IMG/VR virus record: IMGVR_UViG_3300037440_000905
Coordinates: 1 to 56,949 of that record
Source: a virus
Taxonomy: Duplodnaviria; Caudoviricetes
Strand: one strand, 5' to 3'
Length of the DNA: 56,949 nucleotides
Part shown: piece after piece, positions 1-56,949 of the stretch
Layout of the letters: every line of letters starts with the position of its first letter
How positions within the stretch are numbered: position 1 is the first letter of the stretch
Program-made: the position numbers and the translations under genes
Notes under the pieces: model-generated
What the model saw: the letters and a program-made list of their open reading frames with translations, nothing else
Databases searched by the model: none
Told to the model about the DNA's origin: nothing

Positions 1-127
1 TCCGAGGGCTTCAGCAGACTGTTCACATCAAAGAGGTTGAATTTGTCGAGGTCAGAAGCAAAACAGAGCAGAACGCCAAGGACATTCAATACATTCAAGC
101 TACGCAAAGATCTTTGGCCGATGGGCT
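1..127 (+). repeat. Terminal direct repeat, copy 1 (assembly circularisation overlap)
   Basis: tccgagggct...cgatgggct is identical to 56823-56949, and an ORF reads through the junction. Confidence 0.95.
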
Positions 128-199
128 CAATCAAATGGCAATCACGATAGCTCGGGTAGTTTCGTTGGAAGAACGCAGGTATCAAAACCAAACAGGAAA

Positions 200-649
200 A
201 TGAATAAATCGAAATTCTCAATCATATTGGCCGCGGCTTTATGCCTCGGAGGAACAGGCTGCCAACTCTTGAGCGGAAACGGGCAAGATTCCGCGAGCTT
301 ACAAAGCGACGCCAGGCTCATCACCTATCTTGGAAGCGCCTTGTACTTGCAGAAAAATCCCGAGTATCGCGTTGCGTTTGAAACCACCAGGACGGCTTTG
401 GAAGTGGTGGCGAATGATGAAAACGCTTCTCCGGCAAGTCTGGCGGCCGCTCTGTCGAACCTTCCCATCAGTGAAGTGCGATCCGGGAACGGAGCCATTC
501 TATTCCATGGAGGATTGCTTTTGATCGAGCGGTTTGCCGGGGGCGGTCAAAACCAGATCGATCCAGAACAGATACAATCGGTTGCTTCAGGGATGAGGGA
601 TGGGTTTAACATGGCCCTCATTCAATCCCAACCAGCGCCGGGCAGTTAA
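200..649 (+). CDS. Lipoprotein, candidate outer-membrane spanin
   Basis: Signal peptide MNKSKFSIILAAALCLGGTG|C with lipobox Cys21; follows the holin and a TM/coiled-coil gene with ATGA overlaps. Confidence 0.6.
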   Translation: MNKSKFSIILAAALCLGGTGCQLLSGNGQDSASLQSDARLITYLGSALYLQKNPEYRVAFETTRTALEVVANDENASPASLAAALSNLPISEVRSGNGAILFHGGLLLIERFAGGGQNQIDPEQIQSVASGMRDGFNMALIQSQPAPGS

Positions 650-2499
650 GCCGATAACTGTCCCAGTTTCCAAAATCTATCGGCTTTGGATTGCGCGTCT
701 CGTTTCCAGGTCCGGTCTTCGGGTTTCATGATGAAATGGGACAGTTTGCTCAGCACGAACCCACGCCGCCGCGCGCCCCACACGCCGGCGGCCAGCGCGT
801 CGAACAAGTCGGGCGAAAATCCGCACTTCTTCTTCATGTCCGTTTTGCTTTCAACTTCTGTCTTGTTTCCTGAGACCATCTTGAATTCGCGCGAGCACCC
901 TTCATGGGCCACGTCCATTGTCATGCCCCGGAACTGGTCGCCCTCGATGATCAGTCGGACCAGGTACCAAAGCTCGGTGACACGCTTGGAGAAGTAATCG
1001 TGGCATGGGATTCGTATCTCGGAGGAAACGGGCAGGTCCGATGGTTTGCCGCCAAAATCTATGCTCTCTACATCCGCGCTCCACGTCCGTGAGAAAGCTG
1101 TGACTAAACTGGTTCTCATGCCCGCGTCAAAAAAGAAGTTGGACGGTGGAATGCCGCGGCGCCGGCATTGGTCCATGCAGAATAGGGTGATCTGATCTTC
1201 AGCCTGGTCGCTATCCTTTTCCGCCGAGATGGGAATGATCATTGTATCAACCAAATTTAGCAGCATGCGCCCCGGTGGTTGGAATAATTCCTGGCTTATC
1301 AGGTTGGTGATGGGATCCGTAGCGTAACCCTCGGCTTCCAGTCCGAACTGCAACTCGCCGAACACGCATCGATCTCCTCCAACTCCTCGATATGCCGCGT
1401 CCAGAAAAGCGATGCTGGTTTGGTTGGAATCGCGCCACACGGCCCTGTTGAAGGCGTGAAATTTCCTGCACATCTCCATGGTGATGATACGCCGGCTCCC
1501 CTGTCCCCGGGGAAATCGCCCCTCATTGAACATGAGATAATGCCAGTCATCGGTCATCCAGATCTTTGCATCGTCGGCCATCTGTTGGCGCGTGATCAGG
1601 AAGTCGTAAGGGGGTGGTTGACCCTCAGGAACATCCATGTTTGGCGAGTCGCTGCCTGGATATTGAATGGCAATTCCGTTGGGCATCCGTGTTTTCCAAG
1701 TCTTGGTTCCGGGTCTTTGGTCAATGTTACTTTCCCATCCGCCCAGTTCGTCGGCAGGTTGGCAGATGAAGCCGTGGGCGTTGTTAATGTCGTTGGGATT
1801 GCCCAGTCCGCGCAATTTGAAATCCGGACATTTGGCCAGGTTCGATACCGAGTCGATGAAAGAACGCGGCATGAGGTTGAGTTCGTCGCCTAAGAGTCGC
1901 ACGCGCTTGTTGTGAATTCCCACGAGCGACCCCAATCCAACCCAGGCATTTCCCTTCTTCACTGGGACCGCCATAAGTCCGTTTTTGAAATCCCGACCTT
2001 CGGAGAATTCCTCTCGGCGGCTGTTGATGATCCGCCGTTTGCCTTCGATCAAGTGGCCGGGCAACCATGAAAAAAGTTCTTTGGCTTCCCGATGGTATCG
2101 TTTGATCATGCCCCACGCGCGAATTTCCAAACTGTCCAGATCAGTTGAACTTATCAGAACTGTGGTGCATTCAGGGAAGCAGTACCAGTCCATGAGCATG
2201 TCGGAGGCGGCGGCATCCGATTTTCCAGCGGCCGCGCATCCAAGTTCTCCTATGTATTGGTGTTGCAGGAACATCTCCAAGGCCAGCTTGTTCCACTTGT
2301 GCCATGCCTTGGATGGGAAGGCTATCTTCTGCGCTTCCTGGTAATGGAAGAAGAGACCGTTGCCGATTTCTTCGCCTTTGTCGTTCTTCCATTGGCCGCC
2401 GCGCCGGATGCATTCGATCTCGATGGCGAGCGGATGCATGGTTGAGAGCCACCAACCGCCGTATTTTTGGAAGCGTCGGGGAGTTTTTTTTACCGCCAT
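646..2499 (-). CDS. terL: Terminase large subunit
   Basis: Walker A GCAAAGKS, Walker B LLGDE, coupling motif GNP, RNase H-like nuclease acidic residues (FLDAA...GGDRCV, SPDLFDA); 617 aa. Confidence 0.9.
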   Translation of the reverse strand: MAVKKTPRRFQKYGGWWLSTMHPLAIEIECIRRGGQWKNDKGEEIGNGLFFHYQEAQKIAFPSKAWHKWNKLALEMFLQHQYIGELGCAAAGKSDAAASDMLMDWYCFPECTTVLISSTDLDSLEIRAWGMIKRYHREAKELFSWLPGHLIEGKRRIINSRREEFSEGRDFKNGLMAVPVKKGNAWVGLGSLVGIHNKRVRLLGDELNLMPRSFIDSVSNLAKCPDFKLRGLGNPNDINNAHGFICQPADELGGWESNIDQRPGTKTWKTRMPNGIAIQYPGSDSPNMDVPEGQPPPYDFLITRQQMADDAKIWMTDDWHYLMFNEGRFPRGQGSRRIITMEMCRKFHAFNRAVWRDSNQTSIAFLDAAYRGVGGDRCVFGELQFGLEAEGYATDPITNLISQELFQPPGRMLLNLVDTMIIPISAEKDSDQAEDQITLFCMDQCRRRGIPPSNFFFDAGMRTSLVTAFSRTWSADVESIDFGGKPSDLPVSSEIRIPCHDYFSKRVTELWYLVRLIIEGDQFRGMTMDVAHEGCSREFKMVSGNKTEVESKTDMKKKCGFSPDLFDALAAGVWGARRRGFVLSKLSHFIMKPEDRTWKRDAQSKADRFWKLGQLSA

Positions 2500-2551
2500 G
2501 AGGTCATCTTAAGGTTTGCTTGTGGCTCAAAGTAAAGCAATTATCATAACA

Positions 2552-4378
2552 ATGGCCAATGGTTCCAGTGATTTAACGATTGTTGATGGAAGCCTAGACT
2601 TTAGCATGGGCGTCGATTCGATCCGCACGACGACCCTTCAATCGGAGTCCAACCCAGGCGGACTTCCACGCAACCAACTGGCCTGGCTCTACAACGCCAC
2701 GGTCAGGGACGGTGGTATCAGGCCGCGCGGGGGATGGCAACTCTTGGCAGCGGTGGACGATACTTCGGCTCTCTTTCAAGGAGGCTACATGTACGAGCCC
2801 ACCAACGGAAGCCCCTATCTCATCACGAGTATCGGCGGCAATATCTTCAAAGTCGATTGCGTTGCTCCATTCGCTGTCACGAATCTCTCAAGCGCGTTTG
2901 GACTGTTTAACCCTCCGGATGTCGACCAGGCGTTCTTCGTCCAAGCCGAACAGTTTCTGGTGATCCAAGCCGGCGACCTGGTTACGTTGCCACTCTTCTG
3001 GGATGGAACGACACTGCGGCGAAGCATTGGCATCACCAATACGGCCGTCGCCCCGGGAACCCCTGGGGTTAATGAAATCCCCGCCGCGACGGCCATGGAT
3101 TATTACATGGGTCGGCTTTGGTATGCCCAAGGCAGAAACTATTCCGCGGGCGACATCGTTAGAGGAGGATCTGGAACGGCGCCCTACAATTTCAAGGACG
3201 CGGTTTTGAACGTCACCGAAAACCCATTGTGTGCGGGTGGTGACGGGTTTACCGTGCCGGACAATTCCGGGAACATTCGCGCTCTAAAGCATGGAGCCAA
3301 CCTGGACACGGCTTTGGGTCAGGGGCGGCTTTTCATTTTCACTCGCAAAGCCATTTACGCCCTGTCGGTGCCTGTGACTCGAACAGATTGGATCGCCGCG
3401 GATACAGACAATCAGCCTTTGCAAACCGTGGTGCAGTTGGTCAATGGCGCCGTGAACGACCGTTCCATCACTCCGGCCAATGGAGACCTTTTCTATCAAT
3501 CACTCGAACCTGGCATCCGATCCCTGATTTCTGCCATTCGATACTTCAACTCCTGGGGCAACAAGGAAACCAGCGCCAACGAAAACCGCGTGCTGCAGTT
3601 TGTCGACCGCAGTTTGATGCGCTTTGGCAGTGGAGTTGTCTTTGATAATCGTCTTTTGCAGGCGACCCTCCCCAAGATGAGCCCGCGCGGTGCGGTCAAT
3701 CAGGCGATTCTGCCCATGGATTTTCTGCCGATCAGTTCCTTTGGATCTGAGGCGAGTCCCAATTGGGAAGGCATGTATGAAGGATTGGACTTTTTGCAGC
3801 TTTTCGTCGGAGACTTCGGCGGGTTGGAACGGTGGTTCGGATTGGTGGTTTCACGGATCGACTCCTCGATTCAACTTTGGGAATTGACCAAGCATCTTCG
3901 GAGCGATTTCAACGGGGTGGTGAGCGAAGCCAACCCGGAGGGGGAATCGCGCATCACCTGGCTGATCGAGACCCCAAGTTTCACGTGGAACAAAGAGTTC
4001 AACCTGAAAAAGCTGACCGGTGGAGAATTGTGGATCGACAAACTTTATGGGGAAGTTCTCTTCAAGATGGAATGGCGTCCGGACGGCGATCCTTGCTGGT
4101 ATTTCTGGCATGAATGGAAGGAATGCTCGGCGCGCAATTGCGACGAGGATACCCAGGCTATCTGTAGTTATCCACCTGCCGAATTCGGACCTTCCTACCG
4201 TTCCATGATGAACCTGCCCAAGCCGCCCATGCATTGCGCAAGCGTCGGAAAACGTCCGGCCAATATTGGGTATCAATTCCAGACGCGTCTCACGGTCAAA
4301 GGGTACTGCAGAATTCGAGGGATTATTTTGAAAGCTCAGATGCTTTTGCGATCGGAAGGTGCAGATCCAGTATGTTGA
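2552..4378 (+). CDS. Tail tube/head-stabilisation protein (P22 gp10 / T7 gp12-like)
   Basis: About 610 aa, beta-rich, N-terminal N..VRDGGIRPRGG motif typical of podovirus tail tube B/stabilisation proteins; first gene of the tail operon. ATG at 2552 preferred over TTG at 2516. Confidence 0.6.
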   Translation: MANGSSDLTIVDGSLDFSMGVDSIRTTTLQSESNPGGLPRNQLAWLYNATVRDGGIRPRGGWQLLAAVDDTSALFQGGYMYEPTNGSPYLITSIGGNIFKVDCVAPFAVTNLSSAFGLFNPPDVDQAFFVQAEQFLVIQAGDLVTLPLFWDGTTLRRSIGITNTAVAPGTPGVNEIPAATAMDYYMGRLWYAQGRNYSAGDIVRGGSGTAPYNFKDAVLNVTENPLCAGGDGFTVPDNSGNIRALKHGANLDTALGQGRLFIFTRKAIYALSVPVTRTDWIAADTDNQPLQTVVQLVNGAVNDRSITPANGDLFYQSLEPGIRSLISAIRYFNSWGNKETSANENRVLQFVDRSLMRFGSGVVFDNRLLQATLPKMSPRGAVNQAILPMDFLPISSFGSEASPNWEGMYEGLDFLQLFVGDFGGLERWFGLVVSRIDSSIQLWELTKHLRSDFNGVVSEANPEGESRITWLIETPSFTWNKEFNLKKLTGGELWIDKLYGEVLFKMEWRPDGDPCWYFWHEWKECSARNCDEDTQAICSYPPAEFGPSYRSMMNLPKPPMHCASVGKRPANIGYQFQTRLTVKGYCRIRGIILKAQMLLRSEGADPVC

Positions 4379-4384
4379 AAGCCT

Positions 4385-6268
4385 ATGCCATTCCCATGCG
4401 ATCAAAAAGTTCTATGTCCGGATGACGAGGCACTGGCCAATCTGACCAGCGAAGGTCTTGACGGACCGACATTCGTGCGTGTCATCAACGGAGTCATCAC
4501 CCCGCGGATCGGGCTCAACTGGGACCAGACAGGTTGCTTGGGGGTATGCGTTTCTCTGATTTCCCAGGAGGATGCAGATTTGTGCGCCCAACGTCAGCTT
4601 GCGTTTTGCAACGGAACGGAGATTTTCTTCAACACCCCGCAAAGCTGCACGGTCAATTGTCCTGATGGCGTTCCCTTCACTTACACGGTTGAGGTCGCAA
4701 CCTTCTCGGCATCCACCCAGGAGGAAGCCGACGCGGTGGCTCGAAGCTACGCCTGTCAGCAGGCCAACCTGCATCGGATCTGTTTGTCTCCTGCCCAGTG
4801 CCAGGTTTGCGTGGGTGAACCAAGCACGATTGGTTTTTTTGGTTCTGGAGACATCGGCGACCCAAGCTTGATTCTTTGGCAGATCGTGGCCGGCCAGATA
4901 CCAACGGGCATGTCCTTCGGGGTGGATTCCGGTGGAGTGCCTCGTTTATCGGGCACACCGACCGAAGCAAACCAGTTCAGTTTCACGCTACGGATCACCA
5001 ACGCTCAAGGCAACTTCATGCAGAAGTCCTATACGGTTTATGCCGTGGAGATTGTCGACGGAACGTTGCCAGAGTTCGAAACGGGGGTGGCTTACTCCCA
5101 TCAACTTACCGCCGCCGGCGGCAGCGGAGATTATCTGTGGAGAGTTTCCGAGGGTTCGTTGCCCGAAGGACTGACTTTGTCCAACGAAGGGTTGATCTCT
5201 GGAACTCCCACTTCCTCGGGTAGCTCGACATTCACCGTGGAGGTTGCCGATCTGGCGTGTGAAACGGCGGACAAGAGCTTCTACCCGCCGGCGGTGAGTA
5301 TGACCACGGTTTCCGCGACCAAGATCGCGACCGTCTTGGGTTTCTCGGAATACCAAGGTTTCTCGTCCACCCCGCCCAAGAAGTACCGGACCCTGACCTT
5401 CTCGGGTTACAGCCAGAACGGCTATCGCACATTCGGATCCTCCGGAACGCTCTACCTTGGGGCCGGGCGATATGAATGGAGCGGGTTTAGCCAATACGAT
5501 TTGGGCGGTGCGTTGACGAGTCAGTATGCCAAAATCCTGAAAACCGCGTGTCAAACCAGCCCGAACGGTCCCGGCGTCAATCTCTCCGGTGTGAGCCCTC
5601 AATTACGGGGCTACTGCGGGCCATGGTTTGGTGTTCAAAACGGCGAACTCTTTACCAAAGCATGTGATAGTTGCCCAAACCCGGACGTTTACACCGACGG
5701 CATTGGATGGAAGACCTGGCCCGGGTTCTCGACCAATTCTCCCTACGACGGCAGCGATCTGTTCGGGGCTTTCAGCGGCACGTCGGCGTTGGTTCCTTTG
5801 AGCGCGACCCAGGCTGGGGTCCATACCGCGGGCGTCGCGAGCTTTGCCTTCCAAGTGTCACCCATTGCGCTCATCGGATTCCCATCTGGAAGCGCGTTGG
5901 GATCCTCGTTGATCATCGATTACGATCATCAATTCGACGCGGTTCTATCGGACGAATACACCGACGCCCAGGCCCTGGCTCAAGCCGTGGTGATTACTGG
6001 GACTGGTCGGGTGGCGGAGACTCGGCCGCGCACGACGGGTTTCGTGTCCCGCTGGACAACCGTGGCTTTTGAGTTGAACTTCACCCAACTCCTTGTTGGA
6101 GAGAATTATGTTGCTTCAGTGAGGTTCCTAAATGATAACGGAGTAGAGACAGTTCAAACCTATGCGTTCACCGCCGATGACATTGTACACACGATCAATG
6201 GAACGGTGCCCACCCCGCCCAATGGAACATTTTTGGAAATCCGCAACCCGACGGTTGCTTACGCTTAA
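4385..6268 (+). CDS. Cys-rich virion protein with two putative Ig (He_PIG-like) domains
   Basis: Repeated GxLPxGLxLxxxGxISGTPT motifs (GQIPTGMSF...LSGTPT; GSLPEGLTLSNEGLISGTPT); N-terminal Cys repeats SQEDAD/TQEEAD. Confidence 0.7.
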   Translation: MPFPCDQKVLCPDDEALANLTSEGLDGPTFVRVINGVITPRIGLNWDQTGCLGVCVSLISQEDADLCAQRQLAFCNGTEIFFNTPQSCTVNCPDGVPFTYTVEVATFSASTQEEADAVARSYACQQANLHRICLSPAQCQVCVGEPSTIGFFGSGDIGDPSLILWQIVAGQIPTGMSFGVDSGGVPRLSGTPTEANQFSFTLRITNAQGNFMQKSYTVYAVEIVDGTLPEFETGVAYSHQLTAAGGSGDYLWRVSEGSLPEGLTLSNEGLISGTPTSSGSSTFTVEVADLACETADKSFYPPAVSMTTVSATKIATVLGFSEYQGFSSTPPKKYRTLTFSGYSQNGYRTFGSSGTLYLGAGRYEWSGFSQYDLGGALTSQYAKILKTACQTSPNGPGVNLSGVSPQLRGYCGPWFGVQNGELFTKACDSCPNPDVYTDGIGWKTWPGFSTNSPYDGSDLFGAFSGTSALVPLSATQAGVHTAGVASFAFQVSPIALIGFPSGSALGSSLIIDYDHQFDAVLSDEYTDAQALAQAVVITGTGRVAETRPRTTGFVSRWTTVAFELNFTQLLVGENYVASVRFLNDNGVETVQTYAFTADDIVHTINGTVPTPPNGTFLEIRNPTVAYA

Positions 6269-6273
6269 AGATT

Positions 6274-7308
6274 ATGGCGTGCGCCAAAGAGTTGACCCTG
6301 AACCCCGGAACAGCCGATATGCCACTTGATAGCGCAACGTATCTGGCCAGCGCGGACGCTATCTTCGGCGTGCGCGGTCCCTGGGTGTTCAAGTTCAACG
6401 CCACGACGGGCGCGCTTATCGACTCGGCAATCTTCGCCCCGACCGCGATCGGTCTTTCCACGATCGTGGCGGCCAACGGAGTTTTGATCGCGGGGGTTTC
6501 ACTCTCCTCGATGCCATTTCCGGATGATGCCACGGCCAGTCCTACGGGAGATCCGTTTCAGGAACGGGATTTGTTCATCATCAACCCGACGACCCTGGCC
6601 AAGACGCCTTTGCAGTTCTGGCAGTACTTCAATGGGACGGCGCTCACGGTCATCCGAAATGAATGCGGCCATCGGAACCTGGTCACGGACGGCACGCTCG
6701 TTTACGGAACTTGGTGCCACGATTACCTGTACAGTTTCGATCCCACCAATGTGGCGGCGACGGTTCAGTTTGGCAGAATCGTCACCACGTCTTCAGACAC
6801 CAACTGGGGAGATAATTCCGTGGACACGGACAACAGTCGACCGATCTCCGCGCGCGGAGAGATCACCACCACCCTGGGTGAAATCCGTAGTTTCTCGTGG
6901 TTGGCCGGTTGGAACCAGGAATGGGAGGTCGACAATCCGGAGATCCCAACCAACACCTATCCGGTGGCGGTTTGTTACTGCCCATTGAACGGGGCTTGGT
7001 ATGCGCCCATCCTCAGTTACGCGGTCCAGGAAACGTTGGATTTGATCAAGGTGACGGGCGATCACGTTCTTTCGACGATCAACGTGAACACGATTGGGTC
7101 CAACGCCCGCCATATCCGATACGATCCCGTGACCCAACGAATCTACATTCCGGACGGGCCGGCCAATTCCGTGACCGTGTTCAATCCCGCGACCGACACG
7201 GTGGATGAGGTGAAGACAGGTTTTTCGATGCCATGGGATGTGGTGTTCACGCCCACGAAACGTTTTGCCGTTCAGAACGCGGCCAAAGGACTTTTGGAGA
7301 TCACATGA
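6274..7308 (+). CDS. Beta-propeller (YVTN-like) virion protein
   Basis: YDPVTQRIYIPDGPANSVTVFNPATDTV-type repeats. Confidence 0.6.
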   Translation: MACAKELTLNPGTADMPLDSATYLASADAIFGVRGPWVFKFNATTGALIDSAIFAPTAIGLSTIVAANGVLIAGVSLSSMPFPDDATASPTGDPFQERDLFIINPTTLAKTPLQFWQYFNGTALTVIRNECGHRNLVTDGTLVYGTWCHDYLYSFDPTNVAATVQFGRIVTTSSDTNWGDNSVDTDNSRPISARGEITTTLGEIRSFSWLAGWNQEWEVDNPEIPTNTYPVAVCYCPLNGAWYAPILSYAVQETLDLIKVTGDHVLSTINVNTIGSNARHIRYDPVTQRIYIPDGPANSVTVFNPATDTVDEVKTGFSMPWDVVFTPTKRFAVQNAAKGLLEIT

Positions 7309-8345
7309 AACGCCTTCGACTTTACGACATTCGAACCGGGCGCCTGCCCGAGCTTCTTCAGATGTGCCAGAACGACGTGGGGCGCCTGGCAGAGTTCGTC
7401 AACGCCGCCCAGCAACGGCTCCTCTACGCGAAGGAAGCGGGTGAAACTGGCTGGTGGGGGACGTGGGCTGAGATGGCGTTCAACATCCCCAAGGCATCGC
7501 CCTACCTTACGACGCCCCGCAGCGTTGCCCGACTTGAAACCCTGGTCATGTGCGACCAGCCCGTTGTGCTCAACAACCAGTTCTACGAGTACTTGCGCTT
7601 TGGGAACGGCCGGATGCCCAAGGAATGCCAGCAAGAATGTCCGCGGGAACGGCAGGTGTTCACTCGCAATAACGCAGTGACGTTCACGGACCTGTCCAAT
7701 GCTCCTCAACTGATTCGCGTTTATCTGACCGATCCCCAGGACGTTGGCAAGCGGGTGTTGATTCAGGGCACTGACGAAAACGCGGTCACGATCCATACCC
7801 AGGACAACGCCAACCGGGTGCAGGGTGTGTTCCTGACTTTGAATTCGCCTTTTGTGACGACGCCATTATCGCTCCAAACCCTGACGGGGATCCAGAAGGA
7901 CATCACGGCAGGGGAGATCAACATTTACCAGGCCGACCCGTTGACGGGCGAGGAAGTTCTGCTCTTGACGATGGAGCCTGGTGAAGAGACTGCTTACTAC
8001 CGGCGGTATTACTTCGATAACATGCCATCCCGGTGCTGCGCCACGGTGAGCGAGGATACGATTCAGGTGCGGGCCATCGTGAAGTTGGAACTGATCCCGG
8101 TGGTTACGGACACCGATTACTGCTTGATCCAGAACAAGGAAGCCTTGATCGAGGAGGCCATGAGTGTGCATTACTCGCAGGTGGATTCGTCCAGCGCCAA
8201 GATGATGGCCCAGGAGAAGCATATGCAGGCCATCCGCCTTTTGAATGGGGAGTTGAACCATTACATCGGCCAGGAATCGGTGGCCATCAACTTCGCTCCA
8301 TTCGGAACAGCCCACCTTTCAAGACTCAACATTGGAATGAAATAA
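7305..8345 (+). CDS. Putative head-tail adaptor / tail tube A-like structural protein
   Basis: Position in the tail operon; N-terminal 'FVNAAQQRLL' helix typical of adaptors; ATGA overlap with the upstream stop. Confidence 0.5.
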   Translation: MKRLRLYDIRTGRLPELLQMCQNDVGRLAEFVNAAQQRLLYAKEAGETGWWGTWAEMAFNIPKASPYLTTPRSVARLETLVMCDQPVVLNNQFYEYLRFGNGRMPKECQQECPRERQVFTRNNAVTFTDLSNAPQLIRVYLTDPQDVGKRVLIQGTDENAVTIHTQDNANRVQGVFLTLNSPFVTTPLSLQTLTGIQKDITAGEINIYQADPLTGEEVLLLTMEPGEETAYYRRYYFDNMPSRCCATVSEDTIQVRAIVKLELIPVVTDTDYCLIQNKEALIEEAMSVHYSQVDSSSAKMMAQEKHMQAIRLLNGELNHYIGQESVAINFAPFGTAHLSRLNIGMK

Positions 8346-8349
8346 CGTC

Positions 8350-9021
8350 ATGCCACTACAAAATGATTTTTTTGGACGACGCCAATTGCCCAGCCCGTTC
8401 GGATCGGGTTATGCCTCTCAACCCGTTGGCAACACGAGATTGTGGGACAAGTTCCTTTCCCAGACGGCCAGCGCCACGCCCAACCCGGCGCCGGCGCGGC
8501 CCTACTACCTTGATGCTCCGCCAGAGGAGATCGCCGCCAAAACCAACCAGTTCATGACCGGCCAAGCCGTGGCTCCCTACCAAGCCAACCTGCCCAATTA
8601 CGACGCGATGGTCGGCCAGCGTAGCAACGTCATCGGATCGCAGTTGGCCGGCCAGGTGCCCGATGACGTGTTATCACAGATTTTGCAGAGTGCCGCCGAA
8701 CGCGGGATCATGACTGGATCCCCCGGGTCCCCAAACTCCGGGGCGGCATGGTTACGGCTTTTGGGTCAGACATCGATGGGATTGCAGCAACAGGGCATGC
8801 AGAATTTGGGCGCAGCGATTGAATCGACGCCGGTGCCTGAACTGTTGAACCCGGCGAGCATTTCCGTTCCGGAACGATTCGCTCAGCAGGAGTATGACCT
8901 TTACAAGAAGTCGTTGTCTCCGATCAGTTACAAGACCGGGCCGAACACGACCACGACGCAGTTGCCAACGCCTTTCATTCGTGGCACGACCCCGACCATG
9001 AACCTCTTTCAACCAAGGTAA
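8350..9021 (+). CDS. Putative ejection (internal virion) protein
   Basis: Gln/Gly/Ala-rich, located before the giant internal protein. Confidence 0.45.
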   Translation: MPLQNDFFGRRQLPSPFGSGYASQPVGNTRLWDKFLSQTASATPNPAPARPYYLDAPPEEIAAKTNQFMTGQAVAPYQANLPNYDAMVGQRSNVIGSQLAGQVPDDVLSQILQSAAERGIMTGSPGSPNSGAAWLRLLGQTSMGLQQQGMQNLGAAIESTPVPELLNPASISVPERFAQQEYDLYKKSLSPISYKTGPNTTTTQLPTPFIRGTTPTMNLFQPR

Positions 9022-9024
9022 GCC

Positions 9025-9900
9025 ATGCCTGTAATGCCAAGTTTTTCAGCCTTTGCCCGCGGTCCCAATCTGGTGGGTGCGGCCTCGACGGCGAAATCTC
9101 AAGTGTTGGATGCTCAGAAGGTTGCGATCAACGCGAGCTTGCAACGCCAACAACTGGCCCAGCAGGCCCAACAGGCGTTCCTGAAACATCAGGTCGATTT
9201 GATGCAGTTGGACGCGAGCCGAAAAGCCGTGGAGAGCCAAGCCCAGGTGGCCAAGCAGAACGTGGAATTGAAGAAGGCATACGACTCCCAGCGGTTGGCT
9301 TTGATGGACCGGCAACTGGCCATGGAAGAACAAAGCGCGGCGTCAACCATGGAACGGGCCTTGACGAAGGAAAAACTGGAACGCGAGTATGGCGATTTGG
9401 TGAAAACCAAGATGAGCGCCGGCATGGACGTGAATAGCGCGGCGCGTGAGGCGGGAATGCAGACGGGTTGGCGAGGGTGGCAGGGATTGCCGGCGGCGGC
9501 CATTCCTGTAGATCCAAAAGCTGTCAAACCACAGGAGGAACCATTCTGGAAAAAGTTCGTAAATCCAGACGGTAGTCCTGAAATTCCTGAAATTCCGGTT
9601 CCTGGTTATGGCAGGGCATTCCCGACGAGCAAGGGTTCTGTGCGACTGGTTCCGGATGCCAAGGTGCCAATGCGCACCGGAGGTCCGGATGTCGCGCCCG
9701 TTTTCAAAGAAGTGCCGTTGGATCAAGTCGAGATTTGGTTCAAGTCATTACCCAAGGACATGCAGAACCATCCCATGAATCAAGCAGCGTTGGCCGAAGC
9801 CAGAAAGAAGTTGCAGGGAGGCAAGCCACAATCTCAACCTCCAAAACGGGACATGGAGCCCACTCCATCAGGCAAGCGTTACAAGGTGATCGAGAAGTAA
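9025..9900 (+). CDS. Putative ejection (internal virion) protein, coiled-coil
   Basis: Gln/Ala-rich coiled-coil N-terminal half; position in the operon. Confidence 0.45.
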   Translation: MPVMPSFSAFARGPNLVGAASTAKSQVLDAQKVAINASLQRQQLAQQAQQAFLKHQVDLMQLDASRKAVESQAQVAKQNVELKKAYDSQRLALMDRQLAMEEQSAASTMERALTKEKLEREYGDLVKTKMSAGMDVNSAAREAGMQTGWRGWQGLPAAAIPVDPKAVKPQEEPFWKKFVNPDGSPEIPEIPVPGYGRAFPTSKGSVRLVPDAKVPMRTGGPDVAPVFKEVPLDQVEIWFKSLPKDMQNHPMNQAALAEARKKLQGGKPQSQPPKRDMEPTPSGKRYKVIEK

Positions 9901-9915
9901 CCTTGATGAATCTCA

Positions 9916-12900
9916 ATGCCACGATACCAAATAACCGATGAACAGACTGGTCGGACATTGCTTGTCGAAGGTGATTCCGCCCCGGACGATGCGGATATTG
10001 AATTTCTGTTCAGCCAGATCGACCAACCGGACACACCGGAAGCCTCGCCCGCATTACCGACCGCTCAGCCAGCTCCTACCGTAGAGAAGACCGAGGAACC
10101 AAGCCTCGTTTCCAAAGCCATCGCATCGGTGATTGGCGGCCCCAGCAAAGCCATCTTCGCTCCCGAATTGGGTGCCGGTACCATTGAGCAAGTTCGTCTT
10201 GGACTCATCGGAGCGGCACCTGCGGTATCCCGTGACCTAAACCGGGCCTTGGCCATGGTGACAGATCCCCAGCTTGGGGCGGGAAAGCTCGCTCCATTCC
10301 TTCAGGCGGAAGTGCCGGGATTCATGAAGTCCATGGGCGCCGTGAGCGAACAGTTCCAAGGCGCTGCAGACATTGCCGGCGAGTATGCCGAAGCCGTAGA
10401 AACCGTTGGACAAGCCACCAAGGGACCTGACATCGCCCGGACCATCGCCACGTCGGCGGGAAGTTTGGCACCAAGCCTGGCGGCCGCGCCGGCGGGCCTG
10501 TGGGCCATGGCAGTGGCGGGTGGGATCCAGCAGATGGGCGGAACCTACGGGCAAAGCCGCCAAACACGCCTCGAGGGAGCCAGGACGCCAGAAGAGATTC
10601 AGTCGGCGGAGAAGGCCGCCGCCCTGGATGGCATTGCCGCCGGCTTGATTACGACCTTGGTGACGCGCGGCTTCGGAGCGACCGGCGTCGATGTGATTTC
10701 CAAATTGACCGGGAAGGCCGCGGCCCAAACTGCTTCGAAAGCGATTGCCCAACAAGGCAGCCGCGCCGCGGTGGTAGAACTGCTCAAGCAATCCGGCTTG
10801 GAAGCCAGCGAGGAGATGGTCGATCAGATGTTTCAGACGATCCTTCAAAAGCTCCGTTACAGCCCCGATTTGACCTTCCACGAAGCTGCCCGCCAGGTGT
10901 TGGAAGCCGGGTTGGGTGGAGCCATCCTCAGCAGCTTTGTCAATGTCCCACAAGCAGCAGCAACCATAACCCAAACCACACAAGAAAATGCCAGCCAAGA
11001 CCGAACGACAGAGGAAGTTTATGGCGATGTGCGCCAACAACCCGAGCAAGTCCAAGAAGCCGTGCCCGCCCAGGAAGGTGGCGCGGGAGTTCAGCCGCAA
11101 GCCCAAGAAGAGGTAACTGAAAATGATAATCCAAAATCGTTAGAAACCAAAGGCGTTAGCCAGCAAGAAATCTTCTCTAAAACTGGGATGTGGAAAGCTC
11201 CCGGTGGATTTTGGGTTCCTGACGATGCTTCCGTCGAAATTCCAGATACCTTTGTGCAGACGTGGTTTGAAGGTGTTGCTTCTCAAAACATGAAGGCGAC
11301 TAAAGGTTATACTCTTGATGAAATTGCCGGCGAAAATCATCCATTGTTTATGAAGTATCCTTGGTTGAAGGATATGAAATTTTACGTGGACATGCAGTCA
11401 CCATCCGCAGGAGGCGGTTATCTTCCGGTCGATGTTTATCACGATAGGAAAGGGTCCGTTCATATAAAAATCCCAACGAAGGCTATTTTTGATAAAGCCC
11501 AGGGAAAAGTACAATGGGTTCATAGAACGGTTGATGTCGATCCATCCAAAGAAATTGGAGAGGGCAAATATACGATTAATGATGAAAATCCGTCGATTTT
11601 ACTCTCAAGGATTTTAAATCATGAGATCACTCATGCGGTGCAAGACCGTTTGAATCTTCCGGAAGGAGGATCTCCATTGGATTATTTTTTCGATCAGAAT
11701 CTCAAGTTGGATTTAGAGGGCAAGAGGCAAGAGTCTTTTGATTATTACAAACGTCTTGCCGGCGAATCGTTGGCACGCCTTTCCGAGGTAAGATCTAAAA
11801 TGTCCCAAACCGAAAAAATCAATGAACCGCCATGGGTTACTTTTCAAAAGATGTTGGAATCCGAGGGAATCATCAAATCCGGAGAATCGTGGGAAGATGT
11901 GTTGGTGGTTAAACAACACGGCAAGATAATTTCAAAGTCCAAACCCAAAGCCCAAGAAGAGGTAGCGGTCGAACCTGAAGAAGACGTTCTGGAATCGCGC
12001 ATCGTCTCGGAGGAAGAGGCGCCGGATTTCGAAGCCATCACGGAGGATGAAGCCCAGGATTATTTCGAGCGCCGCTTCGGTACCATCGAAGAGGGTGAAC
12101 CGTCCGAATTTGCTGAGTTTGCCTTCGGAAGAACGGGACGATTCACGTTCCCCGATTACGATCCCTTCAAGCAGTGGATGGGCGCGCGGTATGCCGAACG
12201 GGATTTGGAAGGCATGAAGCTGGCCTTCGCCGAGGCTTCCAACAAGATGAAGGCGCGGTGGATCAAAGACGTTCTCAAGGGTGCCGATCCCCATTTGAAG
12301 AACTGGATCTACCACATGGCCACGGGAACGGATTTGAGCACGGACACCGATCCACCCGTGACCAGGACCACCCGCCGGCCAATGCCAGGCGAACCCGAAC
12401 CAACTCCGGGGGCTCAGCCTCCTCCTGGTCCTGCACCAACCGGAACACCCGGGGCGCCTCCACCCGGGGCGCCTCCAGGGCCTCCGTCTCCGCGCACCAA
12501 CGTCCCCGGCCATAGGCCGTTCAACATCACAGCCATGGTTCAGTTGCTGAGAACTCAGAACAAGTTTCCGACGGTGAACAAGCGGTTGACCAAGGCTTAC
12601 GGCCGTTACATGACCGCCGCCCAGCAGGTGGAGTTGAAGAGTCGACTCTTGTGGGATCAGGCATTGGCGTCGCGGGTGTTGGGTCATGAGATCGGCCATT
12701 GGATCGATCTGGCGATCGAGGCGACCGGCAAAGGAAAAAAATTTGCCGAACGGTTGAAACCGATGTTCGACTTCAAGAACAACATCGCTCAAGCCAGGCA
12801 TCTGACGAATCAGGCGAAGGAATTGTCCAGCCAATGGCGAGGTCCGTTCAGCCCAGGGGACCGGTATCGGAACAAATCCAGCGAGCTTTTTGCGGATTTT

Positions 12901-15900
12901 ATTTCATCGATGCTCAACGATCCGAATTGGGTGAACCAGAATTTCCCAGATCTGTTCGACGCCTTCCAGGATTTGCGCGACGCCAAGCCTGCCTTCAAGC
13001 ACGCCTACCGGGAATTGGAAACGTGGTTGCAGGGTGACACGATGGCGGCTGAATTGATCGAGCAGGACAAGGAAGCGGTGATGCGCACGCACGATATCCT
13101 GTTTGCAGATCGCAAGGCCGAAAAGGCTTCAATCAAGAATCGTCTGCTTGGCGCCTTCACAACCGTCTGGAACCGGGCCTTTGAAATGGAAGGAAAACCG
13201 CGATTGATCGGCAAGTCGCTCACAGAAAAATTGGAGTTTTCCTACACCTGGGGTGCCAATCAAATGTCGGTCTGGTTCGATGACTACGTGAAGAGTGTTC
13301 AGCCGAACATCGACAAGATTTCCAACGATCCGATTGAAGCCCAAGCGGCGCTTCTGACCTACACCAAAGCCCGTCGTATCATTGGCGAGCGCCGTGCCGG
13401 TGGGATTTGGATCGAGCAAAACCCTGAAGAAGCGCGTTCGTTGCTCAAGGCTATCATCAAGTTGGACCCGGCTCTTTCTGGCAAATACAATCAGGCGGTC
13501 GAAGACGCACAGCCTGATGGAATTTACGATCTCTCCGCTGTCATTCTTCGGGAAATCCATGATCTAGGAGAGACATTTGTCAATCGCGTCATCAGCGAAA
13601 TCGACAAGATGGACCTGGGCGTTGATGGGGATTCCATGATGGTCGCCTTCAACGTGCGCGGCAAGTTGCTCAATCCCCAAGGTGTGACACCAGAAACGGC
13701 ACAACAGGAGTTGGACGAATTGAGTAATCGTCTTGGTCCCCAACGGTATCAAGCTTTGGAGACTGCCGCTAACAACCTGCGGGGTTTGCTTTTCGACGTG
13801 CAACGGCGCATGCACGATGCGGGCCTGATTTCCGACAAGATGTGGAACGAGTTGATCGTTCCAAACCAGGACAACTATGTGCCATTCGCTGTCTTAGATT
13901 ATTTCGAAGGCAGTGTGGGCGCGGGCATCATGCCCCAAGAAGGAACGACCAAGGACGTGGCGGACGTTTCGGCGGCCACCCAACTGAAGGTGGTGAGTTC
14001 GTTGGGCTGGCTGCAACGGCAACGCCAGGCCATGGTTCTGCGCGACATTTGGACGCAAGCTGGAAACGCGATGCCATTGGGTCAACGCCTGAAACGATCC
14101 TCTGAAATCAAAGACATCCGTCGCGCCCACAAGCACGACTCCACGAGCCGGATTGTAATTTGGGACAACGGGCAACCCCATGTGATGGAACTCACGGGAG
14201 ATCCGGGCAAGACTTTGGAAAGCGCCACTTCATTGCCGGAGTTTTACGATCACATCAAATGGTTCCAGGAAGCCTCCCAATTCTCGCATCGGGTGATGGC
14301 GCTCTTCACTCAATGGAATCCGGCTTTCATGGCTTGGCGTAATCCTGTACGTGGCACGCGCACGGCATATCTGAAAGTTGGGGCGCGTGCCTTGGCCAAA
14401 CAGATCGGTCCCAAGCGGACCAAGGAATTGATGCGTTTGGCCTACAATTACGCCGAGGCGGCCACGGGTAAAGCCATGCTGCCAGAAGTGCGGGCTTTGG
14501 TGGAAAGCCAGGCGTTGCCGGCGCCGCATCTGGCTTATGGTGAAGTGCGCGATCTTTCCAGCGCCCGCGAGTTGATGGCTCGAGGCGCGTTACCAGTGTT
14601 CGTTGCCCAACGATTGCGCCATGAGGTTCCACAAGAAGCCGGCCCGGTCAGGACTGGGGTTCGGAAAGCGGATGCGTTTGCAGACAAAATGTTCACCGCC
14701 TACGAGGCTTTCGAGAAGATTTACAATTTTCAAGCCGCGCTCGAAGCGGGTCACGACGTGGAAACCGCCCAAGGCGTGGCGCGTAGGGCTGGTATCGTCA
14801 ATCCAGGGGTTTCCGGTAAATGGTCCAGTCTCATGGAGATCTTTTATCCTTGGACCCGCATCCGATTGCAGGGTTTGCGCGTGACCTATCAGATGCTCCG
14901 GGACCCACGCTTTCGCAAAGGATACGCGGCTCGGTTTGGTTTAACCGAAGCTGTCCCTCGCATGGCCAAGGCTGCCATCGCCGCGGGCATTGTTTCGGGT
15001 GCTATCAAATGGCTTCTATTGGGAGACGACGACGACGAAAACGATTCAGTCGTGGCCGAAGTGTTTCGACGGATTTCGCCTTACAAGATGGCCCTGGACG
15101 ATCTGGTGCCGGTCATGTTGTATGATGCAAGAACTGGTGATCACATTCCTTTTTGGGAGTTTAAGGAAGGCTCCAAAATTCCGTCCAGGCGATTCAAGAA
15201 AGGCTCGGAAATTCCCGATCATTACGAGGTAATCAGTTGGCGACTTCCGACCAGCGAGGAAGGCATCACCTGGGGCACGTTCCTCTACCACAATCTTTCC
15301 TCAGCTCCTGGCCTTCGAGAACAGATTGGCAAACCGGACAAAGGTTGGCTTGCGACGATGGGCGACTGGGCGGGTGATTACCTGGTGCCTGGCTTGAGTC
15401 CGGCAATCACGACAACTGTGAACACAACCAAGATGATCGCCACGGGAGAGAACCCGCAAGATCCTTACACGATGCATCCCTCGGCCAATAAGCAGATGTT
15501 CGACGCGGGCGGGATGGAGAGGGCGCAAGCCATCGCCGGCTATGTCATGAACAACTCGGGAGGTCCCGGGGTGCTGGCTGGGATCATGGCCGCCAACTTC
15601 GGGCTGATGGACGAGAGGGCCTTGAACGCTTTTTCCCAGCGGCTTGCGAGTGACAAGGAAAGTTGGATTCAGAAGATTCCGTTTTCGTCGACGATGTTTT
15701 CTTTCGACAATTACGCGAAGTATCGCACCGAACGATTGAGCCAGGTGGAGGAGGAGCAGTTGCGGGCGGGAGCCAAGTTGATCATGCCTCCCAGAGTGCG
15801 ATCCATGTACGACTTCTATTACAAAAACGTCCGAAGACGTGACAAACTTTCCGACAACGATCTGGAACAGTTCGAAGTGGCAAGCGCATGGATTCGCAAT

Positions 15901-16071
15901 GTTTGGGGAACCTTGACAATAGATGGCAAACCCAATTCCAACTCATGGTATTCCAAGGCCGCGGCGGCGACGAAAGGTTCCCGCCAAGCCAAAGCCACCT
16001 TCAAGCGGGACATCGAAGCGGTATCCGAGGAGTACGTTGCCGAGTTCGAAACGATCCGATCCTCACGTTGA
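9916..16071 (+). CDS. Large polyvalent/ejection protein with an LPD23-like segment and two HExxH zincin-like motifs
   Basis: 2051 aa; Ala/Gly-rich membrane-like N-terminal region; KTGMWKAPGGFW...YPWLKD...HEITHAVQ...YKRLAGE segment; second HEIGH...ELFAD motif; Pro-rich linker. Confidence 0.7.
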   Translation: MPRYQITDEQTGRTLLVEGDSAPDDADIEFLFSQIDQPDTPEASPALPTAQPAPTVEKTEEPSLVSKAIASVIGGPSKAIFAPELGAGTIEQVRLGLIGAAPAVSRDLNRALAMVTDPQLGAGKLAPFLQAEVPGFMKSMGAVSEQFQGAADIAGEYAEAVETVGQATKGPDIARTIATSAGSLAPSLAAAPAGLWAMAVAGGIQQMGGTYGQSRQTRLEGARTPEEIQSAEKAAALDGIAAGLITTLVTRGFGATGVDVISKLTGKAAAQTASKAIAQQGSRAAVVELLKQSGLEASEEMVDQMFQTILQKLRYSPDLTFHEAARQVLEAGLGGAILSSFVNVPQAAATITQTTQENASQDRTTEEVYGDVRQQPEQVQEAVPAQEGGAGVQPQAQEEVTENDNPKSLETKGVSQQEIFSKTGMWKAPGGFWVPDDASVEIPDTFVQTWFEGVASQNMKATKGYTLDEIAGENHPLFMKYPWLKDMKFYVDMQSPSAGGGYLPVDVYHDRKGSVHIKIPTKAIFDKAQGKVQWVHRTVDVDPSKEIGEGKYTINDENPSILLSRILNHEITHAVQDRLNLPEGGSPLDYFFDQNLKLDLEGKRQESFDYYKRLAGESLARLSEVRSKMSQTEKINEPPWVTFQKMLESEGIIKSGESWEDVLVVKQHGKIISKSKPKAQEEVAVEPEEDVLESRIVSEEEAPDFEAITEDEAQDYFERRFGTIEEGEPSEFAEFAFGRTGRFTFPDYDPFKQWMGARYAERDLEGMKLAFAEASNKMKARWIKDVLKGADPHLKNWIYHMATGTDLSTDTDPPVTRTTRRPMPGEPEPTPGAQPPPGPAPTGTPGAPPPGAPPGPPSPRTNVPGHRPFNITAMVQLLRTQNKFPTVNKRLTKAYGRYMTAAQQVELKSRLLWDQALASRVLGHEIGHWIDLAIEATGKGKKFAERLKPMFDFKNNIAQARHLTNQAKELSSQWRGPFSPGDRYRNKSSELFADFISSMLNDPNWVNQNFPDLFDAFQDLRDAKPAFKHAYRELETWLQGDTMAAELIEQDKEAVMRTHDILFADRKAEKASIKNRLLGAFTTVWNRAFEMEGKPRLIGKSLTEKLEFSYTWGANQMSVWFDDYVKSVQPNIDKISNDPIEAQAALLTYTKARRIIGERRAGGIWIEQNPEEARSLLKAIIKLDPALSGKYNQAVEDAQPDGIYDLSAVILREIHDLGETFVNRVISEIDKMDLGVDGDSMMVAFNVRGKLLNPQGVTPETAQQELDELSNRLGPQRYQALETAANNLRGLLFDVQRRMHDAGLISDKMWNELIVPNQDNYVPFAVLDYFEGSVGAGIMPQEGTTKDVADVSAATQLKVVSSLGWLQRQRQAMVLRDIWTQAGNAMPLGQRLKRSSEIKDIRRAHKHDSTSRIVIWDNGQPHVMELTGDPGKTLESATSLPEFYDHIKWFQEASQFSHRVMALFTQWNPAFMAWRNPVRGTRTAYLKVGARALAKQIGPKRTKELMRLAYNYAEAATGKAMLPEVRALVESQALPAPHLAYGEVRDLSSARELMARGALPVFVAQRLRHEVPQEAGPVRTGVRKADAFADKMFTAYEAFEKIYNFQAALEAGHDVETAQGVARRAGIVNPGVSGKWSSLMEIFYPWTRIRLQGLRVTYQMLRDPRFRKGYAARFGLTEAVPRMAKAAIAAGIVSGAIKWLLLGDDDDENDSVVAEVFRRISPYKMALDDLVPVMLYDARTGDHIPFWEFKEGSKIPSRRFKKGSEIPDHYEVISWRLPTSEEGITWGTFLYHNLSSAPGLREQIGKPDKGWLATMGDWAGDYLVPGLSPAITTTVNTTKMIATGENPQDPYTMHPSANKQMFDAGGMERAQAIAGYVMNNSGGPGVLAGIMAANFGLMDERALNAFSQRLASDKESWIQKIPFSSTMFSFDNYAKYRTERLSQVEEEQLRAGAKLIMPPRVRSMYDFYYKNVRRRDKLSDNDLEQFEVASAWIRNVWGTLTIDGKPNSNSWYSKAAAATKGSRQAKATFKRDIEAVSEEYVAEFETIRSSR
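11099..11115 (+). repeat. 17-bp direct repeat, left copy (aagcccaagaagaggta)
   Basis: Identical copy at 11948-11964, 849 bp downstream and in the same frame. Confidence 0.85.
11948..11964 (+). repeat. 17-bp direct repeat, right copy
   Basis: Identical to 11099-11115. Confidence 0.85.
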
Positions 16072-16154
16072 TGCAAAACAACTGTTGACGACAAAAAGTG
16101 AACGTGCCACGTTTTCACTCTTAGTGGATGCTCATATTGGTTGGTTCTTCATGG

Positions 16155-16183
16155 ACCCCCTTCGTAACTGAAGGGGGTTTTTT
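16155..16183 (+). terminator. Intrinsic terminator closing the tail/ejection operon
   Basis: acccccttc-gtaact-gaagggggt followed by a T run. Confidence 0.8.
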
Positions 16184-16201
16184 ATTGGAAAAAATAATGC
16201 G

Positions 16202-16247
16202 AAATAAATGTTGCATTCTTAACCGATGCGAAATACATCTTTTGCAT
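16202..16247 (+). promoter_or_regulatory. Putative promoter, repeated at 24417-24463
   Basis: aaataaatgTTGCA...aataCaTcttttgcat; TTGCAT-17 bp-TACATC; both conserved blocks recur at 24417. Confidence 0.6.
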
Positions 16248-16351
16248 CGGGTGCCGCTCGACGAACGAAAGCGCACTCTCCGGTGGTTGAAAGTCCGATG
16301 CGATTAAAGGACGCCACGGAGTGACCCCGTGAAAATGAGAAAGGTAAGAAA

Positions 16352-17035
16352 ATGGCAGCTCCAAAAAAGGCTCTGTATCACTCAGAGTTGGTCAAAAACA
16401 CCCCCGTCACGATCAAGATCAAAAGCGACGTGACGCAGTCCAAGTTCGCGGGTCAACCCAACTACGTGATTGTGGAATTCCAAGGCCACGAACGAAATCT
16501 TTCGTGCGAAAACCCTGAGATCGAAAGCACCCTCGAAGGGTTGAAGGGACGCACCCTGGTCTTCGATGTTGGGGGTGGAGGGAAGAACGATCCCGACAGT
16601 GCCTACATGCAATTCGTGTCGGAAAGCGAAGATCTTCCTGATGAGGAGCCACCGCGGCAACCGGCCCGTAGAACTCCTCCTCCTCAGCGTGTCGCCACGC
16701 CGGCGAGACCTGTAACGCCCCAGGCCCAACCACCGGCCCGGGCGGCCGCTCCGCCGGCGGCACCGCAGAAGGATCCTGTTTTGGAAACGAAAAAGATGGC
16801 GGCGAGGCTGGTTAATCTGAGGTTGATCGCGATGCAGGCGGCGTTGTTTTTTAGGGATCAGGTGAAGGAGCAGTTTGGGGTTGATCAATCACCTGAACTC
16901 ACGCACGCCACGGCGACGACGTTCATGATTGGGTTGGAGAAGGCCAGTTTCGTCCACCAGATGCCAACGGGCGCCTTGAAATTGGCCGCGGCACCAGCCT
17001 ACGAGCCATCGGACAATGATGGAAATGCGGAGTGA
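16352..17035 (+). CDS. Hypothetical protein with Pro-rich linker (possibly ssDNA-binding or recombination)
   Basis: Beta-rich N-terminal domain, Pro/Ala linker, acidic tail; first gene of the DNA-metabolism operon. Confidence 0.5.
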   Translation: MAAPKKALYHSELVKNTPVTIKIKSDVTQSKFAGQPNYVIVEFQGHERNLSCENPEIESTLEGLKGRTLVFDVGGGGKNDPDSAYMQFVSESEDLPDEEPPRQPARRTPPPQRVATPARPVTPQAQPPARAAAPPAAPQKDPVLETKKMAARLVNLRLIAMQAALFFRDQVKEQFGVDQSPELTHATATTFMIGLEKASFVHQMPTGALKLAAAPAYEPSDNDGNAE

Positions 17036-17061
17036 TCCAAATAAAAACCAACTCTTAAACT

Positions 17062-18963
17062 ATGATTACCAAACTTGAATTATTGAATGTGAAAGGCATC
17101 ACGGCTGCCTTTGATCTGCAACCGTGCGTGGCCATCATCGGCCCCAACTTCAGCGGCAAGACTGCCATCTTGGAATCAATCCGGCTGGCTCTGTTGGGTT
17201 GGTCCCCAACTCACGGGAAGACAGCCCAGGGGTTGTTCAAGCTGTCCAGCGGCAAGGAGATGGTCATCCGCGCGCAGGTCGGCGACCAGAAGATCGAACG
17301 ACGATGGACACAGACCGGCGCCAAGGTGAGCCAGAGCAAGGGCGATGAACTGGTTCCTTCTGTGTTGGTGGACCTGAACACATGGCTGCGAATGAGCGCG
17401 GCTGAACGGACCAGTAACCTGTTGGCCGCGGCGACTCAATCGGGGACGCCCGACGACACCATGGCGCGGATCCGGTTGCTTCGTGTGAACGGAGAAGCGC
17501 AGAAAACAGCCCTCATGGAAGCCAAAAACCGTCTGGATTTTCTGGCCCTGGACGCCAAAGACCATGACGCCAACTTCGCGCAGTTCCTGGATGCGGCCAT
17601 TGAGCAGGAGAAGAGGATGCTCAAGGACGCCAAGGACAATTACAAACGCCTTTCATCGGCTCTCCAAGGCGGGGTGATGAGCCAGGGGGATGCGCCTGAG
17701 AACGTGGATCATCCGTTGGAGGCATCCCGAGCCAAACTTTCGGAATTCGACAACCGACTTGGGGCGCACGCCTCGCAGATGCGGCTTCGAACCAAGCTGG
17801 ATGAAGAGATAAGGGCAATACGCGCAGATATTCGCATAGATCAAGTAACAATAAATGTCATTGGCGCCTCCCAGAAAGCAAAGGCGAATCTTGAAAAACA
17901 GATCGCTGAGTTGGAGAAGAAAGCGGCTTCGTTACCCGACCAGAACACGTTGAATTTGGCGAATGAAGTCGTAGCACAGGCTCGAGTCAAATCGGAACAT
18001 TCCACAAAAGCGATGTTAAATGCCGAAAAGGCATTGAGCGAATTGAAGATGGCTACATGTTGCCCTCATTGTCTGGCCAAAGGTAAGGGATGGAAATCCA
18101 ACCTCGAAACCAATTTGCGCGAAGAAATCTCCAAACGCATTTTGCAACAGAACAAGTTCAATGAAGAATTCCGGGTGGCTTTCGACCATCTCAAGAGATT
18201 GCTTTTCACAATAGAAAACTGTGGATCTGCCACTACGGACTTAGCCAATCGTCGTCAAAATTTGAAAGACATCATGGATGTCCTCGAAGACGCCAAATCG
18301 GCGCCTGAAAGAATCAAAGTGGCCCAGGAAAAACTTGCGGCCACCGAAAAGGAATTGGCAGACCTTGGTCCGGTCGAATCGGTGGACCGATTAACCGACC
18401 AAGCCATGCAACTGCGTGAACTCATTCCGGTCCTGGAAGGTCAACAGAAACGTTACCACGGTTACATGGGCGAACGCGCTGCCATGGCCAAGCAATCGGA
18501 GAGAATTCAAGCCATCGAAGCCGAGGTCGCCGTTTCTGAGCAAGTCCTTGATATCCTGGTGGAGGATCAGAAGGCGTTGCTTGAGCAAGTGGCCGATTCG
18601 GTTATGGCCCGCGCGCGGGAGTTCACGGATGGGATCATGCGCGGTGAATTTGAATGGAGGGATGGCGAACCGGGCTACGAGCGCGACGGCCGTTGGGTTT
18701 CATTCGACGCATTTAGCGGCACGGAGAAGGCGATTGCCTACGCCGGCTTGAGCGTGGCCCTGGCGCACGAATCCAAATACAAGGTGGTGTTAATCGATGA
18801 GATGGGAGTGATGGATACAATGACAAAATCCGTGGTGACCAAGCGGATGCAAGCCCTTGTGGATTCCAAATTCATCGATCAATTCATCTGCGCGGACGTG
18901 GAAGATATGCGGCTTCCACCTGGTTATCAAGTGATCCGGACGGAACAGTTCAATGCAAAATAA
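17062..18963 (+). CDS. Rad50/SbcC-like (SMC superfamily) ABC ATPase
   Basis: Walker A GPNFSGKT, long coiled coils with central zinc hook CPHC, signature FSGTE, Walker B VVLIDE. Confidence 0.9.
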   Translation: MITKLELLNVKGITAAFDLQPCVAIIGPNFSGKTAILESIRLALLGWSPTHGKTAQGLFKLSSGKEMVIRAQVGDQKIERRWTQTGAKVSQSKGDELVPSVLVDLNTWLRMSAAERTSNLLAAATQSGTPDDTMARIRLLRVNGEAQKTALMEAKNRLDFLALDAKDHDANFAQFLDAAIEQEKRMLKDAKDNYKRLSSALQGGVMSQGDAPENVDHPLEASRAKLSEFDNRLGAHASQMRLRTKLDEEIRAIRADIRIDQVTINVIGASQKAKANLEKQIAELEKKAASLPDQNTLNLANEVVAQARVKSEHSTKAMLNAEKALSELKMATCCPHCLAKGKGWKSNLETNLREEISKRILQQNKFNEEFRVAFDHLKRLLFTIENCGSATTDLANRRQNLKDIMDVLEDAKSAPERIKVAQEKLAATEKELADLGPVESVDRLTDQAMQLRELIPVLEGQQKRYHGYMGERAAMAKQSERIQAIEAEVAVSEQVLDILVEDQKALLEQVADSVMARAREFTDGIMRGEFEWRDGEPGYERDGRWVSFDAFSGTEKAIAYAGLSVALAHESKYKVVLIDEMGVMDTMTKSVVTKRMQALVDSKFIDQFICADVEDMRLPPGYQVIRTEQFNAK

Positions 18964-19194
18964 AAATTGCTGAAACAGTTTCCGTTGGTTAAGAGAACGT
19001 AATGAATGTCTGTTTACTGATCTATTGTCCAGATTGCACTGGGGTCTTTGCTTCTCCACTGTCATGCCGGCAGAAGTTGTGGGCTGTCCGACGGGAAAGC
19101 CCCGTTCCACTGGGGAATTTCATCCAAAGCCGGTGTCCCACCTGTGAAGTGAAGCGCCGGGATTCCAAGTCAATCGATAGAAATCCAAAAATCC

Positions 19195-19389
19195 ATGAAA
19201 ACAGATCCTAATACATCAGTCTTTCCACACAATGGATCGTTTGCTCAGGGTCTCACCAAACGCGAACTGTTCGCCGCCATGGCGATGCAGGGGTTGTTGG
19301 CGTCTCCGTGTCCGAGCGGTGCAGAACAAGTCAATGCAGTCATTTGCGCCGACAAACTCATTGAAGAACTCAACAAAGACGAAGAATGA
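19195..19389 (+). CDS. Conserved small phage protein
   Basis: GLTKRELFAAMAMQGLLA motif, widespread in phage early genes. Confidence 0.7.
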   Translation: MKTDPNTSVFPHNGSFAQGLTKRELFAAMAMQGLLASPCPSGAEQVNAVICADKLIEELNKDEE

Positions 19390-20999
19390 AAATCACACCT
19401 GAACAATCCTCCATTATCACGTCCGATCTACCAAACCTTTCGGTCGTCGCGGCGCCTGGCAGTGGAAAAACTTTCGTGCTGGTGGCGCGGGTGCGTCATC
19501 TGATTCAGACAGGAACGCGACCTGCAAAGATTGTCGTTATCACCTTCACGCGGTCGGGGGCCAAGGAGTTCCGGGAACGACTTGGGTTGGACGCCGCCTT
19601 GGGCCACTGCGGGACGTTGCATTCGCTGGGCATGAAGATCTTGCAGGGAGCCGGTGGCATCCGCACGGTGATCGATGAGACACAAGCCAAGCGTCTCCTA
19701 GTCGAGTGCATGAAATCGTTGCGCATCAAACTGCCCATCACAAAGCTGTGGCGTTACGCCCGCAAGCAGGGTTTCGAGGATGAAGATTATACGAGCAATT
19801 ACGAACTGGTCCTCGACGAATATCGGAGGCTGAAAAACGCCCATCAAATGCTGACTTACGATGAAGTCATTTCCGAAGCCTGGTGCCATTTCAATATGGA
19901 GGACGAATATCCATTTGATCATGTGCTTGTCGATGAGGCCCAGGATTGTAATCAAAGCGATTGGGACATGATCGGAATGTTGGCTCCAATCAGCTTTGCC
20001 ATTGGAGATCCAGACCAGTCCCTGTTTGGTTTCCGTGGCGCCCAACCCAATCTGATGATGTTGGGGCGTCAAACAATGCAATTGACCGGGTGCTTCCGGT
20101 GCGCACGGGTGATTTGTGAGGCGGCCAACCGTCTGATCGAACGCAACGGCCACAAACGCAACCTGCGCGCCAGCATGAGTGCGGTGCGGGATGTGGATGG
20201 AGAACTTATAATCTGGCGTAACGTGCCCGACCCGAACGCAGAAGCGCTTGCCATCAAGGCAGCAATCGATCGCAATGCCAAATGCAAGTCCATCGCGGTT
20301 CTGGCCCGCACCAATGCGATCGTGAATGATACCACTGAACGGTTGCGGGCGGCGGGCGTGAAAGTTCTGGAGACGCGCCGGATCAAATCCGACGGGGACA
20401 TTGTCAGGCTCAAATTGTTCGCGTCCTTCTGCGCCGATCCCGAGAACGACATCCTTGCCCGCTGGTGGTTAACCGAAACGCTTGGTAAAGAGGAAGCCGA
20501 TAAAGTTTCCAAAGCTGCGGCGATAGCGATGGAAACCATCAACCAGCACACACTTCACATTCCGAAGTGGTTCTCGGTTGGACAATTTCTTGATCACTAC
20601 AAACTGCACGAGTTGAAGTTGCTCTTTGGAACCAACGGCACGTTGCTACTCCATCTGGCGATCCAACGAATCGGTGCTTATGCATCGATGGCGGATCTGG
20701 CCGCGGCCCTGGACGAACCCGAAGTGAGCACGGTCGAGGTGGGGGAAGGAATCGACTGCATGACCATTCACGCCGCGAAGGGCCGGGAATGGGACGTAGT
20801 GTTCATTGTGGGCATGGAAGATGGCACGTTGCCCTCCAAGCAGGCGAGCCTCGAGGAAGAGCGGCGCCTGCTCTACGTGGCCATCACCCGGGCGCGGGAC
20901 ACGGTGATCCTGAGCCGATGCGTTCAACGGGACGTGAACGCTTGGGACAAAGGCGAAGTGAAGGCGCCCAGCATGTTCTTGGATGAATTGGGGGTGTGA
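19386..20999 (+). CDS. UvrD/Rep-family SF1 helicase
   Basis: AAPGSGKT, ITFT, VLVDEAQD, GDPDQSLFGFRGA, TIHAAKGREW, EERRLLYVAITRARD. Confidence 0.93.
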   Translation: MKITPEQSSIITSDLPNLSVVAAPGSGKTFVLVARVRHLIQTGTRPAKIVVITFTRSGAKEFRERLGLDAALGHCGTLHSLGMKILQGAGGIRTVIDETQAKRLLVECMKSLRIKLPITKLWRYARKQGFEDEDYTSNYELVLDEYRRLKNAHQMLTYDEVISEAWCHFNMEDEYPFDHVLVDEAQDCNQSDWDMIGMLAPISFAIGDPDQSLFGFRGAQPNLMMLGRQTMQLTGCFRCARVICEAANRLIERNGHKRNLRASMSAVRDVDGELIIWRNVPDPNAEALAIKAAIDRNAKCKSIAVLARTNAIVNDTTERLRAAGVKVLETRRIKSDGDIVRLKLFASFCADPENDILARWWLTETLGKEEADKVSKAAAIAMETINQHTLHIPKWFSVGQFLDHYKLHELKLLFGTNGTLLLHLAIQRIGAYASMADLAAALDEPEVSTVEVGEGIDCMTIHAAKGREWDVVFIVGMEDGTLPSKQASLEEERRLLYVAITRARDTVILSRCVQRDVNAWDKGEVKAPSMFLDELGV

Positions 21000-21000
21000 T

Positions 21001-21456
21001 ATGGATGCCACCAATATGCACCTCAAGAACTACACTTCATCCGTTCCAGTAGAAAAGACGATTGCGCGTATCGAGTTCGCGCTGGCAAGAGCTGGCGCAA
21101 ACGGCATTTTGAAAGACTACGACAATGGACGTCTTTCCTCTCTTTCGTTTCGTGTCATGCTTCCGACAGGCAAACCTATCTCCATACGCCTACCTGCAAA
21201 CGCCGACGCCGTTTGGATGACGATGAAACGATCTGTAAAGCGCCCGCGCTCCGGAACCATGGAGGCACTCAAAGCACAGGCAGACCGAACAGCATGGAAA
21301 CTCATGCAGGACTGGGTTGAGGTGCAACTTTCCCTGATCTCCATGCAGCAGGTGGAATTCATGCAGGTCTTTCTTCCATACGTGTGGGACGGGGAGCAGA
21401 CATTTTACGATAAGCTCAAGGGCGGAAACTTTGCCGCACTACCGCAAGTTACGTAA
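21001..21456 (+). CDS. Conserved hypothetical phage protein
   Basis: NYTSSVPVEKTI...QADRTAWKLMQDWVEVQ...QVFLPY; ORF tightly coupled to the helicase. Confidence 0.6.
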   Translation: MDATNMHLKNYTSSVPVEKTIARIEFALARAGANGILKDYDNGRLSSLSFRVMLPTGKPISIRLPANADAVWMTMKRSVKRPRSGTMEALKAQADRTAWKLMQDWVEVQLSLISMQQVEFMQVFLPYVWDGEQTFYDKLKGGNFAALPQVT

Positions 21457-21483
21457 TAATCTGAATAAACTAAAAGGAATCGT

Positions 21484-22368
21484 ATGCAAAAGTTCAAACA
21501 ATGGATCGCAGAGAATAAAGGAAAGTTGATCGTCTATTGGATCGCGACGTTCGTTAATTGCGCAGCTTTCGGTTGGTTCGGAAATTGGGTAATGGCGATA
21601 GTTATGCAAGCAATTTTATCGATCTGGTTTTACTTGGATTGCGCTCTTAAGAAGTCCCTATCGATCGCGCTCGCATTCCTCATAGCGTGTCTGCCCTACC
21701 AAGCCAGAGCGCAGGAGGAAGGCGGTGATGGTGGAGGCGCTCCTGCAGTGGTCGTGATCGTTGTAACATGCGTTGCAGGAGTATGCATTTACAAGCTTGC
21801 AAGGTTTTGCCAGAAACATTTTCCAAACACCCAGTCTACCACCAACTCTCCGCCTGATGAATTGACTGGCAGCGTTGACGGATCTGAGGTGGCCTCCTGG
21901 AATATTGGGAACCTGGGTTCATGCGCTGGATTAGACGATCATCCGTCAGTGACGTTTGCCATTAATGGAATCGTTTATCCAGCGAACGTAAAGCGTGGCC
22001 CTAGGATCGTCAGCACGGTCACAGTTGGATCCGGCAAGGAGAATTATCTGACATGGTCAGAGTTCGTTGCTGAAGCCAAATCCTATGGAGTCGTGGTGAG
22101 TGGCGTGGGTGATGGATCTCAGTATTTCGCCAGGGATGGGAAGCACATTGATTCGAGTGAATCGATCATCCATTTCGACCAGAACACCATGACAGTGGGC
22201 GTTTACTCACCAGGCTCAAAAACCCACATGGTTGAGGTGTCGCGCTCCACCGATCTGGTGAACTGGGAACGGTTCATGTTGATGGAGGTGGAAGAGAATC
22301 GGAACTTTCAGGTGGTCGACACAACGGCTACTGGCCAGATGTTCTACGGGATGAGAATCGTAGAGTGA
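21484..22368 (+). CDS. Multi-pass membrane protein with C-terminal STDLxxW...FY module
   Basis: Three to four hydrophobic segments in the first ~105 aa; C-terminal VEVSRSTDLVNWERF...QMFYGMR. Confidence 0.6.
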   Translation: MQKFKQWIAENKGKLIVYWIATFVNCAAFGWFGNWVMAIVMQAILSIWFYLDCALKKSLSIALAFLIACLPYQARAQEEGGDGGGAPAVVVIVVTCVAGVCIYKLARFCQKHFPNTQSTTNSPPDELTGSVDGSEVASWNIGNLGSCAGLDDHPSVTFAINGIVYPANVKRGPRIVSTVTVGSGKENYLTWSEFVAEAKSYGVVVSGVGDGSQYFARDGKHIDSSESIIHFDQNTMTVGVYSPGSKTHMVEVSRSTDLVNWERFMLMEVEENRNFQVVDTTATGQMFYGMRIVE

Positions 22369-22473
22369 AAACAAAACTGATCGGAAAAACCTTGGCAAAT
22401 CAAATTGAGGATGCATGATCTGGACCGTGGCTTCGAAAAAGCCGAGAGCAGAACTGCAAAGAACTTAGACTTT

Positions 22474-22560
22474 GCAGCGTTCAGCGGGTGGCCGGTTCGC
22501 CGGCAACGGGTGGCTCAGTTCTCCCCGAATTTTTCGCACCGGCTGGACGCTGCTTTTTTG
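22474..22560 (+). ncRNA. Structured leader / c4- or CI-like antisense RNA upstream of the replication initiator
   Basis: 17-bp closing stem gcagcgttcagcgggtg/caccggctggacgctgc followed by a T run; inner gccggTTCGccggc hairpin; exposed cagttct and tttttcg are complementary to upstream agaactg (22450-22456) and cgaaaaa (22434-22440). Confidence 0.55.
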
Positions 22561-22569
22561 TTCAAGCTT

Positions 22570-23250
22570 ATGAGCGATTCAAACGAAGAAAACCCACGTG
22601 TATTCAAGGGCATTTGGTTGCCGTATGAGATTGTAGAAGCGGACCTTACCTGGATGGAAAAGGCATTGTGGGGCATCGTCAGCTCTTTGGGACGCCACGA
22701 CCGGCCCTGTCACGCCTCGAACGCCTACCTTGCGGAGCACATGCAAACGACGGCAAACACCGTGGCAGGAATGCTTTCTAAACTGCGGAATTTGGGTTTC
22801 ATCGTGAACGGTTCGTTCGATGGCAGAACGCGCGAGATGCTGGCCGTGATTCCTGAAGTCCAGACAAGGCAGACTTTAGCACCTGCTAAAGGCAGCATTG
22901 AACCAGAGCTAAAGGCAGAATCGTCCTCTATTATACGTGATAGAAAAGTTGATAGAAAGGGTACGTGCGCGCGATTCGAGCCTCCATCTTTGGAGAACGT
23001 CCAAACCGAAGCAGCTCGGATCGGTTTGCCCGCAATCGAAGCTGAAAAATTCTTCAATTACTACGGATCCAACGGGTGGCGGGTTGGACGCAACCCAATG
23101 CGTTCCTGGCCAAGAGCAATGGCCAACTGGAAACTGAACGTTCGAAACTATGGCAACGACAATGGCAAAACCAATCCGCGACCTAATTCCTTCGGTCCTG
23201 ACCGAGATAAAAACACCTACGCCGCGCGTCGAGTTGAAAACAAGCCGTAA
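22570..23250 (+). CDS. Phage replication initiator (N-terminal winged HTH)
   Basis: FKGIWLP...CHASNAYLAEHM...LSKLRNLGFI HTH; C-terminal FFNYYGSNGWRVGRNPMRSW domain; followed by a DnaC-like loader. Confidence 0.8.
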   Translation: MSDSNEENPRVFKGIWLPYEIVEADLTWMEKALWGIVSSLGRHDRPCHASNAYLAEHMQTTANTVAGMLSKLRNLGFIVNGSFDGRTREMLAVIPEVQTRQTLAPAKGSIEPELKAESSSIIRDRKVDRKGTCARFEPPSLENVQTEAARIGLPAIEAEKFFNYYGSNGWRVGRNPMRSWPRAMANWKLNVRNYGNDNGKTNPRPNSFGPDRDKNTYAARRVENKP

Positions 23251-23809
23251 ATGGCGGCAGAAATGGTTCAAGCTAGATGAGAGCAACGCGGACGTTCGAC
23301 GTATGGCCCAACGCGCTGAGTTATTCGCCAAGCGTTTTTTCCTCAATGATCGAACTGGACCAATGCTTCTGGTGATGTGCGGGGACAATGGTTGTGGAAA
23401 GACTCACACGGCCAAAGGCATCTTCGGTTATTGCCAGGCCGTGGGGGGTATGGCGTGGGAGAGTGGACACTGGAAAGGGCATCGTATTCCCGCTTCGGTA
23501 TTCCAGGATTGGTCGACGCTGGCGGACACCAACGATTACACGGGTCGCTGGCTGGACCTCATCGATGCGCAATTGACCGTCATCGACGATGTGGGGGCTG
23601 AAGTCGATAAATTCCGTAGCGCAGTTCCCAAGGAGAATTTGCGTCGAATGCTCGGAGAACGGGAAGGCAGGTTTACCGTCGTCACGACCAATACTCCACC
23701 CGATCAGTGGAGGGAGCAATGGGATGCGAGAGTAGAGGACAGGCTCCACCGAAAAAGCGAGATTATTGAACTAGCCAACACGCCGAGCTTTTACAGGGAC
23801 AAAAAATGA
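23150..23809 (+). CDS. DnaC/IstB-like AAA+ helicase loader
   Basis: Walker A GDNGCGKTH, Walker B TVIDDVG, TVVTTN, RVEDRL; overlaps the initiator gene. Confidence 0.85.
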   Translation: MATTMAKPIRDLIPSVLTEIKTPTPRVELKTSRKWRQKWFKLDESNADVRRMAQRAELFAKRFFLNDRTGPMLLVMCGDNGCGKTHTAKGIFGYCQAVGGMAWESGHWKGHRIPASVFQDWSTLADTNDYTGRWLDLIDAQLTVIDDVGAEVDKFRSAVPKENLRRMLGEREGRFTVVTTNTPPDQWREQWDARVEDRLHRKSEIIELANTPSFYRDKK

Positions 23810-24006
23810 AAGTCAGACTTCTGCAAGACATCAACGACACGGGGACTGAGAAGTCCCACAAGTTTTTAGACATCAACACCAAGGATCCGGTATGGATTCC
23901 GCGTTCGTTGGTGTATCACATCTCCCGGGACAAGCCCGACACCCAGGGTCTGCGCGTGTGTGTCGCCGAAGTGGAGGACTGGTTTGCGGAAAGAGAAGAA
24001 CTGTAA
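23806..24006 (+). CDS. Small hypothetical protein
   Basis: VWIPRS...VEDWFAEREEL motif; ATGA coupling. Confidence 0.55.
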   Translation: MKVRLLQDINDTGTEKSHKFLDINTKDPVWIPRSLVYHISRDKPDTQGLRVCVAEVEDWFAEREEL

Positions 24007-24028
24007 TCGAAAAACTACGCGAAAAACT

Positions 24029-24409
24029 ATGGAACTAAGAGAAATCAGAGAACTGTTGAAAAGCGGGAGGCCTATCCAGGTCCGGGTTCAAGACGAATTC
24101 CAGAACTGGGTCACCCTGCTGGAGGATTACCACACCAATTTCTACCTGAATGCAGACATGTATCGAGTTGAGCCAGAAACAAAAACCATCCCCTTCGATC
24201 AGGGATCGTGGAAGGAGTTGGGGCCGGTGGTGTGGATCAGAAGTAGAAGAGGCAGCGAGTTAAAACCGGTGTTTCAAGTTGGGATAATTTACGAAGACTC
24301 AATCTATACCGACAATGGGAATAGAACCTGGATCCAACTCCAAGAAGAGTTCGAATACTCCACCGACCTAAAAACCTGGCACCCGTGCCATCGCACCATC
24401 GAATCCTAG
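24029..24409 (+). CDS. Hypothetical protein
   Basis: YRVEPE motif and C-terminal EYSTDLKTWHPC. Confidence 0.55.
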   Translation: MELREIRELLKSGRPIQVRVQDEFQNWVTLLEDYHTNFYLNADMYRVEPETKTIPFDQGSWKELGPVVWIRSRRGSELKPVFQVGIIYEDSIYTDNGNRTWIQLQEEFEYSTDLKTWHPCHRTIES

Positions 24410-24416
24410 AGACGAA

Positions 24417-24463
24417 AAATAAATGTTGCAATCCACGCGGCTAACGCAATACTTCTTTTGCAT
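24417..24463 (+). promoter_or_regulatory. Putative promoter, second copy of the 16202 motif
   Basis: aaataaatgTTGCA...aatacttcttttgcat. Confidence 0.6.
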
Positions 24464-24491
24464 AACAAAACCTCAACTATAACCAAATCAA

Positions 24492-24806
24492 ATGCCAAAA
24501 AAGAAACATCCCAACGCGCAGGTAGCTGAGATCCGTCAGACCTTCCTGGAAAAGCACGCTCCCGAACTATGGGAGAAGCACGAAGAGAAATTCATGCAGA
24601 TCTTGGAGGAGTCGGAGAACCGGAAGGTTGGAGTGAGTTTCAACCTCACGATGGATTTCAGTGAATCCACGGCGCAGCTCCAAACGCGGATCCGTTACAG
24701 CCAGGTGATGACGGACGAACGCACGTCGGATTTCGACGATCCAAACCAGTTGAAGTTTCCCGAAGCAGACGAGTTGGAAGAACCCAAGCCAAAGCGCAAA
24801 AAATAG
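24492..24806 (+). CDS. Hypothetical protein
   Basis: 104-aa ORF downstream of the promoter, A-rich start context. Confidence 0.55.
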   Translation: MPKKKHPNAQVAEIRQTFLEKHAPELWEKHEEKFMQILEESENRKVGVSFNLTMDFSESTAQLQTRIRYSQVMTDERTSDFDDPNQLKFPEADELEEPKPKRKK

Positions 24807-24830
24807 CGAGTGTTCGACTGAAAAACCACC

Positions 24831-25301
24831 ATGAAACTGAGCGTCAATAAACTTCTCCTTGGCGGAAATCTGACCCGCGATCCGGAGTTGCGTTACACGT
24901 CCGACGGCACGGCGATCTGCACGGGTTGCCTGGCAGTCAACAAAACCTGGAAGGGTAAGGATGGTCAGAAGAGGGAGAAGTGTTCTTTCATCGACTTCAC
25001 TCTCTTTGGTCGAAGCGGCGAAGTGGTGGCCCAATATTTTGGGAAAGGCGATCCCATCCTGTTGGACGGTGAGATCCAAATGGATGAATGGGATGACAAG
25101 CAGAGCGGGGAACGCAAAACCAAGCTCAAGATGTTGGCTGCAGGGTTCAGTTTTTGTGGTGAGACTTCCAAGGCCGGCGAACAACGCCAAGCCAGTGTGC
25201 AACGCAACGAGTCCCCTGGGGTGCCCGCGCGTTCAGCGGCTAAAACTCCGCCGCCGTCCGCACAACCCGTGGTCGACGATGACGATGACGTAGCGTTCTG
25301 A
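24831..25301 (+). CDS. ssb: Single-stranded DNA-binding protein
   Basis: VNKLLLGGNLTRDPELRYT...W.DKQSGERKTK OB-fold; acidic tail DDDDDVAF. Confidence 0.95.
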   Translation: MKLSVNKLLLGGNLTRDPELRYTSDGTAICTGCLAVNKTWKGKDGQKREKCSFIDFTLFGRSGEVVAQYFGKGDPILLDGEIQMDEWDDKQSGERKTKLKMLAAGFSFCGETSKAGEQRQASVQRNESPGVPARSAAKTPPPSAQPVVDDDDDVAF

Positions 25302-25624
25302 TGCGCATTCCAGAGTCATTCATCAGCAGCCTTCCAAACGGCGTTCGTCCGATACCAAATGAGCCGTTGCGGTTCTATGTTCAATCGCGTGGGAGATCGG
25401 AAGTGGAGCATCTTGTGGACCTGGAAGAGTATGGGTTCAACGGGAAATGTTCATGTGAATATTACACATTCAAAATCGAACCCAAGTTGCGACAGGTGCG
25501 GCTGGACGAAAGAACAACGATGAGACTCAGGTGCTGGCACATTCGCCGGGCGATGTATTACCTGGCTGAACTCACGATGCGGGCGGCGGCAAATCGAGAT
25601 CCTAGAACCAGAAAGCAAATATGA
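25301..25624 (+). CDS. SWIM-type zinc-finger protein
   Basis: CSC...CWH spacing. Confidence 0.6.
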   Translation: MRIPESFISSLPNGVRPIPNEPLRFYVQSRGRSEVEHLVDLEEYGFNGKCSCEYYTFKIEPKLRQVRLDERTTMRLRCWHIRRAMYYLAELTMRAAANRDPRTRKQI

Positions 25625-25734
25625 ATTTCGACTCCAAGGGCGCGCGTTCATGGGATGCGAAAAAAGACTCTTGTAAACTCATCCCAATGCCGAACCTGTC
25701 GTGCGGCCGCCGTCTTTGGAGTCGTTTTTGAATT

Positions 25735-25980
25735 ATGGAAAAAGATACATGGATAGACTGGGTGTTTTTTGGGGCTTGTTTTGCAGTCGTATACACCATC
25801 ACCTCGCGTTTATTGGCGTGGGATGTGGCGGCTCAAACGCCAACGCCAAAAGTTGAGTGGATGCCCAGGGCGGTGAATATCAATCACCTGATTGGAACCA
25901 ATAGAGTCGAGCGAATTCCAGAATGGATCCAGATTGGGCTTCGCGAGGATGGAGTTTTAATGTGGCGTGTGAAACCATGA
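25735..25980 (+). CDS. Small membrane protein
   Basis: N-terminal hydrophobic helix; IGLREDGVLMWR tail. Confidence 0.5.
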   Translation: MEKDTWIDWVFFGACFAVVYTITSRLLAWDVAAQTPTPKVEWMPRAVNINHLIGTNRVERIPEWIQIGLREDGVLMWRVKP

Positions 25981-26402
25981 AACCTAAAGCCCCCTGGACC
26001 ACGATGCCGATGTATCGGCGGCGAGAGAAGAAGAAACCCAATCGCCAAGGGTTGCGCCCGATCTCCGAGCGCCGGCGGGCGGTGAACCAGATTTACCTGA
26101 AGATGAGAAAGGAGTTTTTGCGTATAAACCAGCTTTGTGAAGTTTACGATAGCTGTGCTACTGAAGTTTACGATAGCCGTGCTACTGACGTTCACCACAC
26201 TCGGGGCCGGGCAGGAACGCTTTTGATCGATCAACGGTTCTGGATGGCGGTCAGTCGCAAGGGACATCGATGGATCGATAATAACAAAGAGATCTCGCGA
26301 CAAGTCGGGTGGCTTTGCGAGAAGGGCCTGTGGAACGTGGCGCCCAAGGATGCCGAGACGGCGCGATTGAGACGGTTGATTGCGGAGGCGAAGAAACCAT
26401 GA
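25977..26402 (+). CDS. HNH-like nuclease-family protein
   Basis: CE...ATDVHHTRGRAG...WMAVSRKGHRWID, a degenerate HNH pattern. Confidence 0.6.
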   Translation: MKPKAPWTTMPMYRRREKKKPNRQGLRPISERRRAVNQIYLKMRKEFLRINQLCEVYDSCATEVYDSRATDVHHTRGRAGTLLIDQRFWMAVSRKGHRWIDNNKEISRQVGWLCEKGLWNVAPKDAETARLRRLIAEAKKP

Positions 26403-26710
26403 AAAATAACAAAACTGTAGAGACCGGCACGAAGGTGACAATGAACATCGTATTGTACAACGATGTTAACAACAAATTGCCTGACCCCATCAGTTACGAT
26501 GAGACATGGGAGAAGCTGGCGATTTACTGTCCAAACTGTGGCAAGAACGAGGTTTGGCGCGATACAGCCAGTGGCGATTATTACGTGGAAGAACTGCATC
26601 TCTGTAGCGCCTGCGATCACGGCTTCTACCTGCCGGGTGGAGTGAGACTCGAACTGGACAATCGGCGATCCAAGCTACGGTTGGCAGTACTCAAGGCGAA
26701 GAAACCATGA
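26399..26710 (+). CDS. Zinc-ribbon protein
   Basis: CPNC...CSAC; flanked by 18-bp direct repeats. Confidence 0.6.
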   Translation: MKNNKTVETGTKVTMNIVLYNDVNNKLPDPISYDETWEKLAIYCPNCGKNEVWRDTASGDYYVEELHLCSACDHGFYLPGGVRLELDNRRSKLRLAVLKAKKP

Positions 26711-26877
26711 AGATGCCACGAAAAGTATTCGGCCGGATCAAGCGCAAGATCGACGGGGCTGATTACGTTATTGAACTGCGGACTGATGGGTTGCGGGTAC
26801 GGCGCAAGTGGGCGCGCGCCGGGACGATCGTGGACTTGGAACGGTTGATCCGGCTGGTGGAAGGGAGGTTGTTTTGA
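26707..26877 (+). CDS. Small hypothetical protein (56 aa, below the ORF-track cutoff)
   Basis: MKMPRKVFGRIKRKIDGADYVIELRTDGLRVRRK...; ATGA coupling. Confidence 0.5.
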   Translation: MKMPRKVFGRIKRKIDGADYVIELRTDGLRVRRKWARAGTIVDLERLIRLVEGRLF

Positions 26878-27124
26878 GTTTTACTGACCAAAAACCATTC
26901 ATCGTTACGGCGGCGCAATTCGTCAGTGAATACGCGGACGCAAACCTCTGCGTCGCGGACGCGCCGACTGGAAAGTGTAACGGGTGCGAACACTACCGGC
27001 TAGCCAGCCGCTATTCCTGCGAAGATGTCGAGGACTGGTGCTGGCTCAAAGAAGGGAAATATGCGGACGGGCGCGAGAATGAATGTCCTGCATGGGAGTC
27101 TTACATCCACTGATTATCGTGAAA

Positions 27125-27625
27125 ATGAAACGATCCAAACTGACCGACGGGCGCGCCTTCCAGGATGATCTGGTGCGGACGTGCAAGGAGTATCAAGCCA
27201 TGGGTGTCCTGCGCATGCGCAAGGTCGATCCTCCCATGCGCGTTATGGGCGGGGGCGCGGCGCGGCGGGTGATCTTCACCGAAAATCCGTTCCCGGACTT
27301 CATTGGGGCGTGGACGGAGCGAGGCGGGCGGATGGTGGCGTTCGAAGCCAAGTCGACCAAGGAACCAAGGCTTGAGGTGGGCGGCGCCGGGGGGTTGAAC
27401 GAGACGCAACTAAGGAACCTTCGCCACTGGCAACAGGCCGGCGCCGTGACGTTCGTTCTATGGGAATGGCGCGGGCATGGGGTGATTCTATTGGGAACTC
27501 AGGGGTTGTTGGGGTTGAGTCAGAAGCACATTAAGTGGGGTTTCCCTTTACGCCATGCTGTTCCACCGGGGACGGGTTTCATCCTTCATGATTTCCTGGC
27601 ACTTATGCGATATCTCTGGCCATGA
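27125..27625 (+). CDS. RecU-like Holliday junction resolvase (PD-(D/E)XK)
   Basis: GRAFQ...KVDPP...PDFIG...VAFEAKST...Q...L. Confidence 0.8.
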   Translation: MKRSKLTDGRAFQDDLVRTCKEYQAMGVLRMRKVDPPMRVMGGGAARRVIFTENPFPDFIGAWTERGGRMVAFEAKSTKEPRLEVGGAGGLNETQLRNLRHWQQAGAVTFVLWEWRGHGVILLGTQGLLGLSQKHIKWGFPLRHAVPPGTGFILHDFLALMRYLWP

Positions 27626-27890
27626 CTCCCAAGCACTGGCGCTGGGTGCGCATCACTCCCAATGGCCGGCGATTCAAGTTGGTTTATTTCTACACCCATG
27701 GCCAGATTTCGGAAGGAGACGCCAAGGTGTTTGGGTTCTCGGGTGCCAAGTCGTTTGTTGGCCTCACCAAAGCCCAAGCTCTCTTTATTGGGGAGGCGAT
27801 CGAGAAGAAGCTTTTGGAGAACGAACCGGCTCGTAAGAAGCGCGAAACAAATGTTTTGCAAAATAACGAGGCAAAATTTACATTGCAGGC

Positions 27891-28184
27891 ATGACAATCA
27901 GAGATCCGATGAGCCATTTATGCCGGGTGAGAAAATACATGAGTGCGGCGGAGATCGCGCGCCAGGTGGCGGTGATGACGGGCAGCCCGGTGCATCGGGT
28001 GCAGGTGAGCCAGTGGTTACACACCAAGAAGGAGAAGCGCAGTGAGCCGCGCCTGAAGGTGGCGCTGGCTTTGATGATTCTTTTGGCGGAGAGAGAGGGG
28101 TTTTTTGTGATTGATGAAAAGGGGATCCATGAAAGCACCTTGCGTCCGGCAACCAGTCTCGGAGGGATAATTAAGAAGGCATGA
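27891..28184 (+). CDS. Cro/XRE-like HTH DNA-binding protein
   Basis: AAEIARQVAVMTGSPVHRVQVSQWL...EPRL pattern. Confidence 0.5.
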   Translation: MTIRDPMSHLCRVRKYMSAAEIARQVAVMTGSPVHRVQVSQWLHTKKEKRSEPRLKVALALMILLAEREGFFVIDEKGIHESTLRPATSLGGIIKKA

Positions 28185-28189
28185 AACGA

Positions 28190-28226
28190 AAAAGCTCCCG
28201 GACCAATGATGGCCGCGGGAGCTTTT
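28190..28226. terminator. Bidirectional intrinsic terminator
   Basis: aaaagctccc...gggagctttt hairpin between convergent operons. Confidence 0.75.
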
Positions 28227-28245
28227 GGGAGCAGGCAAAGAGAAT

Positions 28246-28494
28246 TTATTCCACCGGGGGAACGGGTTCATCAGGGATCTTGTCGTCCGCGATCTGCTGT
28301 TGAGCGTTGCGTTCCGTGTTGCTGGTTTCGAGCGCGTTCAAGGCTGCCTCAAACTCCGCAGACAGTTCTCCTGCAGGAGGCCGGGTATCCAAAACCTTCT
28401 GGATTTCTTGTTGGATCTTTACCAGGGCGGTGGTTTGCGTCTGGTTGATTGAGGTGAGGGTGTTGATTTTGTCGATGGCTTCTTGTTCGGTCAT
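28246..28494 (-). CDS. Short coiled-coil protein
   Basis: MTEQEAIDKINTLTSINQTQTTALVKIQQEIQ... heptad pattern. Confidence 0.5.
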   Translation of the reverse strand: MTEQEAIDKINTLTSINQTQTTALVKIQQEIQKVLDTRPPAGELSAEFEAALNALETSNTERNAQQQIADDKIPDEPVPPVE

Positions 28495-28730
28495 AAGTAT
28501 GTCCTTTAATATCTGCATCAAGTCCTTGTGAGTAACCCTACGGAACCGGGACTGGATTCGGTTCCAGAGGGAATTCTTTTTGCCCATGCTCGATAGGTTT
28601 ACCTGGGGCTGGAAAAAATGGGAAGGTTCAATTTCCGTATCGCTCCAATCGTTGCATTGAAGGCACACGTTCACATTGTCCGGGTTGGGTTGCTGGATGG
28701 GCTCGCCGCACTGGCGACAAATGGTCGGTT

Positions 28731-28946
28731 TCACGTATTCACCCCTTTGAGCTTCGACTTGTATTTAGTTCCAATCACCCAATGCAAAGCCGCAAGTTTT
28801 GCCTCGGCGTCGATCTGCAGGAGCGCACGCGGAGCGTTTATGTCCACAGTTGCGACCGATCCTCTAAGGACGTGCGCGAAGTTGGTTTCGACCTGCTTGA
28901 TTTCTGCCTGAATTTCTTCTTTGGTTCTCATGTTTTGTAATTTCAC
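28731..28946 (-). CDS. Small hypothetical protein
   Basis: MRTKEEIQAEI...AALHWVIG motif common in phage small genes. Confidence 0.5.
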   Translation of the reverse strand: MKLQNMRTKEEIQAEIKQVETNFAHVLRGSVATVDINAPRALLQIDAEAKLAALHWVIGTKYKSKLKGVNT

Positions 28947-28951
28947 AATCG

Positions 28952-29065
28952 TTATGACAACGCCAATCCCGGCGTGACGTTGGTTCGTTCCTCAGCCATT
29001 TTGGCATACTCCGGGTTGAGTTCGATCAGCCACGCCCAGGGTTGTCGGATAGAAAGTGCGATCAT
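28952..29065 (-). pseudogene. Chimeric remnant: ASCH-domain N-terminus fused to a DNA methyltransferase C-terminus
   Basis: Translates as MIALSIRQPWAWLI-ELNPEYAKMAEERTNVTPGLALS*. Confidence 0.7.
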
Positions 29066-29066
29066 G

Positions 29067-31154
29067 TTATGCTCCTAATAGTTCGGTCATTTTGTTGATG
29101 AATTCGGTTCCCAACTGCCGCTTGTACTTCCGGCAGAGCCGGGCGCCCAGGGCGGCTTGCTTGGGACTCAGCCGTGCGCACGCGGCCAGGCTTTTGCCGA
29201 TGTGCGAATCCATTTTGTTGAACCCGGCGCCGTCAATGGCTTGGGCGCCATCGCAAAAAGCCGAAAGATGTCTCAATCCGCCCAGGATCCATGCGCAAGC
29301 TTGGAAGCTGATGGTTTTGGCTTCCTGAGCCAAACGTTCGAATGGATCTTTGGTGCCGGCGGTGGGTTTGGCCCCGGCGGGGGTGGAAATGTCCACGGTG
29401 GGTGGGGGTAATTCGGTGGAAGTGTCCAGGGGATCGAGTTCCTCATCCATGGCGCGGTGGATGATGTTCATTTTCGAGATGTTCACGCGCATGATGTGGG
29501 CGTCCAGGCTGCCTTCCAGGACCAGGTAGGAGACCAGGACGCTGTCATGCTGGCCGATCCTATGACATCGATCTTCCTTCTGCGCGAGCTTGCCAGGCAC
29601 CCAGTCCCCCTCGAGCATGACGACGTGGGAAGCCGCGGTGAGCGTGATGCCCTCGGCGGCGGCGTTGTTCCCTATGAACACGCTGCACTCTGGATCTTTC
29701 TGGAATCGGTCCACTTCGCCCATCCGGTCGCGGGTGTCGCCTGTGATGACGGCGGCCTGGGGGAATTTGGCGTGCAGGGCGGCCACCACGTCCTTGTGGT
29801 GCACAAAACAAACCACCTTTCCATTTTCCAACGCATCGGAGATGAATTCGATGGCCTGGGGGACCTTGGCCAGCCCGATCTCGTGGCGGATTCGTGACAT
29901 CTCTTGGAACACGGCTTCCTGGCTCTCCTTTAGGGTCGCCACTGCGTTTTCGTAATCCTCCCGGCTCTCGGCCGCCTTGGCCAGTTCCACGCGAGCCTTG
30001 AGCTTTTCAATCATTTCCAGGCGATGGGCGTATTGGGCTTCTTCCTTGAGCACGCGCCCGCACCCAGAGGAGTCCAGTTCGATCAGTTGGCGCCGTTTGG
30101 CCGGGAGTTCCTTGAGCACGTCGGCTTTCAACCTTCTCACCATAAGCGATCCCCTCAGTTTTCGTTGCAACTCCTCGACGTTGGAGGCGCCGGAGAAGTC
30201 CCATCCGAACCCGTTGTTCACGCCGGCGCAATAGCGGGTGCCGAAGGAGAAGAATTTCGGCCACGCCTTGGGTTCCAACCAGTTCAAGACCGTCCAGATT
30301 TCTTTGGGGCGGTTTTCAATGGGGGTTCCGGACAGGGCGACGCGGATCGGTGGTTTGATAGAGAGGGTGGCCTTGGTGCGTTGGGCTTTGGAGTTTTTGA
30401 CGTAGTGGCATTCGTCGATGATCATCATGTCGAACCCGGTGGCTTGGATTTTGTCCAGGTATTTGCCGACGATATCGTAGTTGATGGCGAGCACGTCGAC
30501 CAGGTCGCCCAGGTAGGGGCTGCCGGCGTTCTGGACGGCGATTTTGAGTGGCCGCGCGCACCACCGGGAGAATTCCCGGCGCCAGTTCACTTTCAGGGTG
30601 TTGGGGCAAATGATCAGGACCTTTTTGATGTCCTGGCGCAGGTTGATGACGCCGATGGCTTGAATTGTCTTTCCCAGCCCCTGTTCATCGGCGATCAGGA
30701 CCCCGCCGCGTTTCGAAATAGAATCCAGGGCGAACGCTACGCCAGCGCGTTGATACCCCAGGAAATCGAGATCCAGGCCGGCGGGCTTTGGGATCTGGAT
30801 GGCTGCATCATCGGCCCGGCTGGCTTCCATGGTTCGGTTTTGAGTTTCTATCACCTGTTTGGGTAGGTCTTGCCACCATTTGACCTGCCAGGCGCCGGTA
30901 TCGCGGTCGCGGCCGCAGGAGATACCCGCGGCTTTGAGGCTTTCCTTGTCCGCGCGCCAGGCGGCCCAAAAGTCTTCGGTGGGCTCGGCGATCAGGAGGA
31001 TTTTTTCGCCGTTGGCGGTGTTCACCGTTTTGGGTTTGCCCCAGGTGACTAGGGTTTCGAGGTTCAAGGTTTGCATGGACTGAAGTTGGTTGAGGTGCTG
31101 GATGCGGGCGCGCCCGGCGGAGTAGGCTTTGTTGAGGCTGTTGAAGTAGGCCAT
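29067..31154 (-). CDS. SNF2-family (HARP/SMARCAL1-like) helicase
   Basis: LIADEQGLGKTIQAI, IIDECHYVKN, LSGTPIENRP, MVRRLKADVLKELPAKRRQ, EGITLTAA, QKEDRCHRIGQ. Confidence 0.92.
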   Translation of the reverse strand: MAYFNSLNKAYSAGRARIQHLNQLQSMQTLNLETLVTWGKPKTVNTANGEKILLIAEPTEDFWAAWRADKESLKAAGISCGRDRDTGAWQVKWWQDLPKQVIETQNRTMEASRADDAAIQIPKPAGLDLDFLGYQRAGVAFALDSISKRGGVLIADEQGLGKTIQAIGVINLRQDIKKVLIICPNTLKVNWRREFSRWCARPLKIAVQNAGSPYLGDLVDVLAINYDIVGKYLDKIQATGFDMMIIDECHYVKNSKAQRTKATLSIKPPIRVALSGTPIENRPKEIWTVLNWLEPKAWPKFFSFGTRYCAGVNNGFGWDFSGASNVEELQRKLRGSLMVRRLKADVLKELPAKRRQLIELDSSGCGRVLKEEAQYAHRLEMIEKLKARVELAKAAESREDYENAVATLKESQEAVFQEMSRIRHEIGLAKVPQAIEFISDALENGKVVCFVHHKDVVAALHAKFPQAAVITGDTRDRMGEVDRFQKDPECSVFIGNNAAAEGITLTAASHVVMLEGDWVPGKLAQKEDRCHRIGQHDSVLVSYLVLEGSLDAHIMRVNISKMNIIHRAMDEELDPLDTSTELPPPTVDISTPAGAKPTAGTKDPFERLAQEAKTISFQACAWILGGLRHLSAFCDGAQAIDGAGFNKMDSHIGKSLAACARLSPKQAALGARLCRKYKRQLGTEFINKMTELLGA

Positions 31155-31157
31155 GGA

Positions 31158-31421
31158 TCACTGAGATTTTAGGCCTGTGTGAACGCTCAATTTCAATACA
31201 CATTTTTTGCAATACCACGCTCCAGATTTTTTAACCCATCCGGATTTTTTGAATTCCTGCATCGCATTTTTTTTAGATCCGTCTACCTGATAAGATCTGC
31301 CGCATAAGCACTCCACTCTCCATTGTTGCGTTAATCGTGTTTTCCCAAGCGCGTTGCAATCGCACCATCCAGCTTTTTTTTCAATGTTCCCGCAGCATCC
31401 GCAAAAAAATTCTTGAATCAT
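31158..31421 (-). CDS. Cys-rich zinc-binding protein
   Basis: CGCC, CDC, CLC and CKKC motifs. Confidence 0.5.
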   Translation of the reverse strand: MIQEFFCGCCGNIEKKAGWCDCNALGKTRLTQQWRVECLCGRSYQVDGSKKNAMQEFKKSGWVKKSGAWYCKKCVLKLSVHTGLKSQ

Positions 31422-31881
31422 GCGACCTCCATTTTTTTATCCCATTGGACGGCGCTCCTATACTCAGCTCTCCAATGTTGGTTTTTTGTCTTACGCCACT
31501 CGCGTAAAGCCTTAGCGGCTCTGCGTCGGGCGGCCTGTCTTTTGATCGTGTTCTTTTTCATGGGTGTTTTAGCGGTCCCGCAGTGCCGCCAGTCCGCACG
31601 CGGCGATGAGAAGGCCTGAGGCCAGCAACGAGAGCCAGCCCCAGGCGTAGAGCAGGGAGGGGATCATGCTGAGAGCGATTGAGTGTTCCATAATTCCATG
31701 GTCCCGTCGCGGTGCAGGAAGATGCTTTGCCTAGGTCCGCACCAGTATGGTTGTGCGAATTCCATCCGCGCGAGGCCTTTTGCTTCTTCTCGTTCTACTT
31801 CTAACGCCAGAAATTCCATGCTTGGCGTTTGGTTGCCGTACTTGAGCCCGATCAGATGTCCGAACAAGGGCGTATCTGTCT

Positions 31882-32223
31882 TCATGCCGATAGGGATTGA
31901 ATGTCTTTGTTTTTGAGTTCCCGCATGGTGGTTTGCACGGCTTTTTCTGCGATCTCCATGCATTCGAGGTTGAGCATTGCGTCATGGGCGGATGTATTTT
32001 CCGGCATCGCCGCAATAATCAGTTTGAGGTTGTCGGCGATATTGTTTTTCGCTTCACATGTCAACCGTTGCAAGTGCAGCAGCAGAGCGAGTTGCTGGTC
32101 CGGCGTCCGCAGTGGTTTGAATTCCTCGGATTGTAGGAGAATTGCGGTATAACCGAGGATCCGATAGGCAATTTCCTGGGGGATTGTACGTTTTTTGGGG
32201 ATTGGACGTTCTTGGTCAGACAT
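31882..32223 (-). CDS. Hypothetical protein
   Basis: 113-aa ORF in the leftward small-gene array. Confidence 0.45.
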   Translation of the reverse strand: MSDQERPIPKKRTIPQEIAYRILGYTAILLQSEEFKPLRTPDQQLALLLHLQRLTCEAKNNIADNLKLIIAAMPENTSAHDAMLNLECMEIAEKAVQTTMRELKNKDIQSLSA

Positions 32224-32883
32224 AGATTTTGGGGGTTAATGGTTATGGAATATCGGCGCCGATCATGTGGTTTTGGGTTTTCCAGCCCAGGCATCTGGCG
32301 TCCGTTTCTCATGCGCGGCCAGCACATGTTCGGCTGTTTTGACGTGATCCATTCCGTAGGGGTTGCCCCCGTGGTATCCCGGCCGACGTGCCCACGCCAA
32401 AATTTCTTTGGCTCTGTCAATCGTGGGTTGTTGGTGTTTCATGGTGTTATAATTTCGGTGATTTGAGGCTCTCCTAGCATGGTTGCTTGACCCAATTTCC
32501 TCTCGATGATGGGAAGCAAGTGCGTGTCCGATTCCAAAATTGTGGCATGCCAATAGCCTGGCAGTTGATTGGGCGAGTATTTTCGACGGCCATCTGTCCA
32601 AACGGGCAGGCCGTTCGCGGTTTTTATAGGGTATCTGTTGGATACCATGGTGTTTTGGTTGTTCAGAAATTGACGATTTTTGCGCTCGGGCAACGGCTCG
32701 CCACCCTGGCGGCCGCGCGGTGAGTGTCAAACCCAAGTGCGTGGGACGATTTGGCTGTCCATTCCGGGCCGCCCGTGGCGCTGCCATCCCGTTCGAATGT
32801 CCCGTCATGGCGCCGCAACCATCCAGGCCGCGCGCAAACGAGCATGACCTGGCCGTTGCTCCATTGCTCTTGGATGTAGTAAT

Positions 32884-33072
32884 TCACGTGGTGACTCGTT
32901 TAGGTTGAGCGGTCCTAACTCCGTTGCACCAGGTATCCTTGTACCGTGTTCCAGGCGGGGCATATAGGTTGATGTATGTCCACCGCGCGGCGCGGGCACT
33001 CACGGCCGCAACCGTCCTGACCATATACGGTTGAATAGTTCCGATCCCGACGGAGTAAGTTTTGGTTTTCAT
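32884..33072 (-). CDS. Small hypothetical protein (MKTKT start)
   Basis: Shares a 24-bp start region with 33114-33284. Confidence 0.5.
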   Translation of the reverse strand: MKTKTYSVGIGTIQPYMVRTVAAVSARAARWTYINLYAPPGTRYKDTWCNGVRTAQPKRVTT

Positions 33073-33113
33073 GGTATTTGATCGTTTTGCTCCCTGGAGG
33101 GAGATGGCGGTAT

Positions 33114-33284
33114 TCAGACATCCGAATATGCCGGGAGTCCGCGTTTTCGTAGGGCCGCCACAACCTCCTGAGGACTGACATAGCTTCGCGTCACAACCGC
33201 ACCGACAGCCTTGCCAAGGGCCTCTCTGTTGCGTTTATCGTTCAGCCGATACGTTTGTTTTTTGGCGTGAGTTTTGGTTTTCAT
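33114..33284 (-). CDS. Small hypothetical protein (MKTKT start)
   Basis: Shares a 24-bp start region with 32884-33072. Confidence 0.5.
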   Translation of the reverse strand: MKTKTHAKKQTYRLNDKRNREALGKAVGAVVTRSYVSPQEVVAALRKRGLPAYSDV

Positions 33285-33309
33285 GGTATTTGACTGGTAT
33301 TTGATCATG

Positions 33310-33543
33310 TCACTCGGAGACGCTGACACCGTAGTTGCCGGCCTCGATTGCCACCCACTCACAGGTCTCCGACGAGCCGACGTATTCAAGCTGGACGTCG
33401 ATGCGTTTGTGTGTGTCGACTGCGAACGTGCCGTCCCACGCGACGACGCGGTAGACGGAGTCAGTAGAGGCGTCATAACAGAGCTCTCCGATGTTTGGGA
33501 GGCCGTTGCCGTTTTCGGTGACGCGGGCGGTGATTTTGCTCAT
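33310..33543 (-). CDS. Small hypothetical protein
   Basis: MSKITARVTENGNGLPNIGE... Confidence 0.5.
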   Translation of the reverse strand: MSKITARVTENGNGLPNIGELCYDASTDSVYRVVAWDGTFAVDTHKRIDVQLEYVGSSETCEWVAIEAGNYGVSVSE

Positions 33544-33562
33544 GGTAGGGAGGGTTTGATGG

Positions 33563-33841
33563 TTACCAACAGCGGATGATGGTTTTGATGTCATTTTTAT
33601 AGATTCGGTCGCAAATGGCCTCGTAATGAAGAGCTCTGTCTATATTCCCCGCCGTGCGCAGGTTGATGGCGGTGAAGCTGTTCCAGGCGTAGCATGACAG
33701 GGCGGTGGCTGCGCGCGCGGCGCCACGACCCCGGAACCCAAGTCGATTGGCCAAAGCCCGGCCGGTCATTGTTCCATGGGAGGCCACAAAAGCCTTGCAC
33801 TCTTCTGGGTCACCCAAATTGATTTCTAAGGTGAATTTCAT
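33563..33841 (-). CDS. Hypothetical protein
   Basis: LSCYAWN...LRTAGNIDRALHYEAICDRIY motif; first gene of the leftward array. Confidence 0.5.
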   Translation of the reverse strand: MKFTLEINLGDPEECKAFVASHGTMTGRALANRLGFRGRGAARAATALSCYAWNSFTAINLRTAGNIDRALHYEAICDRIYKNDIKTIIRCW

Positions 33842-34300
33842 AGGTTGATGGGTTGACGGGTATTTGACAATCACTCTCCGGAGACGCACGTAGTCGAGCC
33901 GTTGGGTGGGGGTGAGTCGGGTGAGTGTAGTGAGTGTCGAGAATTTCATCGTCCGTACCTTTATCACACCCCCACTCCATGCGCAACGATTATTTCGCAT
34001 TCATTCACACTCATCCTCGCATCCTCCCCATCCTCAACCAATTACAACCTGAAATATTTTTGCATCCTCTACCATTTGCAACCCATTCCCCCACCCTCCA
34101 AAGCAAAGAGCAGCATCAAGCACAGCACAGAGACCAAGAGACAGATCAGAGACAGGGAAGCAGAGCGGGGGAGGATGGGGAACGGGATGGATTGGGAGCA
34201 CGGTCAGTGCGGGTCGGCCCGGGGAATTGGGAGCGGTGTGGGGTGGGGGTGTGGAATGTGGTGGAAATCCGGAAATCCATGCGATATGCTCGCAATCAGT

Positions 34301-34648
34301 ATGCCAGCACACCCCAACTGCCCACCACCGCCAAACCCAACCGGCACAACAAAACTCCGAGTGGGCCGCACAAACGCCCTGCATCAGGTAGTTGAGATGC
34401 AAAGGGTTGCCTTCGAGACCGTCATGGAGCTCGCACGGGACGTGGGGACGCTTGAGGGGACGAAACGGGCCGTGATTGCGAGCGCGATGAGCCGCCTGGC
34501 GACCACCTGGTGCAGCCTCCAAGACACCAAGCGTGAGATCCGTGGTATCCCTCGCCTCGCACCGATCCAGAAGGTGCCGACGCAGACCAGGGAGCGCCGG
34601 CTGATGCAGGGCTACGCCGGCGGGAACGGCGAAGCCGTGGTGCTGTGA
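34301..34648 (+). CDS. Hypothetical protein, weak terminase small subunit candidate
   Basis: Isolated helical ORF inside the skewed non-coding region; no clear motif. Confidence 0.3.
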   Translation: MPAHPNCPPPPNPTGTTKLRVGRTNALHQVVEMQRVAFETVMELARDVGTLEGTKRAVIASAMSRLATTWCSLQDTKREIRGIPRLAPIQKVPTQTRERRLMQGYAGGNGEAVVL

Positions 34649-35595
34649 CTCCCGCCAGTTGCCCCGCGTCCCCCGGCGGGATGGGACGAGACCGGGTTGG
34701 TGCGGCTCTCATCCCGCTGCAGAACCGTTGCCGCGCGGCTCGCGGGGCGCTGCGCAACCGGTCAGAGCGGCGCTGTGCGGGTGACGGTGGCGGCACAGAC
34801 GGACACGAACGGCGGGGCGGGGCGGTAAGGAATCTCTTTTTGGGCCGGACCGTCCCCACCACCCCACCCCCGGGACCCCGCATGCGCGCGCCCGTCACAT
34901 AATAAGACCCCCGCTCGAGTGCGACCCGAAATCCGGACTTTTGGGTCACCGGCTCCCGTTGGACATGGAAACTGGTATTTGCCCCCTACTCCGAGTTGTT
35001 CGAGGAATAAATCCAAGTTCGCCGCTCAAATACGAACGCGATCCGTCCCCATGTCCATTGGACTTGATTTCCAGAGTAGAAAACGCTCTTGCGTATTTTC
35101 AGCCATGACCAGCAAAGCCCTTGTGAGTGCCAGTCGATTTTTTCTAGTTTCCATTTCATATCGGTGCCTTTCGGTAGTGCCTGCCGACCGTGCCACTTGC
35201 CCCGTCCTGATGCTGAGTCCCCGTTCGCTTCATGAACTGGACTAGCCCCCTGCACCGTTCCATCTCTTTATGTTCATGACGGCTTATCGCTGACCTCCAT
35301 CGTAAGCAGACACGATTTTTTGGCGTAGCCGACGGTATCTTTCTGCGGCACGCTTAGACTTATTCCAGTTCTTTGCGTCAGCGCCGCGCCACGCTTTGGC
35401 AAGCGATTCCTCGTATTGAGCAGCGCACCAGAGAGCCTTGAGTATTGTCGTTCGGTGTCTGCTAACAACCGAGTGGAGCGCAACCGGCGCGGGCCTCGGT
35501 GGTTTGATGGTCTTTGTAATATTCATCGTTTTCCTTTTTCTCGCGCCGGTCGCTCACCCGGAGCGTTATGATCCGCCCCTTGTCCTGCACTGGAT

Positions 35596-36270
35596 TCAGA
35601 GTCCCCGGGCTGGGGTAGTTTTGAGCTGGAAGGTTTGTTTGATGTCCGTGAGGTCTCGGGCATCTTTCCAGGCGAGTTTGAGGCGTGAGATTTGGGTTGA
35701 GGTGTGTTGGAAGTCAATTTGGCGGTTCACGAACCTTGGGTCTCCGTCATTTAGGTAGTTTGGATCCTCGTGAATCTCTCGGAGTGCGGAGTAATTTTCG
35801 TCGAGTTTTTTGAGGAGGTCTTGGAATGATTGTTCGAATGTCATTGGATTAGAGGGTGAAGGGTGGCGGTTGGTTTCATTGATGGGCGACGCAAGCTCAC
35901 AGAGTTTTCGTAGTTCAGGGATGGCGTCGATGTTCTGTTTGCTGAATTGGTCGATATCCGAGGATGGGTCTGGGCGGTCAGAATCTTCGAGAACGGCTAT
36001 TGCATCGCATGGGGTCAGGCCGCCTTTTTCGGCTAGAGTTTTGAGGGATAAATTGGAGTGATTTTTGCGAGCTTGCGCTTCATGAGGTTCGATTAAAGAC
36101 CACGGGATTGAGGTTATTTGGAAAGGCAACTCTTCCATTGGTCGCATGAGCAGAATCGGGAAGCGCTGCCCAGGGACGTAATCGGGAGGATTTTCGGATG
36201 TCATGGGGATTGGATGGTTAATTTCTACGATTCGGATCGTTTTCGCGGTCGATTTGGAAAGAATGGCCAT
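35596..36270 (-). CDS. Hypothetical phage protein, possibly two domains
   Basis: IPWSLIEPHEAQARKNH...LAEKGGL motif followed by a second helical region. Confidence 0.5.
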   Translation of the reverse strand: MAILSKSTAKTIRIVEINHPIPMTSENPPDYVPGQRFPILLMRPMEELPFQITSIPWSLIEPHEAQARKNHSNLSLKTLAEKGGLTPCDAIAVLEDSDRPDPSSDIDQFSKQNIDAIPELRKLCELASPINETNRHPSPSNPMTFEQSFQDLLKKLDENYSALREIHEDPNYLNDGDPRFVNRQIDFQHTSTQISRLKLAWKDARDLTDIKQTFQLKTTPARGL

Positions 36271-36509
36271 GCATTGTGAAAAATTCTATGAATTGCTTTT
36301 CTTCGAGTCCGCATTTCTGGCATTTACGGGCCTGCCCCCACTCTATGAGAGGAGATGAATTTTTGATCCATGGTCCCCATCGGTGCTTTTTTGAGAAGCC
36401 GATGCAGGGGTTTTTGCGGTGGTAGAACTTGTTTAAGAATAAGGTCATGGATGCCGTGACCATGATGATGGTGAGTTGGATGAGGATGGGTTCGAGGTGA
36501 TTCATGGTT

Positions 36510-36803
36510 TTAGCGCCAGGTTTTTGGATTGAGTTTGGTTTTGGCGAGCACGAAGCGGTATGGGAGGCAGAAGAGTCCGGGTCGATCAGGCAGTGCTTTG
36601 GCTTGATCGTAGTGGGAGAGGACGATGTCGCCTGGGGAGACGCTGCCCTTGGCTACTCTGGGGCCGACGGAGATGACGATGCCCCATCGGGTAGTTGAGT
36701 AAAGGAAACGCGAAAGGAGTTTTTTTGGCATCATGAACCCGCGGCATTGGGTTGGGATGTAGTCTTGGAGAATGAGGGTGTCACCGAGTGCTCGCAGTTT
36801 CAT
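36510..36803 (-). CDS. GroES/Cpn10-like co-chaperonin
   Basis: MKLRALGDTLIL...GIVISVGP...VSPGDIVL...VLA; 97 aa. Confidence 0.75.
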   Translation of the reverse strand: MKLRALGDTLILQDYIPTQCRGFMMPKKLLSRFLYSTTRWGIVISVGPRVAKGSVSPGDIVLSHYDQAKALPDRPGLFCLPYRFVLAKTKLNPKTWR

Positions 36804-37172
36804 AAGTCTTTTAAGAGATTTTTAAGGAATAGACGCATGTAATACCATGGTTGCCTATACGGGGACAAAGCTTCGTGAAGATTGCTCAACAACGACGACA
36901 AAGCTTTTGCGCCCTCTTCGTCAGCGGTGATTCTGATGGGCCAATCGTCATTATCTCCGCAGTTATCACCAAGGAATTTTTCCAACAAATCGGCGGCTTT
37001 GGCGATTTCCAACAGATCTTTCACCTTTTCAATCGGAATGCCTGGTGTTGCAATCTGCTGTGAGGAACTAATCGAGTCTTTATGGATTTGTGATTCAGGC
37101 TTCATGCGTCTCTTGATATTGCTTCCATAAATGAAGTTGCATTGCAATGGTTTCTTTGCGCAGAATCCGGGC

Positions 37173-37847
37173 ATGGCAAGACTTAAAAGCCGGGAGCACC
37201 AAATCCCGGGAGGATTCAAGTTCCGGCAGGAGGAACTGAAATGGGACTCGCTCGTTACAGTGGGGCTGCACCCGTCGTTTCGGCGGCTGGTGGACGCGGT
37301 GATGGCAATGAGGCGCGCGAACCAGTGGATGGGCCAGCAGAAAGGCTGGAGAACGAGCCGGTTCGACGTGGAAACGGAGGTTGAGCAGTACAACGTGAAG
37401 ATCTGCCAGGATCATAATTGGAACCAGTATTTGATCGATGGGGATCCGGTCCCAAAAACGCAAGCCCACCCGCACGGGCTCGCGCGTGTTGCGGTGGGCG
37501 TTGAAACTTCGGCGGACTGGCTCGGGGCAGGAGGCAAACCGGTGGAGAAGGAGAAGGCGATAGGGCGAGGAGCGGTGTGTGTGGTGTGTCCCAAGAATGC
37601 GAAGGGAGATTGGACCAGGTTTTTCACGGTGCCGGTGTCCGGGATGATCCGAAGATACATTGAGGCAAAAAACGCGATGAAATTAGCGACACCACACGAT
37701 GAGCAACTTGGGATCTGCGAGGCGTGCGCGTGTCCGATGAAGGTGAAGGTGTGGACGCCCCTCTCTCACATCACCGAACACCTGAGCGCCGAGACCAAGG
37801 CGGACCTTCACCCGGACTGCTGGATTTTGAAGGAGATGAACCAATGA
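37173..37847 (+). CDS. Cys-rich hypothetical protein
   Basis: R..VCVVCP...CEACACPMKVKVW...PDCW. Confidence 0.6.
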   Translation: MARLKSREHQIPGGFKFRQEELKWDSLVTVGLHPSFRRLVDAVMAMRRANQWMGQQKGWRTSRFDVETEVEQYNVKICQDHNWNQYLIDGDPVPKTQAHPHGLARVAVGVETSADWLGAGGKPVEKEKAIGRGAVCVVCPKNAKGDWTRFFTVPVSGMIRRYIEAKNAMKLATPHDEQLGICEACACPMKVKVWTPLSHITEHLSAETKADLHPDCWILKEMNQ

Positions 37848-38083
37848 CCGAAGAAGAACTGGCGGCCAAGGAAACCGTGGTTGACCAATGCCTGACACAG
37901 CTGGGAGAACACTTTGAGGCGGTGCAAATATTTGTGTCAGTGATGTCCGATGACGGGCAATGGACACACTCAATCAGCAAGGGAGCAGGCAACCTTTATG
38001 CGCGCGCTGGTCAGGCGCAACGCTGGCTGCACTGGCAGGAGGAAGAAACTCGCGGTGAATGCAGGAAGAATCAAGAATCATGA
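37844..38083 (+). CDS. Hypothetical protein
   Basis: LGEHFEAVQIFV...GAGNLYARAGQAQRW; ATGA coupling. Confidence 0.55.
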   Translation: MTEEELAAKETVVDQCLTQLGEHFEAVQIFVSVMSDDGQWTHSISKGAGNLYARAGQAQRWLHWQEEETRGECRKNQES

Positions 38084-38433
38084 GCCAAGAAGAAATCCCA
38101 AAAGAGATGATAGATGCGGCATCGCTTCTGAACTACTACTTCTCCGAGCAAGGATTTAAGAAGTGGGCGGCCTTGAACGCGTCGGATTGGCCTATGATCA
38201 AAGAAAAACTGGAACAAACCGACGCCCAAATCGTTCAAGCCATAGTCACGTTGGAAAAGAGCGTTGAGAAGCTTGCGCAATTGGAAGCCAGGGAAGGTTT
38301 GGTTTCGTCGGTCCTGCAGGAGGAGTATGACTCTCACATGAAGAATTACTGGGCAGGTTGCCGCGGGTGTATCAACAGCGCCAATGCGGTGGCGATGGTG
38401 GCCAGGAGACTGGGCGTGGAAATCCGGCGCTAA
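38080..38433 (+). CDS. Hypothetical protein
   Basis: Coupled ORF; shares a ~30-aa module with the next gene. Confidence 0.5.
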   Translation: MSQEEIPKEMIDAASLLNYYFSEQGFKKWAALNASDWPMIKEKLEQTDAQIVQAIVTLEKSVEKLAQLEAREGLVSSVLQEEYDSHMKNYWAGCRGCINSANAVAMVARRLGVEIRR

Positions 38434-38440
38434 AGGAAAA

Positions 38441-38728
38441 ATGAGCCTCACTGAAATTTCCAAAGAATCGCCAGAGCCAAGGTGCCGCAAATGCGGACGC
38501 ACGGTCGGGAGATTTGACGGCCCCATAGCACCCATCCGTCTTTTGTGGATCGATGGCGCATGGGAGTGCGCGCACAGTTGCCCAATGGACCATGAACAAC
38601 GGGTGGTCGTGGATCTTGAGGGTATTCCACTGGAAATCAAGGACGCCGCTACGCGGTTGCATCATTACTTTGCAAAACAAGGCATTAAGACGTGGGCGCT
38701 TATGAACGTGCAGTCCCGTGATATGTAA
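38441..38728 (+). CDS. Hypothetical zinc-binding protein
   Basis: CRKC...CAHSC; C-terminal module paralogous to the N-terminus of the previous gene. Confidence 0.5.
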   Translation: MSLTEISKESPEPRCRKCGRTVGRFDGPIAPIRLLWIDGAWECAHSCPMDHEQRVVVDLEGIPLEIKDAATRLHHYFAKQGIKTWALMNVQSRDM

Positions 38729-38747
38729 ATGGATCCCAACCAAAATT

Positions 38748-39566
38748 ATGAATCTTCGTGTCAGACGTGATGCCGGAATAGGAGATGCCGTTTGCGCGAC
38801 CATCGTTGCGGACAAGCTTCTGAACATGGGCCATGAGGTTCTGTTTGAAACCAACACTCAAATCGTTCCGGTTCTAAGCCATCATCCACGGCTCAAAATA
38901 ATGTCCAGATCCGCATTGATTCCCCACATCGATTTGAATGGAGCCTATGAAAATCGTCCAGATAGAAGAACGCGACACTTCCACGACATGTTCTTTGACG
39001 CGGCCAGGGAACAAGTGAGAAAATTCGGAATCGATTTGGGCTTTCCGGAATCGTTGAAACCCGAACTGGTCGTCTCTGCATCGGTTACCAAACAATACTC
39101 GCAACGATTGGAACACTTTGCCAGGCCCTGGATCTTTATCTGTCCAGGATCAAAGTTCTACAACGTGCGCAGAGTCGCCGATGCCGTATGGCGTGAAGCA
39201 GCTCCAAAATTCCCGGGAACGAAATTCTGGATTGGAATACATCCGGCGCCATTGGGAGTGCAGGATTTGATGGTGAGAAAAATTTCCGATCTGACCCCGT
39301 GGATTTCCTGCGCGCAACTGCTTGTCACAGGGGATACAGGTCCCATGCATATCGCCGGGGCATTGGGAGTCCCCATGGTCATCATCGAGCAATCCAGCGA
39401 TCCAAAACTCCACCTGCTTCCAGGCCGATGGAGAACCATCGCTCCGGACCTGGATTGCTTGAACTGCCAGAAAAACATATGCCCGATCAGCAGGTATCGG
39501 CCTCCATGTCAGTACGTCGATCCGGATAAACTCGTCGAATGCGTCAAGGAGGAGTTGGCATCATGA
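38748..39566 (+). CDS. Glycosyltransferase, GT9 (heptosyltransferase-like, GT-B)
   Basis: GIGDAV at the N-terminus; LLVTGDTGPMHIAGALGVP; C-terminal CLNC...CP...C. Confidence 0.85.
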   Translation: MNLRVRRDAGIGDAVCATIVADKLLNMGHEVLFETNTQIVPVLSHHPRLKIMSRSALIPHIDLNGAYENRPDRRTRHFHDMFFDAAREQVRKFGIDLGFPESLKPELVVSASVTKQYSQRLEHFARPWIFICPGSKFYNVRRVADAVWREAAPKFPGTKFWIGIHPAPLGVQDLMVRKISDLTPWISCAQLLVTGDTGPMHIAGALGVPMVIIEQSSDPKLHLLPGRWRTIAPDLDCLNCQKNICPISRYRPPCQYVDPDKLVECVKEELAS

Positions 39567-40429
39567 TGAAACGATGCTGGATGATTTCCGGAACGCCGCC
39601 GGTGTTCGTGCTCATGGGCCGATTCGGAGACCTTTGCCAGATGATTCCAAGCTTTCAACGGATCAAGGAGGCCGTGGGTAGACCGCCCGTGGTCATCACC
39701 AGCACCGATTACATGTCCATTTTGCAGGGCGCCTCTTACGTCGATTGCAGACCCATCGCCGGCCATTGGTATGGCGCCTTGGAGAAGGCAAAGTTTTACG
39801 CCCGGTCCATCTCCATGGAAGAACCAACCCGCTATTGGAACGAAGACCCAAAATGCGAACATTCAATCGGATGGAACAAGCAGGGGTGGGCAACGCTCCA
39901 ATGCCACGGACTCAATCACGGAGTCAACATGGCCCTGGACCCGGATTACGGTTCCTCCATGGCCAGGCGCGCTGGTTTTGACCGTAAGGAATTTATAAAC
40001 TCCACACTGGTTTTCGATCGCAGAAATCCAGTTCGTGAAGCGCAGTTTTCCTCCACCATAATCAATCCCCATCGGCCGACAATATTGGTCAATCTTGGCG
40101 GCATCAGCAGCCCATTCCCGCACGCCGCACCCATCATGGAGATCATCAAGTCGACCGGCGCGCACGTCGTCAATCTGCTTCGATTCCGGTGCAGCATGAT
40201 TTACGATCTCTTGGGGGCTTTCGACCGGGCCGCCGCGGTGGTCACGTGCGACACGTCAACCTTGCACCTGGCCCATGGATCACCGACTCCTTACGCCGCT
40301 TTTACCGTGGATGGATGGACGACATCGGTCCCCAAAGGCAATTGCCAGTTGGAAATAAAGTACAGCCGCGCGATGGAACAAAAAGAAAAATTCCGAGAGT
40401 GGATTCAAACTGCGGTGAACAAATCATGA
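39563..40429 (+). CDS. Second GT9-like glycosyltransferase
   Basis: GRFGDL at the N-terminus; VVTCDTSTLHLAHG. Confidence 0.7.
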   Translation: MMKRCWMISGTPPVFVLMGRFGDLCQMIPSFQRIKEAVGRPPVVITSTDYMSILQGASYVDCRPIAGHWYGALEKAKFYARSISMEEPTRYWNEDPKCEHSIGWNKQGWATLQCHGLNHGVNMALDPDYGSSMARRAGFDRKEFINSTLVFDRRNPVREAQFSSTIINPHRPTILVNLGGISSPFPHAAPIMEIIKSTGAHVVNLLRFRCSMIYDLLGAFDRAAAVVTCDTSTLHLAHGSPTPYAAFTVDGWTTSVPKGNCQLEIKYSRAMEQKEKFREWIQTAVNKS

Positions 40430-41142
40430 TTCATTTTTATTCGCATTACAAACCCGACGATCCGGATGCCGTTCGTTGCCTGGAAATGGCCGCCCGAAGC
40501 TGGGAGAAAATCGATTGGATCGAAAGACCGGTTACGACCGCTGAACTTCCAAGACTCTTCACATTGGACAAAAGATCCATCCCTTACGTGCGCGACGTGT
40601 TCGATCTTGGAATTCAGGGCGTCGAAGATCAGGAGATCTGTGTTTACACCAATATCGACATTCAGGTTCGATCCGATGCCGGTGAAATCATAGGCAAAAC
40701 CTTGAATGGAATTGATGCCTGTTACGGTTTCAGAAGGGATTTTCCACCAGGCCAAACGGCTCCCATTGCCGATCATCTTTATCGAACCGGACACAATTAC
40801 TGCGGCAGTGACATGTACGCGTTCAGGGCCGGTTGGTGGAGAAAAAACAGATCCATGATGCCCGACATGCTCATCGCCCATGAATTGTGGGACGCGGTCC
40901 TTCGCCATTTGATTGACATGACGCATCCAGGCAAAGGGACAGGAATGCTGGATCTGTGCGCCCACGAGAAAAACGGAGACAGCTGGTGGGAGAAGCCTCG
41001 AAATCGATACACCTTGCGCGGCCAAATCCACAATCTCTCGCACGGAGTCCGCTGGCTCAAAGCAAACGGGTTCAACCCAGCCCACCATGGAGTGCCCCAT
41101 CATTTTGCGCGCATGCATATCTCGGGAGGAGGAAATTCATGA
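40426..41142 (+). CDS. Putative GT-A-fold glycosyltransferase
   Basis: PYVRDV...VYTNIDI (DxD-like)...GSDMYAF...WD motif. Confidence 0.55.
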   Translation: MIHFYSHYKPDDPDAVRCLEMAARSWEKIDWIERPVTTAELPRLFTLDKRSIPYVRDVFDLGIQGVEDQEICVYTNIDIQVRSDAGEIIGKTLNGIDACYGFRRDFPPGQTAPIADHLYRTGHNYCGSDMYAFRAGWWRKNRSMMPDMLIAHELWDAVLRHLIDMTHPGKGTGMLDLCAHEKNGDSWWEKPRNRYTLRGQIHNLSHGVRWLKANGFNPAHHGVPHHFARMHISGGGNS

Positions 41143-42092
41143 GATGGCTTTTGATCAGCTCAATCCATAATCCAGGTGATTCATTCGCCAGATTTGGCGT
41201 CGAAGATCTCATCCGGGAAATCGACCAGGAGGCTCTCTTCCATGTGCTCGACAAGGAAAACCCTGACGCATGGAATCCCGTGCCATTCGATCGAGCCGTT
41301 CTTTGCGGCATGCCGGCGCTGTGGAGCCACGAGAATCAGAGCAGTACTGAAATTTGGTGGTGGGAAAAGCTTTTCGACGGTTGGATCACGGAAAACCCAA
41401 AACGTTTCATCGCGATCGGAATCGGTGAAGTGGTTGGAAAAGACGGAATTCACGATCCCAAAGCTTGGCAGGACGCCGTTGAAGTTCTGGTGTCCAAAAG
41501 TTTTGCCATCACCAGCCGCCATGAACTCACTCTCCACGACCCAAGAATCATTCAAGGCATTTGCCCGTCGTTCTTCGTGAACAGTCCAACATTCGATCCC
41601 GAGAAGAAACCACGAAGCTACTGCAATTTGATGCGCCATGGAGCCCATGATCCTTTCATGAACCCAGAGGAATCTAGGGTCTGGGAAAAATCGGTAGTCC
41701 CGCTTGCAAAAAAGTTGATCGAAGACGGATACGGATTTGTCGCCCATGATGCCGATGAAGTGCGCTTTGCGGCGGAACTGGGCTTCACCGATATCCATAT
41801 TTTCTTTGATCACCGGGAATACCTCAAACTTTACAAACAGTGCGACCGCTTCGTCGGCAACAGAATCCATGGCGCCGCCATGGCTTACCTCTTTGGAGCG
41901 CAAGTCATGTGTGTCGCCTATGATTCCAGAATCTACCTTCTTAGGGCGGTTGGAGGAAAAGCCATTTATCCCAGTCAAATGGACTGGGATCTGTACGAAT
42001 TCGACACGTTACGAAATCTGAGTATCATCCATCTCGAACGTCAGAAGACCAAATCGTTGTTGAAAGCGTTCATGGATTACAATGACCACTGA
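41139..42092 (+). CDS. Polysaccharide pyruvyltransferase-like protein
   Basis: NPGD at the N-terminus, IGIG, SR...CPS, VGNRIHGAAMAYLFG, DSR. Confidence 0.7.
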   Translation: MRWLLISSIHNPGDSFARFGVEDLIREIDQEALFHVLDKENPDAWNPVPFDRAVLCGMPALWSHENQSSTEIWWWEKLFDGWITENPKRFIAIGIGEVVGKDGIHDPKAWQDAVEVLVSKSFAITSRHELTLHDPRIIQGICPSFFVNSPTFDPEKKPRSYCNLMRHGAHDPFMNPEESRVWEKSVVPLAKKLIEDGYGFVAHDADEVRFAAELGFTDIHIFFDHREYLKLYKQCDRFVGNRIHGAAMAYLFGAQVMCVAYDSRIYLLRAVGGKAIYPSQMDWDLYEFDTLRNLSIIHLERQKTKSLLKAFMDYNDH

Positions 42093-42097
42093 ACCGA

Positions 42098-42113
42098 TGT
42101 TCCACGTGGAACA
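42098..42113. promoter_or_regulatory. parS centromere-like site (ParB-binding palindrome)
   Basis: TGTTCCACGTGGAACA matches the chromosomal parS consensus; embedded in a 28-bp perfect palindrome (42092-42119) followed by Ts, so it may also act as a terminator. Confidence 0.75.
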
Positions 42114-42174
42114 TCGGTTTTTCGCGTCAGGAAGTTCTTGAGCTTGGAGGCTTTGGGGCGTAAACCATTATCCT

Positions 42175-44496
42175 ATGGTTCAATTCAAGGATCCCGCCGA
42201 AGTCGAAATGGTCTGCCATCAGATGCGTCTTTCCGATTACCCGCGCTCTTTGAACCGTGCGTTGATCAATTCGCTTGCCAACGGCGGAACTCCCTACACC
42301 AAAGAGGAGGAAGTCGAAAACCACATCAAAATCAACGTAAACGATCTGACTCTGACACGCGAACTTCACGACGCCCGCACACAGTTCTCCTCTGCGTTCA
42401 CCAAACCCGGAACTTTTTTCACCTGCCGCACTGACATGGGTCCCGTCCATAAACGAGATGAGTGGAGCGCCATAGTCACCACTGAAATCAACCGGCTGAT
42501 GAAACGGTCCCTTGGATTCTACGAATCGTTCAGGGCCAAGTTCGCCCAAACCATCCTTCACGGTATCGGCCCTTCCATCTTCCCCGACCAGGACAAATGG
42601 TGCCCCAAACCCTTGGGCATCGAGGACATCATGATTCCAAGCCAGACGCTCCTCTCAGATCTGGCCGAGAACAACGTGCCTTACATTGCCATCTACCGGA
42701 GTTTTAAAGCCCCTGAGTTGATGCGCTTGACGCGTGGAGCGAAGGTCGATCCTGGTTGGAAGATGCCGGCCGTCAACCAAAGCCTCAAATGGATCGACGA
42801 GCAAACCCGGGTCAACTGCAGCCAAAACTGGCCGGAAATTTGGGCACCGGAGAAAAGGGAGGAACGGACCAAGAGCGACGGAGGCGTTTACGCGAGCGAC
42901 GCGGCGCCGCGCATCAATGCATGGGACTTCTACTTCTACAACGAGCAAGGCAAACATTCCGGCTGGCGCCGGCGAATGATCCTGGACGCATGGACGAGTC
43001 CTTCTCCACTGGCAAGTGGGGTGACCTCAAATCCTGATCCTGGTAAATCCTGGGCACGCGGGCAATGGCTTTACTCGAGCGATCGTGTCGTCGCCTCGCA
43101 CCTTTGCGAGGTAATCAATTTCCAGTTCGCAGACCTCTCAGCGGTGGCACCTTTCAATTATCATTCGGTACGGTCCCTGGGTTACCTGCTCTATTCGGTG
43201 TGCCATTTGCAGAATCGAGTCAACTGCCGATTCGACGAGGCGCTCTTTGAATCGTTGCTCATGTACTTCCGGGTCAAAAGTGGTGATGACATGCAAAGGG
43301 CTCTGAAAATCGAACTGGCCAGTATCGGAATCATCGAGGAAGGAATCGAATTCGTGCCGGCTGCCGAACGTTATCAACCCAACGCGCCCTTCATCAGCCT
43401 TGGATTGCAGCGCATCGCCGATACCATAAAGCGCAACGCCCAATCCTATACGGGCAACACCATCAACGCTCCCGACCGCAGGGAAATCACCGCCACGCAG
43501 TTCATGGGCGAACAGCAAACGGCCGTGCAGCTTGTCTCCGCGGGTCTCGCCCAGGCGTATCAGTATCAAATGCCCGAGTATCGGGAAATTCTACGCCGCT
43601 TTTTCAGAAGGAATTCTCGTGATGTCGATGTCCGACAATTTCGCGCCCGGGTTTTGCAGCGTGGCGTACCTGAAGAGCATCTGAACGTTGAATGCTGGGA
43701 CGTTGAAGCCGAAAGGATCCTGGGCGCCGGCAACAAAACCCTGGAACTTGCGATCGCCGAGAAGCTGCTTGCGCTCCGCCCGGCTCTGGATCCGGAACCT
43801 CAAAGGCAAGTCCTGCGCAAAGCCATCCTTGCCTACACCGACGATCCTTCCCAATCTCTTGCACTGGTTCCCGAACAGCCCAAGATCTCTGATTCGGTTC
43901 ATGACGCCCAGTTGGCCGCGGGCTCGCTCATGGGAGGATTTCCGGTGGCGATCAAGAGCGGGATCAACCATCTTGATTACGTGGAGGCCATGATGGCTAA
44001 TATTGCGCTCAAGATCTCGGAGATACGATCCCGGGACAACATGGGCACGATCGAGGAGTTGCAGGGATTGGACAACATGATGACCCACATGATGGAGCAC
44101 ATCTCCATCCTCGCCCAGGATCCGGAAGCCAAGCAAGTGGTGGCGGCATTGAATCAGAAAACCCATGAGCTGGAAAACTTGTTCAAGGGTTTCGTCCAAC
44201 GCCTGCAGGAAGCCATGAAAGCCCAGGCTCAAGAGCAGGGCAGCCAACCAGATCCTGAAACCATGGCCAAGATCCAAGCCATGATGATGCAGTCCCAAGC
44301 CAAATCCGAGAACACCCGCGAAAGCCACGCCCAGCGCACCGCCCAGCGCCAAATCGCTTTTGAACTGGAACAGGAACGCAAAGGCCAGGAGTTTGCCGCC
44401 GACCAGGAACGCGAGAACGCTCGAACGGCCGCTGAGATAACCCGTGAATCAATAAAGGAAGCCAATGAGCCCAAAGGAACGCCTGCATCTCGATAA
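42175..44496 (+). CDS. Portal protein
   Basis: 773 aa, first gene of the head module; EITATQ motif and Gln-rich coiled-coil C-terminal barrel as in P22-like portals. Confidence 0.75.
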   Translation: MVQFKDPAEVEMVCHQMRLSDYPRSLNRALINSLANGGTPYTKEEEVENHIKINVNDLTLTRELHDARTQFSSAFTKPGTFFTCRTDMGPVHKRDEWSAIVTTEINRLMKRSLGFYESFRAKFAQTILHGIGPSIFPDQDKWCPKPLGIEDIMIPSQTLLSDLAENNVPYIAIYRSFKAPELMRLTRGAKVDPGWKMPAVNQSLKWIDEQTRVNCSQNWPEIWAPEKREERTKSDGGVYASDAAPRINAWDFYFYNEQGKHSGWRRRMILDAWTSPSPLASGVTSNPDPGKSWARGQWLYSSDRVVASHLCEVINFQFADLSAVAPFNYHSVRSLGYLLYSVCHLQNRVNCRFDEALFESLLMYFRVKSGDDMQRALKIELASIGIIEEGIEFVPAAERYQPNAPFISLGLQRIADTIKRNAQSYTGNTINAPDRREITATQFMGEQQTAVQLVSAGLAQAYQYQMPEYREILRRFFRRNSRDVDVRQFRARVLQRGVPEEHLNVECWDVEAERILGAGNKTLELAIAEKLLALRPALDPEPQRQVLRKAILAYTDDPSQSLALVPEQPKISDSVHDAQLAAGSLMGGFPVAIKSGINHLDYVEAMMANIALKISEIRSRDNMGTIEELQGLDNMMTHMMEHISILAQDPEAKQVVAALNQKTHELENLFKGFVQRLQEAMKAQAQEQGSQPDPETMAKIQAMMMQSQAKSENTRESHAQRTAQRQIAFELEQERKGQEFAADQERENARTAAEITRESIKEANEPKGTPASR

Positions 44497-44728
44497 AAAC
44501 ATCGTCCAATCCGTCGTGAGATTCGTGATGCAACCCCAAATGCAGGGGACTTTGGACTTGGCTATTCTGGAAATGGCCCATCAACTCTCTAAGTCCAGGG
44601 AGCCGGCCGATTCTTTGCACTGGAAACAAGCCGGCGCTTTGGAGTTCTGCCAGATCCTTTTGAATTTGGGCAACCTGCCTGAAATTCCCAAACGCCAACC
44701 CCCAACCCAGTTAAACCACAATGCCTGA
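44465..44728 (+). CDS. Small head-module protein
   Basis: 87-aa ORF between portal and scaffold, overlapping both. Confidence 0.55.
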   Translation: MSPKERLHLDKNIVQSVVRFVMQPQMQGTLDLAILEMAHQLSKSREPADSLHWKQAGALEFCQILLNLGNLPEIPKRQPPTQLNHNA

Positions 44729-46037
44729 ACCTACGATCGCCCCAGCGCCGGTTTCCACACCGCCCCAAACTCCTTCTCCGTCCGCTCCACCGCCAAAGCC
44801 CAGCGGCAGCGCGTTGCCTCCGAGCAGTGGGGAAATCCATTTTGGACAGTTGAGCGCCGAGCCAGAGGCGCCCAAACCCACTTCGCGCAGAGCCAAAATG
44901 TTCGAGGATCTTCAGAAGGTGGCCAATAAGTCCAATCCCCAACCCAAGCCCGAACCCAAACCCAAACCTGAGCCCGCCGAACCGCCGGAGCCGCAAGCGC
45001 CCCCTCCCGAGGGGGCATCGGATGATGACATTGACGATTTGGCGGACCTGAAAACTTCCAAGGAAACGCCTGAAGAGAAGGGCAAGAAACCAAGTCCGTG
45101 GAAGATCGCCGAGGAGTACAAGAAAAAGTCTGCTCAGTTGGAGAAGGAACTGGCTGAGGCACGCGCCAATTCCACGGCCAAAAAGGAATACGAGGACTTG
45201 CAGAAGCAGTTCAAAGAAATGAGTGAGCGTACTGCCCAAATGGAGGAGGAACTGCGTTACGTCGATTACCAGACGAGCGATGAGTTCAAAAAGCAGTACA
45301 AAGAGCCATATGAAGCGGCTTGGAAGCAAGCCATGGACGAGTTGGGCCAATTGACTGTCGAGGACGCCGGAACAACGCGCTACATGAACGCGGATGATTT
45401 ACTTCAATTGGTCAGACTCCCTCTACAGAAGGCCAAGGAAGTTGCCAAGGCTCAATTTGGCGATCTTGCGGAAGATGTCATGTCCCATCGCAAGGAGATC
45501 AAACGCTTGTTTGACGTGCAATTGAAAGTGTTGGAGGAGGCAAAAACCGTGGGTGCCGAACGCCAAAAACAACTCGTCATGGAGCATCAGGCCAAGCAGA
45601 AGGAATTGAGCGATCTTGTGGCAAAAAACTGGAATGAAGCGAACGAGGCCGTCGCCCAGGACGAGCGTTACGGGAAGTATTTTAGCGAGGATCCACAGGA
45701 CAAGGAAGCCAGTGAGCGTTTGCGCAAAGGCTTTGCCCTGGTCGACAAGGTATGGGCACAAAATCCCATGGACCCAAAGCATTCCCCCGAAGAGCGCGCG
45801 AGTATTGTCAGAAGTCACGCGCTTTTGCGCAATCGGGCCGCGGCTTTCGGACGGTTGGTTGTAACCAATCAAACCTTGGAAAAGCGCGTCGCGCAGTTGA
45901 CCGAGGAATTGGAAGCCTTTAAGGCAAGTGAACCAACGCGCACCGGCAGCGAATCCACTTCCGGACAGCCTCAAGGCAGGGTGCCATGGAGGCAAAGGAT
46001 GGAAGCCGACTTGGCGAAACTTGCCAGTGCCCGGTAG
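44721..46037 (+). CDS. Capsid scaffolding protein
   Basis: Pro-rich N-terminus and Glu/Lys coiled coils, immediately upstream of the capsid gene. Confidence 0.7.
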   Translation: MPEPTIAPAPVSTPPQTPSPSAPPPKPSGSALPPSSGEIHFGQLSAEPEAPKPTSRRAKMFEDLQKVANKSNPQPKPEPKPKPEPAEPPEPQAPPPEGASDDDIDDLADLKTSKETPEEKGKKPSPWKIAEEYKKKSAQLEKELAEARANSTAKKEYEDLQKQFKEMSERTAQMEEELRYVDYQTSDEFKKQYKEPYEAAWKQAMDELGQLTVEDAGTTRYMNADDLLQLVRLPLQKAKEVAKAQFGDLAEDVMSHRKEIKRLFDVQLKVLEEAKTVGAERQKQLVMEHQAKQKELSDLVAKNWNEANEAVAQDERYGKYFSEDPQDKEASERLRKGFALVDKVWAQNPMDPKHSPEERASIVRSHALLRNRAAAFGRLVVTNQTLEKRVAQLTEELEAFKASEPTRTGSESTSGQPQGRVPWRQRMEADLAKLASAR

Positions 46038-46046
46038 AAAAGGCCA

Positions 46047-46075
46047 TTGACACGATTTTAATCCGAGTGTAGGAC
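46047..46075 (+). promoter_or_regulatory. Putative sigma70-type promoter for the major capsid gene
   Basis: TTGACA-17 bp-TAGGAC in the intergenic gap. Confidence 0.5.
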
Positions 46076-46270
46076 TTCCATCAGTTGTCCTTCAAAAAAA
46101 ATGAGCCGATTGGAAGGGCAGCGGTCGGCAGGCTGATCCGGAGCCAACAATCTGGTGCCCGCTTCTCAAGGCGTAGCTTCTAAAACGCCCCACACGCAAT
46201 AGAACCGCACGATGCACGATTGCATCTGCAAACTGCGTGAAAGATTTAAACCTTTACGTTTTAGAAACTT

Positions 46271-47656
46271 ATGGCTTGTCCAGACAGCAGCATCATCCAA
46301 GCGTGCGACTATCCCCAGTTTTTCATCGATCAAACCCCCAAGTTCGACGAGAAGATTTTGGAGGACATCAAGCCCACCGACGGTTGGCTGTATAACGTCA
46401 GCACGGGAACCACTCCGATGGGTACGTCCGTCGAAATTACCCAAGACCGTATGCGATCGGTTCACCCGAACACCACCAAGCAGTGGCGCCGGGTAGTAGC
46501 CAACGGCGTGGGTTGCACGGGTAATCCTTGTGATCCTCCCGAAAGCAAAATCGGGTGGGGAGCCGACCGGCTGACCTACTATGCCGAGGAACAGACCTGG
46601 GCCACGCCCTTGATCTGTTACAACCAGGCGATGCACATCACGCACGCGATGCAGGACATCGATCATTTGATCAGCAAGATTTTGAAGCCTGCGACTACGA
46701 TTATTTCGAGTGCTTTCCTGCGCAGACGCGCTCTTCAATGGGCCAAGTATCACACGACTGCCAATGCTTCTATGGAAGATTTTACCTTCCAATGGACGGC
46801 TCCAGCGGCGTTCCCGGACGAGGACATCTACTTCGACTGTTCGGTGGATCCTTCCAACGTGTATTTGTTGGTGCCGCAGATGTTGCAGCGCAATTTCTCG
46901 CGCGCGATGTTGGAAGGTTACGCCGGCGAGAATCCATTCAAAGAAACGTTGCCGTTCATCGAACTGGTTTCCGATCTGGACACGGTCCGAAACTTGGAAC
47001 GCCTGGGAACCCGGCAGGGCACGGGAGGCGGTTCATCTCCTTCCGTGATTGGTAATTGGCGTTTCTCCGAATGGGGCGCGGCCAGTGAGTATTGGCGCTA
47101 TGGGTTTTCTGGCCAGGTTGGTAATTACCTGGTTCGATCCGACGAGATGGGATTGCGTTTCAACTTCGTCACCGACCTGGGCGCGGGCGCGGCTCCCAAC
47201 CGTTACCGTTACCAAGTCTTGCAGCCATTTACAAACGTGCCTACAAGCGGCGCGGGCGGCGCGGTCGGTGAAGGTTCAGAGGTCAATGTGGATTTCCAGA
47301 ACGCCCAGTTCACCCTGACCTATCAGATGCACAAGAAAGGCATGGAACTGTTGGTTCCAGACGCGACTCCGCTCAATCCGGAAATGCCTTACGGCCATAA
47401 GGACTTCGGTGGAACCTGGCAATTCCAGATGGACAACTTGGGCGCCGACGCCTCGGGCCAGGTGATTGCCAATCCGTGGCGCAACAAGGGTCGTTTCGCG
47501 GCCTGGTTCAAGTATTACATCCGCCCGCTCCACACGGAGTTCATGCGGGTTTACTTCCATAAACGCGAACAGGAATGCATCCCCGAGATCGATACCTGCT
47601 CGCCTGATCCTGGTTATCCGAGCCAGAATTACTCTTCGGATCCGCCGACTTGCTAA
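46271..47656 (+). CDS. Major capsid protein
   Basis: 461 aa after the scaffold, with its own promoter and downstream hairpin; Cys-rich termini. Confidence 0.75.
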   Translation: MACPDSSIIQACDYPQFFIDQTPKFDEKILEDIKPTDGWLYNVSTGTTPMGTSVEITQDRMRSVHPNTTKQWRRVVANGVGCTGNPCDPPESKIGWGADRLTYYAEEQTWATPLICYNQAMHITHAMQDIDHLISKILKPATTIISSAFLRRRALQWAKYHTTANASMEDFTFQWTAPAAFPDEDIYFDCSVDPSNVYLLVPQMLQRNFSRAMLEGYAGENPFKETLPFIELVSDLDTVRNLERLGTRQGTGGGSSPSVIGNWRFSEWGAASEYWRYGFSGQVGNYLVRSDEMGLRFNFVTDLGAGAAPNRYRYQVLQPFTNVPTSGAGGAVGEGSEVNVDFQNAQFTLTYQMHKKGMELLVPDATPLNPEMPYGHKDFGGTWQFQMDNLGADASGQVIANPWRNKGRFAAWFKYYIRPLHTEFMRVYFHKREQECIPEIDTCSPDPGYPSQNYSSDPPTC

Positions 47657-47671
47657 TCTAGGCCGGGCGCA

Positions 47672-47722
47672 CCCCCGTCAACCGTTTCATGAAGGGTTGG
47701 GCGGTTGGCGGGGGCTATTTTC
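47672..47722 (+). terminator. Hairpin/terminator after the capsid gene
   Basis: cccccgtcaaccg...cggttggcggggg followed by ctatttt. Confidence 0.5.
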
Positions 47723-47749
47723 AACTCCAATCCCTTCAAACGTTTGGCC

Positions 47750-47989
47750 ATGGCAATTATTGACGAGGACATGTACGGCGACGCAAAGATGGAGATGGAG
47801 GAGGGCGAGCAACCGGCCAAGCAAACTCCCACGGCGCTGTTGCCAAAGTCGATCGCCATGGGAAAAGAAGTTGCCGTCGGCGATTCGATCCTCGTGACCG
47901 TGACGCGGATTTACGACGACGAGTTCGAAGTCGAATACGCCAAGAAAAAATCCAACGCGCCACCCATCGCAATGGAAGACCTGGAATAA
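47750..47989 (+). CDS. Small acidic protein
   Basis: TALLPKS...VGDSILVTVTRIYDDEFEVEY. Confidence 0.55.
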   Translation: MAIIDEDMYGDAKMEMEEGEQPAKQTPTALLPKSIAMGKEVAVGDSILVTVTRIYDDEFEVEYAKKKSNAPPIAMEDLE

Positions 47990-47992
47990 GCC

Positions 47993-48400
47993 ATGCCTGC
48001 CACCCTTCCCGCCGAACTTTTCTCCCAAGCCAACTGCTTTCGCTGCTACGGAGATGCCGACACGACCCAACTCTTACGCCTGGCCATTTTGGCCCAAACC
48101 TTAACCACCCTTGACGCCATGGCCGCCACCGATCCACAAAGCCTTTTGGAGTACGCCAAATGTTTTCGCTGCTACAGCAATGGAAATACTGCTGATCTGA
48201 TGGAATTGGCGTTGCTCGACCAAATCAGCCAGACCGTGACCGGAGGAGGCGGAGGCGGAAGCGGACTGGCCGGGGCCGGAGATCCGGAAGGATCCGTGAC
48301 TGCCGCCGCAGGAACCACCTACGTCAACACGACGGACGAATCGTTTTGGGTGAAGAAAACCGGAGCCGGCGACACCGGCTGGATTGAATTGATCGCATGA
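47993..48400 (+). CDS. Minor virion protein with tandem CFRCY repeats and a fibre-type C-terminal domain
   Basis: Two CFRCY repeats, Gly linker, GDPEGSVTAAAGTTYVN...WVKKTGAGDTGW. Confidence 0.6.
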   Translation: MPATLPAELFSQANCFRCYGDADTTQLLRLAILAQTLTTLDAMAATDPQSLLEYAKCFRCYSNGNTADLMELALLDQISQTVTGGGGGGSGLAGAGDPEGSVTAAAGTTYVNTTDESFWVKKTGAGDTGWIELIA

Positions 48401-49872
48401 AAAACTCCAAATTGCTACTGACCGCGGCCTTCTGTTTCGTCGCAACGTTCCTGATCGCCCAACCCATCCAAAAGAGCGGATACACACTCACCCCAGCCGG
48501 CCAGACCATCAACGCGGCAGGCGGAAGCATAACCAATCTGAATGTTCTCAGAATCACCGGAACCGCCGGCAATGTGGCTCTGACCAATGCCAACAGCACG
48601 AACTGGATCACCGACGTTTTGAACATCGGAACCCCGGACGGCGCCGACATGATTCCGATCGTCGACGTATCCACTGGTTCACGGAAGTACGCATTGGCCA
48701 CTGAGTTCTTAGCCGGGGCCGGTGACGTCACGACCGCTCAGTTAAACAATGCATCGAACGTTCTGCGAACTGACATTACCAACCTGCAGGGTGCTACCAA
48801 CGGTCAAAATTCGAGGCTTAATGGGCACGACACGGACATTGCCAATTTGCAGGGAGCCACCAACGGGCTCGTCGCGGACATTCAATCGACGTCCAACAAG
48901 GTGGTTGTGGCGGCCGGAACCGGCGGAATTACCGTCACATCGAGTGGCGCAGGTGGAGTTCAGACATTCACCGTGAATGACGATGACGCCGGAGGTTCAA
49001 CGAACAACGTCGCCACGGGAGTGCTTTTTAATACGACTTCAAATCTTCTGACTTTACTTGGCGGCCTGGTCATCCCTCCACGCCCGGGAACGGCCACCAT
49101 CGATGTCACCACGAATTTGACATTTTATTTCACCGTTGGATCGGATACCAACATCACGATTGCCGGAGCTTCGTCCAATGTCCCGCCGGTCGAGTTGGTT
49201 TTTACGCAGGATTCAGTGGGAGCACATACGATCACAATCGGAGGTGTCGGAGAGATTCATGCGGCGGACACAAACGCTCTCGGTGAAACGATGCTTTCAG
49301 TTTATGGGTGGGCCGGCCGGACCAATGCAGTTCCGATTTCAACGCCCGCCGTCCTCCTTACGAGCTACCTCGCCAAGGGCGGCGTCCCGGCTTCGAGCAC
49401 CACCAACTTCGGCGTCATCAACCTGGCTGAGGGGGAGGTTCTCATGGGGACCAATCACGTCAATCATCCTTTCGGGGTGGCGGCGGTGAACATTCCTGCG
49501 GGTGGCGGATCCGCCGGTCCAACAACCAACGCGCCGCCCTACACGGTTCCAATTATCGGCACGAATTTCATCCTGGATTGGCTGGCTCTTGGCGCGACCA
49601 ATGACGTTATCTTGACACTCTCTGCGCATTCCGGACTCCTCAACACTAACATTATTCCAGGCAAGTTCATCCGCATGGCAATCGAGCAGCCAAACGAGGG
49701 CTTCACCTACCTTGTACCGAACACGAATTACTTCGGACCAAACTTCAGGCCGACATCGGTCCAAACCGGGATTACGCAAAGCACGAATGGAAATTATGTG
49801 GATTTCATTGCTCTTTATGGGTTCCGAACCAACGCCGTTCTGAGCGGCCAAAACTGGGGAAGTGAGCCATGA
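48397..49872 (+). CDS. Fibre-like protein with a Sec-type signal peptide
   Basis: MKNSKLLLTAAFCFVATFLIA|Q; repeated DIxNLQGATNG coiled coil; LVFTQDSVGAHTIT fibre-type motif; Thr/Asn-rich. Confidence 0.6.
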   Translation: MKNSKLLLTAAFCFVATFLIAQPIQKSGYTLTPAGQTINAAGGSITNLNVLRITGTAGNVALTNANSTNWITDVLNIGTPDGADMIPIVDVSTGSRKYALATEFLAGAGDVTTAQLNNASNVLRTDITNLQGATNGQNSRLNGHDTDIANLQGATNGLVADIQSTSNKVVVAAGTGGITVTSSGAGGVQTFTVNDDDAGGSTNNVATGVLFNTTSNLLTLLGGLVIPPRPGTATIDVTTNLTFYFTVGSDTNITIAGASSNVPPVELVFTQDSVGAHTITIGGVGEIHAADTNALGETMLSVYGWAGRTNAVPISTPAVLLTSYLAKGGVPASSTTNFGVINLAEGEVLMGTNHVNHPFGVAAVNIPAGGGSAGPTTNAPPYTVPIIGTNFILDWLALGATNDVILTLSAHSGLLNTNIIPGKFIRMAIEQPNEGFTYLVPNTNYFGPNFRPTSVQTGITQSTNGNYVDFIALYGFRTNAVLSGQNWGSEP

Positions 49873-50069
49873 GCAATAGATCTAAAATCCTGATTGGTTG
49901 GGTTGCTCTTTCGGCGGCCGTGCTGATTGGCGTATGGATTGGAGCGGCTGGACCGAAGCTAATCCGGATCGATTATTTCCCTCATCCGAAGATCGGTAAC
50001 AACGATGCTGATGTTACGATTCGACTGCCTTACGTTGTGGAATCGACCAACCAGGTAACTGCGAAATGA
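49869..50069 (+). CDS. Small single-pass membrane protein
   Basis: ILIGWVALSAAVLIGVWIGAAG; ATGA overlaps on both sides. Confidence 0.55.
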   Translation: MSNRSKILIGWVALSAAVLIGVWIGAAGPKLIRIDYFPHPKIGNNDADVTIRLPYVVESTNQVTAK

Positions 50070-53000
50070 AGACTCTAATTTTCCTATCCGAATGCGTTGG
50101 ATTGTCAATTCTTGCACTTGCATCATTACCAATCCTTCCCGTCTTGTGTCTTCTGGTTTTGTTGTTTTCATCGCGCAGATCGGAAGCCGTCATGACCTTC
50201 CGAGGCATCGGCCAGACCAATACAACGGCCAACGTTGACAGTTACACTCTGGCTACAAGCAACGCCCCAATTGCAAACGCACTTTGCATTGTGGCTGTTA
50301 TCAGTAGCAAAGCTTCTGCTCCTAATACACCTACATTGGCGGGCTACGGAATGACGTGGTATATGATCGCTGAAACAAATTTTAACACTCTTGGTTCTCC
50401 AAAATCCAAACTCACGTTGTTTCGATCCATGACCAATGACAATCCAACGTCGGACGCTCTGGTTGCTTCCTTTGGAGCCAATCAGACAGGCTGCAGCATG
50501 CGAGCCGTGCAATTTTCTGGTGTGGATACATCTGGAACTTTAGGTAGCAATGCCATTGTTCAATTCGCTGTGAACGGTGCAGATGCGACCGCTAATGCGA
50601 ATGTGACTCTTGCAGCTTTGGGTGGCGGTGGATTCAATTCTGTCATCGCATTTTTGGGGAAGGATACCGTGGCGTTTTCAGGCACACCTGAAGACGGTTG
50701 GACCGAAGACTGGGACGCAGGTGCCAATCCTCCATCGAACGCTGGATACTGCATGTATAATTTTTTCACGACTGATAACACAGTCATCGTCACTAACACT
50801 GCCGCTGACTGGGCAGCGATGGCGGTTGAGATCAAGGGTGATCCAAATTCTGATGCATCTGGAACCAACGTGATCGGAGCATGGATTGATAGTGATGGAT
50901 GGACTTTGAAAGTTGTTATCGGCGGTGACACTACAACATCGATTGGAACCAATCTTCAATATTATCCAGGATTTTTAACCAGCGCACCAACGAACTGGAA
51001 TGCTTTGACCTCGACTCAAACTTGCGCTTTGACGGTTACGAGTTCGGGTTGGAAAGATGGAAGTCAAAGAACAATTGAGCGAACAATTTACCCGACAAAA
51101 ATCCGCAGATGGCCGTGGCCATTAGGGAATACCAATCGTATTCATATCACTGAAGCCACCGGAACAAACGTCATAGTTGATATTGCCCTGAATGATTATA
51201 TTTATGCAGGTGAGACTATTTCAATGACTGCGATTGCGGGATGGATTGCGAACACAAATACTTTGATCGATGTCGCAGCAGTTACTAGTTTGACGGTAAC
51301 TAATGACTCAGTAACGACGTTCGCTGATTCCTCTGAACCAACGATGAATTGGGCTCATCCTGGACAGCAACGATGGACCAATTCAACGGAATACGTCTAC
51401 TTAAAGGGCGGCCATTGGAGCGGAATCGACCGAGTTAAAGTTTATGCGATGGATGAAAGCTCGAATACTCAGGAAGTTTGGGCATCACATATTCGAGCAA
51501 AGCCTGGCTTTGGCCCAGCTAGAGGTTATTGGGTAGCGGCAATTTCAACATCGACCTTCACGAATTTTGCCCGCATCCGCTGTGATTATGTGGTGTATCC
51601 AATGATTGGGACCAATGTTTTCGACACGCGCTGGGATAGGTGGACGGGGCCGACTCCGTTGCCATCCAGCCAAACCAATTTTTTGGATCGTTTTAATTCA
51701 TTCACGAACTTTGGGATAGTTGCATTGGGAGGAGGCGCAACGCCTGTGATTACCAATGGACCACCCGAGAACGTTGATCCAGTCCATTATTTCGGATCAT
51801 TTAATGCGCTTTGGAACGCTCTTGCTGCAACTAACTTTCACCGCTACGGAATTGCGGAATCGATAGGTGTCGCACTTGGAAGAAATGGTGTGACTAATTG
51901 GAGTGGTGGTTCATTGAGCGTCTCAAATACAGCTCGCTCTTGGTCGAGATTAAAAAACTACCCAGGCGACGTTCTAACTTTGACAAACCGCACTGGCAGT
52001 CAAGATATCTCTGATTGTGTGAAGTTCGAGGGAGATACTGCGAATGGTGGAGGACTAGTGCTTCAGTTTGGGACAGGTGTTGGAAGTCCAATTTCAGGAG
52101 TTGCTAGGCTGTGGCTTGACAACATCACTGTGGATTCACCGAGCACGCAGATATTTGCAACGTGTAGTCATATTAGCATGACTGACGTTACCGTCTCAAG
52201 ATGTGGTCAGTCGATTACTACCATCAGCGCACAGAACACCTCGTTCGCTATTGGTAGGGATGTTGACGTGAGCGGGGTTAACGGGAATACTTGGTTTAGG
52301 ACGGGGATTGGAATTACGCGAAGGGGTGCTGGGAACACATCGTTCAAGATTATCGATACACAAGCCAATCACGGTGCGCCTTTTAGCGCACATACAATTT
52401 TGACCGACTCGGAATTTCTTCAACTTGGCGGAAATACTATTCTTCAATTCGGGAATACTGCCGCTGTGGATCCCGCGACATATGATGTTCTTCATGGATT
52501 TTGGTCCGAAAATGTCATCATCGAGAGCACTAATAATTATGTGTCCATGTCGCTGTGGCCAATGTCGCATGTTACCAACGTTGTGATTCGTAACTGGACG
52601 ATTCAAGGGGCTCGCAACCAGATGATTTACAATTCTGATACGAATAAATTTAGGATTACTACAAGATTTTATAATAATGTTTTCCCTGTGCCGGGATGGG
52701 CTGGAGATCTTTCGCCCCAACAGAATCCTTGGTTAACCAACAGTGCAAACATTCTGTATCAGGTAGGTTGCTCCGGGAATATTTACCATTATCCAGATGG
52801 TTCACCTGCTCATAACTGGCCAGATTTTAACGGTGTATTCAACATCATTCCAAATGTTAGCGGAACTAAATTCCCAACCAATTTTGTAAGATTCCAAAAT
52901 AATCAGGGTTATCTAGGAGCCTTTACCACTGGACTTGGGGATTATCGGTTGCTGAATAACAATTACTTATTTGGAATTTCTAGAGAAGTTGGCGCATTAC

Positions 53001-53110
53001 AAGTTCATCAACCGGATTTGGGTTATGATATTGAAGGTAAACTACGCAGTGTCATTGATCCGCCCGGAGCACATGTAAGCGGCAATGTTCGGAAAGGGGG
53101 ATTGTTTTGA
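50066..53110 (+). CDS. Large exported beta-rich protein with a beta-helix-like C-terminal half
   Basis: Long hydrophobic N-terminus ending SEA|V; Thr/Asn-rich; C-terminal GDYRL...YDIEGKLR...PPGA motif. Confidence 0.6.
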   Translation: MKTLIFLSECVGLSILALASLPILPVLCLLVLLFSSRRSEAVMTFRGIGQTNTTANVDSYTLATSNAPIANALCIVAVISSKASAPNTPTLAGYGMTWYMIAETNFNTLGSPKSKLTLFRSMTNDNPTSDALVASFGANQTGCSMRAVQFSGVDTSGTLGSNAIVQFAVNGADATANANVTLAALGGGGFNSVIAFLGKDTVAFSGTPEDGWTEDWDAGANPPSNAGYCMYNFFTTDNTVIVTNTAADWAAMAVEIKGDPNSDASGTNVIGAWIDSDGWTLKVVIGGDTTTSIGTNLQYYPGFLTSAPTNWNALTSTQTCALTVTSSGWKDGSQRTIERTIYPTKIRRWPWPLGNTNRIHITEATGTNVIVDIALNDYIYAGETISMTAIAGWIANTNTLIDVAAVTSLTVTNDSVTTFADSSEPTMNWAHPGQQRWTNSTEYVYLKGGHWSGIDRVKVYAMDESSNTQEVWASHIRAKPGFGPARGYWVAAISTSTFTNFARIRCDYVVYPMIGTNVFDTRWDRWTGPTPLPSSQTNFLDRFNSFTNFGIVALGGGATPVITNGPPENVDPVHYFGSFNALWNALAATNFHRYGIAESIGVALGRNGVTNWSGGSLSVSNTARSWSRLKNYPGDVLTLTNRTGSQDISDCVKFEGDTANGGGLVLQFGTGVGSPISGVARLWLDNITVDSPSTQIFATCSHISMTDVTVSRCGQSITTISAQNTSFAIGRDVDVSGVNGNTWFRTGIGITRRGAGNTSFKIIDTQANHGAPFSAHTILTDSEFLQLGGNTILQFGNTAAVDPATYDVLHGFWSENVIIESTNNYVSMSLWPMSHVTNVVIRNWTIQGARNQMIYNSDTNKFRITTRFYNNVFPVPGWAGDLSPQQNPWLTNSANILYQVGCSGNIYHYPDGSPAHNWPDFNGVFNIIPNVSGTKFPTNFVRFQNNQGYLGAFTTGLGDYRLLNNNYLFGISREVGALQVHQPDLGYDIEGKLRSVIDPPGAHVSGNVRKGGLF

Positions 53111-56100
53111 GGCTTACGTTTATAATTTTTTTACTGTTTCGGCAGCTCGCTTCTTCGGCTACTTATTACTGCGCGACGAATGGAGTTGATACCGATCCAG
53201 GAAGTGAAGCTCAACCTTTCCTGACTCTTCAACAAGGATTGAACACTGCTCTCGCAGGAGACACGATTTTACTTGGCCCTGGTCAATTCGATACCAATGG
53301 TGTGCTTAGCGTGCGGAATGGATCAAATGGATTGATCATTACGATCGATGGTCAAAGCCAAGCGCAAGTAGGATCGTTTTTCATCCAGCATCCATATCAC
53401 ATGGTGATCAACACTATCGTGAAGGGAGGGAATGACGGATGGATGATATCAATGAGGCGCAACGCTGATTTTTGTGTCATCAGCAACAATGTAATTGACG
53501 CGGAAAATGCGCAGGCAAGAGGGTTTATCGAATCTGAAGCTCCACTTGCTCAACCGTTCGGTGATGCTGCGAGTAATAATTTGATCGCAAGCAATCGGAT
53601 GACGAACGCAAATTCGGAGGGAGGAGGAATTGGAATATACGGGGACCACAACTTGATTGTAGGGAATTACCTATCGGATGGAGATAACGTTGATTGGTTG
53701 CGCATTTTCGGCAAAACCAACATCGTTCGCGGGAATACTTTTTCGAACGTATTTGAGGGGACTGGTATTGGTCATGCCGATTTTGTTCAGATGTCCGGGC
53801 CTGATTTTGGATCTCAGTATAATCTCATCGAGCAAAATAAGATTTTGAATTTCGGAGTCCCCGGAGGATCGCCACAACTGTGTTTTTTTTCGGCTGCAGA
53901 TTTACCGGAGATAAGTGATATAACTTTCCGGAATAATCTGTTCGTGGACGTGTCAGCGAAAGGTACGATGGGCGCTAGAAATATTCATTGGTATAATAAC
54001 ACGTTTATTCGTTGCAGTGCTGGGGTTGTTCTGAATTTTGTCACGGCGACAAATGAAACCTATACGAATTTTTGGGTGACATCAGGACACGGCGGAAGAT
54101 CCGTAAACAATGTTTTCCTGAATTGCGAATACTTCATCGGCAACGATAGTCTGGGTTGGTATTCTTTCAACGAGGAACTGACTAACGTACTAGCTGACCA
54201 TAATTTTGTGGCGCAGTCGAATTACATTCCCGTGGAAGCCGGCACTGCTCCAGTCGGAGATCCTGGGTATCAATACTGGCAATTTTATGAGACGAACGGA
54301 ATTAATGGCGGGAATCCATACTTGACTTGGAGTGAAGGTCAGAATTTTAGTCCGACATTATTGAGTCCGCTTGTCGGGGCTGGCATGGATTTGAGCGCAT
54401 ATTACAATGATGACTTGGAAGGGAAAACGAGAGATGCAAACTGGGACATGGGAGCCTACGAATATACTGAAACTCCACCGATACAGCTGGCTTGCATAAA
54501 CGATCCTAAATCGTCGAGGGGCTATCCAATTGCATCTACTAACTGGATAGGAATTTTCTGGCCGACAAATGCATATCGGTTGGTGACCATGGTCTCTCGT
54601 AGGGAATACACAAACAATCCAATCCATTGGTCGACGTGGAGCAACATCTACTCAAACGCGACCGATCAAACTATGGAATCAGGATTCATTGATACCAATA
54701 TTTCATCTGGAATCCATTACGAGTATTGGCTCTATCAACTCATGACTAATTGGGTTTGTGACGGAGTTACAAATGGGCCGTCATTGACATTCCAATATAT
54801 CAGCACGGGAACGCAAGTCCCGCTAAAGGATGACATGGGAAATCTTGTCCTTTTAGTTGATAGTTCCGTGGCTGGTCCATTGGCTTCTGAGATTGCGATT
54901 CTGACCAATAGTTTCGTTGGCGACGGCTACCAGATTTTCCGGCATGACGTAACTCCGGTCGAGGTGACAAATGCAAGTTGGGCGTCGGCGGTTTCGGCAA
55001 CCAAAACTCTGGTTCAGAATGATTATCTCACAAACACAAATGCGGATTGGACTCTGGTAATCCTTGGGCATGTTCCGATTCCTTACGGTGGATTAACTAG
55101 TCCAGGTGCCCATCTCGATAATTTCGGGGCTCACCCAGCAGATTGGTATTATGCGGACAGGAGTGAGGTTGGGTGGAATGACACGGACGCAAACGACAGC
55201 ACCGCTGATGATCCTCCGCAATGGAACGTTCCAGGTGATGGAAAGTATGACACGAATTTTATCCCTAACATTCCGCAGATGAGACTTGGCAGGATCGACA
55301 TCAATCAGTTTCCGTCCACTGGTAAATCAACCGCGCAATTGCTAAGCCAATATCTCACGCGAAACAACGAGTGGAGGAACAAGGAGTTTACGGTCCCAAA
55401 AATCGGGACAGTCAATTTCTCAAACTCAGCCCCAGCCGAAGCGCACGGATTGCTATCATCGTTTTTCGGCAACACAACAAACACTGTTTTGACGAATTGG
55501 ATGAACCATTTGACGAACGTAGGCAATGCTACGCTATGGGCCTATTCGTTTGGCAGTGGGCAATATGATCATGACAACACACTGGGTTATTCCACTGGAC
55601 TAGTAGCGCATGGATTCTACTCTCCGTTTATTAGGACTTATGGCTCATATTATGGGGACTGGGATAGCGGTATGCGATCAAACCTTTTTTTATTGGCTCC
55701 ACTTGCAGCAGACGGTTACGGGCTGACCGTCGAGTATGGTGAAAATAAAATAACGATGGACCATTCCGCGATGGGCGAACCAATCGGTCAACAGATGTTT
55801 TCCATGGCAGCTTCGTTTTTCCATCCAATCGATTATCGATACCGTCAACCGAACGACCTCAATGTGGTTTCAGAAAGACCCAAAACTTATGTCTCGTTAC
55901 AAGGAGATCCGACACTTAGAGCCTACGTTGTGTCTCCTCCAACTGACGCTCTAGTAACACCAACAGGCTCGGACAACGTAATCACATGGACGGCATCCTC
56001 GGATGATTACGTCGTCGGCTATCATGTTTATCGTTCACCGGCCGGCCAGAGAAATTCATTCACGAAATTAACTTCGATCCCAACGACAAGCCCCTACACG

Positions 56101-56295
56101 GATGAGGATGAATCTGGCGGGAGCTATGACTATATGGTCCGCGCCGTGAAGCTGGAACAGACGGCAAATAGGAGCTTCTATCTTCCTAGCCAGGGTGCGT
56201 TCACGGAAGCAGGAGAACCAGCGACTCCAAGTGGCAACCCAAGGAAAGGCTCGAAGCTCGGCGGCGGCAGAGGCGTGGGGAGGTTTGGAAGATGA
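53107..56295 (+). CDS. Exported multidomain protein: right-handed beta-helix, FN3-like and peptidase C25-like domains
   Basis: Signal peptide ...LASSA|TYYCATNGVDTDPGSEAQPFLT; Asn ladders; DLEGKTR..WDMGAYEY; ILGHVPIPY...ADWYYAD...LGRID...GDPTL; C-terminal FN3 (VVGYHVYRS...YDYMVRAV). Confidence 0.7.
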   Translation: MRLTFIIFLLFRQLASSATYYCATNGVDTDPGSEAQPFLTLQQGLNTALAGDTILLGPGQFDTNGVLSVRNGSNGLIITIDGQSQAQVGSFFIQHPYHMVINTIVKGGNDGWMISMRRNADFCVISNNVIDAENAQARGFIESEAPLAQPFGDAASNNLIASNRMTNANSEGGGIGIYGDHNLIVGNYLSDGDNVDWLRIFGKTNIVRGNTFSNVFEGTGIGHADFVQMSGPDFGSQYNLIEQNKILNFGVPGGSPQLCFFSAADLPEISDITFRNNLFVDVSAKGTMGARNIHWYNNTFIRCSAGVVLNFVTATNETYTNFWVTSGHGGRSVNNVFLNCEYFIGNDSLGWYSFNEELTNVLADHNFVAQSNYIPVEAGTAPVGDPGYQYWQFYETNGINGGNPYLTWSEGQNFSPTLLSPLVGAGMDLSAYYNDDLEGKTRDANWDMGAYEYTETPPIQLACINDPKSSRGYPIASTNWIGIFWPTNAYRLVTMVSRREYTNNPIHWSTWSNIYSNATDQTMESGFIDTNISSGIHYEYWLYQLMTNWVCDGVTNGPSLTFQYISTGTQVPLKDDMGNLVLLVDSSVAGPLASEIAILTNSFVGDGYQIFRHDVTPVEVTNASWASAVSATKTLVQNDYLTNTNADWTLVILGHVPIPYGGLTSPGAHLDNFGAHPADWYYADRSEVGWNDTDANDSTADDPPQWNVPGDGKYDTNFIPNIPQMRLGRIDINQFPSTGKSTAQLLSQYLTRNNEWRNKEFTVPKIGTVNFSNSAPAEAHGLLSSFFGNTTNTVLTNWMNHLTNVGNATLWAYSFGSGQYDHDNTLGYSTGLVAHGFYSPFIRTYGSYYGDWDSGMRSNLFLLAPLAADGYGLTVEYGENKITMDHSAMGEPIGQQMFSMAASFFHPIDYRYRQPNDLNVVSERPKTYVSLQGDPTLRAYVVSPPTDALVTPTGSDNVITWTASSDDYVVGYHVYRSPAGQRNSFTKLTSIPTTSPYTDEDESGGSYDYMVRAVKLEQTANRSFYLPSQGAFTEAGEPATPSGNPRKGSKLGGGRGVGRFGR

Positions 56296-56714
56296 CCAAT
56301 TCCTTTCCAGCCCAAGCCAGCGCGTTGCTCGATAAGGTGGACCTTGTTTTTTCCTGGATGTGGACCAGTCCCATCGAGATTGTGGGCATTGCCGGCATAT
56401 TGATCTTCGGTTACGTTCTAAAGAGCATCCCAAAATTCCCAAATCAATACATCCCACTGGCCACGTTCGCCATGGCGATATTCTACTACGGATTCATCCT
56501 GTCTCCATCCAAGGCTCCGCAGGTTCAGATGGATCCGAGGCATTGGATGGGCGGTGTGGTGGCTCCGATCGCATGGGCTATTGCATGGATCTCCCATGGC
56601 CTGTTGAGCAAAAAGCTTGGCTTGGACAGACTACTTTTCAAGAAAGACTACAGGGGTAACACCCGCCTCAAGAGAAAACCGAAACCACAAATGCCAGATT
56701 CGGCGAGTGAATGA
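56292..56714 (+). CDS. Holin
   Basis: Three hydrophobic segments, GYVLKSIPKFPNQYIPL holin-type motif and a basic C-terminal tail. Confidence 0.7.
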   Translation: MTNSFPAQASALLDKVDLVFSWMWTSPIEIVGIAGILIFGYVLKSIPKFPNQYIPLATFAMAIFYYGFILSPSKAPQVQMDPRHWMGGVVAPIAWAIAWISHGLLSKKLGLDRLLFKKDYRGNTRLKRKPKPQMPDSASE

Positions 56715-56949
56715 AAATGTCTGACGAAACGCGGGATTTTTTGGCGAAGGGATTTCCAAACTGGTTTCAGAACCTGTTGATGAGTTTTTTGTGCTTCATT
56801 CTGACGATGCTCTATTTCGATTTCCGAGGGCTTCAGCAGACTGTTCACATCAAAGAGGTTGAATTTGTCGAGGTCAGAAGCAAAACAGAGCAGAACGCCA
56901 AGGACATTCAATACATTCAAGCTACGCAAAGATCTTTGGCCGATGGGCT
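56711..56949 (+). CDS. Junction-spanning TM + coiled-coil protein (56711-56822 joined to 1-203; 104 aa), candidate inner-membrane spanin
   Basis: MKMSDETRDFLAKGFPNWFQNLLMSFLCFILTMLYFDFRGLQQ...LEERRYQNQTGK*; ATGA overlaps with both the holin stop and the lipoprotein start. Confidence 0.6.
   Translation, partial: MKMSDETRDFLAKGFPNWFQNLLMSFLCFILTMLYFDFRGLQQTVHIKEVEFVEVRSKTEQNAKDIQYIQATQRSLADG
56823..56949 (+). repeat. Terminal direct repeat, copy 2
   Basis: Identical to bases 1-127. Confidence 0.95.

Follow-up and report, generated by a model that had tools for sequence, protein, structure and literature searches.

The leader of the replication-initiator gene in the phage genome analysed here probably holds a divergent RNA of the C4/CI type fused to an intrinsic terminator, as judged from sequence comparisons and predicted folds over the window, i.e., the whole 56,949-bp stretch of DNA. 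The gene concerned, rep (22570-23250, + strand), encodes a 226-aa protein in which an HTH domain at the N-terminus is followed by a C-terminal domain, and displays family matches to PHROG 2880, 270 and 15768 and to Pfam HTH_36; its operon comprises the initiator, a DnaC-like loader and downstream genes. The candidate regulator is a three-way-junction RNA of ~80 nt (22474-22553, + strand) located upstream of rep, with a C4-like minimum free energy (MFE) fold.

Fold and putative pairing sites of the rep leader

The predicted RNA is closed by a stem of 17 positions (arms 22474-22490 and 22537-22553, + strand), made of 15 Watson-Crick pairs, one G-U pair (22481/22546) and one G/G mismatch (22486/22541). 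The stem encloses a 5-bp hairpin with a UUCG loop (hairpin 1, 22491-22504) and, after a 2-nt spacer, a 6-bp hairpin (hairpin 2, 22507-22527) whose 8-nt loop at 22514-22521 is b′-like, followed by a single-stranded, a′-like junction of 9 nt (22528-22536). A U6 run (22554-22559) stands directly after the closing stem, which ends at 22553, and gives the element an intrinsic-terminator-like 3′ end 10 nt from ATG 22570. The MFE of this fold is -46.1 kcal/mol (z -4.46), a value equalled by none of 200 shuffles, and after GC correction the fold ranks first among 22,746 windows (87 nt each, both strands, whole 56,949-bp genome). A sequence-only reading of this DNA had proposed a c4/CI-like switch composed of the three-way junction, the long stem, the UUCG hairpin, a U run before the initiator, two pairing 7-mers and a competing hairpin overlapping the base of the long stem, and each of these features was recovered exactly where it had been placed.

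Two leader sites, in the order a then b, lie 18-40 nt 5′ of the 5′ end of the RNA. Site A (a1-like, 22434-22440, + strand) is an exact 7-mer complement of junction positions 22530-22536 (duplex -4.7 kcal/mol), and most of it is presented by the loop of a small 5-bp hairpin in the predicted folds (22428-22442, + strand). Site B (b1-like, 22450-22456, + strand) is an exact 7-mer complement of 22516-22522 (duplex -8.0 kcal/mol), with a second copy matching at 8/9 positions at 22460-22468 (duplex -6.7 kcal/mol). In a test devised after the sites had been seen, at least one 7-mer match occurred in 3,949 of 20,000 dinucleotide shuffles, two separate matches in 114 and two matches in antiparallel-consistent order in 54 (~0.3-0.6% for 54-114). 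Used as a single probe of 32 nt, the leader site scored no better than average (-17.5 vs a genome mean of -17.3). The competing hairpin (8 bp, 22454-22477, + strand), in which 22454-61 pairs with 22470-77, reaches a probability of 0.64 when the free leader is folded and takes the four stem bases nearest the U run. Pairing of A and B inside a single molecule, as a nested antiterminator, was also considered and rejected, as it would cost 23 kcal/mol at a probability of at most 0.125.

Further putative pairing partners were found downstream. An a2-like site in rep codons 5-7 (22583-22589, + strand) could form six Watson-Crick pairs and one G-U pair with the junction segment, and its -5.2 kcal/mol is the best value for this segment in 22554-22800; no b2-like partner was found near it, and no a2/b2 pair between the RNA and the rep start. 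In addition, a second A...B pair (24020-24055, + strand), with sites of 7 and 8 nt placed 21-22 nt apart, spans ATG 24029 (one match vs 0.01 expected; 1/100 shuffles with a match), and is a candidate target in trans. This ATG lies 1.45 kb downstream, and the 126-aa product of 24029-24409 gave no family match. Note that the 7-mer B site occurs 16 times genome-wide vs 5.2 expected; this enrichment was left out as evidence because most copies lie on coding strands, where in our reading they fit Glu-Leu codons.

Regarding transcription signals, a weak promoter-like site (TTGGCA-16-CATGAT, 9/12 positions; 22392-22419, + strand) would start a leader of ~143 nt near 22426. Such sites number 6 in the region vs 8.7 in shuffles. 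Its -35 hexamer stands at -178 from the ATG, and among the other structured rep leaders of the Rep family a site was called in 8/10, with the -35 at -172 to -216. On the minus strand, no promoter-like site was found in 22400-22700, a weak test given that the consensus may not fit the promoters of the host. At the 3′ side, a GC-rich stem 0-2 nt from a U run, as expected of an intrinsic terminator, was found, and the consensus terminator scanner, which allows at most 8 loop bases, missed the stem and U6 owing to the larger part that they enclose. Elsewhere in the phage, a canonical terminator with a stem and a T run is located at 16153-16180, which is at least consistent with the use of intrinsic-terminator signals in this phage.

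Likeness to C4 RNAs and relatives of the locus

The c4/CI likeness was borne out in part. In its parts and their order, the window RNA agrees with the Rfam C4 consensus on P1, but the curated models remained silent. Indeed, the Infernal search that the sequence-only reading had named as a check returned no match for C4 (RF01695; gathering score 45 bits), c4-a1b1 (RF03163) or isrK (RF01394) at gathering score over the whole window, nor even at E ≤ 10 on 22200-22800 (601 nt) or 22465-22565 (101 nt), where the speed filters may drop a weak match. At the same settings, P1 gave 68.8 bits for C4, 51.0 for c4-a1b1 and 35.1 for isrK, and six other phages gave 58.4-80.7 bits for C4. An upstream c4-a1b1 and/or isrK element was present at 7/7 true C4 loci tested.

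Profiles built for the purpose and run with filters off gave another picture, their E-values being rough owing to a short calibration. With a profile from one true C4 RNA (R2), the window RNA was the top match (19.2 bits, E 0.021; next 14.4), and with a profile from six (R3: P7, SJ46, ECO95, an Acinetobacter phage, N15 and P4) it again ranked first (22.7 bits, E 0.0026; next 13.4), both alignments covering the full length of the RNA and model positions 1-88. Controls under R3 reached at most 12.4 bits in 62.6 kb, a set with 10 further rep leaders of strong fold, and 12.5 bits at most in the relative G001 (55.4 kb; 118 kb of controls in total), and the background including the window (~175 kb) did not exceed 13.4 bits. 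In the reverse direction, a model built from the window RNA (R1) retrieved P1 c4 at 48343-48423 (annotated 48343-48419), with 13.8 bits and E 0.01, as the second of 17 matches in 3 kb. True C4 members score 43.5-68.6 bits under R2, and the window's 22.7 bits are far below these values; moreover, the most stable branched fold of any genome is the favoured candidate for any branched model. Altogether, the likeness to c4/CI is closer than the sequence-only reading could have known.

The search for relatives of the leader, intended for a covariation analysis, yielded none. No match was obtained by blastn of 21484-23809 against phage records, and neither the 294-aa ORF upstream (21484-22368) nor an exact 24-mer of the RNA was found in viral contigs. 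R1, applied with default filters to 284 loci (1.49 Mb), found only itself. Rep protein loci in viral contigs (43), metagenome contigs (80 kept of 119) and genome contigs (70) had only the C-terminal domain in common; among genomes, this domain is matched best by a Verrucomicrobia MAG (71% over 51 residues), with Bacteroidota making up nearly all of the remaining matches. The closest N-terminal relative (P0054) was represented in viral contigs by 4 loci with C-terminal matches only. Among the 80 loci of N-terminal relatives, 9/10 inspected upstream regions showed rep directly behind a gene or in an unrelated context; the tenth (L160) carries a long inverted repeat and a T run, and was added, as was a locus with a non-coding gap (L145), to the structured-leader set. 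The loader protein has one true relative, in G001 (77% identity), which carries a different rep gene, and DNA likeness between the window and G001 begins only at window position 23159; likewise, the UvrD-like helicase has a near relative in G001 (68%) and then at most 35%. A sequencing-run search located the stretch in one DNA run, possibly that of its origin, with no RNA run listed. Overall, this uncultured sediment phage belongs to a lineage without close relatives. We also observed that its genes are largely devoid of Shine-Dalgarno sites.

Alternative readings of the leader

The main rival explanation holds that the element is a plain intrinsic terminator or attenuator with a large branched hairpin and no antisense role, and that the C4 likeness and the 7-mers arose by chance; the element would end an upstream unit (SbcC-like gene, UvrD-like helicase and two unknown genes) or a short leader, rep being expressed by read-through. 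The GC-rich stem adjoining U6 and the canonical terminator found elsewhere in the genome suit this reading, as does the silence of the Rfam C4 models. The other leaders of the Rep family are not C4-like (at most 12.4 bits), and a terminator-like hairpin followed by T5 within 70 nt upstream of rep was found in 5/57 other unique leaders of this family vs 8/389 control ORF starts (Fisher p 0.016), an enrichment that is soft because the controls include mechanical ORFs and the leaders are not mutually independent. Furthermore, in predicted folds, blocking site B raises the probability of the complete terminator stem from 0.28 to 0.52, but a control block does the same and a longer 5′ end reverses the effect. 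A plain terminator does not account for the resemblance to C4 part for part, for the first place of the RNA under two C4 profiles, or for the presence of two exact complements at the a′- and b′-equivalent positions. We regard it as a serious but rather unlikely explanation.

Three other readings appear improbable to different degrees. An inverted-repeat operator for Rep, or part of a replication origin, would agree with the 17-bp inverted repeat directly 5′ of an HTH initiator gene, with an 11-nt direct repeat (10/11 identical) at 22482 and 22504, i.e., 22 bp apart, and with the iteron-like repeats that G001 has before its own, different rep gene. We nevertheless hold such a DNA feature to be improbable, since the UUCG loop and the U run are RNA features and the plus-strand RNA is, through G-U pairs, 6.8 kcal/mol more stable than the minus strand of the region (-39.3 kcal/mol, z -3.31). 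The sense strand also folds better in 11/11 structured leaders of the Rep family (mean difference -10.3 kcal/mol) vs 35/47 other leaders (-2.5), the GC skew displays no turn at the locus, and the direct repeat has an 8-mer core with 7 genomic copies vs 2.7 expected (2/100 shuffles reach 7).

Even less probable is a coding region, in which Rep would begin at ATG 22411 and gain 53 codons at its N-terminus, the fold being incidental or slowing translation. The gene caller did place the rep start at this ATG (P0001, 279 aa), which makes the RNA region coding; the rep frame is open from 22381, and the weak codon signal of 22411-22569 amounts to +7.1 bits in that frame vs -19 and -11 in the other two. 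Against this, 6.8% of open shuffles reach such a score, as do 19% of the open stretches in non-coding frames of real genes, and 53 codons stay open in 34% of shuffles (the whole 63-codon stretch in 23%). Of the 150 best HMMER relatives, not one has an alignment to residues 1-51 of the 279-aa call; relatives covering the N-terminal domain start to match at residues 52-64, and in most of them their own residues 2-10 fall at residues 57-64. These homologues mostly start at the equivalent of ATG 22570, which is why we placed the rep start there, and the disputed region forms the genome's most stable fold, with U6 after it. The least probable of all is that the hairpin serves RNA processing or stability between cistrons, as RNase III sites do in the early mRNA of T7, and has neither a terminator nor an antisense role: this would be in line with a long irregular helix between two same-strand genes, but it accounts neither for the U run nor for the C4-like details, and a stem of 17 positions with a mismatch is short for RNase III.

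Putative mechanism and comparison with known systems

Returning to the divergent C4/CI-type RNA with its terminator, we propose that transcription would enter the leader from upstream, either from the weak promoter-like site or by read-through from the 294-aa ORF, and that transcripts would mostly stop at the U run, thereby releasing an RNA that carries the C4-like body. The released RNA could then engage sites A and B on subsequently made leader transcripts through the two segments that it exposes, and might also pair with the similar two sites at ATG 24029 and the lone site in the early rep codons. In this way, termination would stay high or translation low, and the expression of rep and the loader would be self-limiting; the outcome might be immunity, copy-number control or timing. 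In a tentative and less likely form of this proposal, the closing stem itself would be the intrinsic terminator, and each termination event would free another copy of the regulator, acting on the next leaders and on the gene at 24029; this would amount to a protein-free feedback on an initiator/helicase-loader operon, possibly outside Proteobacteria.

The sequence-only reading had gone further and suggested RNA-based immunity or copy-number control of replication, within a minimal plasmid-prophage maintenance system, which our results leave as a suggestion. A parS-like palindrome is located at 42092-42119, and no integrase, repressor, ParA, ParB or other lysogeny gene was recognised in the 34 of 68 mechanical ORFs scanned, a blank that proves little because most of the scanned ORFs have no family match. 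If the proposed regulator is real, the fold and the two-site logic would have been kept while sequence likeness was nearly lost, so that curated models would undercount such regulators, and the leader (~150 nt) would provide a small system in which to test the control of replication genes by RNA alone. Should the element prove to be a terminator and nothing more, the finding would be unremarkable.

The textbook example of an RNA that confers phage immunity through two short pairing segments is the C4/CI type, and the closest comparison is with P1/P7 c4, for which the placement of the pairing sites in P1 was read from the annotation of the record and its sequence. The window RNA is of similar length (~80 nt vs 77 for P1 c4). 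Its closing stem consists of 12+4 bp with one mismatch, as compared to 7+10 bp with one unpaired position in the Rfam C4 consensus on P1; a 5-bp UUCG hairpin sits directly on the stem in both; the second hairpin has 6 bp and an 8-nt loop instead of 5 bp and a 12-nt loop; and the junction before the 3′ strand measures 9 nt instead of 7. In P1, a2 is complementary to the junction and b2 to a segment in the loop of hairpin 2, and the window segments occupy the same two places. Upstream, on the same strand and in the same order, a-type and b-type sites of 7-8 nt are found in P1/P7 and in the window alike, with an a-to-b gap of 9 nt in the window vs 7 nt between a1 and b1 in P1, and site A is presented by a hairpin loop, which is also the setting of a1 in the Rfam c4-a1b1 model. 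The sites of the second pair at ATG 24029 are 21-22 nt apart, the a2-b2 gap of P1 being 22 nt.

The differences are equally clear. Beyond the UUCG hairpin, the window RNA has little sequence in common with P1/P7 c4; it is distinguished by the 2-nt spacer between the two hairpins, lacks an a2/b2 pair directly downstream, and has its b site 17 nt from the RNA instead of 66 nt as in P1. The 3′ tail is U6 in the window and of the CCACC type in the C4 consensus, and C4 RNAs mature by processing with RNase P. The gene behind the RNA is a replication initiator in the window, whereas it is icd/ant in P1/P7. The C4 family is recorded only from Proteobacteria and their phages (PMC2864571).

The leader also resembles other switches placed before replication genes, in having a terminator hairpin and U run just 5′ of rep and a competing upstream hairpin, as in the plasmids pT181 and pIP501. 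In these plasmids, antisense RNAs drive transcription attenuation of rep and the countertranscripts come from the opposite leader strand, whereas the candidate regulator of the window is on the sense strand. A terminator that gates transcription into replication genes is likewise known from lambda, where tR1 precedes O and P, but tR1 is Rho-dependent and overcome by the N protein, and the window has no recognised antiterminator. The P4 CI RNA differs in its strong Rfam scores (C4 74.9 bits, with an upstream seqA/IsrK-like element matching isrK at 60.8 bits), neither of which the window has. In P4, an operon that ends in the replication gene alpha has the C4 match in its leader, just as the window RNA lies before rep, and both RNAs have complementary sites in their own transcript. 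P4 CI acts by premature termination of this transcript (PMC3632133), and the logic proposed for the window would be the same, i.e., a CI-like RNA drawn from the leader of an operon that holds a replication gene.

The rep leader and its RNA fold

The virus record is complete, spanning 56,949 bp and ending in direct terminal repeats, and the RNA element sits within a 201-bp plus-strand gap between a 294-aa ORF of no recognised family (21484-22368) and a replication-initiator-like gene, rep (ATG 22570 to 23250), whose N-terminal HTH part corresponds to PHROG 2880 and 270 and whose C-terminal part corresponds to PHROG 15768. A DnaC-like loader (23150-23809) follows rep, with an SSB gene farther downstream, and a UvrD-like helicase and an SbcC-like ATPase are encoded upstream of the gap. 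For the Rep C-terminal domain, the top genome match was a Verrucomicrobia MAG and almost all remaining genome matches were Bacteroidota. The linker joining both Rep domains carries a 17-nt inverted repeat (22865-22900) whose arms are 82% complementary and separated by 2 nt, and in which a 7-mer recurs; in lambda-type initiator genes, the origin is located in the equivalent position.

The gene caller placed the rep start at ATG 22411 (P0001, 279 aa). Of the 150 best relatives from an exhaustive HMMER search, none aligned to residues 1-51 of this call; relatives covering the N-terminal domain begin to match at residues 52-64, most of them aligning their own residues 2-10 to residues 57-64, and most members of an alignment of 18 relatives start at the methionine whose codon lies at 22570. 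Read in frame, 22411-22569 has a codon score of +7.1 bits; 6.8% of shuffles free of stops reach this value, as do 19% of the open stretches in non-coding frames of real genes, and the 53 codons remain open in 34% of shuffles. Considering the homologue starts and this weak codon score, we therefore took 22570 as the rep start and the region before it as leader. On this sequence evidence, the public 279-aa call probably starts 53 codons too early. Note that 22 long ORF starts in the window are A-rich upstream, with a Shine-Dalgarno motif mostly absent.

All the features that the sequence-only reading had listed at the leader were recovered. The 80-nt fold (22474-22553, plus strand) consists of a closing stem of 17 positions (15 Watson-Crick pairs, one G-U and one G/G mismatch), a 5-bp hairpin capped by a UUCG loop, then after a 2-nt spacer another hairpin with an 8-nt loop, and a 9-nt single-stranded junction, and it is followed by a T6 run (22554-22559, plus strand) 10 nt ahead of the rep ATG. 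Two 7-mers of the RNA, in the junction (22530-22536) and in hairpin 2 (22516-22522), are exact complements of upstream sites A (22434-22440) and B (22450-22456), and an 8-bp competing hairpin (22454-22477) takes the four closing-stem bases nearest the U run. An 87-nt stretch folds at -46.1 kcal/mol (z -4.46; an equally good fold in 0 of 200 shuffles), ranking 1st by GC-corrected fold stability among 22,746 genome windows on both strands, and the minus strand is less stable (-39.3 kcal/mol, z -3.31). In 114 of 20,000 shuffles, the exposed RNA part had two separate 7-mer complements in the 54-nt upstream leader, and in 54 of 20,000 these stood in antiparallel-consistent order. The RNA also holds an 11-nt direct repeat (22482-22514; 10/11 identical, 22 nt apart), whose copies form the 5' sides of the closing stem and of hairpin 2. 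Elsewhere in the genome, a canonical intrinsic terminator (12-bp stem, T run) lies at 16153-16180 behind a 2051-aa gene, and a perfect 28-bp parS-like intergenic palindrome (42092-42119) ranks among the most stable local folds.

Profile searches with C4 RNAs

Membership in the Rfam C4, c4-a1b1 or isrK families, a check proposed with the original reading, did not hold: no Rfam model matched the whole window at gathering score, and these three gave no match at E<=10 on either 601 or 101 nt, whereas the annotated P1 record, run as positive control with identical settings, scored 68.8, 51.0 and 35.1 bits, respectively. A profile built from the window RNA and searched with filters off in 3 kb of P1 found c4 at 48343-48423 (annotated 48343-48419; 13.8 bits, rough E-value 0.01), as the 2nd of 17 matches, below a simple terminator hairpin. 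In the reverse direction, true C4 loci were located by Rfam in P7, SJ46, ECO95, an Acinetobacter phage, N15 and P4, and models from one of the six, or from all six structure-aligned, were scanned over both strands of the whole window with filters off. The window RNA was the top match of both, with 19.2 bits (rough E-value 0.021; runner-up 14.4) for the one-member model and 22.7 bits (rough E-value 0.0026; runner-up 13.4) for the six-member model, thus scoring higher with the latter, and both alignments span 88 of 88 model positions. True members reached 43.5-68.6 bits under the one-member model. In control sequence, the six-member model did not exceed 12.4 bits over 62.6 kb, in which ten further strongly folded rep leaders were included, nor 12.5 bits over the 55.4-kb relative G001. 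These matches provide evidence of likeness to C4, short of proving common descent.

Rep leaders of relatives and the proposed switch

A homologous leader was not found in any search made, and among sequencing runs the sequence was present in one DNA run only. Only G001 (locus L205) is closely related to the phage, with 77% identity in the loader and 68% in the helicase. Its rep gene is a different one, with three iteron-like repeats of ~10 nt before it (L205, 1900-3100), and it has no C4-like RNA by the six-member model; the RNA therefore moves with this rep module. Since DNA likeness to G001 begins only at 23159, the rep module was exchanged together with its leader.

This Rep family gave 58 unique upstream regions, counting that of the window, and 11 of them are strongly structured. 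The ten others, from ten other phages (L149, L153, L184, L188, L196, L145, L160, L169, L176 and L204; same Rep N-terminal family) are unrelated and very stable (150-nt z-scores reach -8.8), and several combine a T run with a long closing stem that encloses one or two hairpins; none matched an Rfam family or was C4-like by the six-member model. The sense strand is more stable in 11/11 structured leaders (mean 10.3 kcal/mol) and in 35/47 others (2.5 kcal/mol). A near-consensus promoter-like site of at least 10/12, lying some 175-215 nt ahead of the ATG, occurred in 7/11 structured leaders, and a site was called in 9/11 (window included), with its -35 at -172 to -216; such a promoter-like site was seen in 7/47 other leaders. 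A terminator-like hairpin with a T5 run at most 70 nt from the ATG was present in 5 of 57 other leaders versus 8 of 389 control ORF starts (p 0.016). Rep genes of this kind seem commonly to be preceded by structured, terminator-bearing leaders, which fits a plain attenuator as well as a C4/CI-type RNA.

Such a terminator or attenuator with no antisense role is the main rival, and we consider it rather unlikely. Our preferred reading is that the rep-operon leader contains a divergent C4/CI-type RNA with an intrinsic terminator fused to it, which is somewhat probable in our judgement and is drawn from one sequence. Several folding results count against a working switch: used as a single 32-nt probe, the exposed region binds the leader no better than it does an average genome site (-17.5 against a mean of -17.3), and the A and B pairings as a nested fold cost 23 kcal/mol. 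In nascent transcripts, the nested pairings had a probability of at most 0.125. The free leader forms the competing hairpin with probability 0.64 and the four stem pairs beside the U run with 0.28; blocking site B raised the latter to 0.52, an unrelated block gave an equal rise, and with the 5' end moved to 22369 the effect of blocking site B reversed, which leaves the thermodynamic model neutral on the proposed mechanism. The P4 CI RNA acts by premature termination.

The junction segment also pairs with rep codons 5-7 (6 Watson-Crick pairs and one G-U, -5.2 kcal/mol), and no b-type site was found near these codons. The genome has one more A...B pair (24020-24055; 0.01 expected), spanning the ATG (24029) of a 126-aa gene without known function that is transcribed in the same direction. 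A 10-nt direct repeat with identical copies (24008-24029; 12 nt apart, an A-type 7-mer in each) occupies the whole 22-nt gap from the stop of a 66-aa gene (23806-24006) to this ATG.

Comparison with P1 and P4

The 77-nt c4 RNA is described as acting in trans by pairing with ant mRNA around its ribosome-binding site (PMC12197685). [quoted passage not shown] Our limited literature search found no description of a replication-initiator gene preceded by a C4-type RNA with a fused terminator. If of C4/CI type, the element would be a new variant of that RNA kind, with an intrinsic terminator attached.

The claimed c4/CI likeness stands for the parts, their order and the places of the pairing segments, whereas the Rfam models remain silent. 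The C4 consensus, as printed on P1, is closed by a stem of 7+10 pairs in which one position is unpaired; a 5-bp UUCG-loop hairpin sits directly on this stem, a 5-bp hairpin with a 12-nt loop comes immediately afterwards, and a 7-nt single strand leads to the 3' strand. The window RNA shows identical parts in identical order, but differs in its 2-nt spacer between hairpins, 8-nt loop (vs 12) and 9-nt junction (vs 7). According to the P1 annotation and sequence, the a2 complement is the 7-nt junction and the b2 complement lies in the hairpin-2 loop, and the two segments of the window RNA are placed exactly so. The second A...B pair has a gap of 21-22 nt, against 22 nt between a2 and b2 of P1. 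Finally, sites A and B correspond to a1 and b1 of P1: the latter measure 7 and 8 nt, 7 nt apart, with a1 in a hairpin loop, and the former 7 and 7 nt, 9 nt apart, with A mostly in a hairpin loop.

What the first reader, a model, noticed from the sequence alone, without database searches (positions are those of the whole stretch)
42092..42119. Perfect chromosomal-type parS site in a phage with no ParA, ParB or integrase
Seen in sequence: the intergenic 28-bp perfect palindrome aaccgaTGTTCCACGTGGAACAtcggtt. Established: TGTT(T/C)CACGTG(A/G)AACA is the conserved chromosomal parS bound by the CTPase clamp ParB/Spo0J, which drives ParA segregation and loads SMC. I recognise no parA, parB or integrase in this genome. 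Inference: the phage recruits host ParB in cis, either to segregate as an extrachromosomal prophage, to position or condense its DNA, or to titrate ParB. ParB spreading could also silence the adjacent portal/head operon, which starts about 60 bp away.
Basis: partly seen in the sequence, partly recalled or inferred. Interest (0 to 1): 0.88.

Follow-up and report, generated by a model that had tools for sequence, protein, structure and literature searches.

The report
Host-type parS inside phage terminator hairpin
An uncultured tailed phage with no partition or integration genes carries one perfect copy of the bacterial chromosome's centromere site, built into a terminator-like hairpin just before its portal gene, so it probably borrows the host's ParB protein, a trick already known from Bacillus phage phi29.

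Summary
A 28-bp perfect palindrome at 42092-42119 has the exact parS 16-mer TGTTCCACGTGGAACA at its centre. The complete 57-kb phage genome has no ParB, ParA, tyrosine integrase or serine recombinase by six-frame HMM search.

The 16-mer is not chance:
- It recurs perfectly in 4 of 77 relatives of this phage (about 0.001 expected), at non-homologous places.
- It is the native clustered parS in 46 of 61 genomes of one candidate host order (that of a Pedosphaera MAG).

- The 6-bp outer arms plus a T-run make the site a terminator-like RNA hairpin. It starts at the last base of the stop codon of a pyruvyl-transferase-like gene. It sits exactly at the right joint of a swapped glycan cassette, and the nearest relative (portal 84% identical) has neither hairpin nor parS there.
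- The principle is in print: virulent phage phi29 carries five host-type parS sites read by host Spo0J.

This scan has also met orphan phage parS repeatedly on other DNA. Binding and purpose are untested. Verdict: a real, recently gained host-type parS doubling as a terminator, and a new member of a known kind.

The parts
42092..42119 (.). 28-bp perfect palindrome; as RNA on the + strand, a hairpin of 13 pairs with a 4-nt loop
   Evidence: Sequence. RNA fold of 42070-42140 gives -27.6 kcal/mol, z -4.4, and 0 of 200 shuffles fold as well. It is the only perfect palindrome of 18 bp or more in the window.
42098..42113 (.). parS core TGTTCCACGTGGAACA (host-type ParB loading site, inferred)
   Evidence: Exact match. 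The same 16-mer is the clustered native site in 46 of 61 genomes of a candidate host order, with 0 control hits. It occurs in at least 120 viral contigs, against 3 and 13 for two control palindromes.
42118..42122 (+). Run of five T at and after the 3' arm (U-tract of a terminator-like element)
   Evidence: Sequence. The consensus terminator scan did not list it, because only three T lie beyond the full stem.
41139..42092 (+). Pyruvyl-transferase-like gene (317 aa) whose stop codon touches the palindrome; last gene of the glycan cassette
   Evidence: Pfam PS_pyruv_trans, E 1.4e-10. The called product is 317 aa, and its nearest homologues are 34-40% identical. It is only 32% identical to the gene in the same place in relative G001.
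38718..42092 (+). Variable glycan-modification cassette between a conserved gene (37131-37847) and the portal gene
   Evidence: Glyco_transf_9 in 38718-39566 and PS_pyruv_trans in the last gene. The gene before the last has no counterpart in G001. In relatives G086 and G077 the parS-like sites lie in the same variable interval.
42128..42163 (+). Non-coding remnant of the 3' end of the ancestral upstream gene; homology to relative G001 resumes here
   Evidence: Alignment A2. Window CAGGAAGTTCTTGAG...GCGTAA aligns to the last codons and stop of G001's upstream ORF (L003 5009-5989).
42175..44496 (+). Portal protein gene (773 aa), first gene of the virion module
   Evidence: No Pfam, PHROG or PDB sequence hit. 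Foldseek hits of the AF2 model are all podophage portals: SU10, Pan3, N4, T7. At least 1095 homologues exist in the protein database.
3977..3992 (.). Second parS-like site AGTTTCACGTGGAACA (one mismatch, at the outermost base) inside ORF 2516-4378
   Evidence: It is kept identical in G001, but the surrounding coding DNA is 93% identical, so this conservation says nothing.

Best explanation
The palindrome is a genuine host-type parS that this podophage lineage gained recently. It sits at the 3' joint of a swapped-in glycan-modification cassette. Its centre is the exact 16-mer that candidate host bacteria use as their chromosomal centromere. Its 6-bp arms and the following T-run make the same DNA a terminator-like RNA hairpin that closes the cassette's transcription unit just before the portal gene.

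The phage has no ParB or ParA. It therefore most likely loads the host's ParB-CTP clamp onto its own DNA at this site, as phi29 does with Spo0J. Unintegrated phage DNA would then be positioned or passed on by the host partition machinery during a delayed or carrier-type infection.

Shown: the sequence; its non-chance recurrence in viral contigs and in this phage family; the absence of phage ParA, ParB and recombinase; identity with native sites of a candidate host order; the hairpin and the cassette joint.

Inferred: ParB binding, transcription termination, and the purpose. I rate inheritance or positioning as the likeliest purpose. ParB titration and damping of late-gene transcription are less likely alternatives within the same reading.
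For: Not chance across viral contigs:
The reversed palindrome gives 3 and a shuffled-half-site palindrome gives 13.

Not chance within this phage family:
- Among 77 IMG/VR relatives (3.40 Mb), 7 carry TGTTNCACGTGNAACA with at most 1 mismatch, and 4 carry the perfect CC/GG 16-mer.
- The reversed control is found in 0 of 77. Expected numbers are about 0.54 and 0.001-0.002.
- The sites lie at non-homologous places, which points to repeated gains.

Behaves as a cis site:
- Of 115 distinct viral sites, 45 are not inside a called ORF. Only 11% of the same loci is non-ORF DNA.

Orphan status is the rule:
- ParB_N is found in 4 of the 100 parS-bearing viral records examined, out of 120 found, and in 1 of the 22 that are at least 90% complete.
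- Phage_integrase is found in 0 of those 22.
- The window itself has no ParB_N, CbiA, AAA_31, Phage_integrase or Resolvase.

Host side:
- Portal relatives sit in MAGs labelled Pedosphaera, Gemmataceae and Armatimonadota. All three MAGs encode ParB_N.
- The exact 16-mer is present, mostly as 1-5 clustered copies, in 46 of 61 genomes of the Pedosphaera MAG's order, with control 0.

Precedent:
- phi29 has five parS sites and exploits host Spo0J (PMC2731898, introduction and discussion passages).

Terminator half:
- The hairpin starts at the stop codon, and a T-run follows.
- The window has one other hairpin plus T-run, after the giant gene at 16155-16178.
- Homology to G001 resumes right after the T-run.
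Against: - The nearest relative, G001 (portal 84% identical), has no hairpin and no 16-mer here. The site is therefore dispensable.
- Only 4 of 77 relatives have a perfect site, and none at this position. It is an accessory feature, not a core one.
- There is one perfect site, against five in phi29.
- The hairpin, T-run and stop-codon position give a sufficient ordinary function on their own.
- The 6-bp palindromic extension is not typical of parS. Only 4 of 123 other viral sites extend by 3 bp or more, and none of 10 native sites read in the candidate host order extends by more than 2.
- The host is unknown. The MAG assignments rest on binned contigs of 4-32 kb.
- The order of the Gemmataceae MAG mostly lacks canonical parS (4 of 41 genomes, control 1).
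- No binding, transcript or lifestyle data exist. No repressor or other lysogeny gene was recognised, but most ORFs have no family hit at all.
Confidence: 0.6

Rival explanations
1. Plain intrinsic terminator. The hairpin and T-run end transcription of the glycan cassette, and the match of the stem's centre to parS is coincidence.
For: - The stem-loop begins at the stop codon, has 13 pairs and a 4-nt loop, and is followed by T's.
- It sits at the 3' boundary of a swapped cassette, like a moron terminator.
- The window has another hairpin plus T-run at 16155-16178.
- parS sites elsewhere are rarely extended palindromes.
- The first stage read very many windows, so a few chance matches are expected somewhere.
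Against: - A perfect palindromic hairpin matches the parS half-site by chance about once in 4^7. The same exact 16-mer nevertheless recurs in 4 of 77 relatives against about 0.001 expected.
- It is at least 9- to 40-fold over control palindromes in viral contigs.
- The U-tract is short, and the consensus scan did not call the site.
- Terminator-like hairpins before the portal gene are not a family habit: one clear case (L146) and at most four weaker ones among 72 relatives.
Confidence: 0.12
2. Passenger parS. The site is a real ParB site by descent, carried in with DNA captured from a host chromosome or another mobile element. It gives the phage no benefit and will decay.
For: - It lies in the incoming segment of a cassette swap.
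- The nearest relative does without it.
- One-mismatch versions in relatives G077 (central CACATG), G079 and G086 look like decaying or weaker copies.
Against: - Host genomes hold only 1-5 such sites in 3-9 Mb, so random capture should be very rare. Yet about 5% of the family and at least 120 viral contigs have it.
- No cassette, portal or neighbouring protein of the window matched the 129 cellular and viral loci held around native or 22-mer sites (tblastn).
- Native sites lack the 6-bp arms.
- Viral sites are enriched between genes.
Confidence: 0.15
3. The palindrome is read by something other than host ParB: an unrecognised phage DNA-binding protein or another host factor. Alternatively it acts as a DNA cruciform.
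For: Most ORFs of this phage have no family hit, so an unknown binder cannot be excluded. The 28-bp perfect symmetry would suit a dimeric regulator.
Against: - There is a single perfect copy in the genome.
- Relatives keep only the 16-mer core, without the arms.
- The core equals the native parS of candidate hosts.
- No ParB-like domain is present in the phage.
Confidence: 0.08

Closest known systems
Host-type parS sites of virulent Bacillus phages phi29 and Nf, read by host Spo0J (PMC2731898, introduction and discussion passages read; the primary paper it cites as ref. 21 was not read)
   Same: A tailed podophage without its own ParA, ParB or integrase carries the host chromosome's parS sequence. 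The host ParB-family protein is the presumed reader, and the phage genome is handled by host segregation machinery.
   Different: phi29 has five sites, and their use is tied to sporulation (prespore entrapment). Here there is one perfect site plus one one-mismatch site. The site is built into a terminator-like hairpin. The likely hosts are non-Bacillus soil or sediment bacteria. The feature is sporadic in the family. Binding is untested.
Chromosomal ParABS centromeres (parS clusters near the origin, bound by the ParB/Spo0J CTPase clamp)
   Same: The 16-mer is identical to native clustered sites in 46 of 61 genomes of a candidate host order. It fits the consensus TGTTTCACGTGAAACA quoted in PMC10197239 (methods passage).
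   Different: It is on a 57-kb phage with no parAB, as a single site, with 6-bp palindromic arms and a T-run that the native sites read here lack.
Plasmid-prophage partition systems that encode their own ParAB (P1; extrachromosomal mycobacteriophages, PMC7157519, search listing and abstract start only)
   Same: A centromere-like site on a phage genome that does not integrate.
   Different: Those phages encode their own ParA and ParB and use their own parS sequences. None is present here.
Rho-independent terminators at the ends of phage accessory cassettes (morons); general knowledge, recalled
   Same: A stem-loop directly after a stop codon, a T-run, and a position at the cassette boundary.
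   Different: The stem is a perfect palindrome whose centre is an exact parS. The U-tract is short, and the site was not called by the consensus scan.

Membership tests
Chromosomal-type parS (ParB/Spo0J loading site) | 16-bp palindrome fitting TGTTNCACGTGNAACA | tested here: met
   Exact TGTTCCACGTGGAACA at 42098-42113.
Chromosomal-type parS (ParB/Spo0J loading site) | Same sequence as the native sites of the host, and a host that has ParB | tested here: inconclusive
   The exact 16-mer is in 46 of 61 genomes of the Pedosphaera-MAG order, but in only 4 of 41 of the Gemmataceae-MAG order. ParB_N is present in all 3 candidate MAGs. The true host is not known.
Chromosomal-type parS (ParB/Spo0J loading site) | Specific binding and CTP-dependent loading of ParB | not testable with these tools
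   No binding data. Needs EMSA or BLI, or ChIP.
Chromosomal-type parS (ParB/Spo0J loading site) | Occurrence beyond chance | tested here: met
   At least 120 viral contigs against 3 and 13 for controls. 4 perfect sites in 77 relatives against about 0.001 expected, with the reversed control in 0 of 77.
phi29-type exploitation of host ParB | Phage lacks its own ParA/ParB and does not integrate | tested here: met
   No ParB_N, CbiA, AAA_31, Phage_integrase or Resolvase in six frames of the complete record.
phi29-type exploitation of host ParB | Several parS sites on the genome (five in phi29) | tested here: not met
   One perfect site and one one-mismatch site.
phi29-type exploitation of host ParB | Host ParB-dependent segregation of the phage genome (into the prespore in phi29) | not testable with these tools
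   Uncultured phage, host unknown.
Intrinsic (rho-independent) terminator | Stable G+C-containing stem-loop directly after a co-oriented gene | tested here: met
   13 pairs with a 4-nt loop, starting at the stop codon. Fold energy -27.6 kcal/mol for 42070-42140, z -4.4.
Intrinsic (rho-independent) terminator | U-rich tract immediately 3' of the stem | tested here: inconclusive
   Five T at 42118-42122, of which two pair in the stem. The site is not listed by the consensus scan.
Intrinsic (rho-independent) terminator | Transcripts end there | not testable with these tools
   No transcript data are available for this window.
Plasmid-prophage ParABS (P1-like) | Own parA and parB genes next to the site | tested here: not met

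The most novel reading that the evidence does not exclude
Borrowing the host centromere reader is a widespread, undescribed habit of non-integrating phages well beyond spore-formers. Hundreds of uncultured phage genomes carry orphan host-type parS, gained again and again. The phage's parS spelling tracks the host's. In this phage the site has been fused with a transcription terminator into one dual-purpose element at the border between accessory and virion genes, so that host ParB clamps load exactly where the late operon begins. The clamps then carry or position unintegrated phage DNA through host division.
Probability: 0.3. Interest if true: 0.65.

Novelty: new member of a known kind. Interest (0 to 1): 0.42.

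Why it matters
If host ParB really loads on such sites, non-integrating phages have a cheap, 16-bp way to plug into the host's chromosome-partition machinery. That would help explain carrier states and persistence of "virulent" phages in slow-growing soil and sediment bacteria. The spelling of a phage's parS could also serve as a host-range clue for uncultured phages. The class-level numbers obtained here suggest the phi29 case is one example of something common:
- at least 120 viral contigs carry the site, against 3 and 13 for controls;
- ParB_N is found in 4 of 100 parS-bearing records;
- integrase is found in 0 of 22 complete genomes;
- 39% of sites lie between genes.

This particular site adds only one more instance. 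Its oddity is that it is embedded in a terminator-like hairpin.

Tried and rejected
- Near-identical DNA in cultured phages: megablast of 40000-46000 found no match.
- PHROG and Pfam scans gave no family for most ORFs, the portal included. A PDB sequence profile search with the portal alignment found nothing.
- A conserved terminator before the portal gene in relatives: rejected. There is one clear case (L146) and at most four weaker ones among 72.
- Capture of the site together with a host gene: no tblastn hit of the cassette, portal or neighbour proteins in 129 loci around native or 22-mer sites. The nearest homologues of the pyruvyl-transferase-like protein are only 34-40% identical.
Since parS itself is extremely common in cellular DNA, I do not read this as an extended consensus. 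Of 126 sites, 18 extend by 4 or more further palindromic bases. But choosing a palindromic 22-mer enriches for such cases.
An Rfam scan of the whole window at E up to 0.1 found nothing, so I did not use it.
- Sequencing runs: one DNA holder, which may be the source sample; no RNA holder listed.
- The second site at 3977 is kept in G001, but the flanking coding DNA is 93% identical, so this is uninformative.
- Literature: 'orphan parS' returned 0 papers. Searches on parS, phage, host ParB, hitchhiking and host ParABS gave phi29 as the only case of a phage using host-type parS without its own ParB. I did not find a survey of orphan parS in phage genomes in these searches. Livny et al. 2007 is not held and is known to me only as cited in passages. 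Supplements were not opened.
- Complex prediction was not used, because no protein-protein claim is made.

Full report
**What is there.** The window is a complete IMG/VR virus record of 56,949 bp (CheckV 100%). Its "direct terminal repeat" is 127 bp. That length is typical of an assembler overlap, so the map is circular or permuted.

At 42092-42119 lies AACCGATGTTCCACGTGGAACATCGGTT, a perfect 28-bp palindrome.
- Its first base is the last base of the TGA stop of a + strand gene. That gene is 41139-42092, 317 aa, Pfam PS_pyruv_trans.
- Three more T follow the palindrome, giving five T in a row.
- The next + strand gene starts at 42175.
- Folded as RNA, the region forms a 13-pair stem with a 4-nt loop. 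The energy of 42070-42140 is -27.6 kcal/mol, z -4.4, and 0 of 200 shuffles fold as well.
- It is the only perfect palindrome of 18 bp or more in the window, and one of three perfect hairpins with stems of at least 9. Another of the three, at 16155-16178, is also followed by TTTTT after the 2051-aa gene.

**Surroundings.**
- Upstream is a glycan-modification cassette, with Glyco_transf_9 in 38718-39566 and the pyruvyl-transferase-like gene last.
- Downstream is a 773-aa protein with no Pfam, PHROG or PDB sequence hit. Its AlphaFold model is weak (pLDDT 62.9, pTM 0.33), yet it matches only podophage portals in Foldseek: SU10, Pan3, N4, T7, with probability about 1.0 and TM about 0.2. I accept "portal" with that caveat.
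- Elsewhere the genome encodes UvrD-like and SNF2-like helicases, an SbcC-like ATPase, a RecU-like nuclease and a replication-initiator-like protein.
- Six-frame HMM searches found no ParB_N, CbiA, AAA_31, Phage_integrase or Resolvase. There are no tRNA genes and no Rfam hit at E up to 0.1.

**Is the parS core chance?**
- Within the window the exact 16-mer occurs once. A one-mismatch copy, AGTTTCACGTGGAACA, lies at 3977-3992 inside a gene.
The reversed palindrome gives 3 and a shuffled-half-site palindrome gives 13.
- Of the 100 parS-bearing records I could examine (of 120), 4 encode a ParB_N domain, and 1 of the 22 that are at least 90% complete does. None of those 22 encodes a Phage_integrase domain.
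- Of 115 distinct viral sites, 45 are not inside a called ORF, although only 11% of the same loci is non-ORF DNA.
- So, as a class, host-type parS on phage DNA without a phage ParB is real, common and cis-site-like.

**The phage's own family.** The portal has at least 1095 homologues, mostly about 50% identical, many on contigs of 54-59 kb. With a 28-sequence alignment I fetched 78 IMG/VR relatives.
- In 77 of them (3.40 Mb), TGTTNCACGTGNAACA with at most one mismatch occurs in 7: 6 of 50 and 1 of 27.
- Four of the 7 are the perfect CC/GG 16-mer (G093, G074, G092, G106). The reversed control occurs in 0 of 77.
- Expected numbers are about 0.54 for at most one mismatch, and 0.0008 (uniform) to 0.0017 (third-order Markov) for the exact 16-mer.
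- The sites are at different places:
  - G086: between genes, right after the homologue of window gene 37131-37847;
  - G077: 312 nt before the portal gene, with a central mismatch;
  - G074: 2.9 kb after the portal gene;
  - G093 and G079: inside the giant gene;
  - G092 and G106: in small-ORF regions.
- None has palindromic arms beyond 2 bp.
- Three of the family's sites (the window, G086, G077) fall in the same variable interval between the 37131-type gene and the portal gene.

**The nearest relative.** G001 (portal 84% identical) has neither the hairpin nor the 16-mer before its portal gene.
- Its upstream gene is only 32% identical to the window's, and the gene before that is unrelated.
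- Its upstream ORF runs on to a TAA just before the portal ATG.
- The window keeps the last about 36 nt of that ancestral gene end as non-coding DNA at 42128-42163, immediately after the hairpin's T-run.
- The hairpin is therefore the 3' end of an incoming cassette segment, and a recent gain in the window's lineage.
- G001 keeps the one-mismatch site of 3977, but the surrounding coding DNA is 93% identical, so that says nothing.
- Terminator-like hairpins before the portal gene are rare in the family: one clear case (L146) and at most four weaker ones among 72 relatives.

**Host side.** Portal relatives occur on contigs binned into MAGs labelled Gemmataceae, Armatimonadota and Pedosphaera. This is weak evidence for hosts.
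- All three MAGs encode ParB_N.
- The Pedosphaera MAG has the exact 16-mer.
- In 61 genomes of its order, 46 have it, mostly as 1-5 copies clustered within about 1 kb, with the control in 0.
- In the Gemmataceae MAG's order only 4 of 41 genomes have any canonical parS, with the control in 1.
- The 10 native sites I read are not extended palindromes.
- The window's site is thus spelled exactly like the centromere of one plausible host group.

**How it most likely works.** I read the element as two functions in one piece of DNA.
- As RNA it is a terminator-like hairpin closing the glycan cassette. This rests on its position at the stop codon, the stem, the T-run and the cassette joint. The short U-tract, which the consensus scan did not call, leaves the efficiency open.
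- As DNA its centre is a host-type parS on which host ParB-CTP would load and spread.
- The family and IMG/VR statistics make a chance origin of the core unlikely. I put the plain-terminator-by-chance reading at about 0.12.
- A passenger origin without benefit (about 0.15) is disfavoured by three points. parS is rare in host genomes. No captured host genes were found. Viral sites are enriched between genes.
- What ParB loading is for cannot be decided here. By analogy with phi29 I favour carriage or positioning of unintegrated phage DNA by the host partition machinery. ParB titration and damping of late transcription remain possible.

**Comparison with what is known.** The principle is in print. 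phi29, a virulent podophage without ParAB, has five parS sites, and the host partition protein Spo0J is involved in segregating its genome into the prespore (PMC2731898, introduction and discussion passages; the primary paper was not read).
- My other searches turned up no survey of orphan parS on phages and no case outside spore-formers. The library lacks many subscription papers, and Livny et al. 2007 is not held.
- This scan has already reported the same class on other DNA several times (e1-5887411, e1-5868030, e1-5981061, e1-6093347, e1-5378643). One unfollowed note describes a parS inside another 28-bp palindrome (e1-6261097).
- I reached phi29 through my own search before reading those notes.

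**Verdict.** This is a real, recently gained host-type parS that doubles as a terminator-like hairpin. It is a new member of the phi29 kind in a large uncultured podophage family, probably of soil or sediment bacteria outside Bacillus. It is moderately interesting as an instance. The class-level pattern is the more valuable lead.

Noticed in passing
window 1-127 and 56823-56949: The 'direct terminal repeat' is exactly 127 bp. That is the size of a common assembler k-mer overlap, so it shows a circular or permuted assembly rather than a proven physical terminal repeat.
   Followed up: partly
window 16155-16178: A perfect 9-bp stem with a 6-nt loop, followed by TTTTT, directly after the 2051-aa gene. 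This is a second terminator-like element and the only other intergenic perfect hairpin in the genome.
   Followed up: no
metagenome loci L245-L363 (e.g. L281, L265, L266, L336, L359): Among contigs holding the 22-mer CGA+parS+TCG, 18 of 126 sites extend by 4-14 further palindromic bases. Several have A-runs before and T-runs after, like bidirectional terminators. parS built into terminator-like hairpins therefore also occurs in metagenome contigs of unknown, probably cellular, origin.
   Followed up: partly
genomes G129 and G241-G280 (order of the Gemmataceae MAG): Only 4 of 41 genomes have any canonical TGTTNCACGTGNAACA (control 1 of 41), although G129 encodes seven ParB_N matches. This group may use a different parS spelling.
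   Followed up: no
22 complete parS-bearing IMG/VR records (G004 ... G179): None of the 22 has a Phage_integrase domain. Orphan host-type parS may be a mark of non-integrating phages, but no background rate was measured.
   Followed up: partly
G106 48645-48658 and 50108-50121 (L233): Two identical 14-bp palindromes, GTTAACCGGTTAAC, lie 1.5 kb apart. The second is about 100 bp from that relative's perfect parS at 50218.
   Followed up: no
window 17062-18963, 27083-27625, 22405-23250: An SbcC-like ATPase (phrog_77, SMC_N/AAA_23), a RecU-like nuclease, and a replication-initiator-like protein (phrog_2880/270, HTH_36). The SbcC-like gene is probably a recombination or repair nuclease subunit, not a condensin.
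   Followed up: partly
window 41968-41990: A perfect 9-bp stem with a 5-nt loop inside the pyruvyl-transferase-like gene, about 100 bp before the parS hairpin.
   Followed up: no

What the first reader, a model, noticed from the sequence alone, without database searches (positions are those of the whole stretch)
48397..56295. Tail-fibre locus made of proteins carrying export signals
Seen in sequence: four translationally coupled genes between capsid and holin, the usual position of fibre/spike genes, all start with signal-peptide or TM segments (MKNSKLLLTAAFCFVATFLIA; ILIGWVALSAAVLIGVWIG; ...LLVLLFSSRRSEA; MRLTFIIFLLFRQLASSA). Their bodies have fibre-like coiled coils, beta-helix and FN3 features. 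Established: tailed-phage virion proteins normally assemble in the cytoplasm without signal peptides. Inference: either the appendages are exported and mature in the periplasm and join virions at or after lysis, or the phage decorates the host surface (lysogenic conversion, receptor masking) from its late operon.
Basis: partly seen in the sequence, partly recalled or inferred. Interest (0 to 1): 0.8.

Follow-up and report, generated by a model that had tools for sequence, protein, structure and literature searches.

The report
Phage fibre and spike genes with export signals
An uncultured sediment phage carries a swappable block of late genes, one with the fold of a phage tail-fibre tip and two resembling sugar-cutting enzymes, that start with bacterial secretion signals, so they probably work or mature outside the cytoplasm where phage particles are built.

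Summary
The window is a complete ~56.8-kb phage genome with a 127-bp terminal repeat. Four genes at 48397-56295 are chained by 4-base overlaps and all begin with hydrophobic segments.

Two leaders are canonical and conserved:
- g491: 30 of 39 relatives have a leader, and 17 have Gln right after the predicted cleavage site.
- g1062: 6 of 6 fetched relatives have one.

The other two are weaker. g66 looks like a membrane anchor. The g1014 leader is atypical, and its start (M1 or M43) is open.

The g491 end domain folds like phage fibre and spike tips and models as a trimer. g1014 and g1062 look like Pel9A/DUF1565-type beta-helix proteins.

In the one close relative the block is replaced by other leader-bearing genes, and only the g491 leader is kept.

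Export is likely for g491 and g1062. Whether the products join virions or act on the host envelope is not resolved. I favour envelope action (0.4).

This scan has noted leader-bearing phage fibres on other genomes. My literature searches found no description of them for tailed phages.

The parts
47993..48400 (+). g135: leaderless 135-aa protein with two CFRCY motifs, a Gly-rich linker and a short C-terminal motif shared with the ends of longer phage proteins. It is the first gene of the overlap chain and is conserved in the relative.
   Evidence: phrog_21909 E 8e-07, phrog_16355 and phrog_32123 E about 2.5e-4, all matching residues about 49-133. One search shows the 136-aa homologue in L001. 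One search finds no hydrophobic N-terminus.
48397..48459 (+). g491 signal peptide, residues 1-21, with predicted cleavage A21|Q22.
   Evidence: Sequence. An in-frame stop lies 3 codons upstream and the next Met is residue 85. Against L001, codons 1-22 show 6 synonymous-only and 3 conservative changes. DNA homology to the relative ends at 48468.
48397..49872 (+). g491: fibre-like protein made of a leader, a short conserved mature N-terminus, a variable Thr/Asn/Gly-rich body with two NLQGATNG repeats, and a conserved C-terminal domain.
49429..49869 (+). g491 C-terminal domain (residues 345-491; folded core about 374-491): a beta-sandwich of phage fibre/spike tip type, modelled as a trimer.
   Evidence: AF2 model pLDDT 79.3. 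BFVD gave 150 hits at E<=0.001. The top six VIA chains have Z 6.2-8.6; five are named phage-particle appendages. Trimer score 0.90 against best control 0.06. It is the only copy in the window and the relative.
49869..50069 (+). g66: 66-aa protein with one N-terminal transmembrane segment (about residues 7-28) and a 37-residue tail. GC3 is low (0.49).
   Evidence: No family hit.
50066..53110 (+). g1014: optional 42-residue hydrophobic extension (alternative start M43 at 50192), an N-terminal domain (about 48-260) shared with leaderless proteins, a middle region, and a C-terminal right-handed beta-helix (about 400-1006). GC3 is 0.42.
53107..56295 (+). g1062: leader (residues 1-18), Pel9A/DUF1565-type beta-helix (about 19-455), then a conserved roughly 560-residue C-terminal half (about 480-1040). 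That half is shared with secreted bacterial proteins, some carrying type IX secretion sorting domains. GC3 is 0.47.
48468..56274 (.). The swapped cassette: 7.8 kb here against 2.07 kb of unrelated leader-bearing genes in the relative IMGVR_UViG_3300037743_000357.
   Evidence: blastn; ORFs of the relative.
56292..56714 (+). g140: holin-like membrane protein, next in the overlap chain.
   Evidence: phrog_1129 holin E 1.8e-4. Pfam Phage_holin_5_2 E 0.0029, below the cut-off.
56711..56949 (+). 104-aa transmembrane plus coiled-coil-like gene (i-spanin-like). It runs across the terminal repeat and ends at window 203.
   Evidence: Circular read-through; homologue in L001.
200..649 (+). 149-aa lipoprotein-like gene that ends the chain. 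The relative has an unrelated 174-aa leader-bearing protein in its place.

Best explanation
The block 48468-56274 is a horizontally exchangeable late-gene cassette whose products are sent to the cell envelope by the host Sec pathway rather than staying in the cytoplasm where heads and tails are built.

The parts:
- g491 is a trimeric fibre-type binding protein. After signal peptidase I cleavage it starts with Gln.
- g1062, and possibly g1014, are polysaccharide-lyase or hydrolase-like beta-helix proteins.
- g66 is a small inner-membrane partner.

Proposed mechanism: the genes are made from the same late transcript as the holin and the spanin-like genes. They reach the periplasm before lysis and bind or cut envelope glycans of the infected cell. 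This would remove or mask receptors and ease release, protecting progeny from debris and the cell from superinfection.

Shown here: the leaders, their conservation, the folds, and the cassette swap. Inferred: export itself, the late timing, the glycan targets, and the non-virion role.
For: Real, translated leaders:
- g491 has no alternative start, and its leader codons show mostly synonymous change against L001 (6 synonymous-only, 3 conservative, in codons 1-22).
- 30 of 39 relatives from two independent searches have a hydrophobic leader. The crude caller flagged 31; I discount one 75-aa fragment. Four more are fragments that do not begin with Met.
- 17 of 39 have small-x-small followed by Gln. 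[quoted passage not shown] It is hard to explain unless cleavage happens.
- g1062: all 6 fetched relatives (of 9 non-self hits) have a leader. In 5 of them it abuts the conserved beta-helix cap. The next Met, at residue 99 and chosen by the gene caller, would cut off that conserved cap.

Secreted ancestry of g1062:
- All 57 loci in bacterial genomes match only the C-terminal half (residues 451 onward).
- At least 12 of the 17 that I translated begin with leaders, by eye.
- 2 of 5 scanned relatives carry Por_Secre_tail.
- The A1 profile hits the N-terminal cap of xylosidase 3vst (E 5e-8), rhamnogalacturonan lyase 5olq (E 9.6e-6) and a mannuronate lyase (E 2.9e-4).

Context:
- The four genes form one contiguous, overlap-coupled run with the holin-like, spanin-like and lipoprotein genes. 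The large proteins at 2516-16071 have no leaders.
- In two unrelated viral contigs the g1062-type proteins lie among auxiliary genes, not recognisable structural ones. L003 has phosphoheptose isomerase, a lipoprotein, HNH and RNA ligase nearby. L004 has a GtrB-like O-antigen conversion gene and HNH nearby, plus a coupled leader-bearing DUF1565 beta-helix gene.
- g66, g1014 and g1062 have GC3 of 0.42-0.49 against 0.61-0.70 for core genes, which points to recent import.
- The relative's replacement cassette also encodes leader-bearing proteins.
Against: - The g491 tip domain has the fold of virion fibres and spikes and is the only such copy in the genome, so it is not a decoy copy of a separate virion fibre.
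- A wholesale swap with a conserved N-terminal 33 residues is exactly the pattern of receptor-binding proteins.
- Subgroups of relatives share a conserved mature N-terminus right after the cleavage site, as docking segments do.
- No other receptor-binding protein was recognised in the genome. Only p627 has Ig-like He_PIG domains.
- The g491 family has no member from NCBI genomes among the hits listed.
- The g1014 relatives P0014 and P0016 lack leaders.
- A Sec leader only reaches the periplasm. No outer-membrane sorting domain was found in any of the four proteins.
- No signal-peptide predictor, expression data or proteomics was available.
Confidence: 0.4

Rival explanations
1. The proteins are the phage's true fibre and tailspikes. 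They are exported, trimmed by signal peptidase I and folded in the periplasm, and they attach to finished particles only when the holin breaches the inner membrane or after lysis.
For: - Fibre-tip fold, trimer model and sole copy in the genome.
- RBP-like cassette swap with a conserved leader plus about 11 mature residues.
- Conserved mature N-termini within subgroups of relatives.
- Beta-helix proteins of about 1000 aa look like depolymerase spikes.
- Position at the end of the head operon, directly before the lysis genes.
- No other clear receptor-binding protein.
- Leads only: other agents of this scan report the same pattern in phages where the leader-bearing proteins are the only fibre candidates.
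Against: - No tailed phage is known to assemble this way (my knowledge), and I found none in seven literature searches.
- Homologues of g1062 in L003 and L004 sit among auxiliary genes.
- Six of the 39 relatives are only leader, linker and tip domain (152-183 aa), too short to be a fibre shaft.
- Later checks of similar claims in this scan put such a reading at about 10 in 100 (unchecked by me).
Confidence: 0.2
2. They are ordinary cytoplasmically assembled virion appendages. The hydrophobic N-termini are bypassed (g1014 starting at M43), retained as buried docking helices, or are relics of secreted ancestors with no present export role.
For: - M43 of g1014 has the better Shine-Dalgarno match and was chosen by the gene caller.
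- The homologues P0014 and P0016 begin there without a leader.
- g1062 descends from secreted bacterial proteins and could carry a relic leader.
- A published note reads signal-peptide predictions on phage capsid proteins as non-export cases (passage of PMC10367356).
Against: - g491 and g1062 have no usable downstream start.
- The leader is under purifying selection between the two phages.
- Leaders of unrelated sequence recur in 30 of 39 relatives, 17 with the cleavage-linked Gln. A relic would decay.
- T is enriched at codon position 2 in the first 42 codons of g1014 (52% against 36% and 26%), and the ATGA overlap argues that this stretch is translated too.
Confidence: 0.15
3. They are lysogenic-conversion genes (morons), expressed from the prophage state, that change the host surface for the bacterium's benefit.
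For: - Foreign GC3 of g66 to g1062.
- Exported proteins next to fibre or lysis genes have precedents: lambda lom and bor (recalled) and T5 llp (PMC9586334, search listing only).
- First-stage notes on this genome suggest a plasmid-prophage lifestyle, from a parS site and a c4-like RNA (not tested by me).
Against: - All junctions are 4-base overlaps inside a late operon.
- There is no excess of promoter-like sites (11 found against 11.6 expected) or terminator-like sites (9 against 12.0) in 46000-56949, though the scan covers sigma-70-type promoters only.
- No integrase was seen in the ORFs I scanned.
Confidence: 0.1

Closest known systems
Phage tail-fibre, tailspike and capsid-spike distal beta-sandwich domains. 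Examples: BFVD entries named 'Tail fiber protein' and 'Putative phage tail fibre C-terminal domain'; Pseudomonas phage Pa223 capsid spike 9ny6; Acinetobacter phage Solidus tailspike 24qj; CBA120 TSP4 7rej.
   Same: The fold of g491 residues about 374-491 matches: BFVD best E 4.5e-8 with 150 hits at E<=0.001, and VIA Z 6.2-8.6. The domain sits at the C-terminus, models as a trimer and occurs in a mosaic family.
   Different: Those proteins are known as cytoplasmically assembled virion parts (my knowledge). g491 and 30 of 39 relatives start with a secretion signal. No Pfam or PHROG model matches g491 at E<=0.1. PDB Foldseek E-values are only 0.02-0.08.
Bdellovibrio bacteriovorus MAT fibres (Caulton et al. 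2024, PMC10769870; passages read).
   Same: Trimeric, phage-tail-fibre-like, mosaic proteins that carry a signal peptide followed by a conserved N-terminal segment and work on the cell surface.
   Different: They are encoded by a bacterium, have a conserved domain of about 130 aa after the leader, and many have S74 chaperone-protease ends. g491 is phage-encoded, has about 11 conserved residues after the leader, and has a different end domain.
Signal-peptide proteins obeying the Bacteroidetes Q-rule in Porphyromonas gingivalis phages (Matrishin et al. 2023, PMC10367356; passages read).
   Same: Phage genes with type I leaders that expose Gln. The authors read them as use of the host secretion system to alter the outer membrane.
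   Different: There they are five genes of unknown function. No fibre, spike or beta-helix identity and no cassette structure is described in the passages I saw.
Secreted Pel9A/DUF1565 right-handed beta-helix carbohydrate-active proteins (PL9 rhamnogalacturonan lyase 5olq, GH120 xylosidase 3vst), and type IX secretion cargo with the g1062 C-terminal half.
   Same: A leader directly followed by the TYY..NG.D..PG cap. The C-terminal half is shared at 24-47% identity with 57 bacterial loci.
   Different: g1062 has no Por_Secre_tail or other sorting domain. It is phage-encoded and fuses the two halves, which are separate adjacent genes in L004 and reversed in P0006. Catalytic residues were not examined.
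Exported phage proteins encoded beside receptor-binding or lysis genes: T5 Llp (PMC9586334, listing only), lambda Lom and Bor and phi80 Cor (recalled), and secreted or SAR endolysins (recalled).
   Same: Leader-bearing products of tailed phages that act in the envelope. Llp and Cor block the phage's own receptor. The position next to fibre or lysis genes is shared.
   Different: Those are small lipoproteins, outer-membrane proteins or lysins. None has a fibre-tip fold or a 1000-aa beta-helix.
PblA/PblB of Streptococcus mitis phage SM1 (passage in PMC3055811).
   Same: Tail-fibre proteins that also end up on the bacterial surface and change its binding properties.
   Different: They are described there as tail fibres. 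That they lack a leader and reach the surface through phage lysis is my recollection of the cited primary paper, which I did not read.

Membership tests
Sec / signal peptidase I substrates | Positively charged n-region, a 7-15 residue hydrophobic core, and small residues at -3 and -1. | tested here: met
   Met by eye and by a crude script for g491 (MKNSK, 16-residue core, I-A|Q) and g1062 (MR, 9-residue core, S-S-A|T). Not met for g1014 (32-residue core, RR in the c-region) or g66 (22-residue core, no clear site).
Sec / signal peptidase I substrates | Call by a trained predictor (SignalP, DeepTMHMM). | not testable with these tools
Sec / signal peptidase I substrates | Leader conserved in relatives and under selection. 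| tested here: met
   g491: 30 of 39 relatives; 6 synonymous-only against 3 conservative changes in codons 1-22. g1062: 6 of 6 fetched. g1014: 2 of 4 fetched.
Bacteroidetes Q-rule substrates | Gln at +1 of the cleavage site. | tested here: met
   Met for g491 and 17 of 39 relatives, for L001's first cassette gene and for P0006. Not met for g1062 (Thr). A Bacteroidota host is not shown.
Phage tail-fibre / spike tip domain | Shared fold with known fibre or spike distal domains. | tested here: met
   (150 BFVD hits at E<=0.001). (six chains at Z>=5, of which five are named phage-particle appendages). The tool warns that Z 7-8 is common for models without a clear match.
Phage tail-fibre / spike tip domain | Match to a curated family model (for example PF26209). 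| tested here: not met
   No Pfam, PHROG or NCBIfam hit for g491 at E<=0.1. PF26209 appears only as an Atlas lead.
Phage tail-fibre / spike tip domain | Homotrimer. | tested here: met
   Model only. Score 0.90, best of 3 controls 0.06. The mark was reached by 20 of 30 solved pairs and 1 of 23 single chains in calibration. Runs agree in at least 89% of contacts, and partner pLDDT is at least 71. The pass may reflect likeness to solved fibre tips.
Phage tail-fibre / spike tip domain | Presence in the virion. | not testable with these tools
   Needs proteomics or cryo-EM.
Pel9A / DUF1565 right-handed beta-helix | N-terminal cap motif and helix repeats matching the family model. | tested here: inconclusive
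   g1062: DUF1565 E 0.0018, 18.1 bits against a cut-off of 20.3. Relative P0002: Pel9A-like 25.2 bits, at the cut-off. A1 profile against 3vst: E 5e-8, cap region only. g1014: Atlas structure TM 0.68 normalised to the hit, a lead only.
Type IX secretion cargo | C-terminal sorting domain (Por_Secre_tail or the type B domain). | tested here: not met
   None in the four proteins. Present in the bacterial relatives L017 and L035.
Peptidase C25 (gingipain-like) | Family model match and a His/Cys dyad. | tested here: inconclusive
   Only L035 gives Peptidase_C25, at E 0.0028 and below the cut-off. The A1 profile finds no PDB relative for the C-terminal half at E<=0.01. The dyad was not examined.
Moron / lysogenic conversion gene | Own promoter and terminator, and foreign composition. 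| tested here: inconclusive
   Foreign GC3 for g66 to g1062. But the junctions are 4-base overlaps and there is no excess of sigma-70-like promoters or terminators. Other promoter types are not covered.

The most novel reading that the evidence does not exclude
A branch of tailed-phage assembly runs through the periplasm. In this phage, the host-recognition fibre and perhaps the spikes would be exported by Sec, cleaved by signal peptidase I (with the new N-terminal Gln possibly cyclised) and folded as trimers outside the cytoplasm. They would dock by a short conserved mature N-terminus onto otherwise complete particles only when the holin opens the inner membrane. Going by the relatives' leaders, and by notes of this scan that I did not check, the same may hold for a wider set of uncultured phages.
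Probability: 0.18. Interest if true: 0.9.

Novelty: new variant of a known kind. Interest (0 to 1): 0.6.

Why it matters
Textbook assembly of tailed phages is wholly cytoplasmic. A family of proteins with a genuine fibre-tip fold that systematically carries cleavable secretion signals means one of two things. Either some phages build part of their adsorption apparatus outside the cytoplasm, or phages have redeployed fibre and depolymerase modules as exported tools that bind or strip the surface of the infected cell. Either answer affects three things:
- how receptor-binding proteins are predicted from metagenomes;
- how host range is inferred;
- how such proteins should be expressed for study, with or without the leader.

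The case can be tested directly with reporter fusions and N-terminal mass spectrometry.

Tried and rejected
**Structure and family searches that gave nothing**
- Whole-protein AF2 of g491 with 6 sequences failed (pLDDT 34.2), so I folded the end domain alone.
- Pfam, PHROGs and NCBIfam gave nothing for g491, g66 and g1014.
- PDB phmmer gave nothing usable for the terminase-like, capsid-like, portal-like, p627 and p620 proteins. The virion module therefore remains unverified.
- Phage-collection tblastn with the capsid-like protein found no match.

**Relatives and genomic context**
- Scans with the capsid-like and portal-like proteins found only one viral contig.
- g1062 alone found none.
- The g491 family alignments found no confirmed locus in viral contigs. 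In metagenome contigs one scan found none and the other gave a single 1.4-kb fragment.
- So I could not see the genomic context of any g491 relative.
- A search of 401 genomes of the phylum of locus L041, and of 5 named handles, with the capsid-like protein found nothing. This shows nothing about the host.

**Ideas rejected**
- Host O-glycosylation tagging: D[ST][AILVMT] is not enriched (0.20-0.39 per 100 residues in the four proteins against 0-0.87 elsewhere).
- N-x-S/T enrichment: 1.0-1.5 per 100 against 1.0 in p620 and p627. Thr-Asn pairs are enriched (20-25 against 0-3).
- An exported decoy copy of a separate virion fibre tip: the domain HMM finds only g491 in the window and the relative.
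- The beta-helix proteins as the missing endolysin: the relative lacks them, and no lysin family turned up in the ORFs I scanned.

**Inconclusive or empty**
- A link between the g491 tip domain and the end of the relative's 246-aa protein: hhalign E 0.017, probability 2.7%.
- Sequencing runs: one DNA holder (a sediment metagenome, possibly the source) and no RNA holder listed.

Full report
**What the window is.** The 56,949 bases are the whole record, and the first 127 bases repeat at the end. It is therefore a complete, circularly permuted or terminally redundant genome of about 56.8 kb. Replication and recombination genes give clear family hits: UvrD-type and SNF2-type helicases, SSB, RecU and an SMC-like ATPase. 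These names rest on order, size and composition only. The single close relative is a 55.4-kb IMG/VR contig; its putative capsid protein is 87% identical and its putative portal 84%. The only sequencing run holding the stretch is a sediment metagenome, possibly the source.

**The observation.**
- Four + strand genes lie at 48397-49872 (g491), 49869-50069 (g66), 50066-53110 (g1014) and 53107-56295 (g1062, TTG start). Each overlaps its neighbour by four bases.
- The same coupling links them upstream to g135 (47993-48400).
- Downstream the chain continues to a holin-like gene (phrog_1129, E 1.8e-4). Next comes a 104-aa transmembrane/coiled-coil-like gene that crosses the terminal repeat, and then a lipoprotein at 200-649.
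- A simple hydrophobicity screen of 68 greedily chosen ORFs flags nine. g491, g66, g1014 and the holin-like gene are adjacent, and the lipoprotein follows. g1062 scores 1.99, just below the threshold of 2.2. None of the large proteins at 2516-16071, nor the portal-like or capsid-like proteins, is flagged.

**Are the starts right?**
- g491: an in-frame stop lies three codons before the ATG, and the next Met is residue 85. Against the relative, codons 1-22 carry six synonymous-only changes and three conservative replacements (S4K, L7F, I20V). The leader is translated and under selection.
- g1062: the TTG overlaps the g1014 stop (TTGA) and follows AAGGGGGA. Residues 18-63 match the N-terminal cap of DUF1565 and an NCBIfam surface-protein model. 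The gene caller's start at Met99 (964 aa) would remove residues that are invariant across the family.
- g1014: the picture is open.
  - For M1: the ATG at 50066 overlaps the g66 stop. T is enriched at codon position 2 over the first 42 codons (52% against 36% and 26%), as expected for a translated membrane segment.
  - For M43: it has the better Shine-Dalgarno match (GGAAG) and was chosen by both the gene caller and the Atlas record. The relatives P0014 and P0016 begin, without any leader, at positions equivalent to residues 48 and about 34.

**Are they signal peptides?** No trained predictor was available.
- g491 and g1062 have the classical three-part layout, by eye.
- g66 looks like a signal anchor.
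- The g1014 stretch is a 32-residue, proline-interrupted hydrophobic run followed by SSRRSEA, which is not a classical leader.

Conservation is the stronger argument.
- Two independent searches gave 39 non-self relatives of g491. One was word-indexed over 5.8 billion sequences; the other was full HMMER over 1.84 billion representatives and returned only 35 hits in all.
- A crude script finds a hydrophobic leader in 31 of the 39. I discount one 75-aa fragment, leaving 30. Four of the rest are fragments that do not begin with Met, and four have no leader.
- The leaders are not alike in sequence, so they are not simply inherited letters.
- In 17 of the 39, small-x-small is followed by Gln. The abstract of PMC5837995 states that in Bacteroidetes most signal peptidase I substrates expose Gln. 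[quoted passage not shown]
- A feature that matters only after cleavage is good indirect evidence that cleavage occurs. It also hints at, but does not prove, Bacteroidota hosts for many members.
- g1062 family: all six fetched relatives (of nine non-self hits) have leaders.
- g1014 family: two of four fetched relatives have leaders.

**What the proteins are: g491.**
- The family is a mosaic. Relatives share the last 125 residues or so, or the NLxGATNGL repeats, or both, in proteins of 139 to 2038 residues.
- Six relatives are just leader, Gly-rich linker and end domain (152-183 aa).
- Folding the whole protein failed. The end domain with 25 sequences gave pLDDT 79.3, and 85-95 over the core.
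- Foldseek against predicted viral structures returned 150 hits at E<=0.001. The named ones among the top 50 were tail fibre proteins, a 'phage tail fibre C-terminal domain' protein, a mycobacteriophage minor tail protein, and collagen-repeat and Mtd-N proteins.
- Against solved structures Foldseek was weak (best E 0.022).
- An exhaustive aligner ranked six chains at Z 6.2-8.6, clear of the next at 4.8:
  - Pa223 capsid spike;
  - KP1 baseplate;
  - Solidus tailspike;
  - two CBA120 TSP4 entries;
  - a 'chaperone-substrate complex' that I recall to be a phage fibre with its chaperone.

  The tool cautions that Z 7-8 is common.
- A three-copy model scored 0.90 against 0.06 for the best of three controls. 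That mark was reached by 20 of 30 solved pairs and 1 of 23 single chains in calibration; runs agreed in at least 89% of contacts and partner pLDDT was at least 71. The pass may reflect likeness to solved fibre tips.
- The Atlas's nearest clusters are all viral (score 0.90-0.91, a lead only).
- g491 is therefore a fibre-type trimeric protein.

**What the proteins are: g1062 and g1014.**
- The first half of g1062 is a Pel9A/DUF1565-type right-handed beta-helix.
  - The family profile matches the caps of a GH120 xylosidase (E 5e-8), a PL9 rhamnogalacturonan lyase (E 9.6e-6) and a mannuronate lyase.
  - Relatives hit the Pel9A-like, Beta_helix and choice-of-anchor Q models.
- The second half of g1062 (about residues 480-1040) is shared with 57 loci in bacterial genomes of many phyla.
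  - At least 12 of the 17 that I translated begin with leaders, by eye.
  - Two of five scanned relatives end in type IX secretion sorting domains. One gives a sub-threshold Peptidase_C25 hit.
- The two halves occur in reverse order in P0006.
- In the viral contig L004 the two halves are separate, coupled, leader-bearing genes. This argues that they work together.
- g1014 has a C-terminal beta-helix (Atlas structure TM 0.68 normalised to the hit). Its N-terminal domain resembles small viral and bacterial proteins.

**The cassette.**
- blastn against the relative shows homology from the portal-like gene up to 48468, which is codon 24 of g491. Homology resumes at 56274, 20 bases before the g1062 stop.
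- Between these points the relative has 2.07 kb encoding three different proteins:
  - a 246-aa protein with the same leader and similar first mature residues (57% identity over 54 residues, E 2e-13);
  - a 304-aa protein with a transmembrane start;
  - a 186-aa protein with a leader.
- The lipoprotein after the spanin-like gene is also replaced, by a 174-aa leader-bearing protein. The glycosyltransferase block at 38062-42128 is non-homologous too.
- g66, g1014 and g1062 have GC3 of 0.42-0.49 against 0.61-0.70 for core genes and 0.64 for g491. They are recent imports.

**Weighing the readings.** I take export of g491 and g1062 as likely, about 0.8.

For a virion role:
- the fibre-tip fold;
- the single copy in the genome;
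- the RBP-like swap with a conserved N-terminus;
- conserved mature N-termini within subgroups of relatives;
- the position before the lysis genes;
- the lack of another recognised receptor-binding protein.

For an envelope role without virion incorporation:
- the unbroken run with the lysis proteins;
- the secreted bacterial ancestry of g1062;
- the auxiliary-gene neighbourhoods of its homologues in two other viral contigs: phosphoheptose isomerase, a GtrB-like gene, HNH and RNA ligase;
- the mini-proteins of leader plus tip;
- the fact that no tailed phage is known to assemble parts in the periplasm.

No outer-membrane sorting signal was found, so a Sec-only route ends in the periplasm. I commit, at 0.4, to exported envelope-acting proteins that bind or cut the infected cell's glycans around lysis. 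The rivals are periplasm-matured virion parts at 0.2, bypassed or relic leaders at 0.15, and lysogenic conversion at 0.1.

**Literature.** Seven searches found no paper describing Sec leaders on tailed-phage fibres or spikes. The nearest items are:
- Matrishin et al. 2023 (PMC10367356, passages): Q-rule leaders on five unknown genes of Porphyromonas phages.
- Caulton et al. 2024 (PMC10769870, passages): leader-bearing fibre-like adhesins of Bdellovibrio.
- The T5 Llp paper (PMC9586334, listing only).
- A passage on PblA/PblB (PMC3055811).

Passages of PMC3338817, PMC3556154, PMC5723332 and PMC8143477 held nothing relevant.

**Earlier notes of this scan.** One search reports the same pattern on other phage genomes, with later checks pricing the periplasmic-assembly reading near 10 in 100. 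I did not test those notes.

Noticed in passing
window 38062-42128: The block upstream of the portal-like gene is also non-homologous between this phage and its close relative. It holds a GT9-like glycosyltransferase hit and a polysaccharide pyruvyl transferase hit. Two surface-related cassettes therefore vary together.
   Followed up: partly
window 176-647 against L001 15027-15551: The gene after the spanin-like gene is a 149-aa lipoprotein here. In the relative it is an unrelated 174-aa leader-bearing protein ending in Phe, which by eye looks like a small outer-membrane barrel.
   Followed up: no
L004 9809-15408: An unrelated viral contig carries the two halves of g1062 as adjacent coupled genes. 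One is the C-terminal-half homologue; the other is a 1047-aa DUF1565-type beta-helix. Both have Q-rule leaders and the same repeated C-terminal ...DG.IKYTG..NDRD.ILV motif.
   Followed up: partly
window 47993-48400 (g135) and protein P0019: g135 has two CFRCY motifs (a possible four-Cys metal site) and a C-terminal motif. In P0019 that motif is fused directly in front of the g491-type tip domain.
   Followed up: no
proteins P0029, P0031, P0036, P0040, P0041, P0047: Six relatives of 152-183 aa consist only of a leader, a Gly-rich linker and the fibre-tip domain.
   Followed up: no
window 50066-50194: g1014 has two candidate starts, a coupled M1 and an M43 with a Shine-Dalgarno match. They would give a membrane-tethered form and a leaderless form of the same protein.
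   Followed up: partly
window 646-2499 (-), 42175-47656: The terminase-like, portal-like, scaffold-like and capsid-like proteins match no Pfam, PHROG, phage-collection or PDB sequence. The lineage is very distant from described phages.
   Followed up: partly
window 48397-56295: Thr-Asn dipeptides are strongly enriched in g491, g1014 and g1062 (20-25 each, against 0-3 in other large proteins). N-x-S/T sequons are not.
   Followed up: yes
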